A stretch of DNA of 64,000 nucleotides from positions 226,705 to 290,704 of the forward strand of contig CAWVJY010000008.1 of NCBI GenBank assembly GCA_963929915.1. Reading direction: 5' to 3'. Made by a program: the position numbers and the translations under genes. Below are positions 1-64,000 of this stretch, in pieces (position 1 is the first letter of the stretch; every line of letters starts with the position of its first letter). Below the pieces are notes generated by a model. That model had not been told where the DNA came from. It did not search any database and saw only the letters and a program-made list of their open reading frames with translations. This stretch comes from Bacillota bacterium. Its GTDB lineage: Bacteria; Bacillota; Clostridia; TANB77; CAG-508.

Positions 1-645
1 TTCTTGTTTGGTATAATAAGAATCTACAACAGTTAGCAAACAAGAAGCTTTTTTTCCTAATTGATGAGCAATATAAAATAAAGCAAAAGCCTCCATTTCA
101 CAAGCAATAATATTTAATTCTTTTGGAAAACGATTAATAAATGCAGGAATATCTGGAAGATAACCGTCAAAACAATCATTACACAAAGTATTTCCTTTTA
201 TATATGGCATAGCAATTTCTTTAGCGGTTTGTTCTATTAGGTCATTTAAAAAAGCATTAGATCCCATTAAATGGCAATCATCTTCTTTCCATTCATAGGC
301 AAAATTACCTTCTGTATAAGACTTATCTACTAAAATGGTGTCAAATAATTTTAAATCCTTGTTATAACTACCACAAGAACCAATACGAATCATATTTTCT
401 ACCCCATAAAATTGAAATAGTTCATAACAATAAATTCCCATACTTGGCATACCCATACCAGAGGAAAAAACAGTAATCTCTTTTCCTTTATAAGTACCTG
501 TATATGCTAACATATTGCGCACCGTGTTTACTAACCTAGCATTTTCTAAAAAGTTTTCGGCAATATATTTAGCACGAAGCGGATCACCTGGAATTAATAC
601 TGTTTTGGCAATATCTTCTTTTTTGGCATTACAATGAATTGACAT
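1..645 (-). CDS. deoD: purine nucleoside phosphorylase, DeoD type (3' end cut by window edge)
   Basis: Not in ORF track because it runs off the window. Own reverse-strand translation MSIHCNAKKEDIAKTVLIPGDPLRAKYIAENFLENARLVNTVRNMLAYTGTYKGKEITVFSSGMGMPS... fits the DeoD/PNP-I family (GDPLRAKYIAE, GMGMPS). RBS AAGGAGGA 6 nt upstream of the ATG (rc at 643-645). Confidence 0.8.
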   Translation of the reverse strand, partial: MSIHCNAKKEDIAKTVLIPGDPLRAKYIAENFLENARLVNTVRNMLAYTGTYKGKEITVFSSGMGMPSMGIYCYELFQFYGVENMIRIGSCGSYNKDLKLFDTILVDKSYTEGNFAYEWKEDDCHLMGSNAFLNDLIEQTAKEIAMPYIKGNTLCNDCFDGYLPDIPAFINRFPKELNIIACEMEAFALFYIAHQLGKKASCLLTVVDSYYTKQE

Positions 646-728
646 ATATATGTCCTCCTTTTATAATAGTTAAATTTTTAATAAAGACATTATATAAAAA
701 CAATTAAAAAAAAGCAATGTGTAATTAG

Positions 729-1178
729 TTGATAAAAATAATAAAATATGGTACACTAATTACAGAGGAGGGGATTAAGATTAGTGATTTTGATAAAATA
801 GAATATTGGCTAGAGTTGGCTATTTATGATTTAGAAACAGCTAAAGCAATGTTAAAAAGTAAAAGATATTTATATGTTGGATTTATGTGTAATCAAGTAA
901 TTGAAAAAATGTTTAAGGCGTATTATATAAAAGTAAAAAATGAACCTCCACCATATACACATAAATTAATTAGATTAGCAGAAGAAAGCAATCTTTATAA
1001 AAAAATGACTGAACAGCAAAAAGATTTTTTAGACTTAATAGCACCACTAAATATAGAAGCAAGATATCCTACACAAAAACAAGAAATATTTGAAGCGCTA
1101 AATAAAAAGAAATGTAAGCAAATTATAGATGAAACAGAGGAGATGATATTATGGATAAAACAAAAGTTAAAAATTTAG
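729..1178 (+). CDS. HEPN domain protein (PF05168-like); probable toxin partner of the downstream nucleotidyltransferase
   Basis: Pattern LELAIYDLETAKAMLKSKRYLYVGFMCNQVIEKMFKAYYIK and C-terminal EARYP fit the HEPN profile. Overlaps the nucleotidyltransferase ORF by 28 nt. Track start at 729 is TTG; true start is probably near 774-780, just after RBS GAGGAGGGG at 765-773 (only ATT in frame). Confidence 0.55.
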   Translation: MIKIIKYGTLITEEGIKISDFDKIEYWLELAIYDLETAKAMLKSKRYLYVGFMCNQVIEKMFKAYYIKVKNEPPPYTHKLIRLAEESNLYKKMTEQQKDFLDLIAPLNIEARYPTQKQEIFEALNKKKCKQIIDETEEMILWIKQKLKI

Positions 1179-1465
1179 TTGAAGAATATGCTAAACTTGT
1201 TGTAAAAAATATGATTGTGAATAAAATAATCTTATATGGTTCTTATGCAAGAGGAGATTATAGACAAGATAGTGATATTGATGTGGCAGTTGTAGTGCCA
1301 AAAAATAGTGTATCAAAAGATATTCTAGAAGATATGGCTAAATTGTTTAAATTAAGAAGAAATATATCTACAGATATCGAACCAGTATTACTTATAGATG
1401 GGGAAGATAAAAGTGGATTCTTAGAAAGTATTTCTAAATATGGAGAAATTATATACTCAAGGTAA
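1151..1465 (+). CDS. minimal nucleotidyltransferase (MNT/Pol-beta superfamily, PF01909-like)
   Basis: GSYARGDYRQDSDIDVAVVV is the classic GS...DxD nucleotidyltransferase motif. ATG with RBS GAGGAG. Size and pairing are typical of HEPN/MNT modules. Confidence 0.7.
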   Translation: MDKTKVKNLVEEYAKLVVKNMIVNKIILYGSYARGDYRQDSDIDVAVVVPKNSVSKDILEDMAKLFKLRRNISTDIEPVLLIDGEDKSGFLESISKYGEIIYSR

Positions 1466-1502
1466 TTTAGGAAAAATTGACAACCGCTTTTCAATAATAT
1501 TT

Positions 1503-2695
1503 ATAAATGGTAAAATTAAATTACCGTTTTAAGATAAATAAAAAGACACATAATTAAAACTTATGATACAATGTTGGTGTCGAATCAAACATTGAAAGGA
1601 AGAATTAATTATGTGTCAAGAAAATAATACCACAAAAAGTAGAAAAGGTAAACACTTAGAATATAGTGAAAGACAATCAATAGAAAGATGGTGGAATAGA
1701 GATAAACGTACAAAACTTGAAATAGCTGAACTTTTAGATAGAACAGAAAAGACAATAAGGAATGAAATAAAAAGAGGATTAGTAAAAAATCTAACAACGG
1801 AATTAATTGAAATATGGGTATATAGTGCAGATGTAGCACAGCAAAAATATGAATATTATTTAAAAGCAAAAGGACCAAAGTTAAAAATAGATAATGATTA
1901 TGAATTAAAAGAATATGTTGAAAAAGCTATAAAAGAAGATAAAAAGTCACCAGAAGTAATAGCAAAAGAGATAAAAACAATGAATTTTAAAACAAAAATG
2001 TGTGCAAGAACAATTAGAAATAATATATATGCAGGAGATATTTATGATATAAAATCAAGCGATATGATTTACAACAAAGAATATAAGGAAAAAAATAAAG
2101 AAAAGACAGTATGCGAAAAAGTACCAGCAGAAAAGAGTATAGATTATAGACCAGAAGAAGCTAATAGTAGAGAAATATATGGACATTGGGAAGGAGATTT
2201 AGTAATAGGAACTAAAAAAAGAGGTTCAGTATTATTTACTTTAACTGAAAGAAAGACAAGGGAAGAAATAATCGTAAAGCTACCCGGAAAGAAAGCAGAA
2301 TATGTAGCAAAAGCATTAGATATAATAGAAAAGAAATATAAAAAAATATTTTATAATAAATTTAAAACTATAACTTTTGATAATGGTGGAGAATTTAGAA
2401 ATTGGAAGGCTTTAGAGAAATCTTATGATAATCGAAGAAAAAAGGCTAGAACACAAATATATTATGCCCATCCATATCGTTCAGGAGAACGAGGAAGTAA
2501 TGAAAATGCTAATAGATTAATAAGAAGGTTTATACCAAAAGGAATTGATATAACACCAATATCAGAAGAATTTATACAAAAAATAGAAGATTGGATAAAT
2601 AATTATCCAAGAGCTATGTTTAATTATAAAAGTACCAACGAAATCTTAAGTGAAATTTGTGCATAATAAACCGGAAATTTATTATTGCCATTTAT
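1503..2695. mobile_element. IS30-family insertion sequence, apparently intact
   Basis: 28-bp imperfect terminal inverted repeats (ATAAATGGTAAAATTAAATTACCGTTTT at 1503-1530 vs rc of AAACCGGAAATTTATTATTGCCATTTAT at 2668-2695) bracket a single IS30 transposase ORF. A perfect 14-bp direct repeat TTTTCAATAATATT lies immediately outside both ends (1488-1501 and 2697-2710). Confidence 0.7.
1611..2666 (+). CDS. IS30 family transposase (DDE)
   Basis: 351 aa. N-terminal HTH, HWEGDLVIG ... TFDNGGEF ... ANRLIRRFIPKG match the IS30 DDE catalytic region. ATG with RBS GAAAGGAAG. Confidence 0.85.
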   Translation: MCQENNTTKSRKGKHLEYSERQSIERWWNRDKRTKLEIAELLDRTEKTIRNEIKRGLVKNLTTELIEIWVYSADVAQQKYEYYLKAKGPKLKIDNDYELKEYVEKAIKEDKKSPEVIAKEIKTMNFKTKMCARTIRNNIYAGDIYDIKSSDMIYNKEYKEKNKEKTVCEKVPAEKSIDYRPEEANSREIYGHWEGDLVIGTKKRGSVLFTLTERKTREEIIVKLPGKKAEYVAKALDIIEKKYKKIFYNKFKTITFDNGGEFRNWKALEKSYDNRRKKARTQIYYAHPYRSGERGSNENANRLIRRFIPKGIDITPISEEFIQKIEDWINNYPRAMFNYKSTNEILSEICA

Positions 2696-2737
2696 ATTTT
2701 CAATAATATTGAATAAAAATCTTGACAGAAAAAATAA

Positions 2738-4450
<1,713 letters not shown>

Positions 4451-4476
4451 GATTTAATAACTTAATTAACACTATT

Positions 4477-4535
4477 AGAAAACAAGACTGTTCTAAAAAT
4501 AAATTTAGTCTGATTTTAGAATAGTCTTGTTTTCT
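4477..4535. terminator. long bidirectional hairpin terminator between pyrG and the convergent antitoxin gene
   Basis: AGAAAACAAGACTGTTCTAAAA (4477-4498) is the inverted complement of TTTTAGAATAGTCTTGTTTTCT (4514-4535), with a 15-nt loop. Confidence 0.6.
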
Positions 4536-4579
4536 GACTAAAATAAATCTGCATGAGTTCCAGCATTTCAATTTTATAT

Positions 4580-4867
4580 TTATTCATCTTGGCTATTTAA
4601 TTCCTCCATTAATTCATCAACAGTGTTAAAAGATTTATAATTTTCTGGATTTTTAATCATTTCTAATGTTTCTTTAATAGCTTCGATAGTTTCTTTATTA
4701 TATTTAGGCTTTTTTATATCAAAAGGAATACTTTCGGTTAATACAACTTGTTTCAAAAAGATAGTTACAGCATCAGCTATATTCATTCCTAAATCATTAA
4801 GGGTTTCTTCTACTTCTTTTTTTAATTCTGGTTCTATTCTAATATTTATGGTATCAGTTTTAGACAT
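4580..4867 (-). CDS. RelB/DinJ family type II antitoxin, apparently orphan
   Basis: MSKTDTINIRIEPELKKEVEETLNDLGMNIADAVTIFLKQVV is the ribbon-helix-helix DinJ/RelB pattern. RBS GGAGGTG before the ATG at 4867. No intact toxin gene follows. Confidence 0.6.
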   Translation of the reverse strand: MSKTDTINIRIEPELKKEVEETLNDLGMNIADAVTIFLKQVVLTESIPFDIKKPKYNKETIEAIKETLEMIKNPENYKSFNTVDELMEELNSQDE

Positions 4868-5110
4868 TTTTAACACCTCCTATCTTAATTCATTTATATT
4901 GTAACACAATGTAAGTACAATGTCAATTATATTTTATTAGTTTTCCCATAAAAAAGTTACATTATACAAAAATATTTTTTATTTAAAATGATTTTATAAT
5001 CATTTGAGACGCTTGTGAAAATGGTTAACTGCAAAAGTAAATTACAATTGTGAAAATTATGTGAAATTTTAAAATAGTACTTGACAATTAGAATAAATGG
5101 GTATAAATTA

Positions 5111-5137
5111 TTAGCAGTCTTACAAAAAGACTGCTAA
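5111..5137 (+). promoter_or_regulatory. CIRCE inverted repeat (HrcA operator) in the groESL promoter
   Basis: TTAGCAGTC-N9-GACTGCTAA versus consensus TTAGCACTC-N9-GAGTGCTAA. Preceded by TTGACA and TATAAAT promoter hexamers. Confidence 0.8.
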
Positions 5138-5169
5138 TTTAAATAAAAAAAACTAATAAAACAGTTTAA

Positions 5170-5493
<324 letters not shown>

Positions 5494-5584
5494 AAAAGTA
5501 AGAATAAAAAATAGATAATCTTAAATAATCTATAAATTTTGTAGATTAGATGAATAATTGATAAAAATAAAAAAAGATTGATAA

Positions 5585-7237
<1,653 letters not shown>

Positions 7238-7268
7238 TATAAGTATTAGTTAAGATAGAAATAGTTTT

Positions 7269-7308
7269 GGGACGTATTTTAAAACGGATTTCGTTTTAGA
7301 ATACGTCC
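7269..7308 (+). terminator. rho-independent terminator after groEL
   Basis: GGGACGTATTTTAAAACGG / CGTTTTAGAATACGTCC hairpin followed by a T-run. Confidence 0.6.
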
Positions 7309-7441
7309 TTTTTCGAGTTCTACTTTAACCAAAAAAAGAATTTTGTGAAAAAATACTATAAAAATATATGGAATTTTGTGAAAAAACAATTGAATATACC
7401 TGGAATTTTGTGATATAATATACATAGGATGGTGATGAGAA

Positions 7442-8782
7442 ATGGAATTACTAAAAAGAAAAGTAGATAAATATTTAGAAGAATGGAAGGAAAGTCCAGA
7501 TAGAAAACCTTTAATTATAAAAGGTGCACGTCAAGTAGGAAAAACAGAATCCATTAGAAACTTTGCTAAGAATAATTATAAAAGTGTTATTGAAATTAAT
7601 TTTGCTCTTCAAAAACAATATAAAGATATTTTTGATGATGGATTTGAAGTAGATACAATTATAAAAAATATTTCATTAAGAAATCCAAACTATGAGTTTA
7701 TACCAGGGAATACTTTAATATTTTTTGATGAATTACAGGATTGTATTAATTGTGCAACATCCTTAAAATCATTTAGAGAAGATGGAAGATATGATATTAT
7801 TTGCTCAGGTTCGCTTATGGAAATTAATTATAATGAAATTGAATCAAATAGTGTAGGAAATAAAGAAGATTACGAAATGAATTCAATGGATTTTGAAGAA
7901 TTTCTTTGGGCAAAAGGGTATAGGGAAGAACAAATAGAAGACTTATATGTACATATGAAAAATTTAACACCACTTTCTAACACAGAACTTTCCATTATGT
8001 TTGAGAACTTTAAAGAATATATGATAGTAGGAGGAATGCCTGCTATTGTTAACTCTTTTGTAAAACAGAATAATTATAGTGGAACATTAAAAATGCAAAA
8101 ACAAATTCTTCAAGATTATGAAGAAGATATTACTAAATATGCAGGGGGATTAGACCATGCAAAAATTTTAAATGTGTATCGTAAAATACCTATATTTTTA
8201 GGAAATGAAAATAAAAAATTTCAAATTTCAAAAATCGAAACAGGTGCCAGAAATCGTGAATATATAGGAACAATAGACTGGTTAAGAGATAGTGGAATTA
8301 TTAATATTTGTTATTGTTTAGAACAGCCAGAACTTCCACTAGGTGGAAACTTTAATCCAGATAATTATCGTATTTACTTTAGAGATACAGGATTATTAAT
8401 TGGTTCACTAGACGAAGAAGCGCAAGAGGATTTAAGAAACAACAAAAATTTTAATACCTATAAAGGGGCTATTTATGAAAATATTATAGGAGATATGCTA
8501 GTAAAACAAGGATATCAACTATATTTTTATAAAAACGAAAAAGCTACAATAGAAATGGATTTTTTTGTTAGAGATAAAGACTCTCTTATTCCAGTTGAAG
8601 TAAAAGCCAATGATGGCGCTACCGTTTCCTTAAGAAACTTAATTGAAAGTGAAAAATATAAAGATATTAAGTATGGAATAAAGCTAGGATATAAAAATAT
8701 AGGATTTAATGGACAATTTTATACATTTCCGTATTTTTTAACTTTCCTTCTAAAAAGATATTTAAGAGAAAAAACGATATAA
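7442..8782 (+). CDS. AAA+ ATPase with DUF4143-type C-terminal domain
   Basis: Walker A GARQVGKT. Size and architecture are typical of the widespread ATP-binding, DUF4143 proteins of Clostridia. Confidence 0.7.
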   Translation: MELLKRKVDKYLEEWKESPDRKPLIIKGARQVGKTESIRNFAKNNYKSVIEINFALQKQYKDIFDDGFEVDTIIKNISLRNPNYEFIPGNTLIFFDELQDCINCATSLKSFREDGRYDIICSGSLMEINYNEIESNSVGNKEDYEMNSMDFEEFLWAKGYREEQIEDLYVHMKNLTPLSNTELSIMFENFKEYMIVGGMPAIVNSFVKQNNYSGTLKMQKQILQDYEEDITKYAGGLDHAKILNVYRKIPIFLGNENKKFQISKIETGARNREYIGTIDWLRDSGIINICYCLEQPELPLGGNFNPDNYRIYFRDTGLLIGSLDEEAQEDLRNNKNFNTYKGAIYENIIGDMLVKQGYQLYFYKNEKATIEMDFFVRDKDSLIPVEVKANDGATVSLRNLIESEKYKDIKYGIKLGYKNIGFNGQFYTFPYFLTFLLKRYLREKTI

Positions 8783-8827
8783 AATGATTAGTTATAAAAA
8801 ATAAAATTGCTGAAAGGTAGTAATTAT

Positions 8828-10262
8828 ATGCAAAATAAAAACATAAAAACAGTTGCTTTTTACACATTAGGTTGTAAAGTAAATCAATACGAAACAAATG
8901 CAATGATGCAAAAATTAAAAGAAGTAGGATTCGAAATAGTAGATTTTGAACGAAAAGCAGATATCTATATTATTAATACTTGTACTGTAACTAACATGGC
9001 AGATAAAAAATCTAGGCAAATGTTAAGAAGAGTAAAAGAAGTATCACCAAATTCTATTTTAGTTGCAGTAGGTTGTTATGCACAAGTGGCAAAACAAGAA
9101 TTAGAAAAAATACCAGAAATAGATTTAATATTAGGAATTAATGAAAAAAATGATATTGTGTGGTATGTAGAAAAAGCAATACAAGAAAAGACGAGCAAAA
9201 AAGAGAAAAAAATTGAAAGAGAAAAAGAAAATGAAACAAATAAAATAACTAGCAAAAAAAGCATAGATAACAAGGATTCTAGCTCTAGTCAGAAAAGTAA
9301 AATTGATATTGTAAATGTTTCCAATGTAGCAAACCAAAAAGAGTTTCTAGACTTTGGAAATGTTACCTACACAGAAAAAACAAGAGCAGTCATCAAAGTA
9401 CAAGATGGGTGTAACCAGTTCTGTTCCTATTGCATTATACCTTATGCCAGAGGTCGTATTAGAAGTAGAGAGCCACAAAGTGTTATTCAAGAAATTACTG
9501 CAATTAGCAAACAAGGTATTAAAGAAGTAGTTATTACTGGAATTCACTTAGCCTCTTATGGAAAAGATTTTGACCGGAGAACGACAAGAATATAGATTAA
9601 TTGATTTATTAGAAGAAATCCAAAAAATAGATGGAATTGAAAGAATTCGTTTGGGTTCCTTAGAGCCTACGTTAATTACAGAAGAATTTGTAACAAGACT
9701 TTCCAAACTTTCTAAAATCTGTGACCATTTTCATTTATCTTTACAAAGTGGATGTAATGAAACATTAAAAAGAATGAATCGAAAATATACTACTGAAATT
9801 TTTGAAAAAGGAGTAGAGATTTTAAGAAACACATATCCAAATGTACACTTAACAACAGATATTATTGTAGGCTTTCCAGGAGAAACAGAAGAAGAGTTTC
9901 AAACAACTTATGAATTCCTAAAGAAAATACAGTTCTATAAAATGCATGTTTTTAAATATTCTCCAAGAAAAGGAACAGTAGCTGCAAAAATGCCAAACCA
10001 AATAGATGGCAATAAAAAAGAAGAAAGAAGCAATTTACTAATAGAACTTTCAAACAAAAATGAACTTGCCTATAACCAAGAATATTTAGGCAAAATAGTA
10101 GAGGTTTTGTTGGAAGATAGAGAAGGTAAATACATAAAAGGTCATACCACAAATTACATGGTAGTAAAAGTACAAACAGAACAAGAACTAGAAAATACCA
10201 TACAAAATATAAAAATTACAGGTTTGGATGGAGTAGAACTAGTTGGAAGAATTGAATTATAA
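8828..10262 (+). pseudogene. mtaB: MtaB-type tRNA methylthiotransferase, reading frame broken near 9560-9595 (may be an indel error)
   Basis: N-terminal MTTase domain (TLGCKVNQYE), radical SAM CNQFCSYC, and the C-terminal TRAM part continue in a second frame (9558..10262). An unusual ~70-aa Lys/Ser-rich insertion (KEKKIEREKENETNK...SSSSQKSKID) sits between the N-domain and the radical SAM core. Confidence 0.7.
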
Positions 10263-10449
10263 TAAGAAAAATCAGTAAACAAATTAGCTGGAAAAAATAT
10301 GCTATAAATATTGAAAAACAACCATAAAAATGATATGATAACAATACAGTGAAAACAGAAAGGAGAATTTGCTCTAGATACTTAAAAATTACTTGGTATC
10401 AAAAACAAAAAGAAGAAGTATAAAAAAGTCTAGTACAAATAAAATAACA

Positions 10450-12207
10450 ATGAAAGCAATTGAAATTAGAAATACCTATTTAAAATTTTTTGAAAAACAT
10501 GGACACAAAATTATTCCAAGTGCACCATTAATACCAGAAAACGACCCATCTGTATTATTCACCACAGCAGGTATGCAACCTTTAGTACCATACCTTTTAG
10601 GGGAAACTCATCCAGAAGGAAAACGTCTTACAGACTATCAAAAATGTTTAAGAACCAATGATATTGATGAAGTTGGAGATAATAGACATTTAACCTATTT
10701 TGAAATGTTAGGAAATTGGTCTTTAGGAGATTATTTTAAAGAAGAAGCAATAACTATGAGTTATGAGCTATTAACCAAAGAATTTGGCATTGACCCTAAC
10801 AAATTATCTGTAACCTGTTTTGCAGGTGATGAAGATGCACCAAGAGATGAGGTGGCAGCAAATGCTTGGAAAAAAGCAGGAATTCCAGAAGAAAGAATTT
10901 ATTTTTATGGTAAAGATGATAACTGGTGGATAGCAGGAGAAGAAGGACCTTGTGGTCCAGATACAGAAATGTATTTAGATACAGGTAAGCCTGCTTGTGG
11001 ACCAGATTGCCAGCCTTCTTGTAGCTGTGGAAAGTATGTAGAAATTTGGAATAATGTATTTATGGAATATTATAAATCCAAAGATGGGTCTATTTCTAAA
11101 TTAAAACAACAAAATGTAGATACTGGTCTTGGACTAGAAAGAATGACAATGCTTTTGCAAGGAAAAGAAACTCCATTTGATACAGAAATATTTTTACCAA
11201 TTATGGAAAAATTAAAAGAACTTGCAAAACAAGATTCTATAGAAAGTAGAAGAATTGTAGCAGAACACTTACGTGCAAGTATTATGGTTATTGCAGATGG
11301 CGGAAAACCAAGCAATATAGACCGTGGTTATGTATTAAGAAAACTAATTAGAAGAATGACAAGACATTTAAATAAATTACAAATAAATTTAGAGGAACTA
11401 GGAAACTTAATTGATTTATACATAGATACTTTGCAAGAGCTATATCCAGAATTACAATCTAAAAAAGACATGATTAAGCAAACTATTATAGAAGAAAAAA
11501 ACAAATTTATGAAGACTTTATCTCATGGAGAAAAGGAATTTGAAAAAGTAGTAGCTAAAGCAAAACAAGAGAATAAAACCATGATAGATGGGTATACTAT
11601 TTTCAAATTATATGAAACTTATGGTTTCCCTCCAGAAATTACAACAGATTTAGCAAAAGAGCAAGGATTTACTGTAGATTTATCTGAATTTGATAAACTA
11701 TTTAAAGAACATCAAGAAAAATCTAGACAAGGTAGTGAATTAAAATTCAAAGGAGGACTTGCAGAACAAAATGAGCAAACAATAGCTTACCATACTGCAA
11801 CCCACCTTTTACATAAAGCTTTACAAATTGTATTAGGAGATCATGCAAAACAATGTGGTTCTAATATTACTACAGAAAGATTAAGATTTGACTTTACTCA
11901 TCCAGAAAAAATGACAAAAGAACAATTACAACAAGTAGAAAATTTGGTAAATGAACAAATTAAACGTGACTTGCCAGTAACTTGTGAAGAAATGACTTTA
12001 GAAGAAGCAAAAGCATCTGGTGCAACAGGTTTATTTGAAAATAAATATGGAGAAAAAGTAAAGGTATATACAATTGGAGATTTTAGTAAAGAAATTTGTG
12101 GTGGACCTCATGTTACCCATACAGGAGAGTTAGGACATTTTAAAATAAAAAAAGAAGAATCTAGTTCAGCAGGAGTAAGGAGAATTAAGGCTATTTTAGA
12201 AAAATAG
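10450..12207 (+). CDS. alaS: alanine--tRNA ligase, short form lacking the C-Ala domain
   Basis: MKAIEIRNTYLKFFEKHGHKIIPSAPLIP...FTTAGM class II core. Editing-domain HxxxH/CxxxH (TATHLLHKALQIVLGDHAKQCGS) lies at the C-terminus. Only ~586 aa, versus about 870 aa for typical bacterial AlaRS. Confidence 0.85.
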   Translation: MKAIEIRNTYLKFFEKHGHKIIPSAPLIPENDPSVLFTTAGMQPLVPYLLGETHPEGKRLTDYQKCLRTNDIDEVGDNRHLTYFEMLGNWSLGDYFKEEAITMSYELLTKEFGIDPNKLSVTCFAGDEDAPRDEVAANAWKKAGIPEERIYFYGKDDNWWIAGEEGPCGPDTEMYLDTGKPACGPDCQPSCSCGKYVEIWNNVFMEYYKSKDGSISKLKQQNVDTGLGLERMTMLLQGKETPFDTEIFLPIMEKLKELAKQDSIESRRIVAEHLRASIMVIADGGKPSNIDRGYVLRKLIRRMTRHLNKLQINLEELGNLIDLYIDTLQELYPELQSKKDMIKQTIIEEKNKFMKTLSHGEKEFEKVVAKAKQENKTMIDGYTIFKLYETYGFPPEITTDLAKEQGFTVDLSEFDKLFKEHQEKSRQGSELKFKGGLAEQNEQTIAYHTATHLLHKALQIVLGDHAKQCGSNITTERLRFDFTHPEKMTKEQLQQVENLVNEQIKRDLPVTCEEMTLEEAKASGATGLFENKYGEKVKVYTIGDFSKEICGGPHVTHTGELGHFKIKKEESSSAGVRRIKAILEK

Positions 12208-12321
12208 ATGTATTCTGAATCATTATTTATAAATGTTACTCTATAACTTAAAGAATATAAATGTAATACATTAATTAAATAAAAGATGAAAAATAATATA
12301 AAAAGAAAGGGATTTATAAAA

Positions 12322-12669
12322 ATGGAAGATTGTGTTTTTTGTAAAATTATAAAGGGAGAAATTCCTTCAGAAAAAGTATATGAAGATGATGAAATTTTAG
12401 CATTTAAAGATATTAATCCAGCAGCACCTATCCATGTTTTAATTATTCCTAAAAAACATATAGCTACTCTATTAGATATTTCTGATGAAGATAGTGCTTT
12501 AATGGGAAAAATGATGAAAGTAGTTCAAAAACTTGCTAAACAATTAGGTATAGAAGAAAAAGGATTTCGCTTAATTGCAAATTGTGGACCAGATTCTGGA
12601 CAAGAAGTAATGCATATTCATTTTCACCTATTGGCAGGAAGACCTATGGGACCTAAAATTATCTCATAA
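12322..12669 (+). CDS. HIT family (histidine triad) protein
   Basis: HIHFHLLAG histidine triad. Start moved from the track's 12286 to the ATG at 12322, after RBS AAAGGGA. Confidence 0.8.
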   Translation: MEDCVFCKIIKGEIPSEKVYEDDEILAFKDINPAAPIHVLIIPKKHIATLLDISDEDSALMGKMMKVVQKLAKQLGIEEKGFRLIANCGPDSGQEVMHIHFHLLAGRPMGPKIIS

Positions 12670-12741
12670 ACCTATAGATTATCTTACAAAAATGTGCTAT
12701 AATAATAATTGTAAGATAAATGTTGATAGGAGGAAATACAA

Positions 12742-13434
12742 ATGCAAAATAGTAAATATAGTAAAGTTTTAACTGTTATTTTAGTAATTGCTATTATAGT
12801 AATAATTGGTTTATTAGTTTTTGTAGGATTAGATTGGTATAAAACATATATTACTGGTGCAGATTCAGAAGGCGGAATTCATGATTTTGATGGTTATATT
12901 AATAATGTTTTAAACAATAGTGAACAGAACAACCAAAATAATGAAAACAATACAGAGGTAATAGAACCAAATATAAATGTTGAAAATACAGTTCAAAATA
13001 CAACTGGAGGTGAAGGAAGCTCTAACACAGGTCTTACTTATAAAGGCTATAATGTAGTAGGAAAAATAGAAATTCCTAAAACAGATGTAAGTTATGTAAT
13101 ATTAGACAAAGTAACACCTAAATCATTAGAAACTTCTATCGGACTTATGTATGGAGCTGGTATTAATCAAGTAGGAAATACGGTTTTAGCAGGACATAAC
13201 TTTAGAAATGGAACTTTCTTTTCTAATAATAAAAGATTAGAAGAAGGGGACAAAATTTATTTAACAGATATGGACGGCAATAGGGTAACATACGAAATTT
13301 ATAAAACATATACCACTACTCCTCAAGATTTTAGTTATGCAACTAGAGATACAAATGGAAAAAGAGAAATTTCTTTAACAACTTGTACAGATGATACTAC
13401 AAATAGATTAATTATTTGGGCAGTAGAAGAATAG
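12742..13434 (+). CDS. sortase (N-terminal membrane anchor)
   Basis: LAGH ... LTTCTDD ... NRLII give the catalytic His/Cys/Arg triad spacing of sortases. Confidence 0.75.
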   Translation: MQNSKYSKVLTVILVIAIIVIIGLLVFVGLDWYKTYITGADSEGGIHDFDGYINNVLNNSEQNNQNNENNTEVIEPNINVENTVQNTTGGEGSSNTGLTYKGYNVVGKIEIPKTDVSYVILDKVTPKSLETSIGLMYGAGINQVGNTVLAGHNFRNGTFFSNNKRLEEGDKIYLTDMDGNRVTYEIYKTYTTTPQDFSYATRDTNGKREISLTTCTDDTTNRLIIWAVEE

Positions 13435-13595
13435 AAAGAAAAGTAATAAGAAGAAAATATATTAGTAGTAAAGAAAATTAAAATGCAAAATAAAAAAGAG
13501 AAAAATATATAATCTTAAAAAAATAAAAGATAATGGTTGACAAATAACAACATTTTGTTGTACAATTATATATGCGTGTGAGCGTAATATGTGAT

Positions 13596-13673
13596 GGTGG
13601 ATGTAGCGTAGTTGGTTAACGCGCCAGTTTGTGGCACTGGAGACCGTGGGTTCGAGTCCCATCTTCCACCCCA
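13596..13673 (+). tRNA. tRNA-His (GTG) with G-1
   Basis: Folded by hand: acceptor GTGGATG/CTTCCAC (one mismatch), U8 A9, D-stem GCGT/ACGC, anticodon stem CCAGT/ACTGG with loop TTGTGGC, T-arm GTGGG-TTCGAGT-CCCAT, discriminator C, encoded CCA. An extra 5' G is present, as in tRNA-His. Promoter TTGACA/TACAAT lies upstream. Confidence 0.85.
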
Positions 13674-13691
13674 TAATATAATTGTAAATAC

Positions 13692-13766
13692 TGGGCTGTA
13701 GCCAAGCGGTAAGGCACTAGACTTTGACTCTAGCATGCGGTAGTTCGAATCTACCCAGCCCAACCA
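13692..13766 (+). tRNA. tRNA-Gln (TTG)
   Basis: Acceptor TGGGCTG/CAGCCCA is perfectly paired. Anticodon stem CTAGA/TCTAG with loop CTTTGAC. T-arm GGTAG-TTCGAAT-CTACC. Discriminator A plus encoded CCA. Confidence 0.9.
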
Positions 13767-13772
13767 ATGAGT

Positions 13773-13799
13773 AACGACTTTTCTATTAGAAAAGTCGTT
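13773..13799 (+). terminator. terminator after the tRNA pair
   Basis: AACGACTTTT-loop-AAAAGTCGTT hairpin followed by a T-rich tract. Confidence 0.6.
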
Positions 13800-13913
13800 A
13801 TTGCTTTATTACTATGAATAAAAAATAATTTTAAAAAATTCCAAAATCTCTTGATTTTTGAAAAAACATCGAGTAAGATAAAGAAAAGAAATCAAGAATA
13901 AGGAGAAATAAAA

Positions 13914-14066
13914 ATGATAGTAGATGGAAAAGGAAACTTATTTGAAAATAGAAGAAAAAGCAAAGAAGATAGGAGAAAAAATGAAATAGATGTATCTGGG
14001 GGAAGAAGAAAGGAAGACAGAAGAAAGCAAAGCCAAATCCCAGAAACAGAAAAAAAGAGAAAATAA
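13914..14066 (+). CDS. small highly basic protein (50 aa) with internal KEDRRK repeats
   Basis: Below the track size cutoff. AAGGAGA RBS 6 nt upstream of the ATG. MIVDGKGNLFENRRKSKEDRRKNEIDVSGGRRKEDRRKQSQIPETEKKRK. A clean hairpin terminator (14087-14116) follows. Confidence 0.45.
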   Translation: MIVDGKGNLFENRRKSKEDRRKNEIDVSGGRRKEDRRKQSQIPETEKKRK

Positions 14067-14086
14067 AAACATACCGTGTCAATGGG

Positions 14087-14116
14087 GACGGAGATTTTTG
14101 ACAAAATCTCCGTCTT
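14087..14116 (+). terminator. hairpin terminator
   Basis: GGACGGAGATTTTGACAAAATCTCCGTC followed by TTTATT. Confidence 0.5.
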
Positions 14117-14205
14117 TATTGATACTATTAATATAAAAATACCCCATTTAACTTATAATAAGTCAAATGAGGCAATAGATTATGGCAAAAAATAATTAAC
14201 TAAAA

Positions 14206-14328
14206 TTAGCAACATCCATTTCTACCATTACCACCGCAACAGCAGCAGATTAAAATAAGAACTATAATAATCCAAATGCAGTCATCACCAAATCCAAAAC
14301 CGCATCCACATCCTCTATTTTCTGGCAT
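14206..14328 (-). CDS. small Cys/Gly-rich membrane peptide, YjcZ-like sporulation-type small protein (40 aa)
   Basis: Own reverse translation: MPENRGCGCGFGFGDDCIWIIIVLILICCCCGGNGRNGCC. RBS AAGGGGGG. Architecture is Gly/Cys-rich ends flanking a single hydrophobic helix, as in the YjcZ family. Confidence 0.5.
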   Translation of the reverse strand: MPENRGCGCGFGFGDDCIWIIIVLILICCCCGGNGRNGCC

Positions 14329-14371
14329 ACTAATTCCCCCCTTTCAAAAACATGTACTTAATTCTGTTGAA

Positions 14372-14485
14372 CTAGCAACCACATCCGTTGTTACAGCTAC
14401 AGCAATTGTTATTACCACAGCAGAAAAGTAACAAGAATAGGATGATAAACCATAAAATTTCTCCGTTATTACCACAACATCCCAT
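14372..14485 (-). CDS. second small Cys-rich membrane peptide, paralog of the previous (37 aa)
   Basis: Own reverse translation: MGCCGNNGEILWFIILFLLLFCCGNNNCCSCNNGCGC. RBS GGGAGGT. Confidence 0.5.
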   Translation of the reverse strand: MGCCGNNGEILWFIILFLLLFCCGNNNCCSCNNGCGC

Positions 14486-14607
14486 TTTCTATACCTCCCT
14501 ATCAAAAAAATATTTTAGTTCTTTCGTATGGTATATAGTATTCTTATTTTTTAAAAGTGTTACAAAGCTAAATTGTAAAAGTAAAATATAATTAGAAAAA
14601 GCAAAGG

Positions 14608-14695
14608 AATGTCCCAACTGGCTGAAAATCAACCAATAGGGACGTTCTTTTTTGGTCGAAAATCAGCCAAAAAGGACCGTCCCTCTTGGCTGAAA
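14608..14695. repeat. degenerate REP-like palindromic element related to the 26.7-33.1 kb REP family
   Basis: GTCCCAACTGGCTGAAAATCAACCAATAGGGACGTTC...GGACCGTCCC shares the GTCCCAA / GGGACGGTTC ends of the REP consensus. The GC-rich core is replaced by GGCTGAAAATCA-type repeats. Confidence 0.4.
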
Positions 14696-14786
14696 TGAAA
14701 AAAATCTAAAAAAGTCTACAAAAAAACAAAAAAGAATGATATAATTTGTAACAGAAAAAACAATAGAAAAATATGGAGGAAAATAC

Positions 14787-16955
14787 ATGGGAAATATTGT
14801 ACTATTAGATGATAATACGATTAATAAAATTGCGGCAGGAGAAGTTATAGAAAGACCAGCATCTGTAGTAAAAGAATTAATGGAAAATTCTATTGATGCG
14901 GGAGCAACCGTTATTAATGTAGAAATAAAAAATGGAGGAATTTCTTATATTCGAATTACAGATAACGGAAAGGGATTTGCTCCAGATGATATGGAAATTG
15001 CATTTGAGAGACATGCAACTTCTAAAATTAGAAAAGCAGAAGATTTAGAGACCGTTACTTCTATGGGGTTTAGAGGAGAAGCTTTAGCTAGTATTGCAGC
15101 TATTAGTAAAGTAGAACTTGTTTCTAAAACAGCAGAAAATGAAATTGGTTACAAAGTGGAAATAGAAGGTGGAAAGCTTTTAAATAAAGAAGAAGCAGGT
15201 TGCTCCAAAGGAAGTACCATTACGATTCAAAATTTATTTTACAATACTCCTGTTAGATATAAATTTTTAAAAAAGGATTTTACAGAAGCAGGATACATAG
15301 AAGATGTAGTAACTAGAATTGCTTTAGTACATCCAGAGGTTGCTATTAGGCTAATCAATACAGGAAAAACCATTATTCAAACACCAGGAAATGGAGATAG
15401 TAAAGCCGTTATTTATAGTATTTATGGAAAAGATATTGCAGAAAATATTTTAGATGTATCTTATGAATATGAAGATATTAAAATAACGGGGGTAATTGGA
15501 AAACCAGTTATAGCACGTTCTAATCGTTCTAACCAACTATTTTTTGTGAATAAAAGATATATTAAAGATAAAACATTAACAAGTGCAGCAGAGCAAGGCT
15601 ACAAAGGGTTAATTACAATTGGCAAATATGGCTTTTTAGTGTTAAATATAGAAATGAGTCCTAATAAAGTAGATGTTAATGTACACCCTGCAAAATTAGA
15701 AGTTCGTTTTGAAGAAGAAAGCAAAGTATTTAAAGCAGTATATCATGCTATTAAAGATACTTTATTAAAAGGAGATTTAGTAGCAGATACAGAACAAGTA
15801 CCAGAAGAAACGAAAATAAATACGATAGTGAATTCTACCGCAATTCCTACAAATACAATACCAGTAAGTACAACACCCCTAGATGCAGCAAATCTTAGGT
15901 ATAATCCTAATATAGCAGATACCAATAAAAATCAGGATAAGCAAGAAGAGAACAAAGAAGAAAAAACATTGGGTGGCCTATTCAGAAGATTGGTAAAAGA
16001 ACATGAAGAAAAAGAAAAGAAGGAAGAAAAACAAACAGATAATGAACCAGAAGATAAAGGTAATTTCATTGCCGAACTTTATACCAATAAATTTGGTGTT
16101 TCAGAAGAAAAATCACCTTATGAATTACCTACTAAAAAAATAGATATACAAGAAATTCAAGAACAAAATAAAGTTAAGAAACAAGAAAATACAACAAACC
16201 AAAAAGATAACAAGAATTTTGATGAAATGTATTTACGTACTTTTGGCGCAATGCCATCAGAATTAAGAAAGCTTGCCGAGGAAGAAAAGAAAAAAGAAGA
16301 AAAAATTACAGTAAAACCAGAAGAACTAGAAGCAGTAGAAAATATTTCTATTTTTCCAAAAGAAGATAAACAACAAATTCCTGATTACAAATTTATAGGT
16401 ATTGCATTTTCTACCTATATTATTCTAGAATTAGGAAAAGAACTTTACATTTTAGATCAACATGCAGCACATGAAAGAATTTTATATGAAAAAGTAAAAA
16501 AGAACTATTATAGTGATGACCAAAAAGATTCTCAATTAATGCTATTACCAGATATTATTAATTTGTCTCATAAAGAAATGGATATTGCAAAAGAAAATAT
16601 GGAAATGTTTGAAAAAGCAGGTTTCACCTTAGAAGAATTTGGAGAAAACACTATCAAACTAAGTGGAGTTCCTAATATTTGTTTGGACTTAGATACCAAA
16701 GAGCTATTTCTAGAAACATTAGATGAAATTAATACTGTAGCTAGAACTGCTAAACAAGAAAAAGAAGAAAAGTTTATTGCAACTGTTGCTTGTAAAGCAG
16801 CAGTAAAAGCTAATATGGCACTTACCAAAGAGGAAGTAGACAACTTAATGAGTCAATTATTAGTGCTTCCAAATCCATTTACCTGTCCACATGGAAGACC
16901 AACCGCAATTAAAATGACCAAAACAGATATTGAAAAGAAATTTTCAAGAAGATAA
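14787..16955 (+). CDS. mutL: DNA mismatch repair protein MutL
   Basis: N-terminal GHKL ATPase (AAGEVIERPASVVKELMENSIDAG), long low-complexity linker, C-terminal dimerisation and endonuclease region (DQHAAHERILYE, CPHGRP). Confidence 0.95.
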   Translation: MGNIVLLDDNTINKIAAGEVIERPASVVKELMENSIDAGATVINVEIKNGGISYIRITDNGKGFAPDDMEIAFERHATSKIRKAEDLETVTSMGFRGEALASIAAISKVELVSKTAENEIGYKVEIEGGKLLNKEEAGCSKGSTITIQNLFYNTPVRYKFLKKDFTEAGYIEDVVTRIALVHPEVAIRLINTGKTIIQTPGNGDSKAVIYSIYGKDIAENILDVSYEYEDIKITGVIGKPVIARSNRSNQLFFVNKRYIKDKTLTSAAEQGYKGLITIGKYGFLVLNIEMSPNKVDVNVHPAKLEVRFEEESKVFKAVYHAIKDTLLKGDLVADTEQVPEETKINTIVNSTAIPTNTIPVSTTPLDAANLRYNPNIADTNKNQDKQEENKEEKTLGGLFRRLVKEHEEKEKKEEKQTDNEPEDKGNFIAELYTNKFGVSEEKSPYELPTKKIDIQEIQEQNKVKKQENTTNQKDNKNFDEMYLRTFGAMPSELRKLAEEEKKKEEKITVKPEELEAVENISIFPKEDKQQIPDYKFIGIAFSTYIILELGKELYILDQHAAHERILYEKVKKNYYSDDQKDSQLMLLPDIINLSHKEMDIAKENMEMFEKAGFTLEEFGENTIKLSGVPNICLDLDTKELFLETLDEINTVARTAKQEKEEKFIATVACKAAVKANMALTKEEVDNLMSQLLVLPNPFTCPHGRPTAIKMTKTDIEKKFSRR

Positions 16956-17077
16956 AAATAATACAAAGTTTTTTTACATAAAACAACATAAAATTAGATA
17001 ATTAGCAGATTGGCAAAAAGTAATAAAAAATAGTACAAAGTAGTACAAAATTTAAGAAAAAGAGAAGAGGAAAAAAC

Positions 17078-17506
17078 ATGGTTTTATTTATCTATTTTTG
17101 TATATTAGTATTAAATATTGTAGCAATATTTTTAATGTATCGTTTTTTAGGTACAACCATAGAAAAAAAAGAAAAATGGATTTTTATTGTGGTAGGAATG
17201 GCTCTTATGTATATGCTAGTATCTTTTGTTTATTGGCTAAGTACAAAAGATATAGATTTAGGTACCAATAGTAATTTAGGTTCTAACTTTATTACTTTTA
17301 CCTTTGTACCAGTCAATGGAATCTTAGTTTTGCCATTTTTGGCAAGTTCTTATCGTTATTGGAAAGAAGGAAGATTAAAACCTGAAAAATTTAGAAATAG
17401 AATTATTCTAGCTGTTATTATTTTAGTAATTGTTTTAGTAATTGAATTTTTTTATTTTCAAGATATTCAAAATGGAATTTTAAGTTTAGTACAAGCTAAC
17501 CAATAA
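17078..17506 (+). CDS. membrane protein, 4 predicted TM helices
   Basis: Hydrophobicity pattern only. Confidence 0.4.
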   Translation: MVLFIYFCILVLNIVAIFLMYRFLGTTIEKKEKWIFIVVGMALMYMLVSFVYWLSTKDIDLGTNSNLGSNFITFTFVPVNGILVLPFLASSYRYWKEGRLKPEKFRNRIILAVIILVIVLVIEFFYFQDIQNGILSLVQANQ

Positions 17507-17640
17507 ATGAAACAATATTTAAAAATATGCAAACTAAAAAATAAAAATTAAAATTAAAATAACAAAATAAGCAGTATAATAAGTAGCTTAAAAGAAAGGA
17601 GAATGTTGTATAATATCCTTTATATTATACAAAGAAAATT

Positions 17641-18573
17641 ATGCAAAAAAACAAACCAAAAGTAATTGTGATTTGTGGTCCAACAGCTTCAGGCAAAACT
17701 AAATTATCCATAGAGCTTGCTAAACAAATACAAGGAGAAATTGTTTCTTGTGATTCTATGCAAATTTATCAGGAAATGAATATAGGAACTGCAAAACCAA
17801 CCAAAGAAGAAATGCAAGGAATACCACATTATTTATTGGATTTTGTTTCACCAAGTAAAAGGTATAGTGTAGCAGATTTTAAAAAAGATGCTACCTTAGC
17901 AATAGAAAATATCTTACAGTATAATAAAGTGCCTATTTTGGTAGGAGGTACAGGACTTTATATAGAAAGCTTAGTTAAAAATATTGAGTACCCAGAAATA
18001 GAATTAGATAGTAATTATAGAAAACAACTAGAAGAGCAAATACAAGAAAAAGGTCTAGAAGTACTATATGAAAAAGCAAAAGAGATTGATCCAAAAGCAA
18101 TGGAAACGATTAGTAAAAACGATAAGAAGCGTATTATGAGGGTATTAGAACTTTACCGTCAAACAGGTAAAACCAAAACAGAACTAGAAAAACTATCTAG
18201 GCAAAATCCACCACCTTATGACTATCATGTTTTTGCGATTACAATGGATCGAGAAAAATTATATAATAGAATTAACCAAAGAGTGGACAACATGATAGAG
18301 CAAGGGTTAATTCAAGAAGTAGAAAACTTGCTAAAAAAATATAATACTTTTCCTACTGCTATGCAAGGGTTAGGGTATAAAGAGGTAGTAAGTTATTTGC
18401 AAGGAAATATAACCAAAGAAGAAATGATTGAAAAATTAAAGATGGAAACCAGAAGATATGCAAAAAGGCAATTAACATGGTTTCGAAAAGATAAAAATAT
18501 AAAATGGCTAAATGCTTTAGCACCAATACAAGAAAATATACAATGTATTGTGGAGGATTACAGTGGAGAATAA
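17641..18573 (+). CDS. miaA: tRNA dimethylallyltransferase
   Basis: VIVICGPTASGKT P-loop and the MiaA family pattern throughout. Confidence 0.9.
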   Translation: MQKNKPKVIVICGPTASGKTKLSIELAKQIQGEIVSCDSMQIYQEMNIGTAKPTKEEMQGIPHYLLDFVSPSKRYSVADFKKDATLAIENILQYNKVPILVGGTGLYIESLVKNIEYPEIELDSNYRKQLEEQIQEKGLEVLYEKAKEIDPKAMETISKNDKKRIMRVLELYRQTGKTKTELEKLSRQNPPPYDYHVFAITMDREKLYNRINQRVDNMIEQGLIQEVENLLKKYNTFPTAMQGLGYKEVVSYLQGNITKEEMIEKLKMETRRYAKRQLTWFRKDKNIKWLNALAPIQENIQCIVEDYSGE

Positions 18574-19888
18574 AAAAAATGTAACAGCATCTGAAAAAAT
18601 GAAAAATAAGAAAATAGCACCTCGAAAAAAGAAATCAAAGAATATAAAGAATATGTGGAATGACATTATAGGGCATAAAAAAATTCTGATTGCTTTGATT
18701 GTGGTTCTTGCGGTTATTATTTTTTGCATCTATAAAGTTATAATATTTATTCAGAACCCAACAGATACCTTTATGGTAGAACAAGGAATGATTTATCAAG
18801 AAGAAAAAGGAACAGGCTATGTTATTAGAGATGAAACAATTGTAAAAGGTTCTAATTATAAAAATGGAATGGAACAAATAAAAACAGAAGGAGAACGAGT
18901 AGCAAAAGGAGAAGACATTTTTCGTTATTATTCTAGTGGGGAAGAAAATCTCATAAAAAAAATACAAGATTTAGATGCAAAAATAGATGAAGCTATGGCA
19001 AAAGAGGAACCTTTGTATCCCAGTGATGTGAAAGCTCTAGAAAAACAAATAGAAGATGATATTGCTTCTTTATATCAAGTCAATAATTTACAAACAATCC
19101 GTGAAACGAAAAAAAGTATTGCAGACAGTATTACAAAAAAAGCAAAAATAGCAGGTGAATATAGTCCAGCAGGATCTTACTTAAAAAAATTAATTGATGA
19201 AAGAAGTGAATATGAAAATCAATTAAATCAAGGAGCAGAACGACTAACAGCACCAATTAGTGGTGTAGTGTCATATAAAGTAGATGGATTAGAAGATGTT
19301 TTAACAACAGATGATTTTAGCAAAATTACAACAGAATTTTTAGAAGGACTTAATTTAAAAACAGGGCAAGTAGTAGCGGATAGTAAAGAAAGTGCTAAAA
19401 TTATTAATAATTTTGAATGCTATATTGCTTGCAGTATGGATTCTGAACAAGTCAAAAATGCAGAAGTAGGGCAATCTGTTGACTTAAGATTACCAAGTGG
19501 AAGTGAAGTAACTAGCGAAATTGTTAATATTTTAGAAGAAGAAAACAAAGTAGTTATTACCTTTAAAATAGATAAACAAGTACAAGAACTTATTAGTTAC
19601 CGCAAAATTTCTTTTACCATTATTTGGTGGAGTGATAGTGGCAAAAAGATTCCAAATACTGCTATTGGTACAGAAACAAAAGGAGAAAATGAACTTCATT
19701 ATGTAGTTAGAACAAGAGCTGGATACCAAGATAAAATTTGGATTAAAATAAAAAGACAAAATGATAAATATGCCATAGTAGAAAATTATACAAGAACAGA
19801 ACTAGAAGAATTAGGCTTTACAGATGAAGAAATTCAAAATGCTATCAGTTTGACTTTATATGATGAAATTCTAAAAAAACCGACATAA
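18563..19888 (+). CDS. HlyD-family membrane-fusion-like protein (N-terminal TM, coiled coil, beta-barrel)
   Basis: Basic N-terminus plus one TM, lipoyl-like hairpin, long coiled coil, then APISGVV and GQSVDLRLP beta-barrel segments. Start moved from the track's TTG at 18548 to the GTG at 18563, which has RBS GGAGGA at 5-nt spacing. Confidence 0.45.
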   Translation: MENKKNVTASEKMKNKKIAPRKKKSKNIKNMWNDIIGHKKILIALIVVLAVIIFCIYKVIIFIQNPTDTFMVEQGMIYQEEKGTGYVIRDETIVKGSNYKNGMEQIKTEGERVAKGEDIFRYYSSGEENLIKKIQDLDAKIDEAMAKEEPLYPSDVKALEKQIEDDIASLYQVNNLQTIRETKKSIADSITKKAKIAGEYSPAGSYLKKLIDERSEYENQLNQGAERLTAPISGVVSYKVDGLEDVLTTDDFSKITTEFLEGLNLKTGQVVADSKESAKIINNFECYIACSMDSEQVKNAEVGQSVDLRLPSGSEVTSEIVNILEEENKVVITFKIDKQVQELISYRKISFTIIWWSDSGKKIPNTAIGTETKGENELHYVVRTRAGYQDKIWIKIKRQNDKYAIVENYTRTELEELGFTDEEIQNAISLTLYDEILKKPT

Positions 19889-19960
19889 AATATTACAATT
19901 ATATTACAAATATATTACAATAATATTAAATTATGATTACAAACACAAAAACTATTGACA
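19889..19960 (+). promoter_or_regulatory. phased ATTACAA repeat module plus TTGACA, upstream of sepF-divIVA
   Basis: AATATTACAATTATATTACAAATATATTACAATAATATTAAATTATGATTACAAACA then TTGACA. ATTACAA recurs at ~11-bp phasing. A 26-nt block is identical to the one at 37975-38030. Confidence 0.45.
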
Positions 19961-20029
19961 AGAAGACTAAAAAGTTAGATACTATTTACAGTTAAACGAA
20001 TGATAAATTCGAATTAGGAGGTTGTTTAA

Positions 20030-20515
20030 ATGGCAGGAGCTATTATGGAAAAAGTATGGGGATTATTTGGAATGGACCCAGCTGAAGATAAAGAAGAAGA
20101 AGAGGTAGAAAACTACGATCAAGAAGAGGAAGAAGCTACCGAAGAAGAGGATCAAGAACAAGAAACAAGAAGACCTTGGGGAAGAAAAAATAGCAAAGTA
20201 GTTAGTATGCCACAAGTTCAACAAGTAAAAATGGTTATTTCTCAACCAACAAACTTTGAACAAGCTGCTAATATTTGCGATTTATTAAAACAAAAGAAAT
20301 CCGTAATTGTTAATTTAGAATATGTAAATAAAGATGTTGCAAGAAGAATTATAGATGTAGTATCTGGAGCAGTACATGCTTTAGATGGTCATATGCAAAA
20401 AATTTCTAATTCTATTGTATTAATTGCACCATTTAATTATGATATTGAAAACGAAATGGCTAGAGATGAAATTAAAAATAAATTATCCGTTTCATGGCTA
20501 AGAAATAATAACTAA
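20030..20515 (+). CDS. sepF: cell division protein SepF
   Basis: Acidic Glu-rich N-region and conserved C-domain SVIVNLEYVNKDVARRIIDVVSGAVHALDGHMQKISNSIVLIAP. Confidence 0.8.
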   Translation: MAGAIMEKVWGLFGMDPAEDKEEEEVENYDQEEEEATEEEDQEQETRRPWGRKNSKVVSMPQVQQVKMVISQPTNFEQAANICDLLKQKKSVIVNLEYVNKDVARRIIDVVSGAVHALDGHMQKISNSIVLIAPFNYDIENEMARDEIKNKLSVSWLRNNN

Positions 20516-20582
20516 AGAAAAAGCAGGTAGCAAATAACAAGGCTATCTGTTTTACGAAGCAAAAAATGTAGGAGGAAAAAAT

Positions 20583-21032
20583 ATGCTAACCCCTTTAGAT
20601 ATTGAGAACAAAAAATTTTCAAAACAAATGATGAATGGATATAGTGTAGAAGAAGTAGACGACTTTCTAGATGAATTAACAGCAGACTACGAAAAAATAT
20701 ATAAAGAAGTTGCAGAAGCAAAAAATAAAATAGAAGATTTACAAGAAAGTATGGAAAAATATAAAAATATCGAAGGAACTTTACAAAATACTTTGGTAAT
20801 GGCACAATCTGCAGCAGATGAGGTAAAAAGGCTTGCAAAACAACAAGCTGAGCAAATGATTAATGAAGCACAAGCAACTGCCAAACAAGCTGTTACAGAA
20901 TTAGAACAAGAATTAACTTTAAAGAAAAAAGAAATGGAAGAAGTACAAAAACAATTTGATGTTTACAAAGCAAAAATGGAATCTCTTTTAATTTCACAAT
21001 TAGAGTTATTAAAAGATGTGAATAAGGACTAA
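20583..21032 (+). CDS. divIVA: DivIVA
   Basis: MLTPLDIENKKFSKQMMNGYSVEEVDDFLDEL N-terminal lipid-binding domain plus coiled coil. Confidence 0.85.
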   Translation: MLTPLDIENKKFSKQMMNGYSVEEVDDFLDELTADYEKIYKEVAEAKNKIEDLQESMEKYKNIEGTLQNTLVMAQSAADEVKRLAKQQAEQMINEAQATAKQAVTELEQELTLKKKEMEEVQKQFDVYKAKMESLLISQLELLKDVNKD

Positions 21033-21047
21033 GAGAATGTAAAAAGT

Positions 21048-21076
21048 GGAGATAGCTTTTAAATGCTATCTCTATT
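21048..21076 (+). terminator. terminator after divIVA
   Basis: GGAGATAGC-TTTTAAAT-GCTATCTC hairpin followed by a T tract. Confidence 0.6.
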
Positions 21077-21091
21077 TTTAGCTATTATAAT

Positions 21092-21272
21092 ATTCAAAGT
21101 AAATATATTACAACGTTTGACCTTGGTGTCGCAATTTCCTATATTGTGCAAGAAAATCTACGATTTTCTGCACATACTAGCATGAAAATTGCTCCAATTC
21201 GCACTTCGTGGCACAGCCACTCCGTTTGGTCGCTTACGCGGTCTACACTTTTGTAATATATTTACTTTGAAT
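21092..21272. repeat. 181-bp palindromic intergenic element with 21-bp terminal inverted repeats and a GC-rich core related to the ERIC-like elements
   Basis: ATTCAAAGTAAATATATTACA ... TGTAATATATTTACTTTGAAT. The core (...CGTGGCACAGCCACTCCGTTTGGTCGCTTACGCGG) resembles the core of the 37836 and 53645 elements (...CGAACAGCTGTCACAATGGTCGCCCACGCAAGG). GC is much higher than the surroundings. Confidence 0.5.
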
Positions 21273-21338
21273 AAATTGCTTAGTACTAAAATTCATTGAA
21301 AAAATTACTTTACTTTTACAAATACTTGTTATATAATA

Positions 21339-21420
21339 CAACTAGAAAAATATTACAATTATTTAACATTATTACAATTGCATTAAGAAAATATTACAAT
21401 TGTGTTAAAAATATTGACAT
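21339..21420 (+). promoter_or_regulatory. second ATTACAA repeat module plus TTGACA, upstream of rsmD
   Basis: AATATTACAATTATTTAACATTATTACAATTGCATTAAGAAAATATTACAATTGTGTTAAAAATATTGACA. Confidence 0.4.
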
Positions 21421-21464
21421 ATTAGCTAAAAACTATAAAATAGAAGTATATCATAAGAGGTACT

Positions 21465-22025
21465 ATGAGAGTAATTAGTGGAACAGCAAGAGGAACAAAA
21501 TTAAATTCAATTCAAGAATTGTCTACAAGGCCAACATTAGATAGAGTAAAAGAATCTTTATTTAACATTTTACAACCTAATATCCAAGAAGATTCTGTTA
21601 TTTTAGATTTGTTTTCAGGAAGTGGAGCTATTGCAATTGAATTTTTAAGTAGAGGTGCCGAAAAAGCCTATTTTTGTGAAAAAAATCAGTTGGCAGTAAA
21701 AATGATATACTCCAATTTAGAAAAAACAAAGCTAACAGAAAAAGCAGTTATTATTAAAAAAGACTATAAAAAAGCTTTAGAAATTTTACAGCAGGAAAAG
21801 GTAAAATTGGATTTTGTTTATATCGATCCACCTTATGAAGCGAATATTGCAGTTGATGCTGCAGAAAGAATTTTGTCACTAAATTTACTAAATGAAAAAG
21901 GAAACCTAATCATAGAAACCGATGATGAGAAACGAGAATTACTCGAATTGAAAGAATTAAATGTAGATGTTTATGATATAAGAAAATATGGAAGAGTGAG
22001 TCTTATATTCTTAAGAAAAAAGTAG
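21465..22025 (+). CDS. rsmD: 16S rRNA (guanine966-N2)-methyltransferase
   Basis: DLFSGSGAIAIE ... IDPPY motifs. Confidence 0.85.
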   Translation: MRVISGTARGTKLNSIQELSTRPTLDRVKESLFNILQPNIQEDSVILDLFSGSGAIAIEFLSRGAEKAYFCEKNQLAVKMIYSNLEKTKLTEKAVIIKKDYKKALEILQQEKVKLDFVYIDPPYEANIAVDAAERILSLNLLNEKGNLIIETDDEKRELLELKELNVDVYDIRKYGRVSLIFLRKK

Positions 22026-22060
22026 AATTCCTACTTTTTAGGTTGAAAGGGGTTAAAGCA

Positions 22061-22498
22061 ATGGAAATATTCACCTTATTAGAAACATTAGAAGATATGT
22101 TAGAAAAAAGCAGAAATGTACCTTTTTCTGGTAAATGTGTTGTAGATAAAGAAGAAATTTTAGATATTATTAAAGAAATTAGATTAAAACTACCAGAAGA
22201 GCTAAAACAAGCAAAATGGGTAAAAGAAGAAAGACAAAGAATTTTAGTGGAAGCTCAAAATGAGGCAGATGAAATTATTAAAGAAGCAGAAAATAGAATT
22301 ATTTCTATGATTGATGAACACGAAATTACAAGAAAGGCCTATGAAAAGAAAGTAGAAATTATAGAAACAGCAAATGAAATGTCTCGCGAAATTTCAAAAG
22401 GAACCAAAGATTATGCAGATAGTGTTCTAGCTGGAATTGAAGTTGCACTTCAAGATGCATTAAAAGTAATTCAAGATAATAGAAAAGAACTTAAATAG
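22061..22498 (+). CDS. hypothetical coiled-coil protein
   Basis: ORF with RBS AAAGGGG. Highly charged helical sequence, no assignable family. Confidence 0.4.
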   Translation: MEIFTLLETLEDMLEKSRNVPFSGKCVVDKEEILDIIKEIRLKLPEELKQAKWVKEERQRILVEAQNEADEIIKEAENRIISMIDEHEITRKAYEKKVEIIETANEMSREISKGTKDYADSVLAGIEVALQDALKVIQDNRKELK

Positions 22499-22509
22499 AG
22501 TGTTTTTTC

Positions 22510-22545
22510 GGAAGTCAGATATCGGAAGTTTCCGATTTCTGACTT
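22510..22545 (+). terminator. nested hairpin terminator
   Basis: GAAGTCAGA...ATCGGAAGTTTCCGAT...TCTGACTT followed by TTTTTTT. Confidence 0.6.
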
Positions 22546-22581
22546 TTTTTAAAGAAGTTCTTGGACAAAGGAGGGGCTAGT

Positions 22582-25008
22582 TTGGCAAAAAGACGAGCAA
22601 AAAGAAGTAAAAACAAAGTAGATATTAATGTAGCGGTAGTAGTACTAGTATTACTTGCTATCTTATTAATGATATTAATTTATACAAAATCCGGAAGTAT
22701 TGGCGCTACCTTAAGCCCAATGCTTGGTGGTATTATGGGATTTATTAAATATGTGATTCCTATCGGTTTATTATTAATTGCCATTTATATGACTCATAAT
22801 GATAAAGAATATTTAATTCATAAATTAATTCAATATGGAATTTTTTTGGTCTGCATAGCAGCAATGCTTACGATTTTTCAAGTAGGCAATGGAAATCTTA
22901 CTATAGAAGATAGAGATTTTACGCAAATTATAGAAGACAGTTATTATTTGGGAGAAAAAGATATTGGTGGAGGAATCGTTGGCGCTTGTGTTGCTGTTCC
23001 ATTAATTAGTGCATTAGGAGAAGTAGGAGCTATTATTTTAACAATTGGAGTTTCCATTATTCTTCTTGTATTTATGTTCGGAATTCGCCCAGCAGAAATG
23101 ATAAGCAATTTCTTAGATCATTTAGAAGAAAGAAAAGAAGAACGAAGAGAAGAAAAATTGCAAAGACAAAATGATAAAAAACGAAATAAAGAAGAATTAC
23201 CGGCAAATGCAAAAGAAACAAGATGGCAAAGACGTTTAAGAGAAAAAGAAGAAGCAGAAAAATTAGCTTCACAAATTGAAAATCAATTAACCATTAATTT
23301 AGATGATGAAGAAGATAAAAAATCTGCTAAAAAATATGATCATAGTAAAGACGAACTAGACATACCATTTTTTGGTGGACTAGGAAAGAAAAAAGAAAAG
23401 GAAGAAGAAAAACAGCAACAACAAGAAACATCCCCAGATGTTATTGAAGCAAATTTATTTAAACAAGTAGAAGAACAAAAAGAAGATAAGGTAAAAGAAG
23501 TTTTACAATTAGAGCATACCATTACTGCTGAAGATGAAAATTATGAATTTCCTCCTGTTCAGCTTTTAAGTGAGCCAGAGAAAAAAGGAAATAAAGCAAG
23601 TAAAAAAATGGTAACAGATACAGCAACCAAATTACAAAAAACATTATATAGTTTTGGCGTTTCTGCCAAAGTAGAAAATGTATCTGTAGGCCCTGCTATT
23701 ACTAGATATGAGCTAAAACCAGCAGAGGGGGTTCGTGTTAGCAAAATTGCAAATTTAGCAGATGATATTGCTTTAAATTTAGCAGCAGAAACCATTCGTA
23801 TTGAGGCTCCAATTCCAGGTAAACAAGCAGTAGGAATTGAAATTCCAAACAAAGAAAATGAAGTTGTTCATTTTAGAGAAATGATAGAATCAGATGTTTT
23901 CCAAAATCATAAGTCTAAACTTGCTTTTGGGTTAGGAAAAGATGTAGCAGGGGATCCAGTAGTAACAGATATTGCAAAAATGCCCCATGTATTAATTGCA
24001 GGTGCAACAGGTTCTGGAAAAAGTGTATGTATCAATACTCTTATTGCTAGTATTATTTATAAAGCAAAGCCAAGTGAAGTAAAATTATTAATGATAGACC
24101 CAAAAGTTGTAGAACTTTCTGTATATAATGGTATACCACATTTATTAATTCCAGTAGTAACAGATCCAAAAAAAGCAGCAGGTGCATTGGCATGGGCTGT
24201 GCAAGAAATGGAAAATCGTTATCAATTATTTGCTACAAAAGGGGTAAGAGATATTAAAGGATATAATGAAGTGGCAAAACAAGAAGAATCAGGAAATTTA
24301 CCACAAATCGTTATTATTATTGATGAGCTTGCAGATTTAATGATGGTAGCTTCCAAAGATGTAGAAGATTCTATTTGCCGTTTAGCACAAAAAGCAAGAG
24401 CTGCTGGAATGCATTTAGTAATTGCAACACAAAGACCTTCTGTTGATGTTATTACAGGAATTATTAAAGCCAATATTCCATCTAGAATTTCTTTTGCAGT
24501 TTCTTCACAAGTAGACTCTAGAACCATTTTGGATATGGTAGGAGCAGAAAAATTGCTTGGTAAAGGTGACATGTTATTCTATCCATCAGGCGCACCAAAG
24601 CCTACTAGGGTGCAAGGAGCATTTATTTCTGATAAAGAAGTAGAAAAAATAGTAGACTTTATTAAAGCAAATGGCGAAGTGGTATATAATGAAGATATTA
24701 TAGAACAAATTGAAAATGCCAACAAAACAGATAAAGAACTAGAAACAGAAGGCGGACCAGATGATGATGGAACAGATCCATTATTAATGGAAGCAATTGA
24801 TACTGTGGTAGAAACAAGGCAAGCCTCTACTTCTTTTATTCAAAGAAGATTTAAAGTAGGATATGCTAGAGCTGGAAGAATTATAGACCAAATGGAAGAA
24901 AGAGGAATTATCTCTGGTTACCAAGGTAGTAAACCTCGTGAAGTATTAATGCCAAAAGAAAGATGGCAAGAGCTTAAAATGGCACCTATGGACCAAACAG
25001 AAGAATAG
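22582..25008 (+). CDS. ftsK: DNA translocase FtsK/SpoIIIE
   Basis: N-terminal TM helices, charged linker, motor domain (HVLIAGATGSGKS, IIIDELADLMM), C-terminal gamma domain. Start set to the TTG at 22582, preceded by RBS AAAGGAGGGG. Confidence 0.9.
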   Translation: MAKRRAKRSKNKVDINVAVVVLVLLAILLMILIYTKSGSIGATLSPMLGGIMGFIKYVIPIGLLLIAIYMTHNDKEYLIHKLIQYGIFLVCIAAMLTIFQVGNGNLTIEDRDFTQIIEDSYYLGEKDIGGGIVGACVAVPLISALGEVGAIILTIGVSIILLVFMFGIRPAEMISNFLDHLEERKEERREEKLQRQNDKKRNKEELPANAKETRWQRRLREKEEAEKLASQIENQLTINLDDEEDKKSAKKYDHSKDELDIPFFGGLGKKKEKEEEKQQQQETSPDVIEANLFKQVEEQKEDKVKEVLQLEHTITAEDENYEFPPVQLLSEPEKKGNKASKKMVTDTATKLQKTLYSFGVSAKVENVSVGPAITRYELKPAEGVRVSKIANLADDIALNLAAETIRIEAPIPGKQAVGIEIPNKENEVVHFREMIESDVFQNHKSKLAFGLGKDVAGDPVVTDIAKMPHVLIAGATGSGKSVCINTLIASIIYKAKPSEVKLLMIDPKVVELSVYNGIPHLLIPVVTDPKKAAGALAWAVQEMENRYQLFATKGVRDIKGYNEVAKQEESGNLPQIVIIIDELADLMMVASKDVEDSICRLAQKARAAGMHLVIATQRPSVDVITGIIKANIPSRISFAVSSQVDSRTILDMVGAEKLLGKGDMLFYPSGAPKPTRVQGAFISDKEVEKIVDFIKANGEVVYNEDIIEQIENANKTDKELETEGGPDDDGTDPLLMEAIDTVVETRQASTSFIQRRFKVGYARAGRIIDQMEERGIISGYQGSKPREVLMPKERWQELKMAPMDQTEE

Positions 25009-25138
25009 AAAATTAAAAAATAAGAATTAAAATAAAAATAGAAATTAAAATAAAACTAAAAATCAATAATATTATAACTTAAATAATACCATAATAAGAA
25101 TGGCATATAGAACATGAACTAATGAAAAAAGGTGGCAT

Positions 25139-26692
25139 ATGGATAAAAAGGAAAAAATACTTAAAAAGCTTCATATAACAGATTATACAAATCGCTTAGA
25201 GAAGGTTTTGGAAAAAAAGAAATTTTCTTTCGATACCAAAAATCTTCTTTTAAGCATGTTCTATAAAATAGAAAATGGATATCAAGATTATCAAAAAACA
25301 AAAGTACAAGTAGAAAATAAAGAAGATTTTTTTGAAAAAATACTCCAAATCATTGATAAAAAATGTGAAGAAATTATTACCACCAAAGATGTTTTAGTAG
25401 ATGAAAAAAAGCAAAAAGTAGATTTTATGGTAGATAAAGAAAAAGGAAAAATCGTAGCTTTAGGAAATGAATTTGTTTTATTAAACGCTATTTTAGTACT
25501 AGGAGAAAAAGAAATTTGTTTTCCAGAAGAAGAAAAGCTTTTACAAACACCATTTACAGCCTTTTTTAATTTAGGACTAAGAATGCATGAAACAGAAGTA
25601 ATTCGAGATTTTAATGGCTGGTCATGGGATATTGTTACAAAAGATATTACCAATATTCCTGTAAATCTTATCTTCCAAAGTTTTCTATATTTACTAGGGC
25701 AAGATTTTATGGCTCAATGGATAAATAATAAGAGTGAATTAGCAGATTATTTTATGTTAGCTGCTGAGAACATGAAACAAAACTTTGGAGAAGAAAGAAG
25801 TAAAAAAATAGTATCTCTATTTTGTAAATTAGTGATAGAGATTGTGGCAGAACAGGATGAAACACAAGCAACTTTATGGAAAAAGTTAAAAAAGGAAAAT
25901 AAAATAGAATTAGAAAAATTAAGTAATAAGCCAAAATTTCTAGAAGAAATTACCAAAGAAAAAAAGGAAATCACCAAAAAAATTGAAAAAATTGATAAAA
26001 TCATGAATAATAAGATTCTTTTACAACAGGAGTATGAAGAAAGAAATGAAAAATTACCTAATAAAGAGAAGATTTTTAGTATTAGGCATTTAACCAATCG
26101 TTTAGTAGAAGAAAGACAAGAACTAGTTGAGAAAATGAAACAAAGCAACAATTTAATTGATCCAAAAGAATATGTTGCTCGTAAGGAAAAAGTAGAAAAA
26201 AGGGTAGAGTTTTTAGATAGTTTAGATTTAGAAAATAAAACAGATAGAAGAGAAGCGTTATTACAACTATGTATACTATTCTTAGAATGTTTTGAAATCA
26301 AAACCATTAAAGCACAAAAAAAGGAAGAAGTCATTCATTATTTTTACGAATTAAGATATTATCGCTTTTTACCTTTTGAAGAAGAAGTGAAACTAAAAGA
26401 AATAGAAAAATTAAATCATATTTTTGAAAAAGAAATATCATTATTAATAGAAAAAGCACAAAAAATGGCAATTATTGATGAAGTTACGGCAGATAAAGAA
26501 ATTAATCAAAAAATCATTGGAAACTTATTTAATAGTAAATTAATTGATTTAAATCATTTAATTATTGAAACAAAAGTAGAAGAAGGCAAATTATATGCAG
26601 AATATTATGATACTAATATTTTAGAAAATGTTGTAGAAGTACAAAGCAATAGAACGGTGAAACTAAAGAAAAAGACAAAATTGTTTCTTTAG
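25139..26692 (+). CDS. hypothetical Lys/Glu-rich coiled-coil protein
   Basis: ORF with RBS AAAAGGTGG. The stop codon abuts REP copy A. Confidence 0.4.
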   Translation: MDKKEKILKKLHITDYTNRLEKVLEKKKFSFDTKNLLLSMFYKIENGYQDYQKTKVQVENKEDFFEKILQIIDKKCEEIITTKDVLVDEKKQKVDFMVDKEKGKIVALGNEFVLLNAILVLGEKEICFPEEEKLLQTPFTAFFNLGLRMHETEVIRDFNGWSWDIVTKDITNIPVNLIFQSFLYLLGQDFMAQWINNKSELADYFMLAAENMKQNFGEERSKKIVSLFCKLVIEIVAEQDETQATLWKKLKKENKIELEKLSNKPKFLEEITKEKKEITKKIEKIDKIMNNKILLQQEYEERNEKLPNKEKIFSIRHLTNRLVEERQELVEKMKQSNNLIDPKEYVARKEKVEKRVEFLDSLDLENKTDRREALLQLCILFLECFEIKTIKAQKKEEVIHYFYELRYYRFLPFEEEVKLKEIEKLNHIFEKEISLLIEKAQKMAIIDEVTADKEINQKIIGNLFNSKLIDLNHLIIETKVEEGKLYAEYYDTNILENVVEVQSNRTVKLKKKTKLFL

Positions 26693-26733
26693 GGACGGTT
26701 CTCAGTGGCCCCATTTGGGGTCACTTGGGACAC
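26692..26733 (+). repeat. REP element copy A
   Basis: GGGACGGTTCTCAGTGGCCCCATTTGGGGTCACTTGGGACAC, with internal hairpin GGCCCC-ATTT-GGGGTC. Confidence 0.8.
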
Positions 26734-26836
26734 TTCATTAAAAAGAGAAAGATTAAAAATTATTACTATTAACCAAAGACCAAAATATAAAATATAATAC
26801 AAATTATAATTTTTTAGGAGAGGATTGAAATTAAAT

Positions 26837-28486
26837 ATGAAAATTACCTTTTTAGGAGCTACCAAAACTGTAACAGGTTCCAACTTTTTAGTAGAAGGGG
26901 CAGGAAAAAAGTTTTTAGTGGATTGTGGAATGTATCAAGGCAGTAGTAAAGACGAAATGAAAAATAGTGAGCCATTTCCATTTGATGTAAAAGATATTGA
27001 TTTTATGTTATTAACACATGCCCATATTGATCATTCTGGAAGAATTCCAAAGTTATATGTAGAAGGATATCGTAATCCAGTTATTACTACGAAGGCTACC
27101 AGAGATCTTTGCTCTATTATGTTACCAGACAGTGGACATATTCAAGAACAAGAAATTGGATGGCGAAACAAAAAAAGAATGAGAGAAGGTAAAGAAGCCC
27201 TACCTCCTTTATATACAGCAGAAGATGCCATCCATACTATGGAAATTTTTAAACCAGTCAATTATGATGAAATTGTAGAAATTGACCCAAATATTCAAGT
27301 ACGTTTTAATGATGCAGGACATATGCTAGGTTCTGCCATTATTGAAGTATGGGTAACAGAAAATGGAAAACAAACCAAAGCAGTATTTACGGGAGATTTA
27401 GGTAATAATGATATTCCACTATTATCTTCTCCTACGATGATAGAAACAGCCGATTACTTAGTAATGGAATCTACTTATGGTAGTAGACTTCATATGAGAA
27501 ATGACGATAAAGCCAGCCTATTTTTAGATATTGTTTCCGAAACATTAGATAAAGGTGGAACTGTTGTTATCCCGTCTTTTGCAGTAGGAAGAACCCAAGA
27601 AATTTTATATGAAATTAACAATTTAAAAGATGAACACCAAGATGAAGAATTTAAAAAGAAATATCAAACTTTAATGAGGGTACCTGTTTATGTAGATAGC
27701 CCACTTGCTATTTCTGCTACAGAAATTTTTAAGGAAAATGCTAACTTATTTGATGAAGAAACCCAAGCAATTATTCAAAGAGGAGATAATCCTTTAGAGT
27801 TTCCAGGTTTACAGTTTACTAGAACTGCAGATGAGTCAAAAGCATTAAATGAAAAGAAAGAGTCTGCTATCATTATTTCTGCTAGTGGTATGTGTGAAGT
27901 AGGTAGAATTAAACATCATTTAAAACATCATTTGTGGGATCCGAACAGCACTATTCTATTTGTTGGTTACCAAGCACCTGGAACTTTAGGTAGAAAGCTA
28001 GTAGACGGCGAAAAAATGGTAAGAATTTTTGGAGAAGAAATTGCAGTAAATGCAAGAATAGAATATATAGAAGGCTATTCTGGTCATGCTGACCAAGAAT
28101 GGTTATTAAACTTTATATATTCTTTTATTACAAAGCCAAAACATATCTTTTTAGTACATGGAGAAATAGAAAGTCAAGAAGTATTAAAAGAAAAAATATT
28201 AGAAAATGTGAGCATTCCTGTTACCATTCCAGATTATGGCCAAACTTATACATTAGATGAAAACTTAACAATGGAACAAACGGTAGAGCCGGTTTGTGAA
28301 GAAATAGTAGCAAGAAGAGATATTTTAGAAAAAATGAAGACACTTAAAGAAGAACTAGAAGATATGGAAACGATTATCAAAGAGGAATACTTTACAAAAA
28401 ATCCAAGCGATTCTAGTATGAATCTTTTAAAACTAAGATTAAATGAAATAGAAGATCAAATTGTAAAAATAGTAGAAAAAAGCTAA
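26837..28486 (+). CDS. beta-CASP family MBL-fold ribonuclease (RNase J / TTHA0252-like)
   Basis: LGATKTVTGSNFLVE ... LLTHAHIDHSGRIPKL ... FTGDLGN ... SGHADQ. Strong end-to-end resemblance to the bacterial RNase-J-family beta-CASP enzymes. Confidence 0.8.
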   Translation: MKITFLGATKTVTGSNFLVEGAGKKFLVDCGMYQGSSKDEMKNSEPFPFDVKDIDFMLLTHAHIDHSGRIPKLYVEGYRNPVITTKATRDLCSIMLPDSGHIQEQEIGWRNKKRMREGKEALPPLYTAEDAIHTMEIFKPVNYDEIVEIDPNIQVRFNDAGHMLGSAIIEVWVTENGKQTKAVFTGDLGNNDIPLLSSPTMIETADYLVMESTYGSRLHMRNDDKASLFLDIVSETLDKGGTVVIPSFAVGRTQEILYEINNLKDEHQDEEFKKKYQTLMRVPVYVDSPLAISATEIFKENANLFDEETQAIIQRGDNPLEFPGLQFTRTADESKALNEKKESAIIISASGMCEVGRIKHHLKHHLWDPNSTILFVGYQAPGTLGRKLVDGEKMVRIFGEEIAVNARIEYIEGYSGHADQEWLLNFIYSFITKPKHIFLVHGEIESQEVLKEKILENVSIPVTIPDYGQTYTLDENLTMEQTVEPVCEEIVARRDILEKMKTLKEELEDMETIIKEEYFTKNPSDSSMNLLKLRLNEIEDQIVKIVEKS

Positions 28487-28605
28487 TAAGATTAGCAAGT
28501 AAAAAATTTTAAATTAATTTAAAAAATGTCGCTGTGATTGTAAAAAAGAATAACTACAAATGGAAAAAGAAAAAACAGGATAAGTTACTAGAAAAGGGGA
28601 AAACA

Positions 28606-30585
28606 ATGAAAAATAAATATTATAATAATGCTATTATTGGGGGAAAAAACATTACAGCAAGTTATAGTAAAACAGGAGAATTGTTAAGGGTTATGTATCC
28701 AAATCCAGATTTTAGAAGTTGGATAGATGAATTTTTAACTGGTGTTAAAATTAATGATTCTGGAATGATTTATTTACATGAAGATTGCAATAATCAATAT
28801 CATCAATATTATACTGAAAATACCAATATTTTAAAAACTGAAATTTTAAATACCTATTTTCAATTACAAATTAAGCAAACCGATTTTGCCTTACTAAAAA
28901 ATAGCATATTGGTAAAAAAGTATGAATTTGAAAACAAAAATAATATTGATTTAAAAGTAAATTTTTTAGTACATAGTAAACTCTTATCAGATACCAATAA
29001 TATGGTAGGAAGTGAAGTAAAATATAATACACTAATTCAATATTGCCACGACTATTGTCTTTACCTTTTTTCACCATCTTCTTTATTAAGTTATCAATTA
29101 AATGATACTAAAGAAAATATTGGAAGTGGAGAAATTTATGATAAAGACTATATAGGTATGTCTTGTGATTCTAGTATTAGTTATGATATTGGAATTCTAA
29201 AACCAGGAGAAAAGAAAGAATTAGTGCTTTATTTGTATTTTAAAAATAATACGACAGCAGATATAGGAACAGAAAAAATAAGTAGTAAACAATTAGAAGA
29301 ACAGTTACTAAAAGAAATAGCCGAAATAAAAAAGATAGATGTACAAAAAGAAGAACAAGATGTAGAAAAATACTGGAAAAAATATGTAAAAGAACATTTA
29401 ACCATTCCTTTAAAACCAGAAACAAATACTTTTCATAAAAAATGGAACCAAATTTATCAAAGAAGCATTTTATTATTTCCTTTATTAATCAACCAAGAAA
29501 CAGGGGGAATTAGTGCAACTGTAGAAGTTGATGAAAATATGACACAATGTGGAAGATATGCCTATTGCTGGCCAAGAGATGCAGTATGGATTACCAAAGC
29601 ATTAGATTTGCTAAAAATGACAAAGGAAACGGAAAAATTTTATAAAATCTTCTGCAAAGAAACCCAAAGTAAAAATGGAATGTGGGAACAAAGATTTTAT
29701 ACAGATGGAAAATTAGCACCTTGTTGGGGATATCAAATTGATGAAACAGCCAGTGTTATTTATGGAGTTTATGAACATTATAAGGTAGTAAAAGATGCTA
29801 AATTTTTAAAAGACACTTATAAAATGTGTGAAAATGCTGCAAAGTTTTTAGGAATTTATTTAGATAATGTGTTAGGCACAAAAGATGAATCAGATGTGGT
29901 AAAAAAAGAAATAGAAGAAACTTACCATACAGAGGGAAGAAATAAATTGCCAGTTAGTTATGATTTATGGGAAATGCATGAAGGAGTACATTTATATTCC
30001 TTATCTGCTATTTATGCAGCCTTTGAAGCAATGAAACAAATTCATATTGTTTTAAAACCAAGTTATGAACAAAATAATCGACTAAAAGTAGAAGCAATGA
30101 ACAAACTAGAAGCCAAAATGATAAAATATCAGGAAGAAATTAAAAAGTATATACTTGCCAACTTATATGACGAAAACACTAAAACTTTTTCTAGAAACTT
30201 AAATGATAATCGTACAGATATTAGTGAACTTGGAATGATAGTACCATTTGCTTTGTTTTCTGCAAAAGAAAAAAAGGTACAAAATACTATTGAAAAAATC
30301 AATATGACATTAAGAACTTATACAGGAGGATACTTAAGATTCGAGCAAGATCATTACCGTGGTGGAACAAGTCCATGGCCAATAGCTACTTTATGGATGG
30401 CAATGTACTATCAGAAGGCTGGAGAAAGAAAAAAAGCAAAAGAATGTATCGAATTTGTTGTAAATTCTGCCAATGAACACGGCTTACTAGGTGAGCAAGT
30501 AGACAACCAAACTATGCAGCCGAATTGGGCAATTGGCTTACGGATGGGCCCATGCTATGTTTGTTTTGGGGACGGTTCTCACTGA
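28606..30585 (+). CDS. glycoside hydrolase family 15-like protein (glucoamylase/glucodextranase fold)
   Basis: CWPRDAVW and DLWEM acid/base-region motifs of GH15. The last 6 codons and the stop lie inside REP copy B. Confidence 0.6.
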   Translation: MKNKYYNNAIIGGKNITASYSKTGELLRVMYPNPDFRSWIDEFLTGVKINDSGMIYLHEDCNNQYHQYYTENTNILKTEILNTYFQLQIKQTDFALLKNSILVKKYEFENKNNIDLKVNFLVHSKLLSDTNNMVGSEVKYNTLIQYCHDYCLYLFSPSSLLSYQLNDTKENIGSGEIYDKDYIGMSCDSSISYDIGILKPGEKKELVLYLYFKNNTTADIGTEKISSKQLEEQLLKEIAEIKKIDVQKEEQDVEKYWKKYVKEHLTIPLKPETNTFHKKWNQIYQRSILLFPLLINQETGGISATVEVDENMTQCGRYAYCWPRDAVWITKALDLLKMTKETEKFYKIFCKETQSKNGMWEQRFYTDGKLAPCWGYQIDETASVIYGVYEHYKVVKDAKFLKDTYKMCENAAKFLGIYLDNVLGTKDESDVVKKEIEETYHTEGRNKLPVSYDLWEMHEGVHLYSLSAIYAAFEAMKQIHIVLKPSYEQNNRLKVEAMNKLEAKMIKYQEEIKKYILANLYDENTKTFSRNLNDNRTDISELGMIVPFALFSAKEKKVQNTIEKINMTLRTYTGGYLRFEQDHYRGGTSPWPIATLWMAMYYQKAGERKKAKECIEFVVNSANEHGLLGEQVDNQTMQPNWAIGLRMGPCYVCFGDGSH

Positions 30586-30610
30586 CCCCTAATGGGGCCA
30601 CTTGGGACAC
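30568..30610 (+). repeat. REP element copy B
   Basis: GGGGACGGTTCTCACTGACCCCTAATGGGGCCACTTGGGACAC. Confidence 0.8.
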
Positions 30611-30753
30611 ATCATATCATCTGAATTAACTCAAATGAAAAAAGAATCATAAATAATTTTAACAAGTACTTGCAAAATTATAAAAAATATGAGAAGATGT
30701 AAAAGAGAGAGAATTATAAAAAAGAGGGGCACTATCGGAGAAAGGAGGCAATT

Positions 30754-31197
30754 ATGCCTAGAAAACCAAGAGATAGGAGTCCCTCTAATTGTTACCATAT
30801 CATTACCAGAGGAATTAATAAGCAAGATATTTTCTTTGATAACAATGATAAGGCCAAACTTCTTAAAGAAATAAGTAGAACAAAAGAAAAATATGAATAT
30901 GAATTATATGCTTATGTTCTAATGCCAAATCATATTCATTTACTAATTAAAGAAAATACTCATTCGATTTCTGAAATTATGAGAAGTCTTTTGATAAGTT
31001 ATGCTGAATATATTAACAAGAAATATGATAGGATTGGATATGTCTTTCAGAATCGATTTACTAGTAGACCAGTTGAAAACGATATTTATTTTAGAAATGT
31101 GGTACGTTATATTCATTTAAACCCACAAAAAGCCGGAATTTCTATATATAGTCAATATAAATGGAGTCAGTTACCAAGATTATTGCAAAGACAATAA
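30754..31197 (+). CDS. REP-associated tyrosine transposase (RAYT; IS200/IS605-like Y1 HUH enzyme)
   Basis: YHIITRG ... LYAYVLMPNHIHLLI (HuH) ... RYIHLNP (catalytic Tyr region). Flanked by inverted REP copies B(+) and C(-). Confidence 0.85.
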   Translation: MPRKPRDRSPSNCYHIITRGINKQDIFFDNNDKAKLLKEISRTKEKYEYELYAYVLMPNHIHLLIKENTHSISEIMRSLLISYAEYINKKYDRIGYVFQNRFTSRPVENDIYFRNVVRYIHLNPQKAGISIYSQYKWSQLPRLLQRQ

Positions 31198-31316
31198 TAG
31201 TCTGGTTGATGTAGAAAAAGGAAAAAAATAGATTTGAGAATATAAACGGAAACTTTGAAGAATCTTTTGAAAAATTTCATAATGAACAACTAAATGATAG
31301 TATAGAAGAAGAAATT

Positions 31317-31571
31317 ATGGAGTATGAAATAAAAAGTGTGTTGGAAGATGAGGATTTATATAGAATTTTGAAAGAAAAAATAGGAGAACAAGAAATACAT
31401 AATCTTCACCGATATCAAAAAAAATATCGAAATAAAGTACTGATGCAGATATTGAAAATAAAAGGTACAAATTGTGCTCAAATTTCAAGAGTGACAGGAA
31501 TTAGTAAAAAACTAATTAAGAAAGCTAGAGAACAATTTTTAAAGAATAAACCGAAAATTAAAATAGTATAA
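31317..31571 (+). CDS. small HTH protein (possibly a remnant of a transposase OrfA-like gene)
   Basis: NCAQISRVTGISKKLIKKAREQF helix-turn-helix. The upstream in-frame sequence is open for ~100 nt without a start codon. Confidence 0.35.
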   Translation: MEYEIKSVLEDEDLYRILKEKIGEQEIHNLHRYQKKYRNKVLMQILKIKGTNCAQISRVTGISKKLIKKAREQFLKNKPKIKIV

Positions 31572-31598
31572 TTTGAATAGATTGGAGGAAATGGAGAA

Positions 31599-31641
31599 GT
31601 GTCCCAACTGACCCCTTTTGGGGTCACTGAGAACCGTCCCC
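31599..31641 (-). repeat. REP element copy C (inverted orientation)
   Basis: GTGTCCCAACTGACCCCTTTTGGGGTCACTGAGAACCGTCCCC is the rc of the copy A/B consensus. Ends 7 nt before the radA ATG. Confidence 0.8.
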
Positions 31642-31648
31642 AGAAAAC

Positions 31649-33062
31649 ATGAAAGCAAAAACAATTTTTGTATGTAGTAATTGTGGATATGAATCACCAA
31701 AATGGCTAGGAAAATGCCCAGGTTGTAATGAGTGGAATAGTTTTTATGAAGAGAAATTAGCTATGCAAACAGGTTCAGGAAAACAGACAGAAAAGAAAGT
31801 AGTTACTCCTAAATCATTAAATGAAGTAGTAGGAAAAGATGCTATTCGTATCCACACTGGAATTGGAGAATTAGATAGAGTTCTAGGGGGAGGTTTAGTA
31901 AAAGGTTCTTTAGTATTAGTAGGAGGAGAACCTGGAATTGGTAAATCTTACTCTTATTTGGAACTTTGCGATAAAATGCAGGCAGAAGGAAAAGTTCTTT
32001 ATGTTTCAGGAGAAGAGTCTGCTGAACAAATAAAATTAAGGCAGATCGACTTGGAATCCACAATGACGACATTTTATTTTTAGGAGAAACTGATATTTCA
32101 CTTATAGAAAATACAATATTAGAATTAAAACCAAAATTAGTTATTATTGATTCTATTCAAACAATGTATTCTGAAGATATTTCTTCGGCGGCAGGAACAG
32201 TAAGCCAAGTTCGCGAGATTACAGCTCGTATTATGCGTATTTGCAAAGGAAATGAAATTACTACTATTATTATTGGTCATGTAACAAAAGAAGGAAATAT
32301 TGCAGGACCTAGAGTTTTAGAACATATGGTAGATACTGTACTTTATCTAGAAGGCGAAAGGTATTTTTCTTATCGAGTTTTGCGTGGCGTTAAAAATCGT
32401 TTTGGGCTCTACCAACGAAGTAGGGATGTTTGAAATGCAAAATGAGGGAATGGTAGAAATAACAAATCCTTCTTCTGTATTAATTTCAGAAAGGGAGGAT
32501 AATCCTTCAGGTTCTGTTATTATTGCAAGTATGGAGGGAACTAGACCTTTGTTAATAGAATTACAGGCATTAACGACACCGACTGTATTTGGTTTTCCGC
32601 GTAGAACAGCCAATGGAATTGATTATAACAGGCTTACTTTGTTAGTTGCAGTACTAGAAAAAAGGGCTGGACTTGCATTAAGTTCACAAGATGTGTATTT
32701 AAATGTAGTAAGTGGAATCAGAATTGTAGAACCTGCTGCAGACCTAGGCATGATTTTAGCTTGTTGTTCTAGTTTTAAAAATACTAGTATTCCTAAAAGT
32801 ACAGTTGTTATTGGAGAAGTACGGATTAACAGGAGAGGTAAGAGCAGTAAATTTAATAGAAAAAAGATTAAAAGAAGCGGAAAAATTAGGATTTAAAACT
32901 TGTATTATACCAGAAAGTAATAAAAAACTATTGAAAGATAAGTACAAGTTAGATATAATAGGGGTTAGAAATGTAAATGAGGCGATGAAAAGTAGTGGGG
33001 CTAAAGTAAAAGTTAAGAAATTTAGTGAAGTGTCCCAAGTGGCCCCATTTGGGGCTACATAG
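31649..33062 (+). pseudogene. radA: DNA repair protein RadA/Sms, broken into 4 frames (may be indel errors)
   Basis: C4 zinc finger (CSNCGYESPKWLGKCPGCNEW), Walker A GEPGIGKS, KNRFG motif, Lon-like C-domain. Pieces at 31649-32083, 32164-32433, 32384-32896 and 32805-33062. The 3' end runs into REP copy D. Confidence 0.8.
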
Positions 33063-33071
33063 AACCGTCCC
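33030..33071 (-). repeat. REP element copy D (inverted orientation)
   Basis: GTGTCCCAAGTGGCCCCATTTGGGGCTACATAGAACCGTCCC. Confidence 0.8.
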
Positions 33072-33087
33072 TAGAAAGGAAAATGTG

Positions 33088-34144
33088 ATGATTACTGATA
33101 TTTTAAAAATGATTGCACCTGGTACTCCTATTCGTGATGGTTTAGAAAATATTCTAAAGGCAAAAACTGGTGCATTAATTGTCATAGGAGATAGTAAAGA
33201 AGTATTAGATTTAGTAGATGGTGGTTTCCAATTAAATATTGACTATACCTCCTCCAGGCTTTATGAACTTGCTAAAATGGATGGTGCAATTGTGTTAAGT
33301 AGCGATTTCAAAAAAATTCTTTATGCTAATGCACAATTAATACCACAGTCTAGTATTACTACTACAGAAACCGGTACTAGACATCGTACGGCAGAGCGTA
33401 CTGCAAAACAAACAGGAGCCCTAGTAATTAGCATTTCACAAAGAAGAAGTATTATTACTATTTTTAAAGGTAACCTCCGCTATGTTTTAGAAGATACTGC
33501 AAAAGTAATTTCCAAAGCAAACCAGGCATTACAAACAGTAGAAAAATATAAAAAGGTGTTTGATAATAAACTAAGTTTATTAAATGAATATGAGTTTAAT
33601 GATATTGTTACTTTAGAAAATGTAATTAATGCCATTCAACGTGCAGAAATGGTAATGAAAGTAGTAGAAGAGGTGCAAAGGTCTATTTACGAATTAGGAG
33701 AAGAGGGAAGACTTCTAGAAATGCAATTAGAAGAATTAGTTGGTGATTTAGAAAAAGAAGAACTTTTAATTATAAAAGATTATATTGCACCTGGTAAAAA
33801 ACGTACTGCAGAAAAAGTATTAGCAGAAATTCAAAGTTTAGAACATGATGATTTGATGGTTCTAGAAAAAAATAGCTAATCTTCTAGGATATGAAGATTT
33901 CGACAATTATGACGAAGTAGGTGTTTATACAAGAGGCTATAGAGTGCTTAGTAAAATTCCTAGAATGCCAAGTAATATTGTGGAGAATTTAGTTAAGTCA
34001 TTTAAATCTTTCCAACATATTTTGGCAGCAGATTTACAGCAATTAGATGATGTAGATGGCATTGGAGAGGTAAGAGCAAGAACCATTAAACAGTCTTTGA
34101 AACGTATGCAAGAACAATTTGTATTTGACAATTTAATGTTATAA
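33088..34144 (+). pseudogene. disA: DNA integrity scanning protein DisA (diadenylate cyclase), frameshifted near 33875 (may be an indel error)
   Basis: DAC domain DGAIVL ... TRHRTAERTAKQTGALVISISQ. The C-terminal HhH domain continues in another frame (33944-34144: RMPSNIVENL...DDVDGIGEVRARTIKQ). Real start is the ATG at 33088, after RBS AAAGGA. The track's longer ORF starts inside REP D. Confidence 0.8.
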
Positions 34145-34266
34145 TTGTATAATCAAAACGCAAATTTTATAAAAAATTATTTTGGCATTGTAAGGAAAAA
34201 ATTAAACACAAGGCACAAATTAAAATATAAATTTGGACAAGTAGTGTTAAAAAACAAGGAGGAATT

Positions 34267-35079
34267 ATGGAAGTATTTAAAAAAATTTTATTAATCTTAG
34301 GAATTATTATATTATTAGCAGGTATTGCTTTTGTAAGTTATGGTTTTTATAAAAAGGCAACTACCAATATTCCTAATCCAGTTGCTACCATGGAAGTAGA
34401 AGGTTATGGAACTATTAAAATTGAACTTTATCCAGATAAAGCTCCAAATACAGTAGCAAATTTTATTCGTTTAGCAAATCGTGGTTTTTATAATGGGCTT
34501 ACATTTCATAGAACCATTCCAGAATTTATGATTCAAGGTGGAGACAAAAATGGAGATGGAACAGGTTCTCCAAGTTTAAGTGATATTCAAGATGGCATTT
34601 CAGAAGAGGATAATAAAGAATATAATATTCCAGGAGAATTTATTGCTAATGGATATAATGAAAATAATTTGAAACATACCAAAGGTGTTATTTCTATGGC
34701 TAGAACTGACTATAGCCAAATGAGTACAGCTTTAACCCAATATGGCTACAATTCAGCAGGTTCTCAATTTTTTATTATGACAGAAGATAATACTTCATTA
34801 GATGGATTATATGCAGCTTTTGGAGAAATAATTGAAGGTATGGATGTTGTAGAAAAAATTGCAAATGTAGAAGTATATTATAGAGATACTGAACTTGAAG
34901 AAGGAGAGGAAGCACCAACAGATGAAGATGGGAATACCATTTCATCAGACACTCCAATAGAAGCACCTGTTATTACAAGCATTACTGTAGAAACCTATGG
35001 GGTAGATTATGGTATTCCAGAAACCAATGATGTATTTGACTATTATACATGGTTAATGCAACAATATGGAATGCAATAA
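34267..35079 (+). CDS. cyclophilin-type peptidyl-prolyl cis-trans isomerase with N-terminal membrane anchor
   Basis: HRTIPEFMIQGGD and the cyclophilin fold pattern. N-terminal TM helix. Confidence 0.85.
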   Translation: MEVFKKILLILGIIILLAGIAFVSYGFYKKATTNIPNPVATMEVEGYGTIKIELYPDKAPNTVANFIRLANRGFYNGLTFHRTIPEFMIQGGDKNGDGTGSPSLSDIQDGISEEDNKEYNIPGEFIANGYNENNLKHTKGVISMARTDYSQMSTALTQYGYNSAGSQFFIMTEDNTSLDGLYAAFGEIIEGMDVVEKIANVEVYYRDTELEEGEEAPTDEDGNTISSDTPIEAPVITSITVETYGVDYGIPETNDVFDYYTWLMQQYGMQ

Positions 35080-35141
35080 AAAGATACAACCTTAGGAAAA
35101 TGACAAAACAGAAAATAGAAAACAAGAGGTAGGAAAGAAAA

Positions 35142-35348
35142 ATGGCAAAGAAAACAAACAATAAAGAAAAAATAGCAAAGAAAGTAGATAGCAAAGAAAA
35201 AAAGATACAAGAAAATAAAAAAGGAAAAGTAAAAAAAGATTTAGGAAAAATGGCAACCAAAATTATGGCTATTATTTTAGTAGCTATGATGATATTATCT
35301 GTTGCTATTACATTAATTTATTATATGGTTTATGCGACGCAATCTTAA
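35142..35348 (+). CDS. small Lys-rich single-pass membrane protein
   Basis: ORF with purine-rich RBS. Basic N-half, C-terminal TM helix. Confidence 0.4.
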   Translation: MAKKTNNKEKIAKKVDSKEKKIQENKKGKVKKDLGKMATKIMAIILVAMMILSVAITLIYYMVYATQS

Positions 35349-35478
35349 AGCAAGATAAAAACTGTAAAGTAAAAAGTAATTTACAAAAAAGAATATAAAA
35401 ACATAATTTGAAAAGAATATAGAAACAAAATTTGCAAAAAATAAGGTAGAAAATAAAAATAAACAAAAGAGGTAAGAT

Positions 35479-36447
35479 ATGTTTGAAAACTTCACTTTAG
35501 AATTTAATGGAATTTGGCAAGCTTTTATGAGCTATATGACAGATCTTTCACAAAATCCATTAAAACTATTAACTTTATTATTAGATTTAGTAATTGTAAT
35601 TTATATTTTATATAAATTTATTGTGTCTGCTAGAAATTCAAGAGTATGGCAATTATTAAAAGGAATTTTACTTATTTTAATTATTACAGCACTTAGCGAA
35701 ATTTTACAACTTAGAATTTTAAATTATATTTTAACATTCTTTATGCCATATGGTGTTATAGCTTTAATTGTTATTTTTCAACCAGAACTACGCAGAATGT
35801 TGGAACAATTAGGTACCAATAAAATAACCAAATATTTTGGACTAGATAAGGACTTAGCAACGAAAACAAAAGAAGATATATATAAAATAGTTATTGCAGC
35901 AACTGAACTTGCTAAAGCTAAAACAGGGGGACTTATTGTAATTGAAAGAGATATTCAAATAAAAGACATTATCGATACTGGTGTAAAAATAGATGCAGAA
36001 GTTTCCCCACAATTGATTGTGAACTTGTTTACTCCTAATACACCATTACATGACGGAGCAGTTATTATTGCTAAAAATAAAATTGCAGCAGCTGCTTGTA
36101 TTTTGCCATTAGCAGATGATAAAGATATTGCAAAAGAAATAGGTACAAGGCACCGTGCAGGAATAGGAGTATCAAAAGAATCAGACGCTATTGCTATTAT
36201 CATTTCGGAAGAAACCGGAAAAATTTCTGTTGCAAAAGATGGAACCTTAATAGCAGATGTAAAAGAAGAAGCGCTAAAAAATATTTTAATCAAACATATT
36301 GTTGCAAAACGTTTTGGCAATGAAAAAGAAGAGAAAAATGTAGAACATGAAAATGCCGACAATACCAATATAGAAGATAGTATAGAGGAAACTCAAAAAG
36401 TAAAAAATAAAAAAGATAATAACACAGCATCAAAAAATAGAAAATAA
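35479..36447 (+). CDS. cdaA: membrane-bound diadenylate cyclase CdaA (DacA)
   Basis: Three N-terminal TM helices, then DAC domain LHDGAVII ... GTRHRAGIGVSKESDAIAIIISEETGKIS. Confidence 0.85.
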   Translation: MFENFTLEFNGIWQAFMSYMTDLSQNPLKLLTLLLDLVIVIYILYKFIVSARNSRVWQLLKGILLILIITALSEILQLRILNYILTFFMPYGVIALIVIFQPELRRMLEQLGTNKITKYFGLDKDLATKTKEDIYKIVIAATELAKAKTGGLIVIERDIQIKDIIDTGVKIDAEVSPQLIVNLFTPNTPLHDGAVIIAKNKIAAAACILPLADDKDIAKEIGTRHRAGIGVSKESDAIAIIISEETGKISVAKDGTLIADVKEEALKNILIKHIVAKRFGNEKEEKNVEHENADNTNIEDSIEETQKVKNKKDNNTASKNRK

Positions 36448-36530
36448 ATAATACAAAATAATAAAGAAAAAATAAAACAAATATAAAAACAAACTCTAAA
36501 ATAAAAATAAGGATTCGAAATAATAAAAAT

Positions 36531-37265
36531 ATGAGAAATATTAAACTAACAATAGAGTATGATGGTAGAGAATATCATGGATGGCAAAAACAGCCAAACA
36601 GGTTAAATATTCAAGGAGAAATTGAGCAAGCTATCCAAAAGGTAACGGGAAAAACGGTAGAACTCATAGGTTCTGGAAGAACAGATGCAGGAGTACATGC
36701 TTTTGGACAGGTGGCTAATTTTAAAATTGATACAGATTTCCCAATCGAAAAAATGGCTATTGCTATTAATTCTCAATTAAAAAGATCTATTCGCATTCAA
36801 AAAGCAGAAGAAGTAGAAGAGAGTTTTCATAGCCGTTATAGTTGCCATAAAAAAACATATGCTTATATTATTGATAATTCAGAACAAGGTTCAGCCATTT
36901 ATCGCAACCTAACCTACCATATACCACAACCTTTAAATCTAGAAGCAATGCAAAAAGCAGCAGAATTTTTAAAAGGAGAGCATGATTTTACTAGTTTTAA
37001 ATCGAGTGGTACTAGTAGTAAAAGTAGTGTAAGAACTATTTATGAAGCAAAAGTTTTAAAAGAGCAAGAAAGAATTGTTATTATGCTTACAGGAAATGGA
37101 TTTTTATATAATATGGTTCGAATAATAGCAGGAACTTTAGTAGAAGTAGGACTAGGCAATAAAAAACCAGAAGAAATGCAAGATATCATTTTACAAAAGA
37201 ATAGACAATTGGCAGGAAAAACATTACCAGCACATGGACTTTATTTAATGAATGTAGAATATTAA
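36531..37265 (+). CDS. truA: tRNA pseudouridine(38-40) synthase
   Basis: GSGRTDAGVHA catalytic Asp motif. Confidence 0.9.
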   Translation: MRNIKLTIEYDGREYHGWQKQPNRLNIQGEIEQAIQKVTGKTVELIGSGRTDAGVHAFGQVANFKIDTDFPIEKMAIAINSQLKRSIRIQKAEEVEESFHSRYSCHKKTYAYIIDNSEQGSAIYRNLTYHIPQPLNLEAMQKAAEFLKGEHDFTSFKSSGTSSKSSVRTIYEAKVLKEQERIVIMLTGNGFLYNMVRIIAGTLVEVGLGNKKPEEMQDIILQKNRQLAGKTLPAHGLYLMNVEY

Positions 37266-37354
37266 TGTATGAATAAAAAAGGATACAATGTACTTGTAAC
37301 CTTTTTGTTTTTTATGTCATAAAATATATAAAAAACAAAAAGGAGATAAGGAAT

Positions 37355-37780
37355 ATGAATACTTTATTAATATTTTTTGCCCTTCCTATAGCAACCATTA
37401 TTTTAGCCATTGTATTACAAAAAATATTAAAATGTGCATTATTAGTAGCAGCAACATTTTTTGCAATTTATTTAATTGTAACTTTTGCCGCTTTTGATGC
37501 TAGTTTTTTAGTCTTTGCTATTGCATATACCATTTTGGCCTATATTACGGCGGTAATAACCAAAATTATTTGCCATTGTTTAGAAATTTGGAGACAGCAA
37601 TGTAATTGTAATAATACTGGAAATGCAAGAACACAAAATACTCCAATTACCATTAATAATACAAGTCCTTGTACCAGTATTAATCTGGCAAGCGGAGCTA
37701 ATTTGTTAACAGATACAAATCAAACAACTCAAACAAGAAGAAATCATAATTGTTGCTGGAATTGTTCACGTAGAGGGTAA
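37355..37780 (+). CDS. membrane protein with Cys/Asn/Thr-rich low-complexity C-terminal tail
   Basis: Three TM helices, then CNCNNTGNARTQNTPITINNTSPCTS...NHNCCWNCSRRG. Confidence 0.4.
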   Translation: MNTLLIFFALPIATIILAIVLQKILKCALLVAATFFAIYLIVTFAAFDASFLVFAIAYTILAYITAVITKIICHCLEIWRQQCNCNNTGNARTQNTPITINNTSPCTSINLASGANLLTDTNQTTQTRRNHNCCWNCSRRG

Positions 37781-37835
37781 ACATAAGTTTTTATTTTTAC
37801 ATGCATAATATGATTCTAAAATTTATTTTATAAAA

Positions 37836-37970
37836 GGAATAGAATTGTCTTTTTCAATTTTTAAAACCTTTCCCCTTTTGGACATCTGTAACTCGGCGTA
37901 AACGCCTCGAACAGCTGTCACAATGGTCGCCCACGCAAGGCTTAAAAATTTCAAAAGACAATTCTATTCC
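37836..37970. repeat. ERIC-like 135-bp imperfect palindrome, copy 1
   Basis: GGAATAGAATTGTCTTTTTCAATTTTT ... AAAAATTTCAAAAGACAATTCTATTCC termini. GC-rich core CTCGGCGTAAACGCCTCGAACAGCTGTCACAATGGTCGCCCACGCAAGGC is ~95% identical to the copy at 53645-53779. Confidence 0.6.
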
Positions 37971-37974
37971 TTTT

Positions 37975-38030
37975 ATATTTAATACTTTATTACAATTATA
38001 TTACAAATATATTAAATTTATATTACAAAC
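37975..38030 (+). promoter_or_regulatory. third ATTACAA repeat module, upstream of the Tad-like cluster
   Basis: TTATTACAATTATATTACAAATATATTAAATTTATATTACAAACAAAG. Shares the 26-nt block ATTACAATTATATTACAAATATATTA with the sepF upstream module. Confidence 0.45.
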
Positions 38031-38114
38031 AAAGAACTTATTGTTTTTAGACGAAAAATGTTGTACAATAAATTAAATGATGATATTTTGTAAATTTATA
38101 AGGAGGAACAAGCA

Positions 38115-39065
38115 ATGGCAAAGAACCCAATGCAAAGAAAAGCTCAAAATTCATTTCTTTTAGGAATGTTAATCACATTATTAATAACAGGAATTATTAT
38201 TGCTGTTTTAGTAATACAACTTACTAAAATAACAAGAGAACAAAATGAGGCAAAAGCAAATTTAAAACAGGTTTATGTATTAACACAAGATGTTAATTCA
38301 GGAGATACTGTTACTACCGATATATTAACATTACAAGCAATGGACGCAAGTACTATTCCATCCAATGCACTAAGTTTAGCAGAACTAACTGCTAAAAGCG
38401 ATATTGTAGACGAAAATGGTAATCTTATTCAAAAAATGAATGTTGTTAGTAAAATAGATTTGAAACAAGGAACAATTATTACTTCTGATATGATTGCAGT
38501 ACAAGATGAATTAGCAGCAGATTTAAGAAAAGTAGAATATAATATGATTGTTCTTCCAACACAGTTACAAGATGGCAAATATATTGATATTCGTTTAAAA
38601 TTACCAACAGGAGAGGATTTTATTGTAATTTCCCATAAACAAGTAGAAATTCCTACTGTTGAAGGAATAGATTCTTTAAATAGTATTTGGTTAAACTTAG
38701 ATGAAACAGAAATTTTAACTTTAAGTTGTGCTATTGTAGAATCTTATCAAATTCAAGGTTCTCTACTATATATAACTGAATATGTGGAACCAGGCTTACA
38801 AGAAGCAGCTACTGCAACTTATTTACCAAACGATTCAACTATTAATTTAATTAACCGTGATCCTAACTGTGTAGCAGAAGCTAAAAATGCATTATTTGAA
38901 AGAAATAATAATCAGAGCACTAAAAATTCAGTTAGAAATCCTGTTAATAATAATTTAAATAATAATGCAGAAGATGCAATTGATAATGTTATTGACAATG
39001 TAGAAGAAGAAATTAGAAAAACGCAAGAAGAAAGACAAACTTATTTAGAGTCGTTAGGTGGATAA
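38115..39065 (+). CDS. CpaB/RcpC-like Flp-pilus assembly protein (N-terminal TM plus SAF-like domain)
   Basis: N-terminal TM, then VYVLTQDVNSGDTVTTDILTLQAMDASTIPSNAL SAF/beta-clip pattern. First gene of a Tad-like cluster. Confidence 0.5.
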   Translation: MAKNPMQRKAQNSFLLGMLITLLITGIIIAVLVIQLTKITREQNEAKANLKQVYVLTQDVNSGDTVTTDILTLQAMDASTIPSNALSLAELTAKSDIVDENGNLIQKMNVVSKIDLKQGTIITSDMIAVQDELAADLRKVEYNMIVLPTQLQDGKYIDIRLKLPTGEDFIVISHKQVEIPTVEGIDSLNSIWLNLDETEILTLSCAIVESYQIQGSLLYITEYVEPGLQEAATATYLPNDSTINLINRDPNCVAEAKNALFERNNNQSTKNSVRNPVNNNLNNNAEDAIDNVIDNVEEEIRKTQEERQTYLESLGG

Positions 39066-39135
39066 TAGAAAAGTAAAAATATGATAATTTAGAAAATTAA
39101 TCTTAAAAAATAGAAAAAAGTAATAGGAGGAAAGC

Positions 39136-39837
39136 ATGAAAACGGTAGGATTTATAGGGGCATATGATAAAACAGATTTGATTGTTTATATAGCAAGAAT
39201 TCTAGTGGTATTAGGAAAAAAAGTTTTGGTAATAGATGCTACTACTTTACAAAAAGCAAAATATATAGTACCTGCTATTTCTCCTGCTAAATCCTATATT
39301 ACTGATTTTGAAGGTATTGATATTGCAGCAGGATTATATAATTTTACCTCAATTAAAGAATATTTAGGGATGCCTTTACATGCAGCTTTTGAATATGATT
39401 ATATTTTTATTGATGCAGATTCATCAGAAGTGATTGAAAGTTTTAATTTACAAACTGCAAACCAAAATTATTTTGTAACGGCTTTTGATGCTTATTCTTT
39501 AAAAAGAGGATTAGAAATTTTATCTGGAATAGCAGAACCAATGAAACTAAAAAAAATACTATTTTCCAAAAATTGTACTGTAGAAGAAGATGAATATCTA
39601 AATTATTTATCATTAGGCTATAAAATTATATGGGATGAAGAAAAAATTTATTTTCCATTTGAATCAGGAGACCAAACAGTTATTATGGAAAATCAAAGAG
39701 TCGCCAAAATTAAATTGAAAAAGTTATCAGAACTCTATAAAACTAGCTTGATGTATGTTGCAGAAGAATTATTAGATAATGAAAAAGAAAGTGCAAATTT
39801 AAAAAAGGCATTTAAACAATTAGAAAAAGGGGTATAA
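39136..39837 (+). CDS. ParA/MinD-fold protein with degenerate Walker A (TadZ/CpaE-like pseudo-ATPase)
   Basis: GFIGAYDKTDL occupies the P-loop position instead of KGGxGK[ST]. Confidence 0.45.
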   Translation: MKTVGFIGAYDKTDLIVYIARILVVLGKKVLVIDATTLQKAKYIVPAISPAKSYITDFEGIDIAAGLYNFTSIKEYLGMPLHAAFEYDYIFIDADSSEVIESFNLQTANQNYFVTAFDAYSLKRGLEILSGIAEPMKLKKILFSKNCTVEEDEYLNYLSLGYKIIWDEEKIYFPFESGDQTVIMENQRVAKIKLKKLSELYKTSLMYVAEELLDNEKESANLKKAFKQLEKGV

Positions 39838-39842
39838 AGTTC

Positions 39843-40688
39843 ATGGCAATAATTACATTTTGTAGTAATGAAACTAAAGAAACAGGACAAACCTTATCTT
39901 TAGCGGCAATTGCTTCTTTTATGGCAATTGAGCATAATTATAAAATTCTAGTAGTATCCACAAATTTTAATGATTTGAGCTTAGAAAATTGCTTTTGGGA
40001 ATATAACAAAATAAGGCCATCTGGAGCAATTAAAATAGATGGACAAAAAAATGTGGGGCTAGAATCTGGAATAGAAGGATTAATTAAAGTCTTAAATAGT
40101 AATAGAACTAGTACTGAAATTGTAAAAAACTATTCTAGAATTGTATTAAGAGATAGATTAGACGTTTTTTTATCACCTATTACAAAATCTTATCAAGAAT
40201 ATACACAAATTACACCATATTATACAAACATTCTTCAAATTGCTAATAGGTATTATGACTTGATATTTGTAGACTTAAGCAAAAAAATGCCTAAACAAGA
40301 TGCAAATGACATTTTACAATTATCTGATATTGTTGTGGTAAACCTTACTCAAAGATTAAAAACAATAAATGATTTTATGCAATTAAGAGAATCTAACGAA
40401 TTTTATCAAAGAAAAAATGTAATGCTTGCTATAGGAAGATTTGATAAATTTTCTAAATATAATAGCAAAAATATTACTAGATATTTAAAAGAAAAGAAAT
40501 TAATTTCTGTAATTCCTTATAATACATTATTTTTTGAAGCTTGCTCAGAAGGAACCATTATTGACTTTTTACTAAAAGTAAAGAACATTACAGATGAAAC
40601 AGACCGTAATAGTAGTTTTATAAAAGAAATTCAAGCAATAGATAATAGTATTATTTTTAAATTACAGGAACTACAAATGAAAATGTAA
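39843..40688 (+). CDS. second ParA/MinD-fold protein with degenerate Walker A
   Basis: ITFCSNETKETGQT in the P-loop position. Start 4 nt after the previous gene. Confidence 0.45.
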   Translation: MAIITFCSNETKETGQTLSLAAIASFMAIEHNYKILVVSTNFNDLSLENCFWEYNKIRPSGAIKIDGQKNVGLESGIEGLIKVLNSNRTSTEIVKNYSRIVLRDRLDVFLSPITKSYQEYTQITPYYTNILQIANRYYDLIFVDLSKKMPKQDANDILQLSDIVVVNLTQRLKTINDFMQLRESNEFYQRKNVMLAIGRFDKFSKYNSKNITRYLKEKKLISVIPYNTLFFEACSEGTIIDFLLKVKNITDETDRNSSFIKEIQAIDNSIIFKLQELQMKM

Positions 40689-40715
40689 TCCTATTAGAAA
40701 GGAGACTTTAAAAAG

Positions 40716-42699
40716 ATGCTTAATATACTTTTAATTGTAATTGTGCTTTTATTAGCAGGTTTTCTTGTTTTTCGTTTTGTAAAGAAAAGACAAAATGAAA
40801 AAGTAGAAGAACAAATAGAAGTAGATGACAAAACTTATACACTAGAGATGATGAAAAACTTCGTAAAGAAAAGACTTGATGAAATTACCAAAATCAACCT
40901 TTATGATATTGGTCTTTCAGAAGAAGAATTAAAAAGAAGAAAGCAAAAAAAGTATGAGTTAAAAAAAGCATTAAAAGGTTGTACCTATGGAGATGTTAAT
41001 GATAAAAAATATGTTAAAGAACTCATTTATGACTTACTTTATCGTGAATATGGTGTTAATGAAACTAATGTATCAAAAGCTATACCATTTGATATTCCAT
41101 CCCTTTTAACAGCACAAGATAAATTTGACATTATTCTTTATATGTATAAAAATGAATTTGGATATGAAGCATTGCCAGAAATTATTAAAAAATATAACTT
41201 AGACGAATTAAAATATGTATCTGGTGAGGCGAAGCCTTGTTATGTAATTACCTCAGAAGAAATTGAAAAAATTTATGAAAAAGAAAACTTTGCTCTTACT
41301 TTTACTGATAAATTAAATGTAGTAGTACAAAGAATTTATCAACATTATAAAGGATATAGCAGTATTGATGAAATTAGAGATATGAACATAGATGGTATTT
41401 CAGGAGGTGTATCTGGACTTCCAGAATCTTTCTTAAGTCAAGTAGCACAAACCGATGGAGATTATTTAGACCAAATTGTAGAACATAAAGTTCCTCGTGC
41501 TTGTGATAGTATTTGGATTATGTTCCATGGTAAATCTATACGTTTAGCGTTTCTATCTTTTGGAACAGAAGCAGAACTAAAAAGAGTATGTCAAAATATT
41601 TATAAATATAATAACCCAGGTCAATTATCAGACACCAATGGTTATAAAATTAATGAAATGAAAGATGGTTCACGTGTTGTTGTAGTTAGACCTAGTATGT
41701 CAGAAACTTGGGCATTTTTCGTAAGAAAATTCGACGTTAAACGTGCAACTCTAGAACAAATTGTACTTTTTGATGGAAAAGAAGAAGCAATTGACCTATT
41801 AAAATATTTAGTAAAAGGTGCTAGAATTATTTCACTAACTGGTGAACAAGGATGCCGGAAAAACCACAATGCTTATGGCAATGATTGAAAACATATATGA
41901 AACTATGAACCTTCGTATTACAGAAACTGCATTCGAGCTTCACTTAAGAAAAATATATCCAACTAGAAACATCTTATCTATGAGAGAAACAGAAACTGTT
42001 TCTGGACAAGACTGTTTGGACGTTCAGAAAAAGACAGATGGTTCTGTTAATATTATTGGTGAGGTTGCAACAGACCCTGTAGCATCTTGGATGATTCAAT
42101 CTGCACAGGTTGCTTCTAAATTTACTTTATTTACTCACCACGCAAAAACTTTTCCAGACTTAGTAACTGCACTTCGTAACTCTATGCTTCGTGCAGGTGT
42201 ATTTAAAGATGAAAGAACAGCAGAAGAACAAGTAGTGCAAGTATTAAACTTTGACATTCACTTAGTAAAAGACTTTAGGGGTAGAAGATACATAGAAAGA
42301 ATTACGGAATGTATTCCTGTAGAAGATAAAAATGAATATACTTTTGACCATAGAAAACAAAAAACTTTAGAAGGTAAAATGGATAAATTTATGGATAATG
42401 CTACCATATTCTTTACCAAATCTACCAATAGAGAATTATACAAATATAGAAATATATTAGAATATCAAGACGGAAAATATGTACTTACAAATCCAATTTC
42501 AGAAACCAATATTCGCGAAATGAGAAACAACATGGATGATAGTGACTTAGACGGTTTTAATGATTTCTTACAAAGAAACTGGGGAATTGCACCAAAAAGA
42601 ATGGAAGACTATGAAACAAAAACAGCTACCGTTAGTGCAGAACCTAGCCTAGAAGGAGCTCCTAGAAAAAGAGGAAGAAAACCAAAAGCACAAGTTTAA
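40716..42699 (+). pseudogene. VirB11/CpaF(TadA)-family secretion ATPase with N-terminal TM helix; one-base frameshift inside the Walker A (may be an indel error)
   Basis: Frames 40716-41888 and 41842-42699. Joining them gives LTGEQGAGKTTMLMAMIE (Walker A), ITETAFEL, GEVATDP and THHAKT boxes. One extra T in GGA-T-GCCGGAAAAACC breaks the frame. N-terminus MLNILLIVIVLLLAGFLVF is hydrophobic. Confidence 0.65.
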
Positions 42700-42762
42700 A
42701 ATTAAAAAATAATAAAAATTTAAAGATTTAAAAATAAAAATTAAAGAATTAAAACAAAGAAT

Positions 42763-42862
42763 AGCAGAAGGAAATAAAATAGAACAGAACAGAACAGGAT
42801 AAAATAAGACAGAATAGAATAGAACAGAAGAAACAGAGATAAAAAATACAAGTTAGAATACA
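42763..42862 (+). repeat. imperfect AAYAG pentanucleotide tandem repeat in a ~200-bp purine-rich intergenic tract
   Basis: AATAGAACAGAACAGAACAGGATAAAATAAGACAGAATAGAATAGAACAGAAGAAACAGAG. The strand is almost free of T. Confidence 0.5.
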
Positions 42863-42907
42863 AAAGAAAAAATTAGCAAAACAGAAAACGAGGTGAAATT
42901 TTAAGAT

Positions 42908-64000: not shown

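Follow-up and report, generated by a model that had tools for sequence, protein, structure and literature searches.

Winged-helix response regulators of the OmpR/PhoB family bind as head-to-tail dimers to direct repeats. In the Pho boxes of PhoB and PhoP, which belong to this family, several such repeats are phased at 11 bp, lie upstream of the -35 element or replace it, and are bound by tandem dimers. For WalR (also named YycF or VicR), autolysins represent the classical target class. The WalR box has the consensus TGTWAH-N5-TGTWAH (methods section of the C. difficile WalRK study, PMC9210968), and WalR sites in Bacillota are characterized by a hexamer core, a 5-nt spacer (11-bp period), direct repetition and a position close to the promoter. 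A link to cell division exists in B. subtilis, where WalR has been reported as an activator of ftsA/ftsZ and WalK was found at the division site (PMC5717166). In S. aureus, it is the position of the WalR site and not its orientation that sets the outcome, and sites located 5' of the -35 element are associated with activation (PMC10746227). Lastly, MtrA, an essential OmpR-family protein of mycobacteria, recognizes direct repeats with an 11-bp period and controls a regulon that includes sepF and wag31, the divIVA homolog, as well as cell-wall genes (PMC6265350).

The window, i.e. the whole 64-kb stretch of DNA that was analysed, contains three arrays that share the hexamer core, spacer, direct repetition, promoter-proximal position and division link of the WalR sites. 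Each consists of four to six head-to-tail RTTACA hexamers, some of them weakened to ATTAAr, with an 11-bp period; the unit consensus is aATATTACAAa and its core RTTACA is the complement of TGTAAY. The sepF array (19892..19941, + strand) comprises five half-sites in 11-bp register, namely ATTACA at 19892, 19903 and 19914, ATTAAA at 19925 and ATTACA at 19936. In the rsmD array (21352..21409, + strand), a distal pair (ATTACA at 21352, TTAACA at 21363) is followed by four proximal half-sites in which strong and weak hexamers alternate (ATTACA at 21371, ATTAAG at 21382, ATTACA at 21393 and GTTAAA at 21404). The third array (37989..38027, + strand) lies in front of a pilus-like gene cluster and contains ATTACA at 37989 and 38000, ATTAAA at 38011 and ATTACA at 38022. 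All of these ATTACA hexamers extend to ATTACAA, whose starts are spaced by 11 or 22 with a single exception of 19. Since the weakened hexamers occupy the intervening positions of the 22-nt gaps, the recurrence of ATTACAA at ~11-bp spacing that had been noticed in the preliminary description is borne out.

The sepF and cluster modules have the 26-mer ATTACAATTATATTACAAATATATTA in common, which is present in exactly two copies in the window (19892-19917 and 37989-38014), and both modules can be aligned over ~75 nt once one 11-nt unit is dropped from the sepF copy. The preliminary description had recognized this identity over 26 nt correctly, and its coordinates for the two copies, 19893 and 37977, were off by 1 and by 12 (too low), respectively. 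Likewise, the looser version that it had placed at 21339 does exist, with coordinates corrected to those of the rsmD array. For the assessment of specificity, a simple position-weight score per unit was summed over four phased positions and the 64-kb window was scanned. The three arrays reach 38.4, 31.3 and 38.4, and the best phased score among 50 shuffled windows was 27.1. As only the three arrays exceed this shuffled maximum and the next real site scores 17, the motif is not ubiquitous in the AT-rich intergenic DNA of the window. Rfam and tRNA scans returned nothing at the modules, their sole yield in the window being tRNA-His and tRNA-Gln at 13.6 kb.

In all three cases a -35-like hexamer (TTGACA, TTGACA and TTGTTT) follows the array, at 19 to 21 bp from the start of the proximal strong (RTTACA) unit, in line with the early suggestion that each block precedes TTGACA or one other sequence. 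The predicted sigma-A-type promoter of sepF-divIVA (19955..19983, +) reads TTGACA-17-GATACT and its -35 begins 19 bp from where the last half-site starts, and the array extends from approximately -98 to -49 relative to the predicted sepF start. TTGACA and GTTAGATACT are nearly invariant among relatives. The -10 region GTTAGATACTA (19974-19984) is almost unchanging over the sepF loci L126-L205 despite GATACT being a poor -10 hexamer, and an additional signal may be located there. The promoter is followed by sepF (20030-20515, +; Pfam SepF, 1.1e-23) and divIVA (20583-21032, +; Pfam DivIVA, 6.4e-37).

Downstream of the second array, a promoter with 11/12 consensus positions is predicted (TTGACA-16-TAAAAT; 21414..21441, +), followed on the same strand by rsmD (21465-22025; Pfam RsmD-type methyltransferase), an ORF of 151 aa without Pfam match (22043-22498) and a translocase gene of the ftsK/spoIIIE type (22561-25008; Pfam). 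The three genes probably form one operon and the second module would probably drive ftsK too, as the stretch from rsmD to ftsK (21465..25008) has no terminator-like site on the + strand. As such, rsmD had been named correctly as the gene directly downstream, and the label probably understates the target. Just 5' of the rsmD array, a GC-rich stretch (21150-21260; …cgcacttcgtggcacagccactccgtttggtcgcttacgcggtctac…) stands out in the AT-rich intergenic DNA, and part of it is similar by eye to the core of the 173-nt element described below.

The third array precedes a predicted promoter (TTGTTT-17-TACAAT; 38041..38069, +), of which the TGTTGTACAAT stretch is kept in relatives, and a large gene cluster (38115..48843, +) that ends in front of a terminator-like hairpin (48900-48929). 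The encoded proteins include two that are ParA/MinD-like, four small ones that share the N-terminus MENASKALIIAG..., a CpaF-like ATPase that is split, a polytopic protein of 696 aa and a membrane protein whose SAF domain is weak, the ParA-like and pilin-like proteins being assigned by eye. For comparison, Tad/Flp pilus clusters are marked by a CpaF-type ATPase, a CpaB with SAF domain, a TadZ-like ParA, TadB/C membrane proteins and Flp-type pilins. None of the twelve cluster proteins that were scanned matched a Pfam family above cut-off. The SAF match of the first protein is sub-threshold (E = 0.0015), although a 96%-identical protein is named 'SAF domain-containing' by one source, and the split ATPase has a match to CpaF structures of the PDB in its second half (E = 0.05). 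The earlier term 'Tad-like' is hence plausible but weakly supported.

Two further observations concern the cluster itself. Two ORFs that overlap, 40716-41888 and, in frame +1, 41842-42699, encode the putative CpaF-like ATPase, and within 41833-41875 the canonical P-loop GEQGAGKTT requires that the T behind GGA (the single T at 41853) be skipped. The same arrangement is found in four independent assemblies of other species (L206 at about 13700-13735, and at the equivalent positions of L207, L208 and L209); up to this T substitutions are synonymous in frame 0 and beyond it in frame +1, and CGG, a rare codon, comes next in the 0-frame. From these sequences, the gene represents a candidate for programmed +1 frameshifting. 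In addition, the homologous cluster and its array adjoin a Mob_Pre relaxase and small HTH genes in L207 (3237-4235; 10001-20957), which suggests that some lineages may have the cluster on a mobile element. The homologous cluster of L209 lies beside prophage-like genes.

The window also contains repeats of other kinds. Two copies of a 173-nt element (37819-37991 and 53628-53800; 88% identity) were identified, with a GC-rich core and terminal inverted repeats of ~25 bp. The element is MITE-like, has no Rfam match and forms a single long hairpin on folding (-39 kcal/mol, z = -9.5). Its first copy abuts the cluster module; the array is, however, not part of the element, as the second copy ends without one. 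GC-rich palindromic repeats (GGGACGGTTCTCAGTGGCCCC...GGGGTCACTTGGGACAC) are located at gene ends (26688-26743, 30565-30615, 31596-31646 and 33022-33077). They surround an IS200-like Y1 transposase gene (30754-31197) and are possibly REP-like or IS200-associated hairpins.

The conservation of the module was addressed in different ways. A search with the pattern ATTACAANNNNATTACAANNNNATTA, restricted to one genome per species, retrieved at least 120 loci, which mostly belong to gut MAGs of 24-31% GC titled uncultured Clostridia or Clostridium sp. Nearly all of the arrays found by this means lie in non-coding DNA and are oriented toward the downstream gene. Among the matches listed, the first gene 3' of the array belongs to one of a small number of families. 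It encodes SepF at no fewer than 16 loci (≥16) and FtsA (Pfam FtsA) at at least 12-13, and in at least 10-11 species it is an ortholog of the gene that opens the cluster of the window. A PrgI-family protein follows at at least 9 loci, inside a cluster that holds TrbC/VirB2-like pilins and a VirB4/TraG-like ATPase and thus represents a type IV secretion system. At no fewer than 6-7 loci the next gene encodes a PilM-like protein of 538 aa, and at others of those listed a type IV prepilin-like protein. Within the type IV secretion cluster, the array is situated 3' of a VirB2/TrbC-like pilin gene in at least nine species (L035 at 1420-1470, and L019, L032, L061, L063, L067, L118, L122 and L125), and the order at these loci is array, hairpin terminator, promoter and PrgI-family gene.

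For sepF, a test independent of the motif was based on 80 metagenome loci collected by protein similarity (67-95% identity), which yielded 46 distinct upstream regions of 170 nt. A perfect RTTACA-N5-RTTACA in the orientation of the window was present in 40 of the 46 regions and in the opposite orientation in none (0/46); of the remaining regions, three have a reduced array and three resemble broken or rearranged contigs. Base conservation was read with the proximal unit as anchor and the others at -11, -22 and -33. In the two distal units, T2, T3, A4, C5 and A6 are shared by 42-45 of the 46 regions and position 1 is only A or G; the C of the strong units is conserved in 43/46 against a background of 28% GC, and the third unit is held as ATTAAA in 39/46. 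Overall, the unit is conserved over 9-10 of its 11 positions, as ATATTACAAnA. The flanks vary freely, both where the upstream gene ends and in the leader from the -10 to the ribosome-binding site, and the conservation of the array is therefore not simple phylogenetic inertia.

The rsmD array is retained in 33 of 34 distinct regions 5' of rsmD genes whose products are as little as 48% identical, and its layout in relatives reads RTTACA-N5-rTTAAr-N5-RTTACA-N5-gTTAAt-N4-TTGACA. The cluster array was present in all four homologous clusters (4/4) that were found by protein similarity of the first gene (59-72% identity). In ~1 Mb of clade DNA, a sample enriched by construction because its loci were chosen for bearing such sites, 88% of the 303 relaxed-consensus matches fall inside the 16% that is non-coding, nearly all of them before the same gene families. 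Coordinates, scan and conservation together confirm the module as a real, phased and promoter-proximal element. Its recurrence before sepF, rsmD and the first cluster gene in many relatives, and at few promoters only, agrees with the initial proposal of a shared regulon, and a putative regulon that links division genes with the cluster is well supported by this comparative evidence.

Read on the opposite strand, ATTACA-N5-ATTACA becomes TGTAAT-N5-TGTAAT and thereby a perfect match to the WalR box, so that the former statement that the motif matches no textbook consensus was wrong. The A or G at position 1 of the unit corresponds to the degenerate H (T/C) of the box and the invariant ACA to its TGT core; this core is kept in units outside the anchor, whereas the conserved weak units (ATTAAr) break it. 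The uniform head-to-tail orientation at 11 bp is that of OmpR/PhoB-type sites, and the intergenic location close to predicted promoters is that of WalR boxes. TGTWAH-N5-TGTWAH, a low-information pattern in DNA of 28% GC, has four matches in the window compared to 1.7 expected by chance, and all four are located within the three modules.

The same pattern also leads to WalR-associated genes elsewhere. In C. difficile (L040), the pattern search located ATTACAAAAAGATTACAAAAAGATTACA 131 nt before the gene of an exported SH3 and NlpC/P60 protein. This promoter is known as that of the NlpC/P60 hydrolase cd630_27680, for which a double TGTAAT-CTTTT-TGTAAT of the perfect-consensus class has been predicted in 'Reverse' orientation, and the gene was down-regulated on WalR overproduction (PMC9210968 Table S4). 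It shares the triple hexamer and the orientation with our arrays, and all perfect-consensus entries of that table (5/5) are 'Reverse' as in the window. In Sediminibacillus and Lentibacillus, the pattern precedes LysM and NlpC/P60 hydrolases of the LytE/CwlO type. In a Tissierellaceae MAG (L024, 3416-3441), a perfect TGTAAT-N5-TGTAAT lies directly 3' of walK and before the gene that follows in a walR-walK-...-walJ operon, and the same post-walK neighbourhood recurs in Tissierellaceae and related genomes (L048, 1404-1429; L060, 3560-3585), which suggests WalR control of the downstream yycH/I-like genes. Homologs of the Tissierellaceae regulator are named YycF/VicR by their sources, in a search that returned close Tissierellia relatives only, which confirms the regulators of these wal operons as YycF/VicR.

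Other regulators were compared by their consensus sequences. The preliminary description had seen no fit to Spo0A, and this holds, as the box TGTCGAA needs a CG core. CiaR (TTTAAG), ComK (AAAA-N5-TTTT) and MraZ (GTGG-type repeats) do not fit either. The B. subtilis PhoP hexamer TT(A/T/C)ACA (TTHACA) requires a T at position 1, where the arrays have A or G, and unlike for Pho boxes nothing ties the arrays to phosphate genes. MtrA sites resemble the arrays in their direct repeats with an 11-bp period (9 nt + 2 nt) and in overlapping targets; their recognition sequence (c-G-T/A-n-A-C/T-c) is, however, different and MtrA belongs to the Actinobacteria, another phylum, which makes it an analogy and not a case of membership.

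Architecture, specificity, conservation across species and the match to WalR sites are each directly supported, and from them we infer that the arrays are operators of an OmpR-family response regulator, with WalR (YycF/VicR) or a very close paralog as the probable protein, an assignment that we hold with some confidence. The 11-bp spacing would place all half-sites on one face of the helix, and phosphorylated WalR or its close paralog could occupy the array as two adjacent dimers. In the sepF and cluster arrays, these would bind to a strong-strong pair followed by a weak-strong pair, and in the rsmD array to alternating strong-weak pairs. Activation of transcription through contact with RNA polymerase appears to be the most likely outcome, since the sites are located entirely 5' of the -35. 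The direction is, however, uncertain, since a C. difficile promoter of comparable geometry goes down when WalR is overproduced (PMC9210968). In the clade, such a regulon would span sepF-divIVA, rsmD-orf-ftsK, ftsA, the Tad-like cluster, type IV pilus genes and the type IV secretion cluster.

The search for the regulator itself gave a less favourable picture. Pfam assigned no response regulator among ~45 window proteins, and searches of the window and of ~1.2 Mb of clade loci yielded neither walR/walK nor any other response regulator. A tblastn search with a B. subtilis WalR sequence, which served as a probe only, detected wal operons in three non-clade loci and 0 in the clade loci. According to the abstract of the C. 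difficile study, WalRK occurs in all Firmicutes (PMC9210968). The putative presence of WalRK in this lineage is based on that statement and on the weak taxonomic label of one homolog, 'Intestinibacter sp.' (Peptostreptococcaceae, the family of C. difficile). Regarding the targets, no peptidoglycan hydrolase or autolysin gene was seen among the array-bearing genes of the clade (strong arrays and matches listed, ~1 Mb sampled); they include the division genes sepF, divIVA, ftsA and probably ftsK.

As no walRK was found, autolysin targets are missing and the unit is conserved past the WalR hexamer (ATATTACAAnA), a different, clade-specific regulator stays a serious, though in our opinion unlikely, rival. 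It could be an OmpR-family paralog or an unrelated binder of 11-bp repeats that links division genes to clusters for surface filaments and secretion, in which case the match with the WalR box would be coincidental. Another point against WalR is that four to six phased half-sites exceed the usual single WalR dimer site. Further points in favour of the rival are that the third sepF unit is kept as ATTAAA instead of drifting, and that the regulon, among the matches listed, includes three filament or secretion systems. Also, sepF and ftsA have 0 occurrences in the supplementary files of the C. difficile WalR study (PMC9210968). On the other hand, core, spacing and allowed variation agree with the WalR box at every position, the same pattern recovers WalR sites, either accepted or predicted, in three further groups of Firmicutes, and a link between WalR and ftsAZ is known (PMC5717166).

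One could further imagine that no protein other than RNA polymerase is involved and that the phased A/T-rich repeats act as an enhancer, either by bending the DNA or by extending an UP element for the alpha subunit. The 11-bp period, the placement 5' of the -35 and the A-rich spacers (AAAAT) of many relatives are compatible with this possibility, which we nevertheless regard as very improbable. It is the hexamer, including its C in 43/46, and not the A-rich spacer that is most conserved, and the spacers of the window (ATTAT, AATAT, ATAAT) are not A-tracts. An UP element would be an A/T-only tract at approximately -40 to -60 without conserved G/C, and the array differs from it in both respects, reaching to about -98 and thus well past the UP-element zone. 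Moreover, the array occurs at 3 promoters only in 64 kb, and strong housekeeping promoters such as that of groES/EL do not have it. That the arrays are a dispersed repeat, a recently copied promoter cassette or AT-rich chance without regulatory meaning, as the two copies identical over 26 nt and the separate 173-nt inverted-repeat element abutting the cluster copy might suggest, is scarcely credible and already largely refuted by the conservation at sepF, rsmD and the cluster, given that the 26-mer is absent from 100 of 100 dinucleotide-preserving shuffles, that the second copy of the 173-nt element has no array, that arrays with diverged spacers occupy orthologous promoters in dozens of species and that the array of L207 remains with the cluster despite a different genomic context.

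With WalR or its close paralog as the favoured regulator, the element would be of a known kind, a WalR-type or OmpR-family direct-repeat operator, and not an unclassified motif. What is new is its membership, which in an uncultured gut lineage comprises sepF-divIVA, rsmD-ftsK, ftsA and three clusters for filaments or secretion. As such, the data suggest that a WalR-type circuit in this lineage directly controls divisome genes (sepF, ftsA, ftsK) together with pilus and secretion systems, and that autolysins are not its main targets. They also provide a concrete regulon for abundant gut bacteria without a cultured or genetically tractable member, and name a candidate regulator for a large cluster that is beyond annotation by current domain libraries. 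One could speculate that one regulator, be it an essential WalR that has been rewired or a novel protein mimicking the WalR site, jointly switches on the early divisome (sepF, divIVA, ftsA, ftsK) and three machines that span the envelope, namely the Tad-like cluster, the type IV pilus and the type IV secretion system, across a widespread clade of uncultured gut Clostridia, an idea that is possible and in our eyes rather doubtful. If true, the Tad-like apparatus would be built in step with cell division and would not be an accessory adhesin. In any case, the compact and highly conserved array may be used as a genome-wide marker for more members of the regulon.

Lastly, three genes elsewhere in the window show an unusual structure. 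A RadA/Sms-like gene is split into three consecutive ORFs (31649-32896), a MiaB-type radical-SAM gene consists of two overlapping ORFs (8807-10262), and AlaRS (10393-12207) appears short with 604 aa. These are either real disruptions or assembly frameshifts.

Follow-up and report, generated by a model that had tools for sequence, protein, structure and literature searches.

REP, RAYT, and TIRYT systems

To our knowledge, nearly all work on the biology of REP repeats and their RAYT enzymes comes from gamma-proteobacteria, and we know of no defined DNA substrate for the largest RAYT-like branch, the one with a C-terminal HTH. In E. coli, REP/BIME repeats reportedly go together with TnpA_REP (a RAYT; PDB 4ER8; Ton-Hoang 2012, Messing 2012), and REPIN-RAYT systems are said to be present in Pseudomonas and Neisseria (Bertels and Rainey 2011). 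For Clostridia, Group 1 RAYTs have been reported whose flanking 16-mers occur about 12 times (Bertels 2017, PMC5581495). The TIRYT/TIRtron system (Di Nocera 2013, PMC3733652) has been equated with TnpA_REP subclass 2.1 (Quentin 2018, PMC6006769). TIRYTs have been described in, for example, Acidobacteria and Stenotrophomonas, Firmicutes not being mentioned (PMC3733652, PMC6006769), and Quentin et al. saw no hairpin sequences resembling REPs in the vicinity of subclass 2.1 genes (PMC6006769).

Here we describe a low-copy REP/RAYT-like system in a low-GC gut Clostridium, which represents a known class and not a new kind of element. It lies in a 64-kb stretch of DNA, which we call the window (Table 1); the one relative scanned for repeat copies, the gut metagenome-assembled genome (MAG) MGYG-HGUT-04078, is about 95 per cent identical to it. 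With a probability of roughly 0.78, we regard the repeats as short non-autonomous REP-like elements serviced by a Y1 HUH endonuclease of the TIRYT (subclass 2.1) branch.

Table 1. Positions of the repeats and of the associated genes in the window.
Feature	Position	Strand	Remarks
Type-2 compound	14608-14695		three GGGAC boxes in alternating orientation, separated by two hairpins
REP A (type 1)	26692-26736	+	box-hairpin-box plan; nhmmer 56.3 bits
GH15 glycoside hydrolase gene	28606-30585	+	3' end fused to REP B
REP B (type 1)	30569-30613	+	left flank of RAYT gene, head outward
RAYT-type Y1 HUH gene (TIRYT / subclass 2.1)	30754-31571	+	Pfam Y1_Tnp PF01797
REP C (type 1)	31596-31640	-	right flank of RAYT gene, head outward; nhmmer 56.3 bits
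radA	31649-33009	+	between REP C and REP D; four single-base indels
REP D (type 1)	33027-33071	-	between radA and disA; nhmmer 52.3 bits
disA	33088-34144	+	downstream of REP D; one frameshift near 33868

Comparison with described systems

The locus resembles TIRYT systems in its RAYT-like protein, a Y1 HUH enzyme of about 255-290 aa that is extended at the C-terminus by an HTH, and in its inverted flanking repeats whose outer ends fit the motif GGGGWSAS. Specifically, GGGGACAG is found in lineages L017, L022, and L025, while the window and the MAG have GGGGACGG, which agrees with the motif at 7/8 positions, and AGGGACGG, which agrees at 6/8. As in TIRYT systems, the repeat at the flanks belongs to a dispersed family of moderate abundance, with singlets and clusters. 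Unlike in TIRYT systems as described, the 'TIR' is here a compact 44/45-bp box-hairpin-box unit with a covarying stem, and there are two box-sharing subfamilies with a strict placement of the repeat head at gene boundaries.

The E. coli REP/BIME system provides the best match in both sequence and fold (4ER8), and it shares with our locus a single-copy gene situated between inverted copies of a short, chromosomally dispersed hairpin repeat, more than one repeat subtype (compare the Y and Z REPs), and deletion of the gene in some strains. It differs in its REPs, which number in the hundreds and not about 10 and which have a GTAG at the hairpin foot instead of GGGAC boxes on both sides, and in its enzyme, which lacks the extra HTH domain and is 18 per cent identical in sequence. 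The REPIN-RAYT systems of Pseudomonas and Neisseria likewise pair a domesticated transposase, present in single copy and inherited vertically, with a repeat population of its own, and the REPIN-RAYT model predicts that repeats decay upon loss of the enzyme, as seen here; however, our type-1 copies are singlets, not inverted doublets, and their populations are tiny. IS608 and ISDra2 TnpA (IS200/IS605) have the same HUH/Y1 fold, and the recognition of imperfect hairpins in single-stranded DNA and insertion 3' of a short target by this family are models for the mechanism proposed below, but our gene is not a mobile multi-copy insertion sequence (IS), has no tnpB, and carries a C-terminal HTH.

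Anatomy of the repeats

The original prediction placed four REP copies of about 42 bp in the window. All four are full copies located where predicted, but the unit is 45 bp long. It consists of a 10-nt box (GGGACGGTTC), an imperfect hairpin of 24/25 nt, and a second box (GGGACACTTC) in direct orientation, with the type-1 consensus GGGACGGTTCT-CAGTGRCCCC-N4-GGGGYCACTT-GGGACACTTC. Among 18 type-1 copies from three lineages, 26/45 columns are invariant and the edges are sharp. The best-conserved part is the unpaired boxes, not the stem, and the boxes are 100 per cent conserved between lineages with RAYT proteins that are only 70 per cent identical. A chance origin of the repeats is excluded: GGGACNGKTC occurs four times (0.04 expected), and GGGACGGTTCT has exactly four exact occurrences and, when up to two mismatches are allowed, eight matches, compared to 2.3 expected from shuffles. 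No further full type-1 copies were found beyond REPs A-D in the window in an nhmmer search with the repeat HMM.

Single type-1 hairpins are weak (DNA fold z of -0.75 to -2.4). Across the alignment, 90 per cent of the stem cells are paired, compared to 31-60 per cent when the 3' partners are slid; two stem pairs have undergone compensatory changes (G-C to C-G and C-G to U-A), and the covariation score of the stem was reached by none of the 500 shuffles. No GTAG tag is present at the hairpin foot of the type-1 consensus, and CGTC is found only on the complement, within the box, rather than as an unpaired tag adjoining the stem. There are no REPIN doublets among the type-1 copies; each of the four in the window is a singlet, as are most of those in the MAG. 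REP B and REP C had been predicted to form the canonical REPIN/RAYT arrangement. They are indeed inverted around the Y1_Tnp ORF, but because of the missing GTAG tag, the lack of type-1 doublets, the copy number of about 10, and the C-terminal HTH, the arrangement is not the canonical gamma-proteobacterial one.

The type-2 compound had been interpreted as a fifth, degenerate copy, yet it yields only fragment matches to the type-1 HMM (E of 1.9 and 8.5). It belongs to a second subfamily that combines the type-1 boxes (14611-14615 on the - strand, 14639-14643 on the + strand, and 14679-14683 on the - strand) with another hairpin, TGGYYRA-N3-TYRRCCA (DNA fold z of -4.8 and -5.3). Type-2 units are also found at MAG loci L001 and L012, the latter being a single tail-to-tail type-1/type-2 pair.

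The RAYT-type enzyme

The ORF between REP B and REP C matches the Pfam Y1_Tnp domain with an E-value of 2.4e-16. Its HUH motif is located at 30931-30939 and its predicted catalytic Tyr135 at 31156-31158, and both N59-H60-x-H62 and Y135-x-W-S-S are invariant or nearly so in 30 homologues. The C-terminal HTH part is encoded in another frame (31215-31571; tblastn frames 1 then 3). In the AF2 model of the protein (pLDDT 85.6), this part is confident and all-helical, and its motif QISRxTGI, more generally Q(I/L)(S/A)R(I/V)(T/L)G(I/V), is conserved in the 30 homologues. Pfam HTH families are matched by some of these (HTH_23 by 5/30, HTH_28 by one, and Sigma70_r4_2 by two), while the window/MAG protein itself has no significant Pfam HTH match.

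Consistent with the original prediction, the protein does not belong with the ordinary IS200 TnpA proteins that accompany TnpB. It scores 74.2 bits against the NCBIfam family REP_Tyr_transpos (NF047646) and only 23.8 bits against IS200 (NF033573; cut-off 55), no tnpB ORF is present with the gene, and the gene occupies one syntenic locus. The REP_Tyr_transpos score is slightly under the equivalog cut-off of 80, which is consistent with a divergent branch with an extra domain. E. coli TnpA_REP (4ER8) is the only Y1/HUH enzyme matched in a sequence search of the PDB, and it is also the top Foldseek match of the AF2 model (E of 1.9e-7, TM of 0.73); the IS200, IS608, and ISDra2 transposases are significant matches that rank below it. 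The enzyme is closer to TnpA_REP than to IS200/IS605 TnpA. Because its closest structure is 4ER8 and it has a C-terminal HTH, we place it in the TIRYT (subclass 2.1) branch. Searching with a profile of the 30-homologue alignment recovered 5,179 clusters at 50 per cent identity (E <= 1e-30) of this RAYT-like HTH branch.

Dispersal, synteny, and inheritance

The repeat motif is not confined to the region around the gene, as had been anticipated for a dispersed family. The MAG has 11 exact type-1 copies on 6 contigs, of which 9 are situated away from the gene, on 5 other contigs; the family is therefore dispersed but low-copy (about 10 per genome in the MAG). Single matches found by a genome scan in high-GC genomes had no second box and were dismissed as chance occurrences, and a scan of metagenome contigs for the repeat returned one short contig only.

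The gene neighbourhood is retained at RAYT protein identities of 99, 70, 46, 44, and 43 per cent, in six lineages in all, and where one side of the gene is rearranged, the left or right neighbour on the other side is kept. For the protein P0153, 24 contigs read from 176 indexed blocks have one context only. These comparisons point to a single, vertically inherited locus. We also considered whether the Y1 gene is functionally linked with radA-disA in an operon. The genes are adjacent in five lineages, but the adjacency is broken in the P0036 lineage, in which GAPDH follows the Y1 gene, and we therefore downgraded it to shared ancestry. REP C and REP D bracket radA, as predicted. REP A and REP B are direct repeats around 3.9 kb of DNA, but the proposal that they delimit a mobile cassette, absent or relocated in relatives, did not survive comparison: the order FtsK, hypothetical protein, beta-CASP, GH15 is found in relatives with repeats, without them, or with differently placed ones, amounting to chromosomal synteny that is conserved regardless of REP A.

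In every lineage, the box-hairpin-box plan flanks the RAYT gene with lineage-specific boxes and hairpins, and each lineage's extra copies match its own flanking copies. The arrangement of inverted flanking and dispersed repeats is also found in L015, L017, L022, and L025. Between 95 per cent identical lineages, REP A and REP D are variously present, absent, or partial. REP A is present in the window and in L020, and only GGGACGGTT is left of it in the MAG-like lineage; REP D is missing from the MAG-like lineage and decayed in a RAYT-less one, and L015 has a copy in the equivalent spacer. The site of REP A, filled in the window, is empty in L015, an outgroup, which in turn has copies at 7678 and 13545 at sites that are empty in the window lineage. 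The L015-only copies and the window-only REP A imply insertions. No clean empty/filled pair from which a target-site duplication could be read was found, as the indels at A and D include 16-60 nt of extra tail-side DNA, and no other MAG repeat loci overlap the window, hence there are no further filled/empty pairs.

The RAYT-less lineage (L034-L037), examined at one locus, has had about 90 per cent of the RAYT gene deleted, not relocated. Its orthologues of REPs B, C, and D are degraded to 22, 14, and <11 bits, respectively, compared to 50-56 bits, and both boxes of its REP C are damaged. Since this lineage is only 87-92 per cent identical to the window, much of the decay could be neutral drift.

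Placement at gene boundaries

In the window and the MAG, the repeat head is located <=18 nt from a gene boundary at 12/13 sites, with many copies directly upstream of Shine-Dalgarno (SD) sequences. The flank of the repeats has a T at -2 in 20/20 copies and a G or A at -1 in 19/20. Relative to transcription, both orientations occur in roughly equal numbers; relative to the RAYT gene, copies to its left are all on the + strand and copies to its right all on the - strand.

At REP A, the first G of the repeat completes the TAG stop codon of an upstream 517-aa ORF. REP B supplies the last five codons of GH15 (GDGSH; six had been predicted) and its TGA stop codon (30583-30585); a frameshift at the GH15 3' end was considered and rejected, as one reading frame extends to the end in tblastn. 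In the MAG, L015, L017, and L025, the equivalent repeat likewise contains or overlaps the GH15 stop, and the left repeat is fused to it in every GH15-flanked lineage examined. Because the fusion is common to lineages with 44-70 per cent RAYT identity, it is ancient, and is not the sign of current invasion of gene boundaries that it had been taken for. The head of REP C is 8 nt (rather than 7 nt) upstream of the radA ATG, with no SD sequence in between, as anticipated, and an equivalent repeat has the same position in the MAG, L015, L017, L022, and L025. The head of REP D is 16 nt upstream of the disA ATG.

Frameshifts and assembly errors

The single RAYT gene of the original prediction is RAYT-type, but its ORF is interrupted twice in the window by +1 insertions, a C at 31168 and one in the A7 run at 31222-31228, which we placed by aligning the gene with its intact 273-aa counterpart in the MAG. 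Both frameshifts are shared by the long-read contig L020. In short-read contigs, intact 268/273-aa genes predominate (P0153 is on at least 100 contigs), and these contigs include an intact 268-aa allele of the window lineage (P0155). The radA indels are at about 32040, 32407, 32822, and 32988-32991, and intact 454-aa radA homologues belong to the same 90 per cent cluster. It is only via the extra A at 32988-32991 that radA runs into REP D, while radA of the relatives stops at the TAA corresponding to 33007-33009; the predicted overlap of REP D with the radA 3' end is thus probably a frameshift artefact. The other part of that prediction stands, as the upstream GTG 'start' of disA at 33025, which reads through REP D, is false, and the population DisA calls of 370 aa and 351 aa reflect presence and absence of the repeat.

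In total, seven single-base indels cluster at 31168-33870 (RAYT gene, radA, and disA). Elsewhere in the window, at 59.7-64 kb, essential ribosomal-protein genes are broken up to the same degree, RAYT, radA, and disA fragments are found only on long contigs (532 kb and 874 kb), and intact alleles are present in short-read assemblies. We therefore rejected the possibility that the three genes are true pseudogenes and conclude that their frameshifts are most likely long-read assembly errors. If the RAYT frameshifts were real, the system would be dead in this strain.

Alternative explanations

It is improbable that selection maintains the repeats at gene boundaries as host hairpins for regulation or mRNA stability, with the Y1 gene irrelevant to them. 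REPs stabilise transcripts in E. coli (Di Nocera 2013, PMC3733652), and the closeness of the heads to stop and start codons, the many copies directly upstream of SD sequences, and the compensatory stem changes would suit such a role. Yet conservation is highest outside the stem, there is no T-tract 3' of the stem, a terminator scan does not detect the repeats, no Rfam family matches them, and both orientations are about equally common; terminator and promoter consensus scans are, however, uninformative in this AT-rich DNA. Moreover, the repeats change in step with the Y1 protein across lineages, always flank its gene, and decay when the gene is lost. A secondary, exapted RNA role of the repeats may exist.

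We give somewhat less credence to a fossil system, in which the Y1 gene and the repeats no longer move and strain polymorphism reflects deletion only. Such a reading could draw on the low copy number, on the frameshifts shared with L020, and on the A and D sites, where the indels are larger than the repeat and, with the head remnant of REP A in the MAG lineage, can be read as imprecise deletions. The frameshifts, however, are probably assembly errors, given the shredded ribosomal-protein genes in the same window; most of the genes in short-read contigs are intact, the catalytic motifs do not vary among the 30 homologues, the boxes are fully conserved across lineages whose enzymes have diverged to 70 per cent identity, and the copies private to L015 or to the window imply insertions.

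Least credible of all is that REP B, the gene, and REP C make up an ordinary autonomous IS200/IS605-type IS, with the other repeats as solo ends or footprints of its movement: the Y1_Tnp domain, the inverted terminal repeats facing outward as IS ends do, and the significant fold matches to IS200, IS608, and ISDra2 transposases are outweighed by the one fixed syntenic locus down to 43 per cent protein identity, the unchanging context in the contigs read, the left repeat fused to the GH15 stop, the missing tnpB, the IS200 score far under its cut-off, and deletion instead of relocation of the gene in L034-L037.

Proposed mechanism

The reading that we favour, REP-like elements serviced by the Y1 enzyme, draws on the observed anatomy and dispersal of the repeats, the synteny of the gene, the fold of its product, the co-variation of repeat and enzyme, gain and loss between strains, and decay upon gene deletion. 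The gene and its two outward-facing repeats would constitute an immobile, vertically inherited 'REPtron/TIRtron' that probably took up its place between GH15 and radA before the divergence of these gut Clostridia. From analogy with E. coli TnpA_REP and IS608 TnpA, we infer the catalysis, the single-stranded substrate, the cleavage sites, and the target rule: the enzyme would bind hairpins that form in single-stranded DNA, such as the lagging-strand template, its HUH metal site and Tyr135 would cut at or next to the GGGAC boxes, and the 45-bp unit would be copied or moved to a new site, invariably on the 3' side of a YTR trinucleotide. The copies that survive abut a gene boundary with their head. 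They either coincide with or closely follow a stop codon or, when inverted, precede a start codon by 8-25 nt, where they occupy the strand complementary to the purine-rich SD region. Spread would be mostly local, with orientation kept (+ to the left of the gene and - to the right).

Implications

The repeats account for mis-called gene ends and starts, as both GH15 and the 517-aa ORF terminate within a repeat and the DisA call gains 19 false residues through REP D, and they mark likely rearrangement or deletion hot spots. A more ambitious proposal, which we put forward tentatively and with more doubt than confidence, is that TIRYT enzymes here maintain a genuine hairpin-REP population in Firmicutes, comprising two box-sharing subfamilies that stay intact only while the enzyme is present, spread mainly locally with preserved orientation, and land precisely at stop codons or opposite SD regions, on the complementary strand. 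If this is true, human gut metagenomes, in which RAYT+ and RAYT-deleted lineages are found together, would provide a tractable natural experiment, one that would address the 'nested replicator' idea of REPIN-RAYT systems outside Proteobacteria. For the RAYT-like branch with a C-terminal HTH, the locus offers a compact candidate substrate, namely, the 45-bp box-hairpin-box unit with its covarying stem and invariant boxes, together with a testable placement rule and natural enzyme-plus and enzyme-minus gut lineages.

Classification of the Y1 gene

The gene between the repeats REP B and REP C carries a Y1_Tnp domain (E = 2.4e-16) in its open reading frame. An intact, 273-aa version occupies the equivalent position in locus L004 of the gut metagenome-assembled genome (MAG) 'uncultured Clostridium sp.' MGYG-HGUT-04078 (~95 per cent DNA identity). 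Compared with L004, the window gene has two +1 insertions (a C, and A7 for A6) that cut off the C-terminal part of the ORF. The intact protein scores 74.2 bits against the NCBIfam model REP_Tyr_transpos, which is below the equivalog cut-off of 80, and 23.8 bits against the NCBIfam IS200 model (cut-off 55). Escherichia coli TnpA_REP (4ER8) is the sole Y1/HUH enzyme among its PDB sequence matches. It is also the best fold match of the AF2 model (pLDDT 85.6; E = 1.9e-7, TM 0.73), with the transposases of IS200, IS608, and ISDra2 ranking lower. These scores and matches, together with the occurrence at one locus, argue against an ordinary IS200 TnpA.

A C-terminal helix-turn-helix (HTH) motif, QISRxTGI, is shared by thirty homologs, as are N-H-x-H and Y-x-W-S-S, and some of these homologs match HTH_23 or HTH_28; the family is very large, with 5,179 clusters (50 per cent identity) at E ≤ 1e-30. 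This architecture is that of TnpA_REP subclass 2.1, which has been equated with the TIRYTs (Quentin 2018, PMC6006769), whose flanking inverted repeats bear GGGGWSAS (Di Nocera 2013, PMC3733652). The system shares with REP-associated tyrosine transposases (RAYTs) the fold and motifs, the greater proximity to TnpA_REP than to IS200 TnpA, the single locus, and the dispersed flanking repeat; with TIRYTs it shares the C-terminal HTH and a GGGGWSAS-type motif. The classification best supported is a system of REP/RAYT type, of the TIRYT (subclass 2.1) branch. The original prediction saw a canonical REPIN/RAYT arrangement in B–gene–C: inverted repeats do flank a RAYT-type gene, but the GTAG tag, REPIN doublets, and high copy number of classical REPs and REPINs were not found.

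Positions of the repeats, the Y1 gene, single-base indels, and ribosomal-protein fragments in the window
Feature	Position	Strand	Remark
REP A	26692-26736	+	45-bp unit
REP B	30569-30613	+	45-bp unit
REP C	31596-31640	-	45-bp unit
REP D	33027-33071	-	45-bp unit
Compound type-2 locus	14608-14695		three GGGAC boxes, alternating orientation
Y1 gene	30754-31571		
Y1 ORF	30754-31197		Y1_Tnp domain
HUH motif	30931-30939		in Y1 ORF
Tyr135	31156-31158		in Y1 ORF
Indels, Y1 gene	31168; 31222-31228		C; A7 for A6
Indels, radA	about 32040; 32407; 32822; 32988-32991		last, extra A
Indel, disA	about 33868		
L4 fragment	60014-60319		101 aa only
L2 fragments	61394-61755		
S19 fragment	62186-62419		
S3 fragment	63280-63597		

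Anatomy of the repeats

The four copies lie where they had been predicted, and the unit measures 45 bp instead of ~42 bp. An HMM with 13 copies as input finds exactly A, B, C, and D as full type-1 copies in the 64 kb, and the window has 4 occurrences of the 10-mer GGGACNGKTC where 0.04 would be expected. The edges of the repeat are sharp, its flanks being almost unconserved apart from a short T-rich stretch on the 5' side. The unit, which reads GGGACGGTTC, T, CAGTGRCCCC, N4, GGGGYCACTT, GGGACACTTC, is an imperfect hairpin between two direct 10-nt boxes; we call the first box the head and the opposite end of the unit the tail. Individual copies fold weakly as DNA (z = -0.75 to -2.4). Among 18 copies from three lineages, 90 per cent of the cells in the stem are paired (31–60 per cent in slid controls), two stem pairs show compensatory changes, the covariation score lies above all 500 shuffles, and the boxes are invariant or almost so.

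The supposed fifth, degenerate copy at 14608-14695 is instead a member of a second subfamily with common boxes. The type-1 HMM does not find it as a full copy. Two TGGYYRA-N3-TYRRCCA hairpins, which differ from the type-1 hairpin, lie between its boxes, and the region folds strongly (z about -5). In the MAG, loci L001 and L012 carry the simple type-2 unit (GGGACGTTCC, TTTTTGGCTGAAAATCAGCCAAAA, GGGACACTCC) in the form of singlets, a tandem cluster, and one tail-to-tail pairing with type 1. The coexistence of two box-sharing subfamilies recalls E. coli BIMEs, with their Y and Z types of REP.

Other repeats and paralogs were observed in the window. An element of 158–173 nt, with two copies about 90 per cent identical (37825-37982 and 53634-53791), has a GC-rich core (…GGACATCTGTAACTCGGCGTAAACGCCTCGAACAGCTGTCACAATGGTCGCCCACGCAAGGC…) inside a 25–36-bp AT-rich closing stem, and z for its predicted RNA fold is -11.4 (+ strand) and -9.8 (- strand). 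The core is also found in MAG loci L001, L008, and L013, which makes this the third family with dispersed copies; it is a MITE or else a structured RNA that has not been described, and a search of Rfam gave no family match. An AT-rich motif, TTACAAT-N-ATATTACAA, is repeated in three intergenic regions (19887-19957, 21332-21411, and 37979-38043) and may represent an operator or promoter element common to them, or nothing more than sequence of low complexity. At 45036-48191, four or five paralogous small genes with a common N-terminus (MENASKALIIAG…) followed by a hydrophobic stretch look like genes for type IV pilin or pseudopilin-like proteins.

Conserved position of the Y1 gene

The Y1 gene occupies the equivalent chromosomal place in every relative retrieved. 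The order FtsK, hypothetical protein, beta-CASP, GH15, [Y1], radA, disA, PPIase is kept at protein identities of 99 per cent (L004, L027–L033), 70 per cent (L015), 46 per cent (L017/L018), and 44 per cent (L025). In the 43 per cent-identity lineage (L022–L024), the left neighbor differs and radA-disA still lies on the right, and in the P0036 lineage beta-CASP and GH15 lie on the left and GAPDH on the right. Such conservation indicates a resident gene inherited vertically rather than a hopping IS. By the same token, the 3.9 kb between REP A and REP B, previously taken for a two-gene cassette, is merely conserved chromosome.

In every lineage, a 44/45-bp box–hairpin–box unit with heads outward flanks the Y1 gene, its boxes and hairpin being specific to that lineage: GGGACGGTTCT...ACCCT-N-AGGGT...TTGGGACACTTC in L015; GGGACAGGTC, TTTCCCGATTTGGGAAA, GGGACAGGTC in L017; and GGGGACAGTCC/GGGGACAGGTC with other hairpins in L022 and L025. 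Extra copies match the flanking copies of their own lineage.

Two further observations concern this neighborhood. A conserved protein of 514–523 aa is encoded between FtsK and the beta-CASP RNase (window 25139-26692, L015 4372-5937, L017 4542-6086) and is syntenic in all examined lineages that keep the FtsK–GH15 neighborhood; it had no match in Pfam or NCBIfam. In L022–L024, several conserved genes have gene calls split in two (radA 244+205 aa, TsaD 189+72 aa, Obg 108+329 aa, MreB 78+254 aa), with identical break places in three independent assemblies; one possible cause, as opposed to errors, is a recoded genetic code in which in-frame stops are read as sense.

Dispersal and placement of the repeats

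In a scan of one genome per species, the MAG contained 11 exact matches, spread over 6 contigs; 9 lie elsewhere than at the Y1 gene, and the motif is thus not confined to this region. Five single matches in unrelated high-GC genomes are due to chance, the second box being absent from all of them. The repeat family is small. All four window copies lie within 6.4 kb around the Y1 gene, and copies also cluster locally in L017, in L022, and in L015, where five lie within about 6 kb. Copies left of the gene are all (+) and those on the right all (-), a rule followed by 7/7 extra copies beyond the flanking pairs.

Counted from the repeat, T occupies position -2 in 20/20 copies and a purine (G or A) occupies position -1 in 19/20. 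Of the 13 sites in the window and the MAG, 12 have the head ≤18 nt from a gene boundary, and the distance from the tail to the next gene ranges from 17 to several hundred nt. In the first class of placement, the repeat is co-oriented with the genes and its head lies on or just past the upstream stop codon (e.g. TA|G for the 517-aa ORF in the window and likewise for FtsK and GH15 in L017). In the second, it is antisense to the genes, with its head 8–25 nt 5' of a start codon and the flank GTCCC-cAGAAAGGAG-N-ATG. REP B belongs to the first class: the GH15 stop does lie inside the repeat, which provides five codons (GDGSH) and TGA, not six codons and a stop. This fusion is common to the MAG, L015, L017, and L025 and is therefore old, and it is no sign of the active invasion of gene boundaries that had been suggested. 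The absence of a Shine–Dalgarno sequence (SD) before radA, next to REP C, was borne out in the window and recurs in the MAG, L015, and L034; L017 has an SD.

Frameshifts and assembly quality

Seven single-base indels fall within 31168-33870, namely two in the Y1 gene, four in radA, and one in disA; the 14 kb of neighboring genes that were tested, FtsK, the 517-aa ORF, beta-CASP, GH15, and PPIase among them, are intact. At 32988-32991, an extra A extends the radA ORF into REP D, and the overlap reported earlier is probably an artifact of it; relatives stop at a TAA equivalent to 33007-33009. Both RAYT indels recur in L020, a Canu long-read contig, and in none of the short-read contigs of the species. 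The latter carry intact copies of RAYT (among them the 268-aa allele of the window lineage, P0155), radA (454 aa), and disA (351 or 370 aa); the window gene fragments are recorded solely on long contigs (532 kb and 874 kb). Frameshifts break up the ribosomal-protein operon at 59700-64000 to an equal degree, leaving short ORFs. Genes that are essential cannot have decayed to pseudogenes, and this region therefore marks error-dense stretches of the assembly. Long-read assembly errors are the most likely origin of the seven indels; real inactivation in the window strain is a possible, less likely one.

Gain, loss, and an enzyme-minus lineage

Three lineages with 87–95 per cent DNA identity were compared at this locus. 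In the window-like lineage (window and L020), REP A is intact in both members and REP D in the window; L020 ends short of the D site. The MAG-like lineage (L004, L027–L033) has solely REP B and REP C, with an empty radA-disA spacer and, at the A site, a GGGACGGTT remnant followed by a gap of 85–95 nt. In L034–L037, REP B lacks its second half and the Y1 gene about 90 per cent of its length, owing to a deletion (window 30593-31468) that spares the last ~100 nt of the gene. There, the scores of REP B, C, and D are ≤22 bits (vs 50–56 bits), REP C is damaged in both boxes, GH15 continues beyond its normal stop, and the DisA call gains 19 surplus residues from the decayed REP D. In the outgroup L015, one copy lies between radA and disA, further copies occupy sites that are empty in the window, and none lies at the A site. 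This pattern, seen at one locus and with part of the decay possibly neutral, is as expected if the enzyme maintains or renews the repeats.

Proposed mechanism and implications

The scheme proposed here is inferred by analogy with TnpA_REP (4ER8) and IS608, for catalysis, substrate strand, target rule, and cleavage sites alike. A domesticated Y1 HUH endonuclease would recognize the hairpin in single-stranded DNA and cut at the GGGAC boxes. The 45-bp unit would thereby be propagated, with insertion 3' of YTR and mostly nearby.

RAYTs of Group 1 are on record in Clostridia (Bertels 2017, PMC5581495), as are TIRYTs with dispersed TIR families (Di Nocera 2013, PMC3733652), and the system therefore belongs to a known kind. 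What it adds to Di Nocera (2013) and Quentin (2018) is a compact box–hairpin–box candidate substrate in a branch said to be without REP-like sequences, two box-sharing subfamilies, heads placed at gene boundaries, a local and polar clustering of copies around the Y1 gene, and a natural enzyme-minus lineage.

Follow-up and report, generated by a model that had tools for sequence, protein, structure and literature searches.

A family of interspersed hairpin repeats with covarying arms and a near-invariant core at gene 3' ends in uncultured human-gut Clostridia

Long palindromes whose two arms change in step raise the question of what keeps the arms paired. We met this question in a 64,000-nucleotide stretch of clostridial DNA (the window, 29% G+C), which carries two 135-bp imperfect palindromes, c1 and c2. 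Their outer left arms, GGAATAGAATTG in c1 and GTATTAGGATTG in c2, differ at three positions, and the right arms, CAATTCTATTCC (c1) and CAATCCTAATAC (c2), are the exact reverse complements, so that all three differences are compensated. A sequence-only reading of the window had placed the palindromes at 37836-37970 and 53645-53779, had noted the three matched changes, and had concluded that the long hairpin is what is conserved. The coordinates and the three compensations were borne out, and a fourth compensated difference lies in the small tip hairpin (GGCG-TAAA-CGCC vs GGCA-TAAA-TGCC). The observation is real and statistically strong, and it holds family-wide. The parts of the two copies are as follows, with the strand where one applies.

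37836-37970, + strand: c1, 135-bp imperfect palindrome (inner hairpin module); covariance model 170.8 bits, fold z = -9.5
37829-37864: c1 left arm with A-tract, pairing with 37942-37977; 36 nt, 94% complementary, 77 nt apart
37942-37977: c1 right arm with T-tract (TTTTAT), the partner of 37829-37864 by inverted-repeat search
37869-37938, + strand: c1 asymmetric GC-rich core (alignment columns 40-109); mean column identity 0.97
37812-37835, + strand: remnant of the left arm of an outer hairpin at c1, GATTCTAAAAT, with AT-rich spacer AATTTATTTTATAAAA; left flank the same as in c2, Y motif on the left
53645-53779, + strand: c2, 135-bp imperfect palindrome; covariance model 159.3 bits
53678-53747, + strand: c2 asymmetric core, from the alignment of family copies
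53601-53621: left arm of the c2 outer terminator-like hairpin, AAATAAGAAACTGTTCTAAAA; 21 nt, 95% complementary to 53800-53820
53800-53820: right arm of the c2 outer hairpin, TTTTAGGACAGTTTCTTATTT; adjoins the murC stop codon
53622-53644, + strand: AT-rich spacer from the c2 outer left arm to c2; has the reverse complement of the Y motif, ATAAATTTA
53780-53799, + strand: AT-rich spacer from c2 to the outer right arm, from the spacer comparison among copies

The DUF2651 gene at 37355-37780 lies on the upstream side of c1, and a pilus-operon gene (38115) begins 145 nt downstream. The c1 core folds into a middle helix (37881-37889/37911-37919) and a tip helix (37892-37898/37903-37909). Of the outer hairpin, c1 retains the left remnant only, the right arm being absent. 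c2 lies between the convergent genes 52444-53601 (+) and 53819-55210 (-, murC), and its orthologue in a metagenome-assembled genome (MAG locus L015) shows 1 difference. The left arm of its outer hairpin begins at the upstream gene's stop codon, and the composite of inner and outer hairpins occupies the full space from stop codon to stop codon. With the A/T flanks included, the arms measure 36 nt at 94% complementarity in c1 and 32 nt at 91% in c2, longer than first described. The two copies are 93.7% identical over 127 nt by BLAST, and core blocks of 24 and 30 nt occur exactly twice each in the window and never in shuffles. Folding of both strands of both copies against dinucleotide shuffles gave z = -8.8 to -9.5. 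A covariance model run with filters off finds c1 and c2 and nothing else in the window.

The surroundings of c1 hold other repeats. TATTACAA repeats with an 11-bp period lie upstream of genes at 19891-19939, 21370-21407 and 37977-38036, and may be operator sites; those beside c1 are kept in L115, a strain lacking c1, and are therefore part of the pilus operon's own upstream region. The pilus locus that follows c1 also contains, at 45034-47480, three to four short ORFs with paralogous starts (MENASKALIIAG...) and pilin-like N-termini.

Had c1 and c2 been the sole copies, a local duplication might have explained them, as the sequence-only reading allowed; one MAG alone has at least 19 copies. 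When species-representative genomes were scanned with a core 19-mer, the MAG 'uncultured Clostridium sp. MGYG-HGUT-04078' showed 19 exact matches on its contigs and two other Clostridia MAGs 1 copy each, while 3 further matches were due to chance; the first MAG is ~96% identical to the window where the two overlap. Metagenomes were scanned with an 18-mer from the opposite side of the core. These scans of human-gut Clostridia MAGs and metagenomes, plus neighbouring-gene look-ups, brought the family to 49 copies, 41 of them distinct and nearly all from human-gut assemblies. A genome of this lineage of uncultured human-gut Clostridia carries about 20-25 copies.

This is an undescribed repeat family, made up of non-coding interspersed hairpin repeats. 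None of 4,227 Rfam covariance models matched it at the gathering threshold, where the window yielded only two tRNAs, and at E = 10 the region around c1 still gave no family (best E = 0.89, 16 bits). BLAST against plasmid and phage sequences found no match to the family; of two viral-contig scans, one gave only an unrelated enterobacterial prophage gene and the other nothing. Covariance-model and nhmmer searches revealed no divergent or decayed copies, nhmmer with filters off across 244 kb returning full-length copies only (112-130 bits) and no relics. Neither a solo arm nor a full-length mobile element with the family's ends was seen in ~700 kb of related DNA, and the searches found no autonomous partner element. 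Peptide coding was rejected, as short ORFs across the core are not conserved among copies when read by eye.

Each unit runs from an A-tract to a T-tract, and between them imperfect arms of 33-40 bp enclose an asymmetric, GC-rich core of 70 nt in which two small helices form. The copies share an arm consensus, GTATTAGAAT, with the inner-arm sequence TGTCTTTTTCAATTTTTAAAACC, and the flanks, A4 at one end and T4 at the opposite end, pair in 29-33 of 38 copies. At about half of the loci the palindrome sits within a second inverted repeat with the consensus AATAAGAAGCTGTCCTAAAA ... TTTTAGGACAGCTTCTTATT, whose outer part differs among loci yet stays complementary. The AT-rich spacers between the inner and outer hairpins are conserved and differ from each other, so the orientation of the inner palindrome can be read against them; both orientations exist, with the Y motif on the right in ~17 loci and on the left in ~6, including c1 and c2. 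The outer hairpin was also found once on its own in 219 kb.

4477-4535: stand-alone outer hairpin without inner palindrome; inner stem CTGTTCTAAAA/TTTTAGAATAG as in the nested outer hairpins

Its loop, ATAAATTTAGTCTGA, is identical to the right-hand spacer. We considered whether the variable arms are the stems of pre-existing terminators entered by a smaller element, and rejected this as a general rule because the arms share the consensus, because such an inner stem is missing from the outer hairpin that stands alone, because the empty murC junction in the related species L119 has no terminator at all, and because the c1 arms resemble the terminator of the empty allele in L115 only weakly (AGGAGT vs AGGAAT). 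Immediately to the left of one further copy (L016 7280-7346) a 19-nt unit, AGTATAGAATTGTAATARC, is repeated twice in tandem; it is similar both to the AGTATTAGAATTGTC of the element's arm and to the motif TATTACAATT.

Covariation was measured in an alignment of 38 distinct copies, on a structure with three helices (outer/inner arm, middle and tip). Standard pairs fill 87.7% of cells, and 29 of the 51 pairs have changed on both sides, so the differences in the further copies are not the uncompensated ones that would have spoken against a conserved hairpin. Cells changed on both sides number 137, compared with 33 +- 4 in column shuffles and 19-30 when the partners are slid by 1-3 columns. All three helices covary, and in the sense of a shared fold the hairpin is indeed what is conserved over the 38 copies. 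In the outer arms, 654 of 684 cells (95.6%) are Watson-Crick pairs, and one arm position is U-A in 20 copies, G-C in 12, A-U in 3 and C-G in 2. Eight copies have G-C, U-A or A-U in place of the T.C mismatch of the middle helix. Variants of the tip helix are GGCA/TGCC, GGCG/CGCC, GGAA/TTCC and a perfected CGAGGCA/TGCCTCG.

The sequence itself is conserved in a different way, declining from the centre outwards over the same 38 copies, in mean column identity:

70-nt core: 0.97
inner arms: 0.90-0.94
outer 15 nt of each arm: about 0.80

Two adjacent arm mismatches are both unpaired in 30 copies and both paired in 8 (with five different dinucleotides), and never is one paired alone. At several loci the arms are perfected over 29-33 nt. 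The non-Watson-Crick cells include 20 A.C and 8 G.T, counts that come from partly redundant loci. Counted by eye at co-directional loci, the transcribed strand has the wobble in 3 cases and the opposite strand in 5; an excess of G.U on one strand would have spoken for RNA. The fold of the minus strand is ~10 kcal/mol more stable.

The position of the copies relative to genes was counted at 25 distinct loci.

Between convergent genes: 10 of 25 loci
Between co-directional genes, sense: 10 of 25 loci
Between co-directional genes, antisense: 5 of 25 loci
Between divergent genes: 0 of 25 loci

The copies lie only at gene 3' ends. The palindromes had been described as sitting between a terminator and the next promoter. 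This fits the separate palindrome at 21092-21272, which follows a terminator-like hairpin at 21037-21084, but neither c1 nor c2, each of which is itself the sole terminator-like structure at its site: no other was found beside either copy, and no promoter signal at c1 or c2 or inside the core rose above shuffle expectation. A simple terminator scan does not call the element; its stem base is AT-rich and its T-tract short (TTTTAT). From position and shape alone, we infer a role as a bidirectional terminator or 3' hairpin.

Comparison of orthologous loci shows that the element comes and goes. At the c1 locus it is present in the window and in L036 and L037, while L115 and L117, two strains that share a 90%-identity TruA cluster with the window, have a plain terminator, AAATAGGAGTGTACTAAGATACTCCTATTTTTT. 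The alleles differ by a replacement of ~82 nt by ~182 nt, and neither a target-site duplication nor a clean insertion junction was seen between the c1 alleles. The murC junction that holds c2 is empty in L119, where the stop codons are 3 nt apart, and in another related species (L120) the murC/transglutaminase junction carries an unrelated palindromic element of ~200 nt (L120 2900-3130; L119 counterpart 2889-2893). Gene-end junctions in this clade appear to have been colonised repeatedly by different palindromic elements. With one close strain empty, and the junctions of other species empty or otherwise occupied, the element behaves like a mobile or exchangeable repeat.

Another locus, L118, was set aside as a cross-species orthologue, being a recombinant mosaic that is 99-100% identical around the element. 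Over L118 1513-4226 identity to the window is 67-79% for the first ~450 nt of murC and 99-100% for the remainder, including a c2-type element; the mosaic reflects either import by recombination or a chimeric contig. The edge of this locus holds a DDE_Tnp_1 transposase gene.

The element also turns over in place. At three orthologous loci (L056 vs L063/L102, L065 vs L085, L018 vs L082) the unit is reverse-complemented relative to its flanks, in L018 vs L082 with everything between the outer arms flipped. The arms must therefore recombine at the DNA level. Two pairs of cross-species orthologues, L018/L082 and L047/L050a, have flanking DNA that is only 79-89% identical, and differ respectively at 1/70 and 3/70 nt of the core, 4/36 and 9/36 of the inner arms, and 6/30 and 8/30 of the outer arms, the outer-arm differences all being compensated by inspection. 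The locus pair L031 and L090 has flanks that are 99.8% identical, with 4 nt differing inside the element, where L090 has the tip-loop variant of other loci. This points to conversion between copies.

What, then, keeps the arms paired? Selection on the fold and arm-to-arm copying both fit the complementarity of the arms, and they are not mutually exclusive. Fold selection is favoured because short helices covary, because specific mismatches are kept in 30 of 38 copies, and because the core is constrained across species. DNA-level copying is favoured because the inversions are direct evidence of recombination between the arms, because the arms are perfected over long stretches, and because adjacent mismatches are converted together or not at all. 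Template switching is known to perfect quasipalindromes and to conserve inverted repeats (PMC7202029, PMC5941160). As arm-to-arm copying gives the same pattern (PMC7202029, PMC5941160), covariation in a DNA inverted repeat is no proof of selection on RNA. The conserved internal mismatches argue against unrestrained homogenisation of the arms, and the wobble data (3 cases fit, 5 do not, by eye) give no positive support for RNA-level selection. The earlier conclusion of a structured RNA, an mRNA-stabilising stem-loop or a DNA cruciform is reasonable as far as conservation of a hairpin goes, but the data do not place that conservation at the RNA level.

The reading that best accounts for these observations, and to which we give an even chance, is that of an interspersed hairpin repeat like SPRITE, ERIC and bcr1, of mobile origin and now serving as a bidirectional terminator or 3' hairpin. 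The family would have spread into gene 3' ends as a mobile or recombinationally exchangeable element, and its position suggests that it supplies the flanking transcripts with a bidirectional intrinsic-terminator hairpin or a 3'-protective one. The outer arms would be free in sequence and bound only to pair, so that changes come in matched pairs. Selection on the fold would account for part of these, and DNA-level copying from arm to arm, by template switching or inverted-repeat recombination, probably contributes; the same process would flip the unit. The core and the specific inner-arm mismatches, which are nearly constant, may be recognised by sequence by some factor, which could be a protein or else the apparatus by which copies spread or are converted, and gene conversion between copies would help to hold the core constant. 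Since plain hairpin function would leave a near-invariant, asymmetric 70-nt core unexplained, we infer a putative sequence-specific partner for it.

Other explanations place the function elsewhere. One is that the repeat is a dedicated structured non-coding RNA or cis-regulatory RNA motif, with a functional core containing internal loops and arms that act as a P1-like closing stem under purifying selection. Covariation in three helices, the internal mismatches kept in most copies (30/38), cores that differ by 1-3/70 nt across species whose flanks are 79-89% identical, the absence of decayed copies from the 244 kb searched with nhmmer and very stable folds (z about -9, the minus strand the more stable by ~10 kcal/mol) are all as expected of such an RNA. 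However, the unit lies in both orientations relative to flanking genes (10 sense and 5 antisense co-directional loci) and flips at orthologous loci, where a sequence-specific RNA would be lost. A promoter signal is absent, ~25 copies per genome would be unusual for an RNA gene, no Rfam family was found even at E = 10, and no clear strand bias of G.U pairs is seen. We consider a dedicated RNA unlikely. An element acting purely as DNA, similar to REP/BIME/RIP or REPIN-RAYT repeats, would have a core that is a protein-binding site on duplex, hairpin or cruciform, and arms kept complementary by intramolecular recombination and template switching alone. It would accommodate the independence from orientation, the frequent flips, the perfected arms of 29-33 nt with their both-or-none conversion of adjacent mismatches, the documented effect of template switching on quasipalindromes (PMC7202029, PMC5941160), and the conservation of the core regardless of the transcribed strand. 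We identified no candidate binding protein or RAYT-like gene, though, and the mismatches kept in 30/38 copies imply that homogenisation is not free-running. The tip-helix repeats, which covary, are only 4-7 bp, too short for recombination, although template switching could act on them. A purely DNA-level explanation seems rather improbable.

A classical MITE, with terminal inverted repeats (TIRs) recognised by a transposase encoded elsewhere and arm differences that mark subfamilies, would likewise be multi-copy, non-coding, ~135 bp long and inverted at its ends. It would explain the presence/absence polymorphism at the c1 locus and at the murC junction, empty in L119, and the conserved inner arms (TGTC...GACA) could be its true TIRs. 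But the tips of a transposon are normally its most conserved part, and here the outermost 12-15 bp are the most variable. With a column identity of ~80% over the outer 15 nt, the termini vary too much for TIRs specified by a transposase, and the sequence-only reading was right to set aside a MITE with identical TIRs. A direct target-site duplication, like conserved termini a defining MITE feature, is also absent, as the flanks are A-tract/T-tract or locus-specific complements and stay inverted all the way to where conservation begins; ~700 kb of related DNA, plasmids and phages yielded neither a solo arm nor a full-length element; and orthologous copies persist across species. We regard a classical MITE as very unlikely. 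The least credible explanation, to our mind hardly tenable, is an inverton, a phase-variable switch flipped by a site-specific recombinase that might, for example, control the pilus operon downstream of c1. Inversions between strains or species do occur at three family loci, and at 50887-51034, and c1 does sit 145 nt upstream of a pilus-operon gene. Flipping a near-symmetric hairpin whose core lacks a promoter would nevertheless alter little, the copies between convergent genes (10/25 loci) have nothing to switch, and arms of 30-40 bp suffice for spontaneous inversion.

A bolder proposal, which we also think unlikely, is a hairpin module of new architecture and not mere tolerated junk, with free arms, an invariant 70-nt centre and fixed internal loops, maintained by a host or a symbiont and read by a dedicated protein on folded DNA or RNA. 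It would be comparable to RAYT-REPIN or integrase-attC with the conservation inverted, and the flips and nesting would be its life cycle.

Other palindromes in the window do not extend the family. The one at 21092-21272 had been credited with a related core, which amounts to a box matching at 13 of 15 nt; BLAST and the covariance model show no link to the family. A superfamily joining 21091-21273 and 50887-51034 to c1 was rejected, as they share just the short box GCGTnnGCGACCA and a similar layout and neither BLAST nor nhmmer links them. With the covariance model, 50887-51034 scores 29 bits, owed to its hairpin shape, and 21091-21273 is not reported at all. The latter has 23-nt perfect arms directly after the terminator-like hairpin at 21037-21084, is a singleton in the DNA examined, and resembles the c1 core in the short box TGGTCGCTTACGC alone. 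The palindrome at 50887-51034, with 25-nt perfect arms, is also a singleton in the DNA examined. Its counterpart in the 96%-identical MAG (L015 ~5257-5340) has a reverse-complemented centre and lacks the 64-nt AT-rich internal hairpin (a deletion between CTGT repeats), and a C to T substitution in one arm is matched by G to A in the other. A second multi-copy family consists of GC-rich imperfect palindromes of ~51 nt, GGGACGGTTCTCAGTGGCCCC-ATTT-GGGGTCACTTGGGACAC, with four in the window (26688-26738, 30565-30615, 31596-31646 and 33022-33072) and five in MAG loci (L017, L031, L034 and L035).

The family adds an undescribed repeat from a clade of uncultured gut Clostridia and is a clean natural case of stem covariation within a DNA inverted repeat. 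It carries a methodological warning: because the inversions show that the arms interact at the DNA level, a functional RNA does not follow directly from covariation of this kind. If the core is a recognition site, the family would open the way to a new pairing of repeat and protein in Firmicutes. In practice, such elements break short-read assemblies, may assemble in either orientation, and can pass for sRNA genes or invertons.

The class of repeat is itself known, from SPRITE, ERIC and bcr1, and this is not a new kind of system. The label ERIC-like, which the palindromes had been given, holds as an analogy only. ERIC/IRU elements are ~127 bp, intergenic, co-transcribed with their neighbours and able to affect mRNA stability, with TA-flanked TIRs and target-site duplications (PMC3184786). 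The present family is likewise an imperfect palindrome of similar size (135 bp, arms 32-36 nt), intergenic and at gene 3' ends, but it has variable ends, no target-site duplication and a host of another phylum. It had no match in 5,426 complete E. coli genomes (blastn, distant mode), nor to the ERIC2 primer sequence with up to 3 mismatches. The bcr1 repeat of the Bacillus cereus group (~155 bp) is transcribed, and compensatory base changes keep its double-stranded structure (PMC3184786). It too is an interspersed repeat of a Firmicute with compensatory changes, but has 5-bp direct-repeat flanks and behaves as a MITE, whereas the present family has no direct repeats; the Rfam search, the sole comparison made of their sequences, gave no relation. 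The REP/BIME, RIP and REPIN elements of proteobacteria persist for long and may have protein-binding roles (PMC3184786). Like the present family, they are palindromes at gene 3' ends and between convergent genes, composite or nested with conserved spacer motifs. In REP/REPIN, however, the arms are conserved and the spacer is free, while the present family has the reverse pattern, with conservation in the centre and freedom in the arms, and no RAYT gene was identified.

The closest known repeat in behaviour, compared by description, is the pneumococcal SPRITE. It has ~30 copies with AAAA/TTTT ends, half of them between convergent genes, no target-site duplication or partner IS, and a proposed co-option as terminator (PMC3049150). 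The two families share a Firmicute host, a copy number of this order (~30 per genome in SPRITE), a long duplex followed by T-rich sequence, and a position near 3' ends; the present one has the long stem with A- and T-tracts, with 10 of 25 loci convergent and 0 divergent. SPRITE itself measures ~105 bp, has a GC content of only 28% and forms a duplex of 18 bp, and it lacks a conserved GC-rich structured core. Homology in sequence is unlikely because the core of the present family is GC-rich. Nesting in a second hairpin, flips in orientation and strong stem covariation are all seen in the present family and are unreported for SPRITE.
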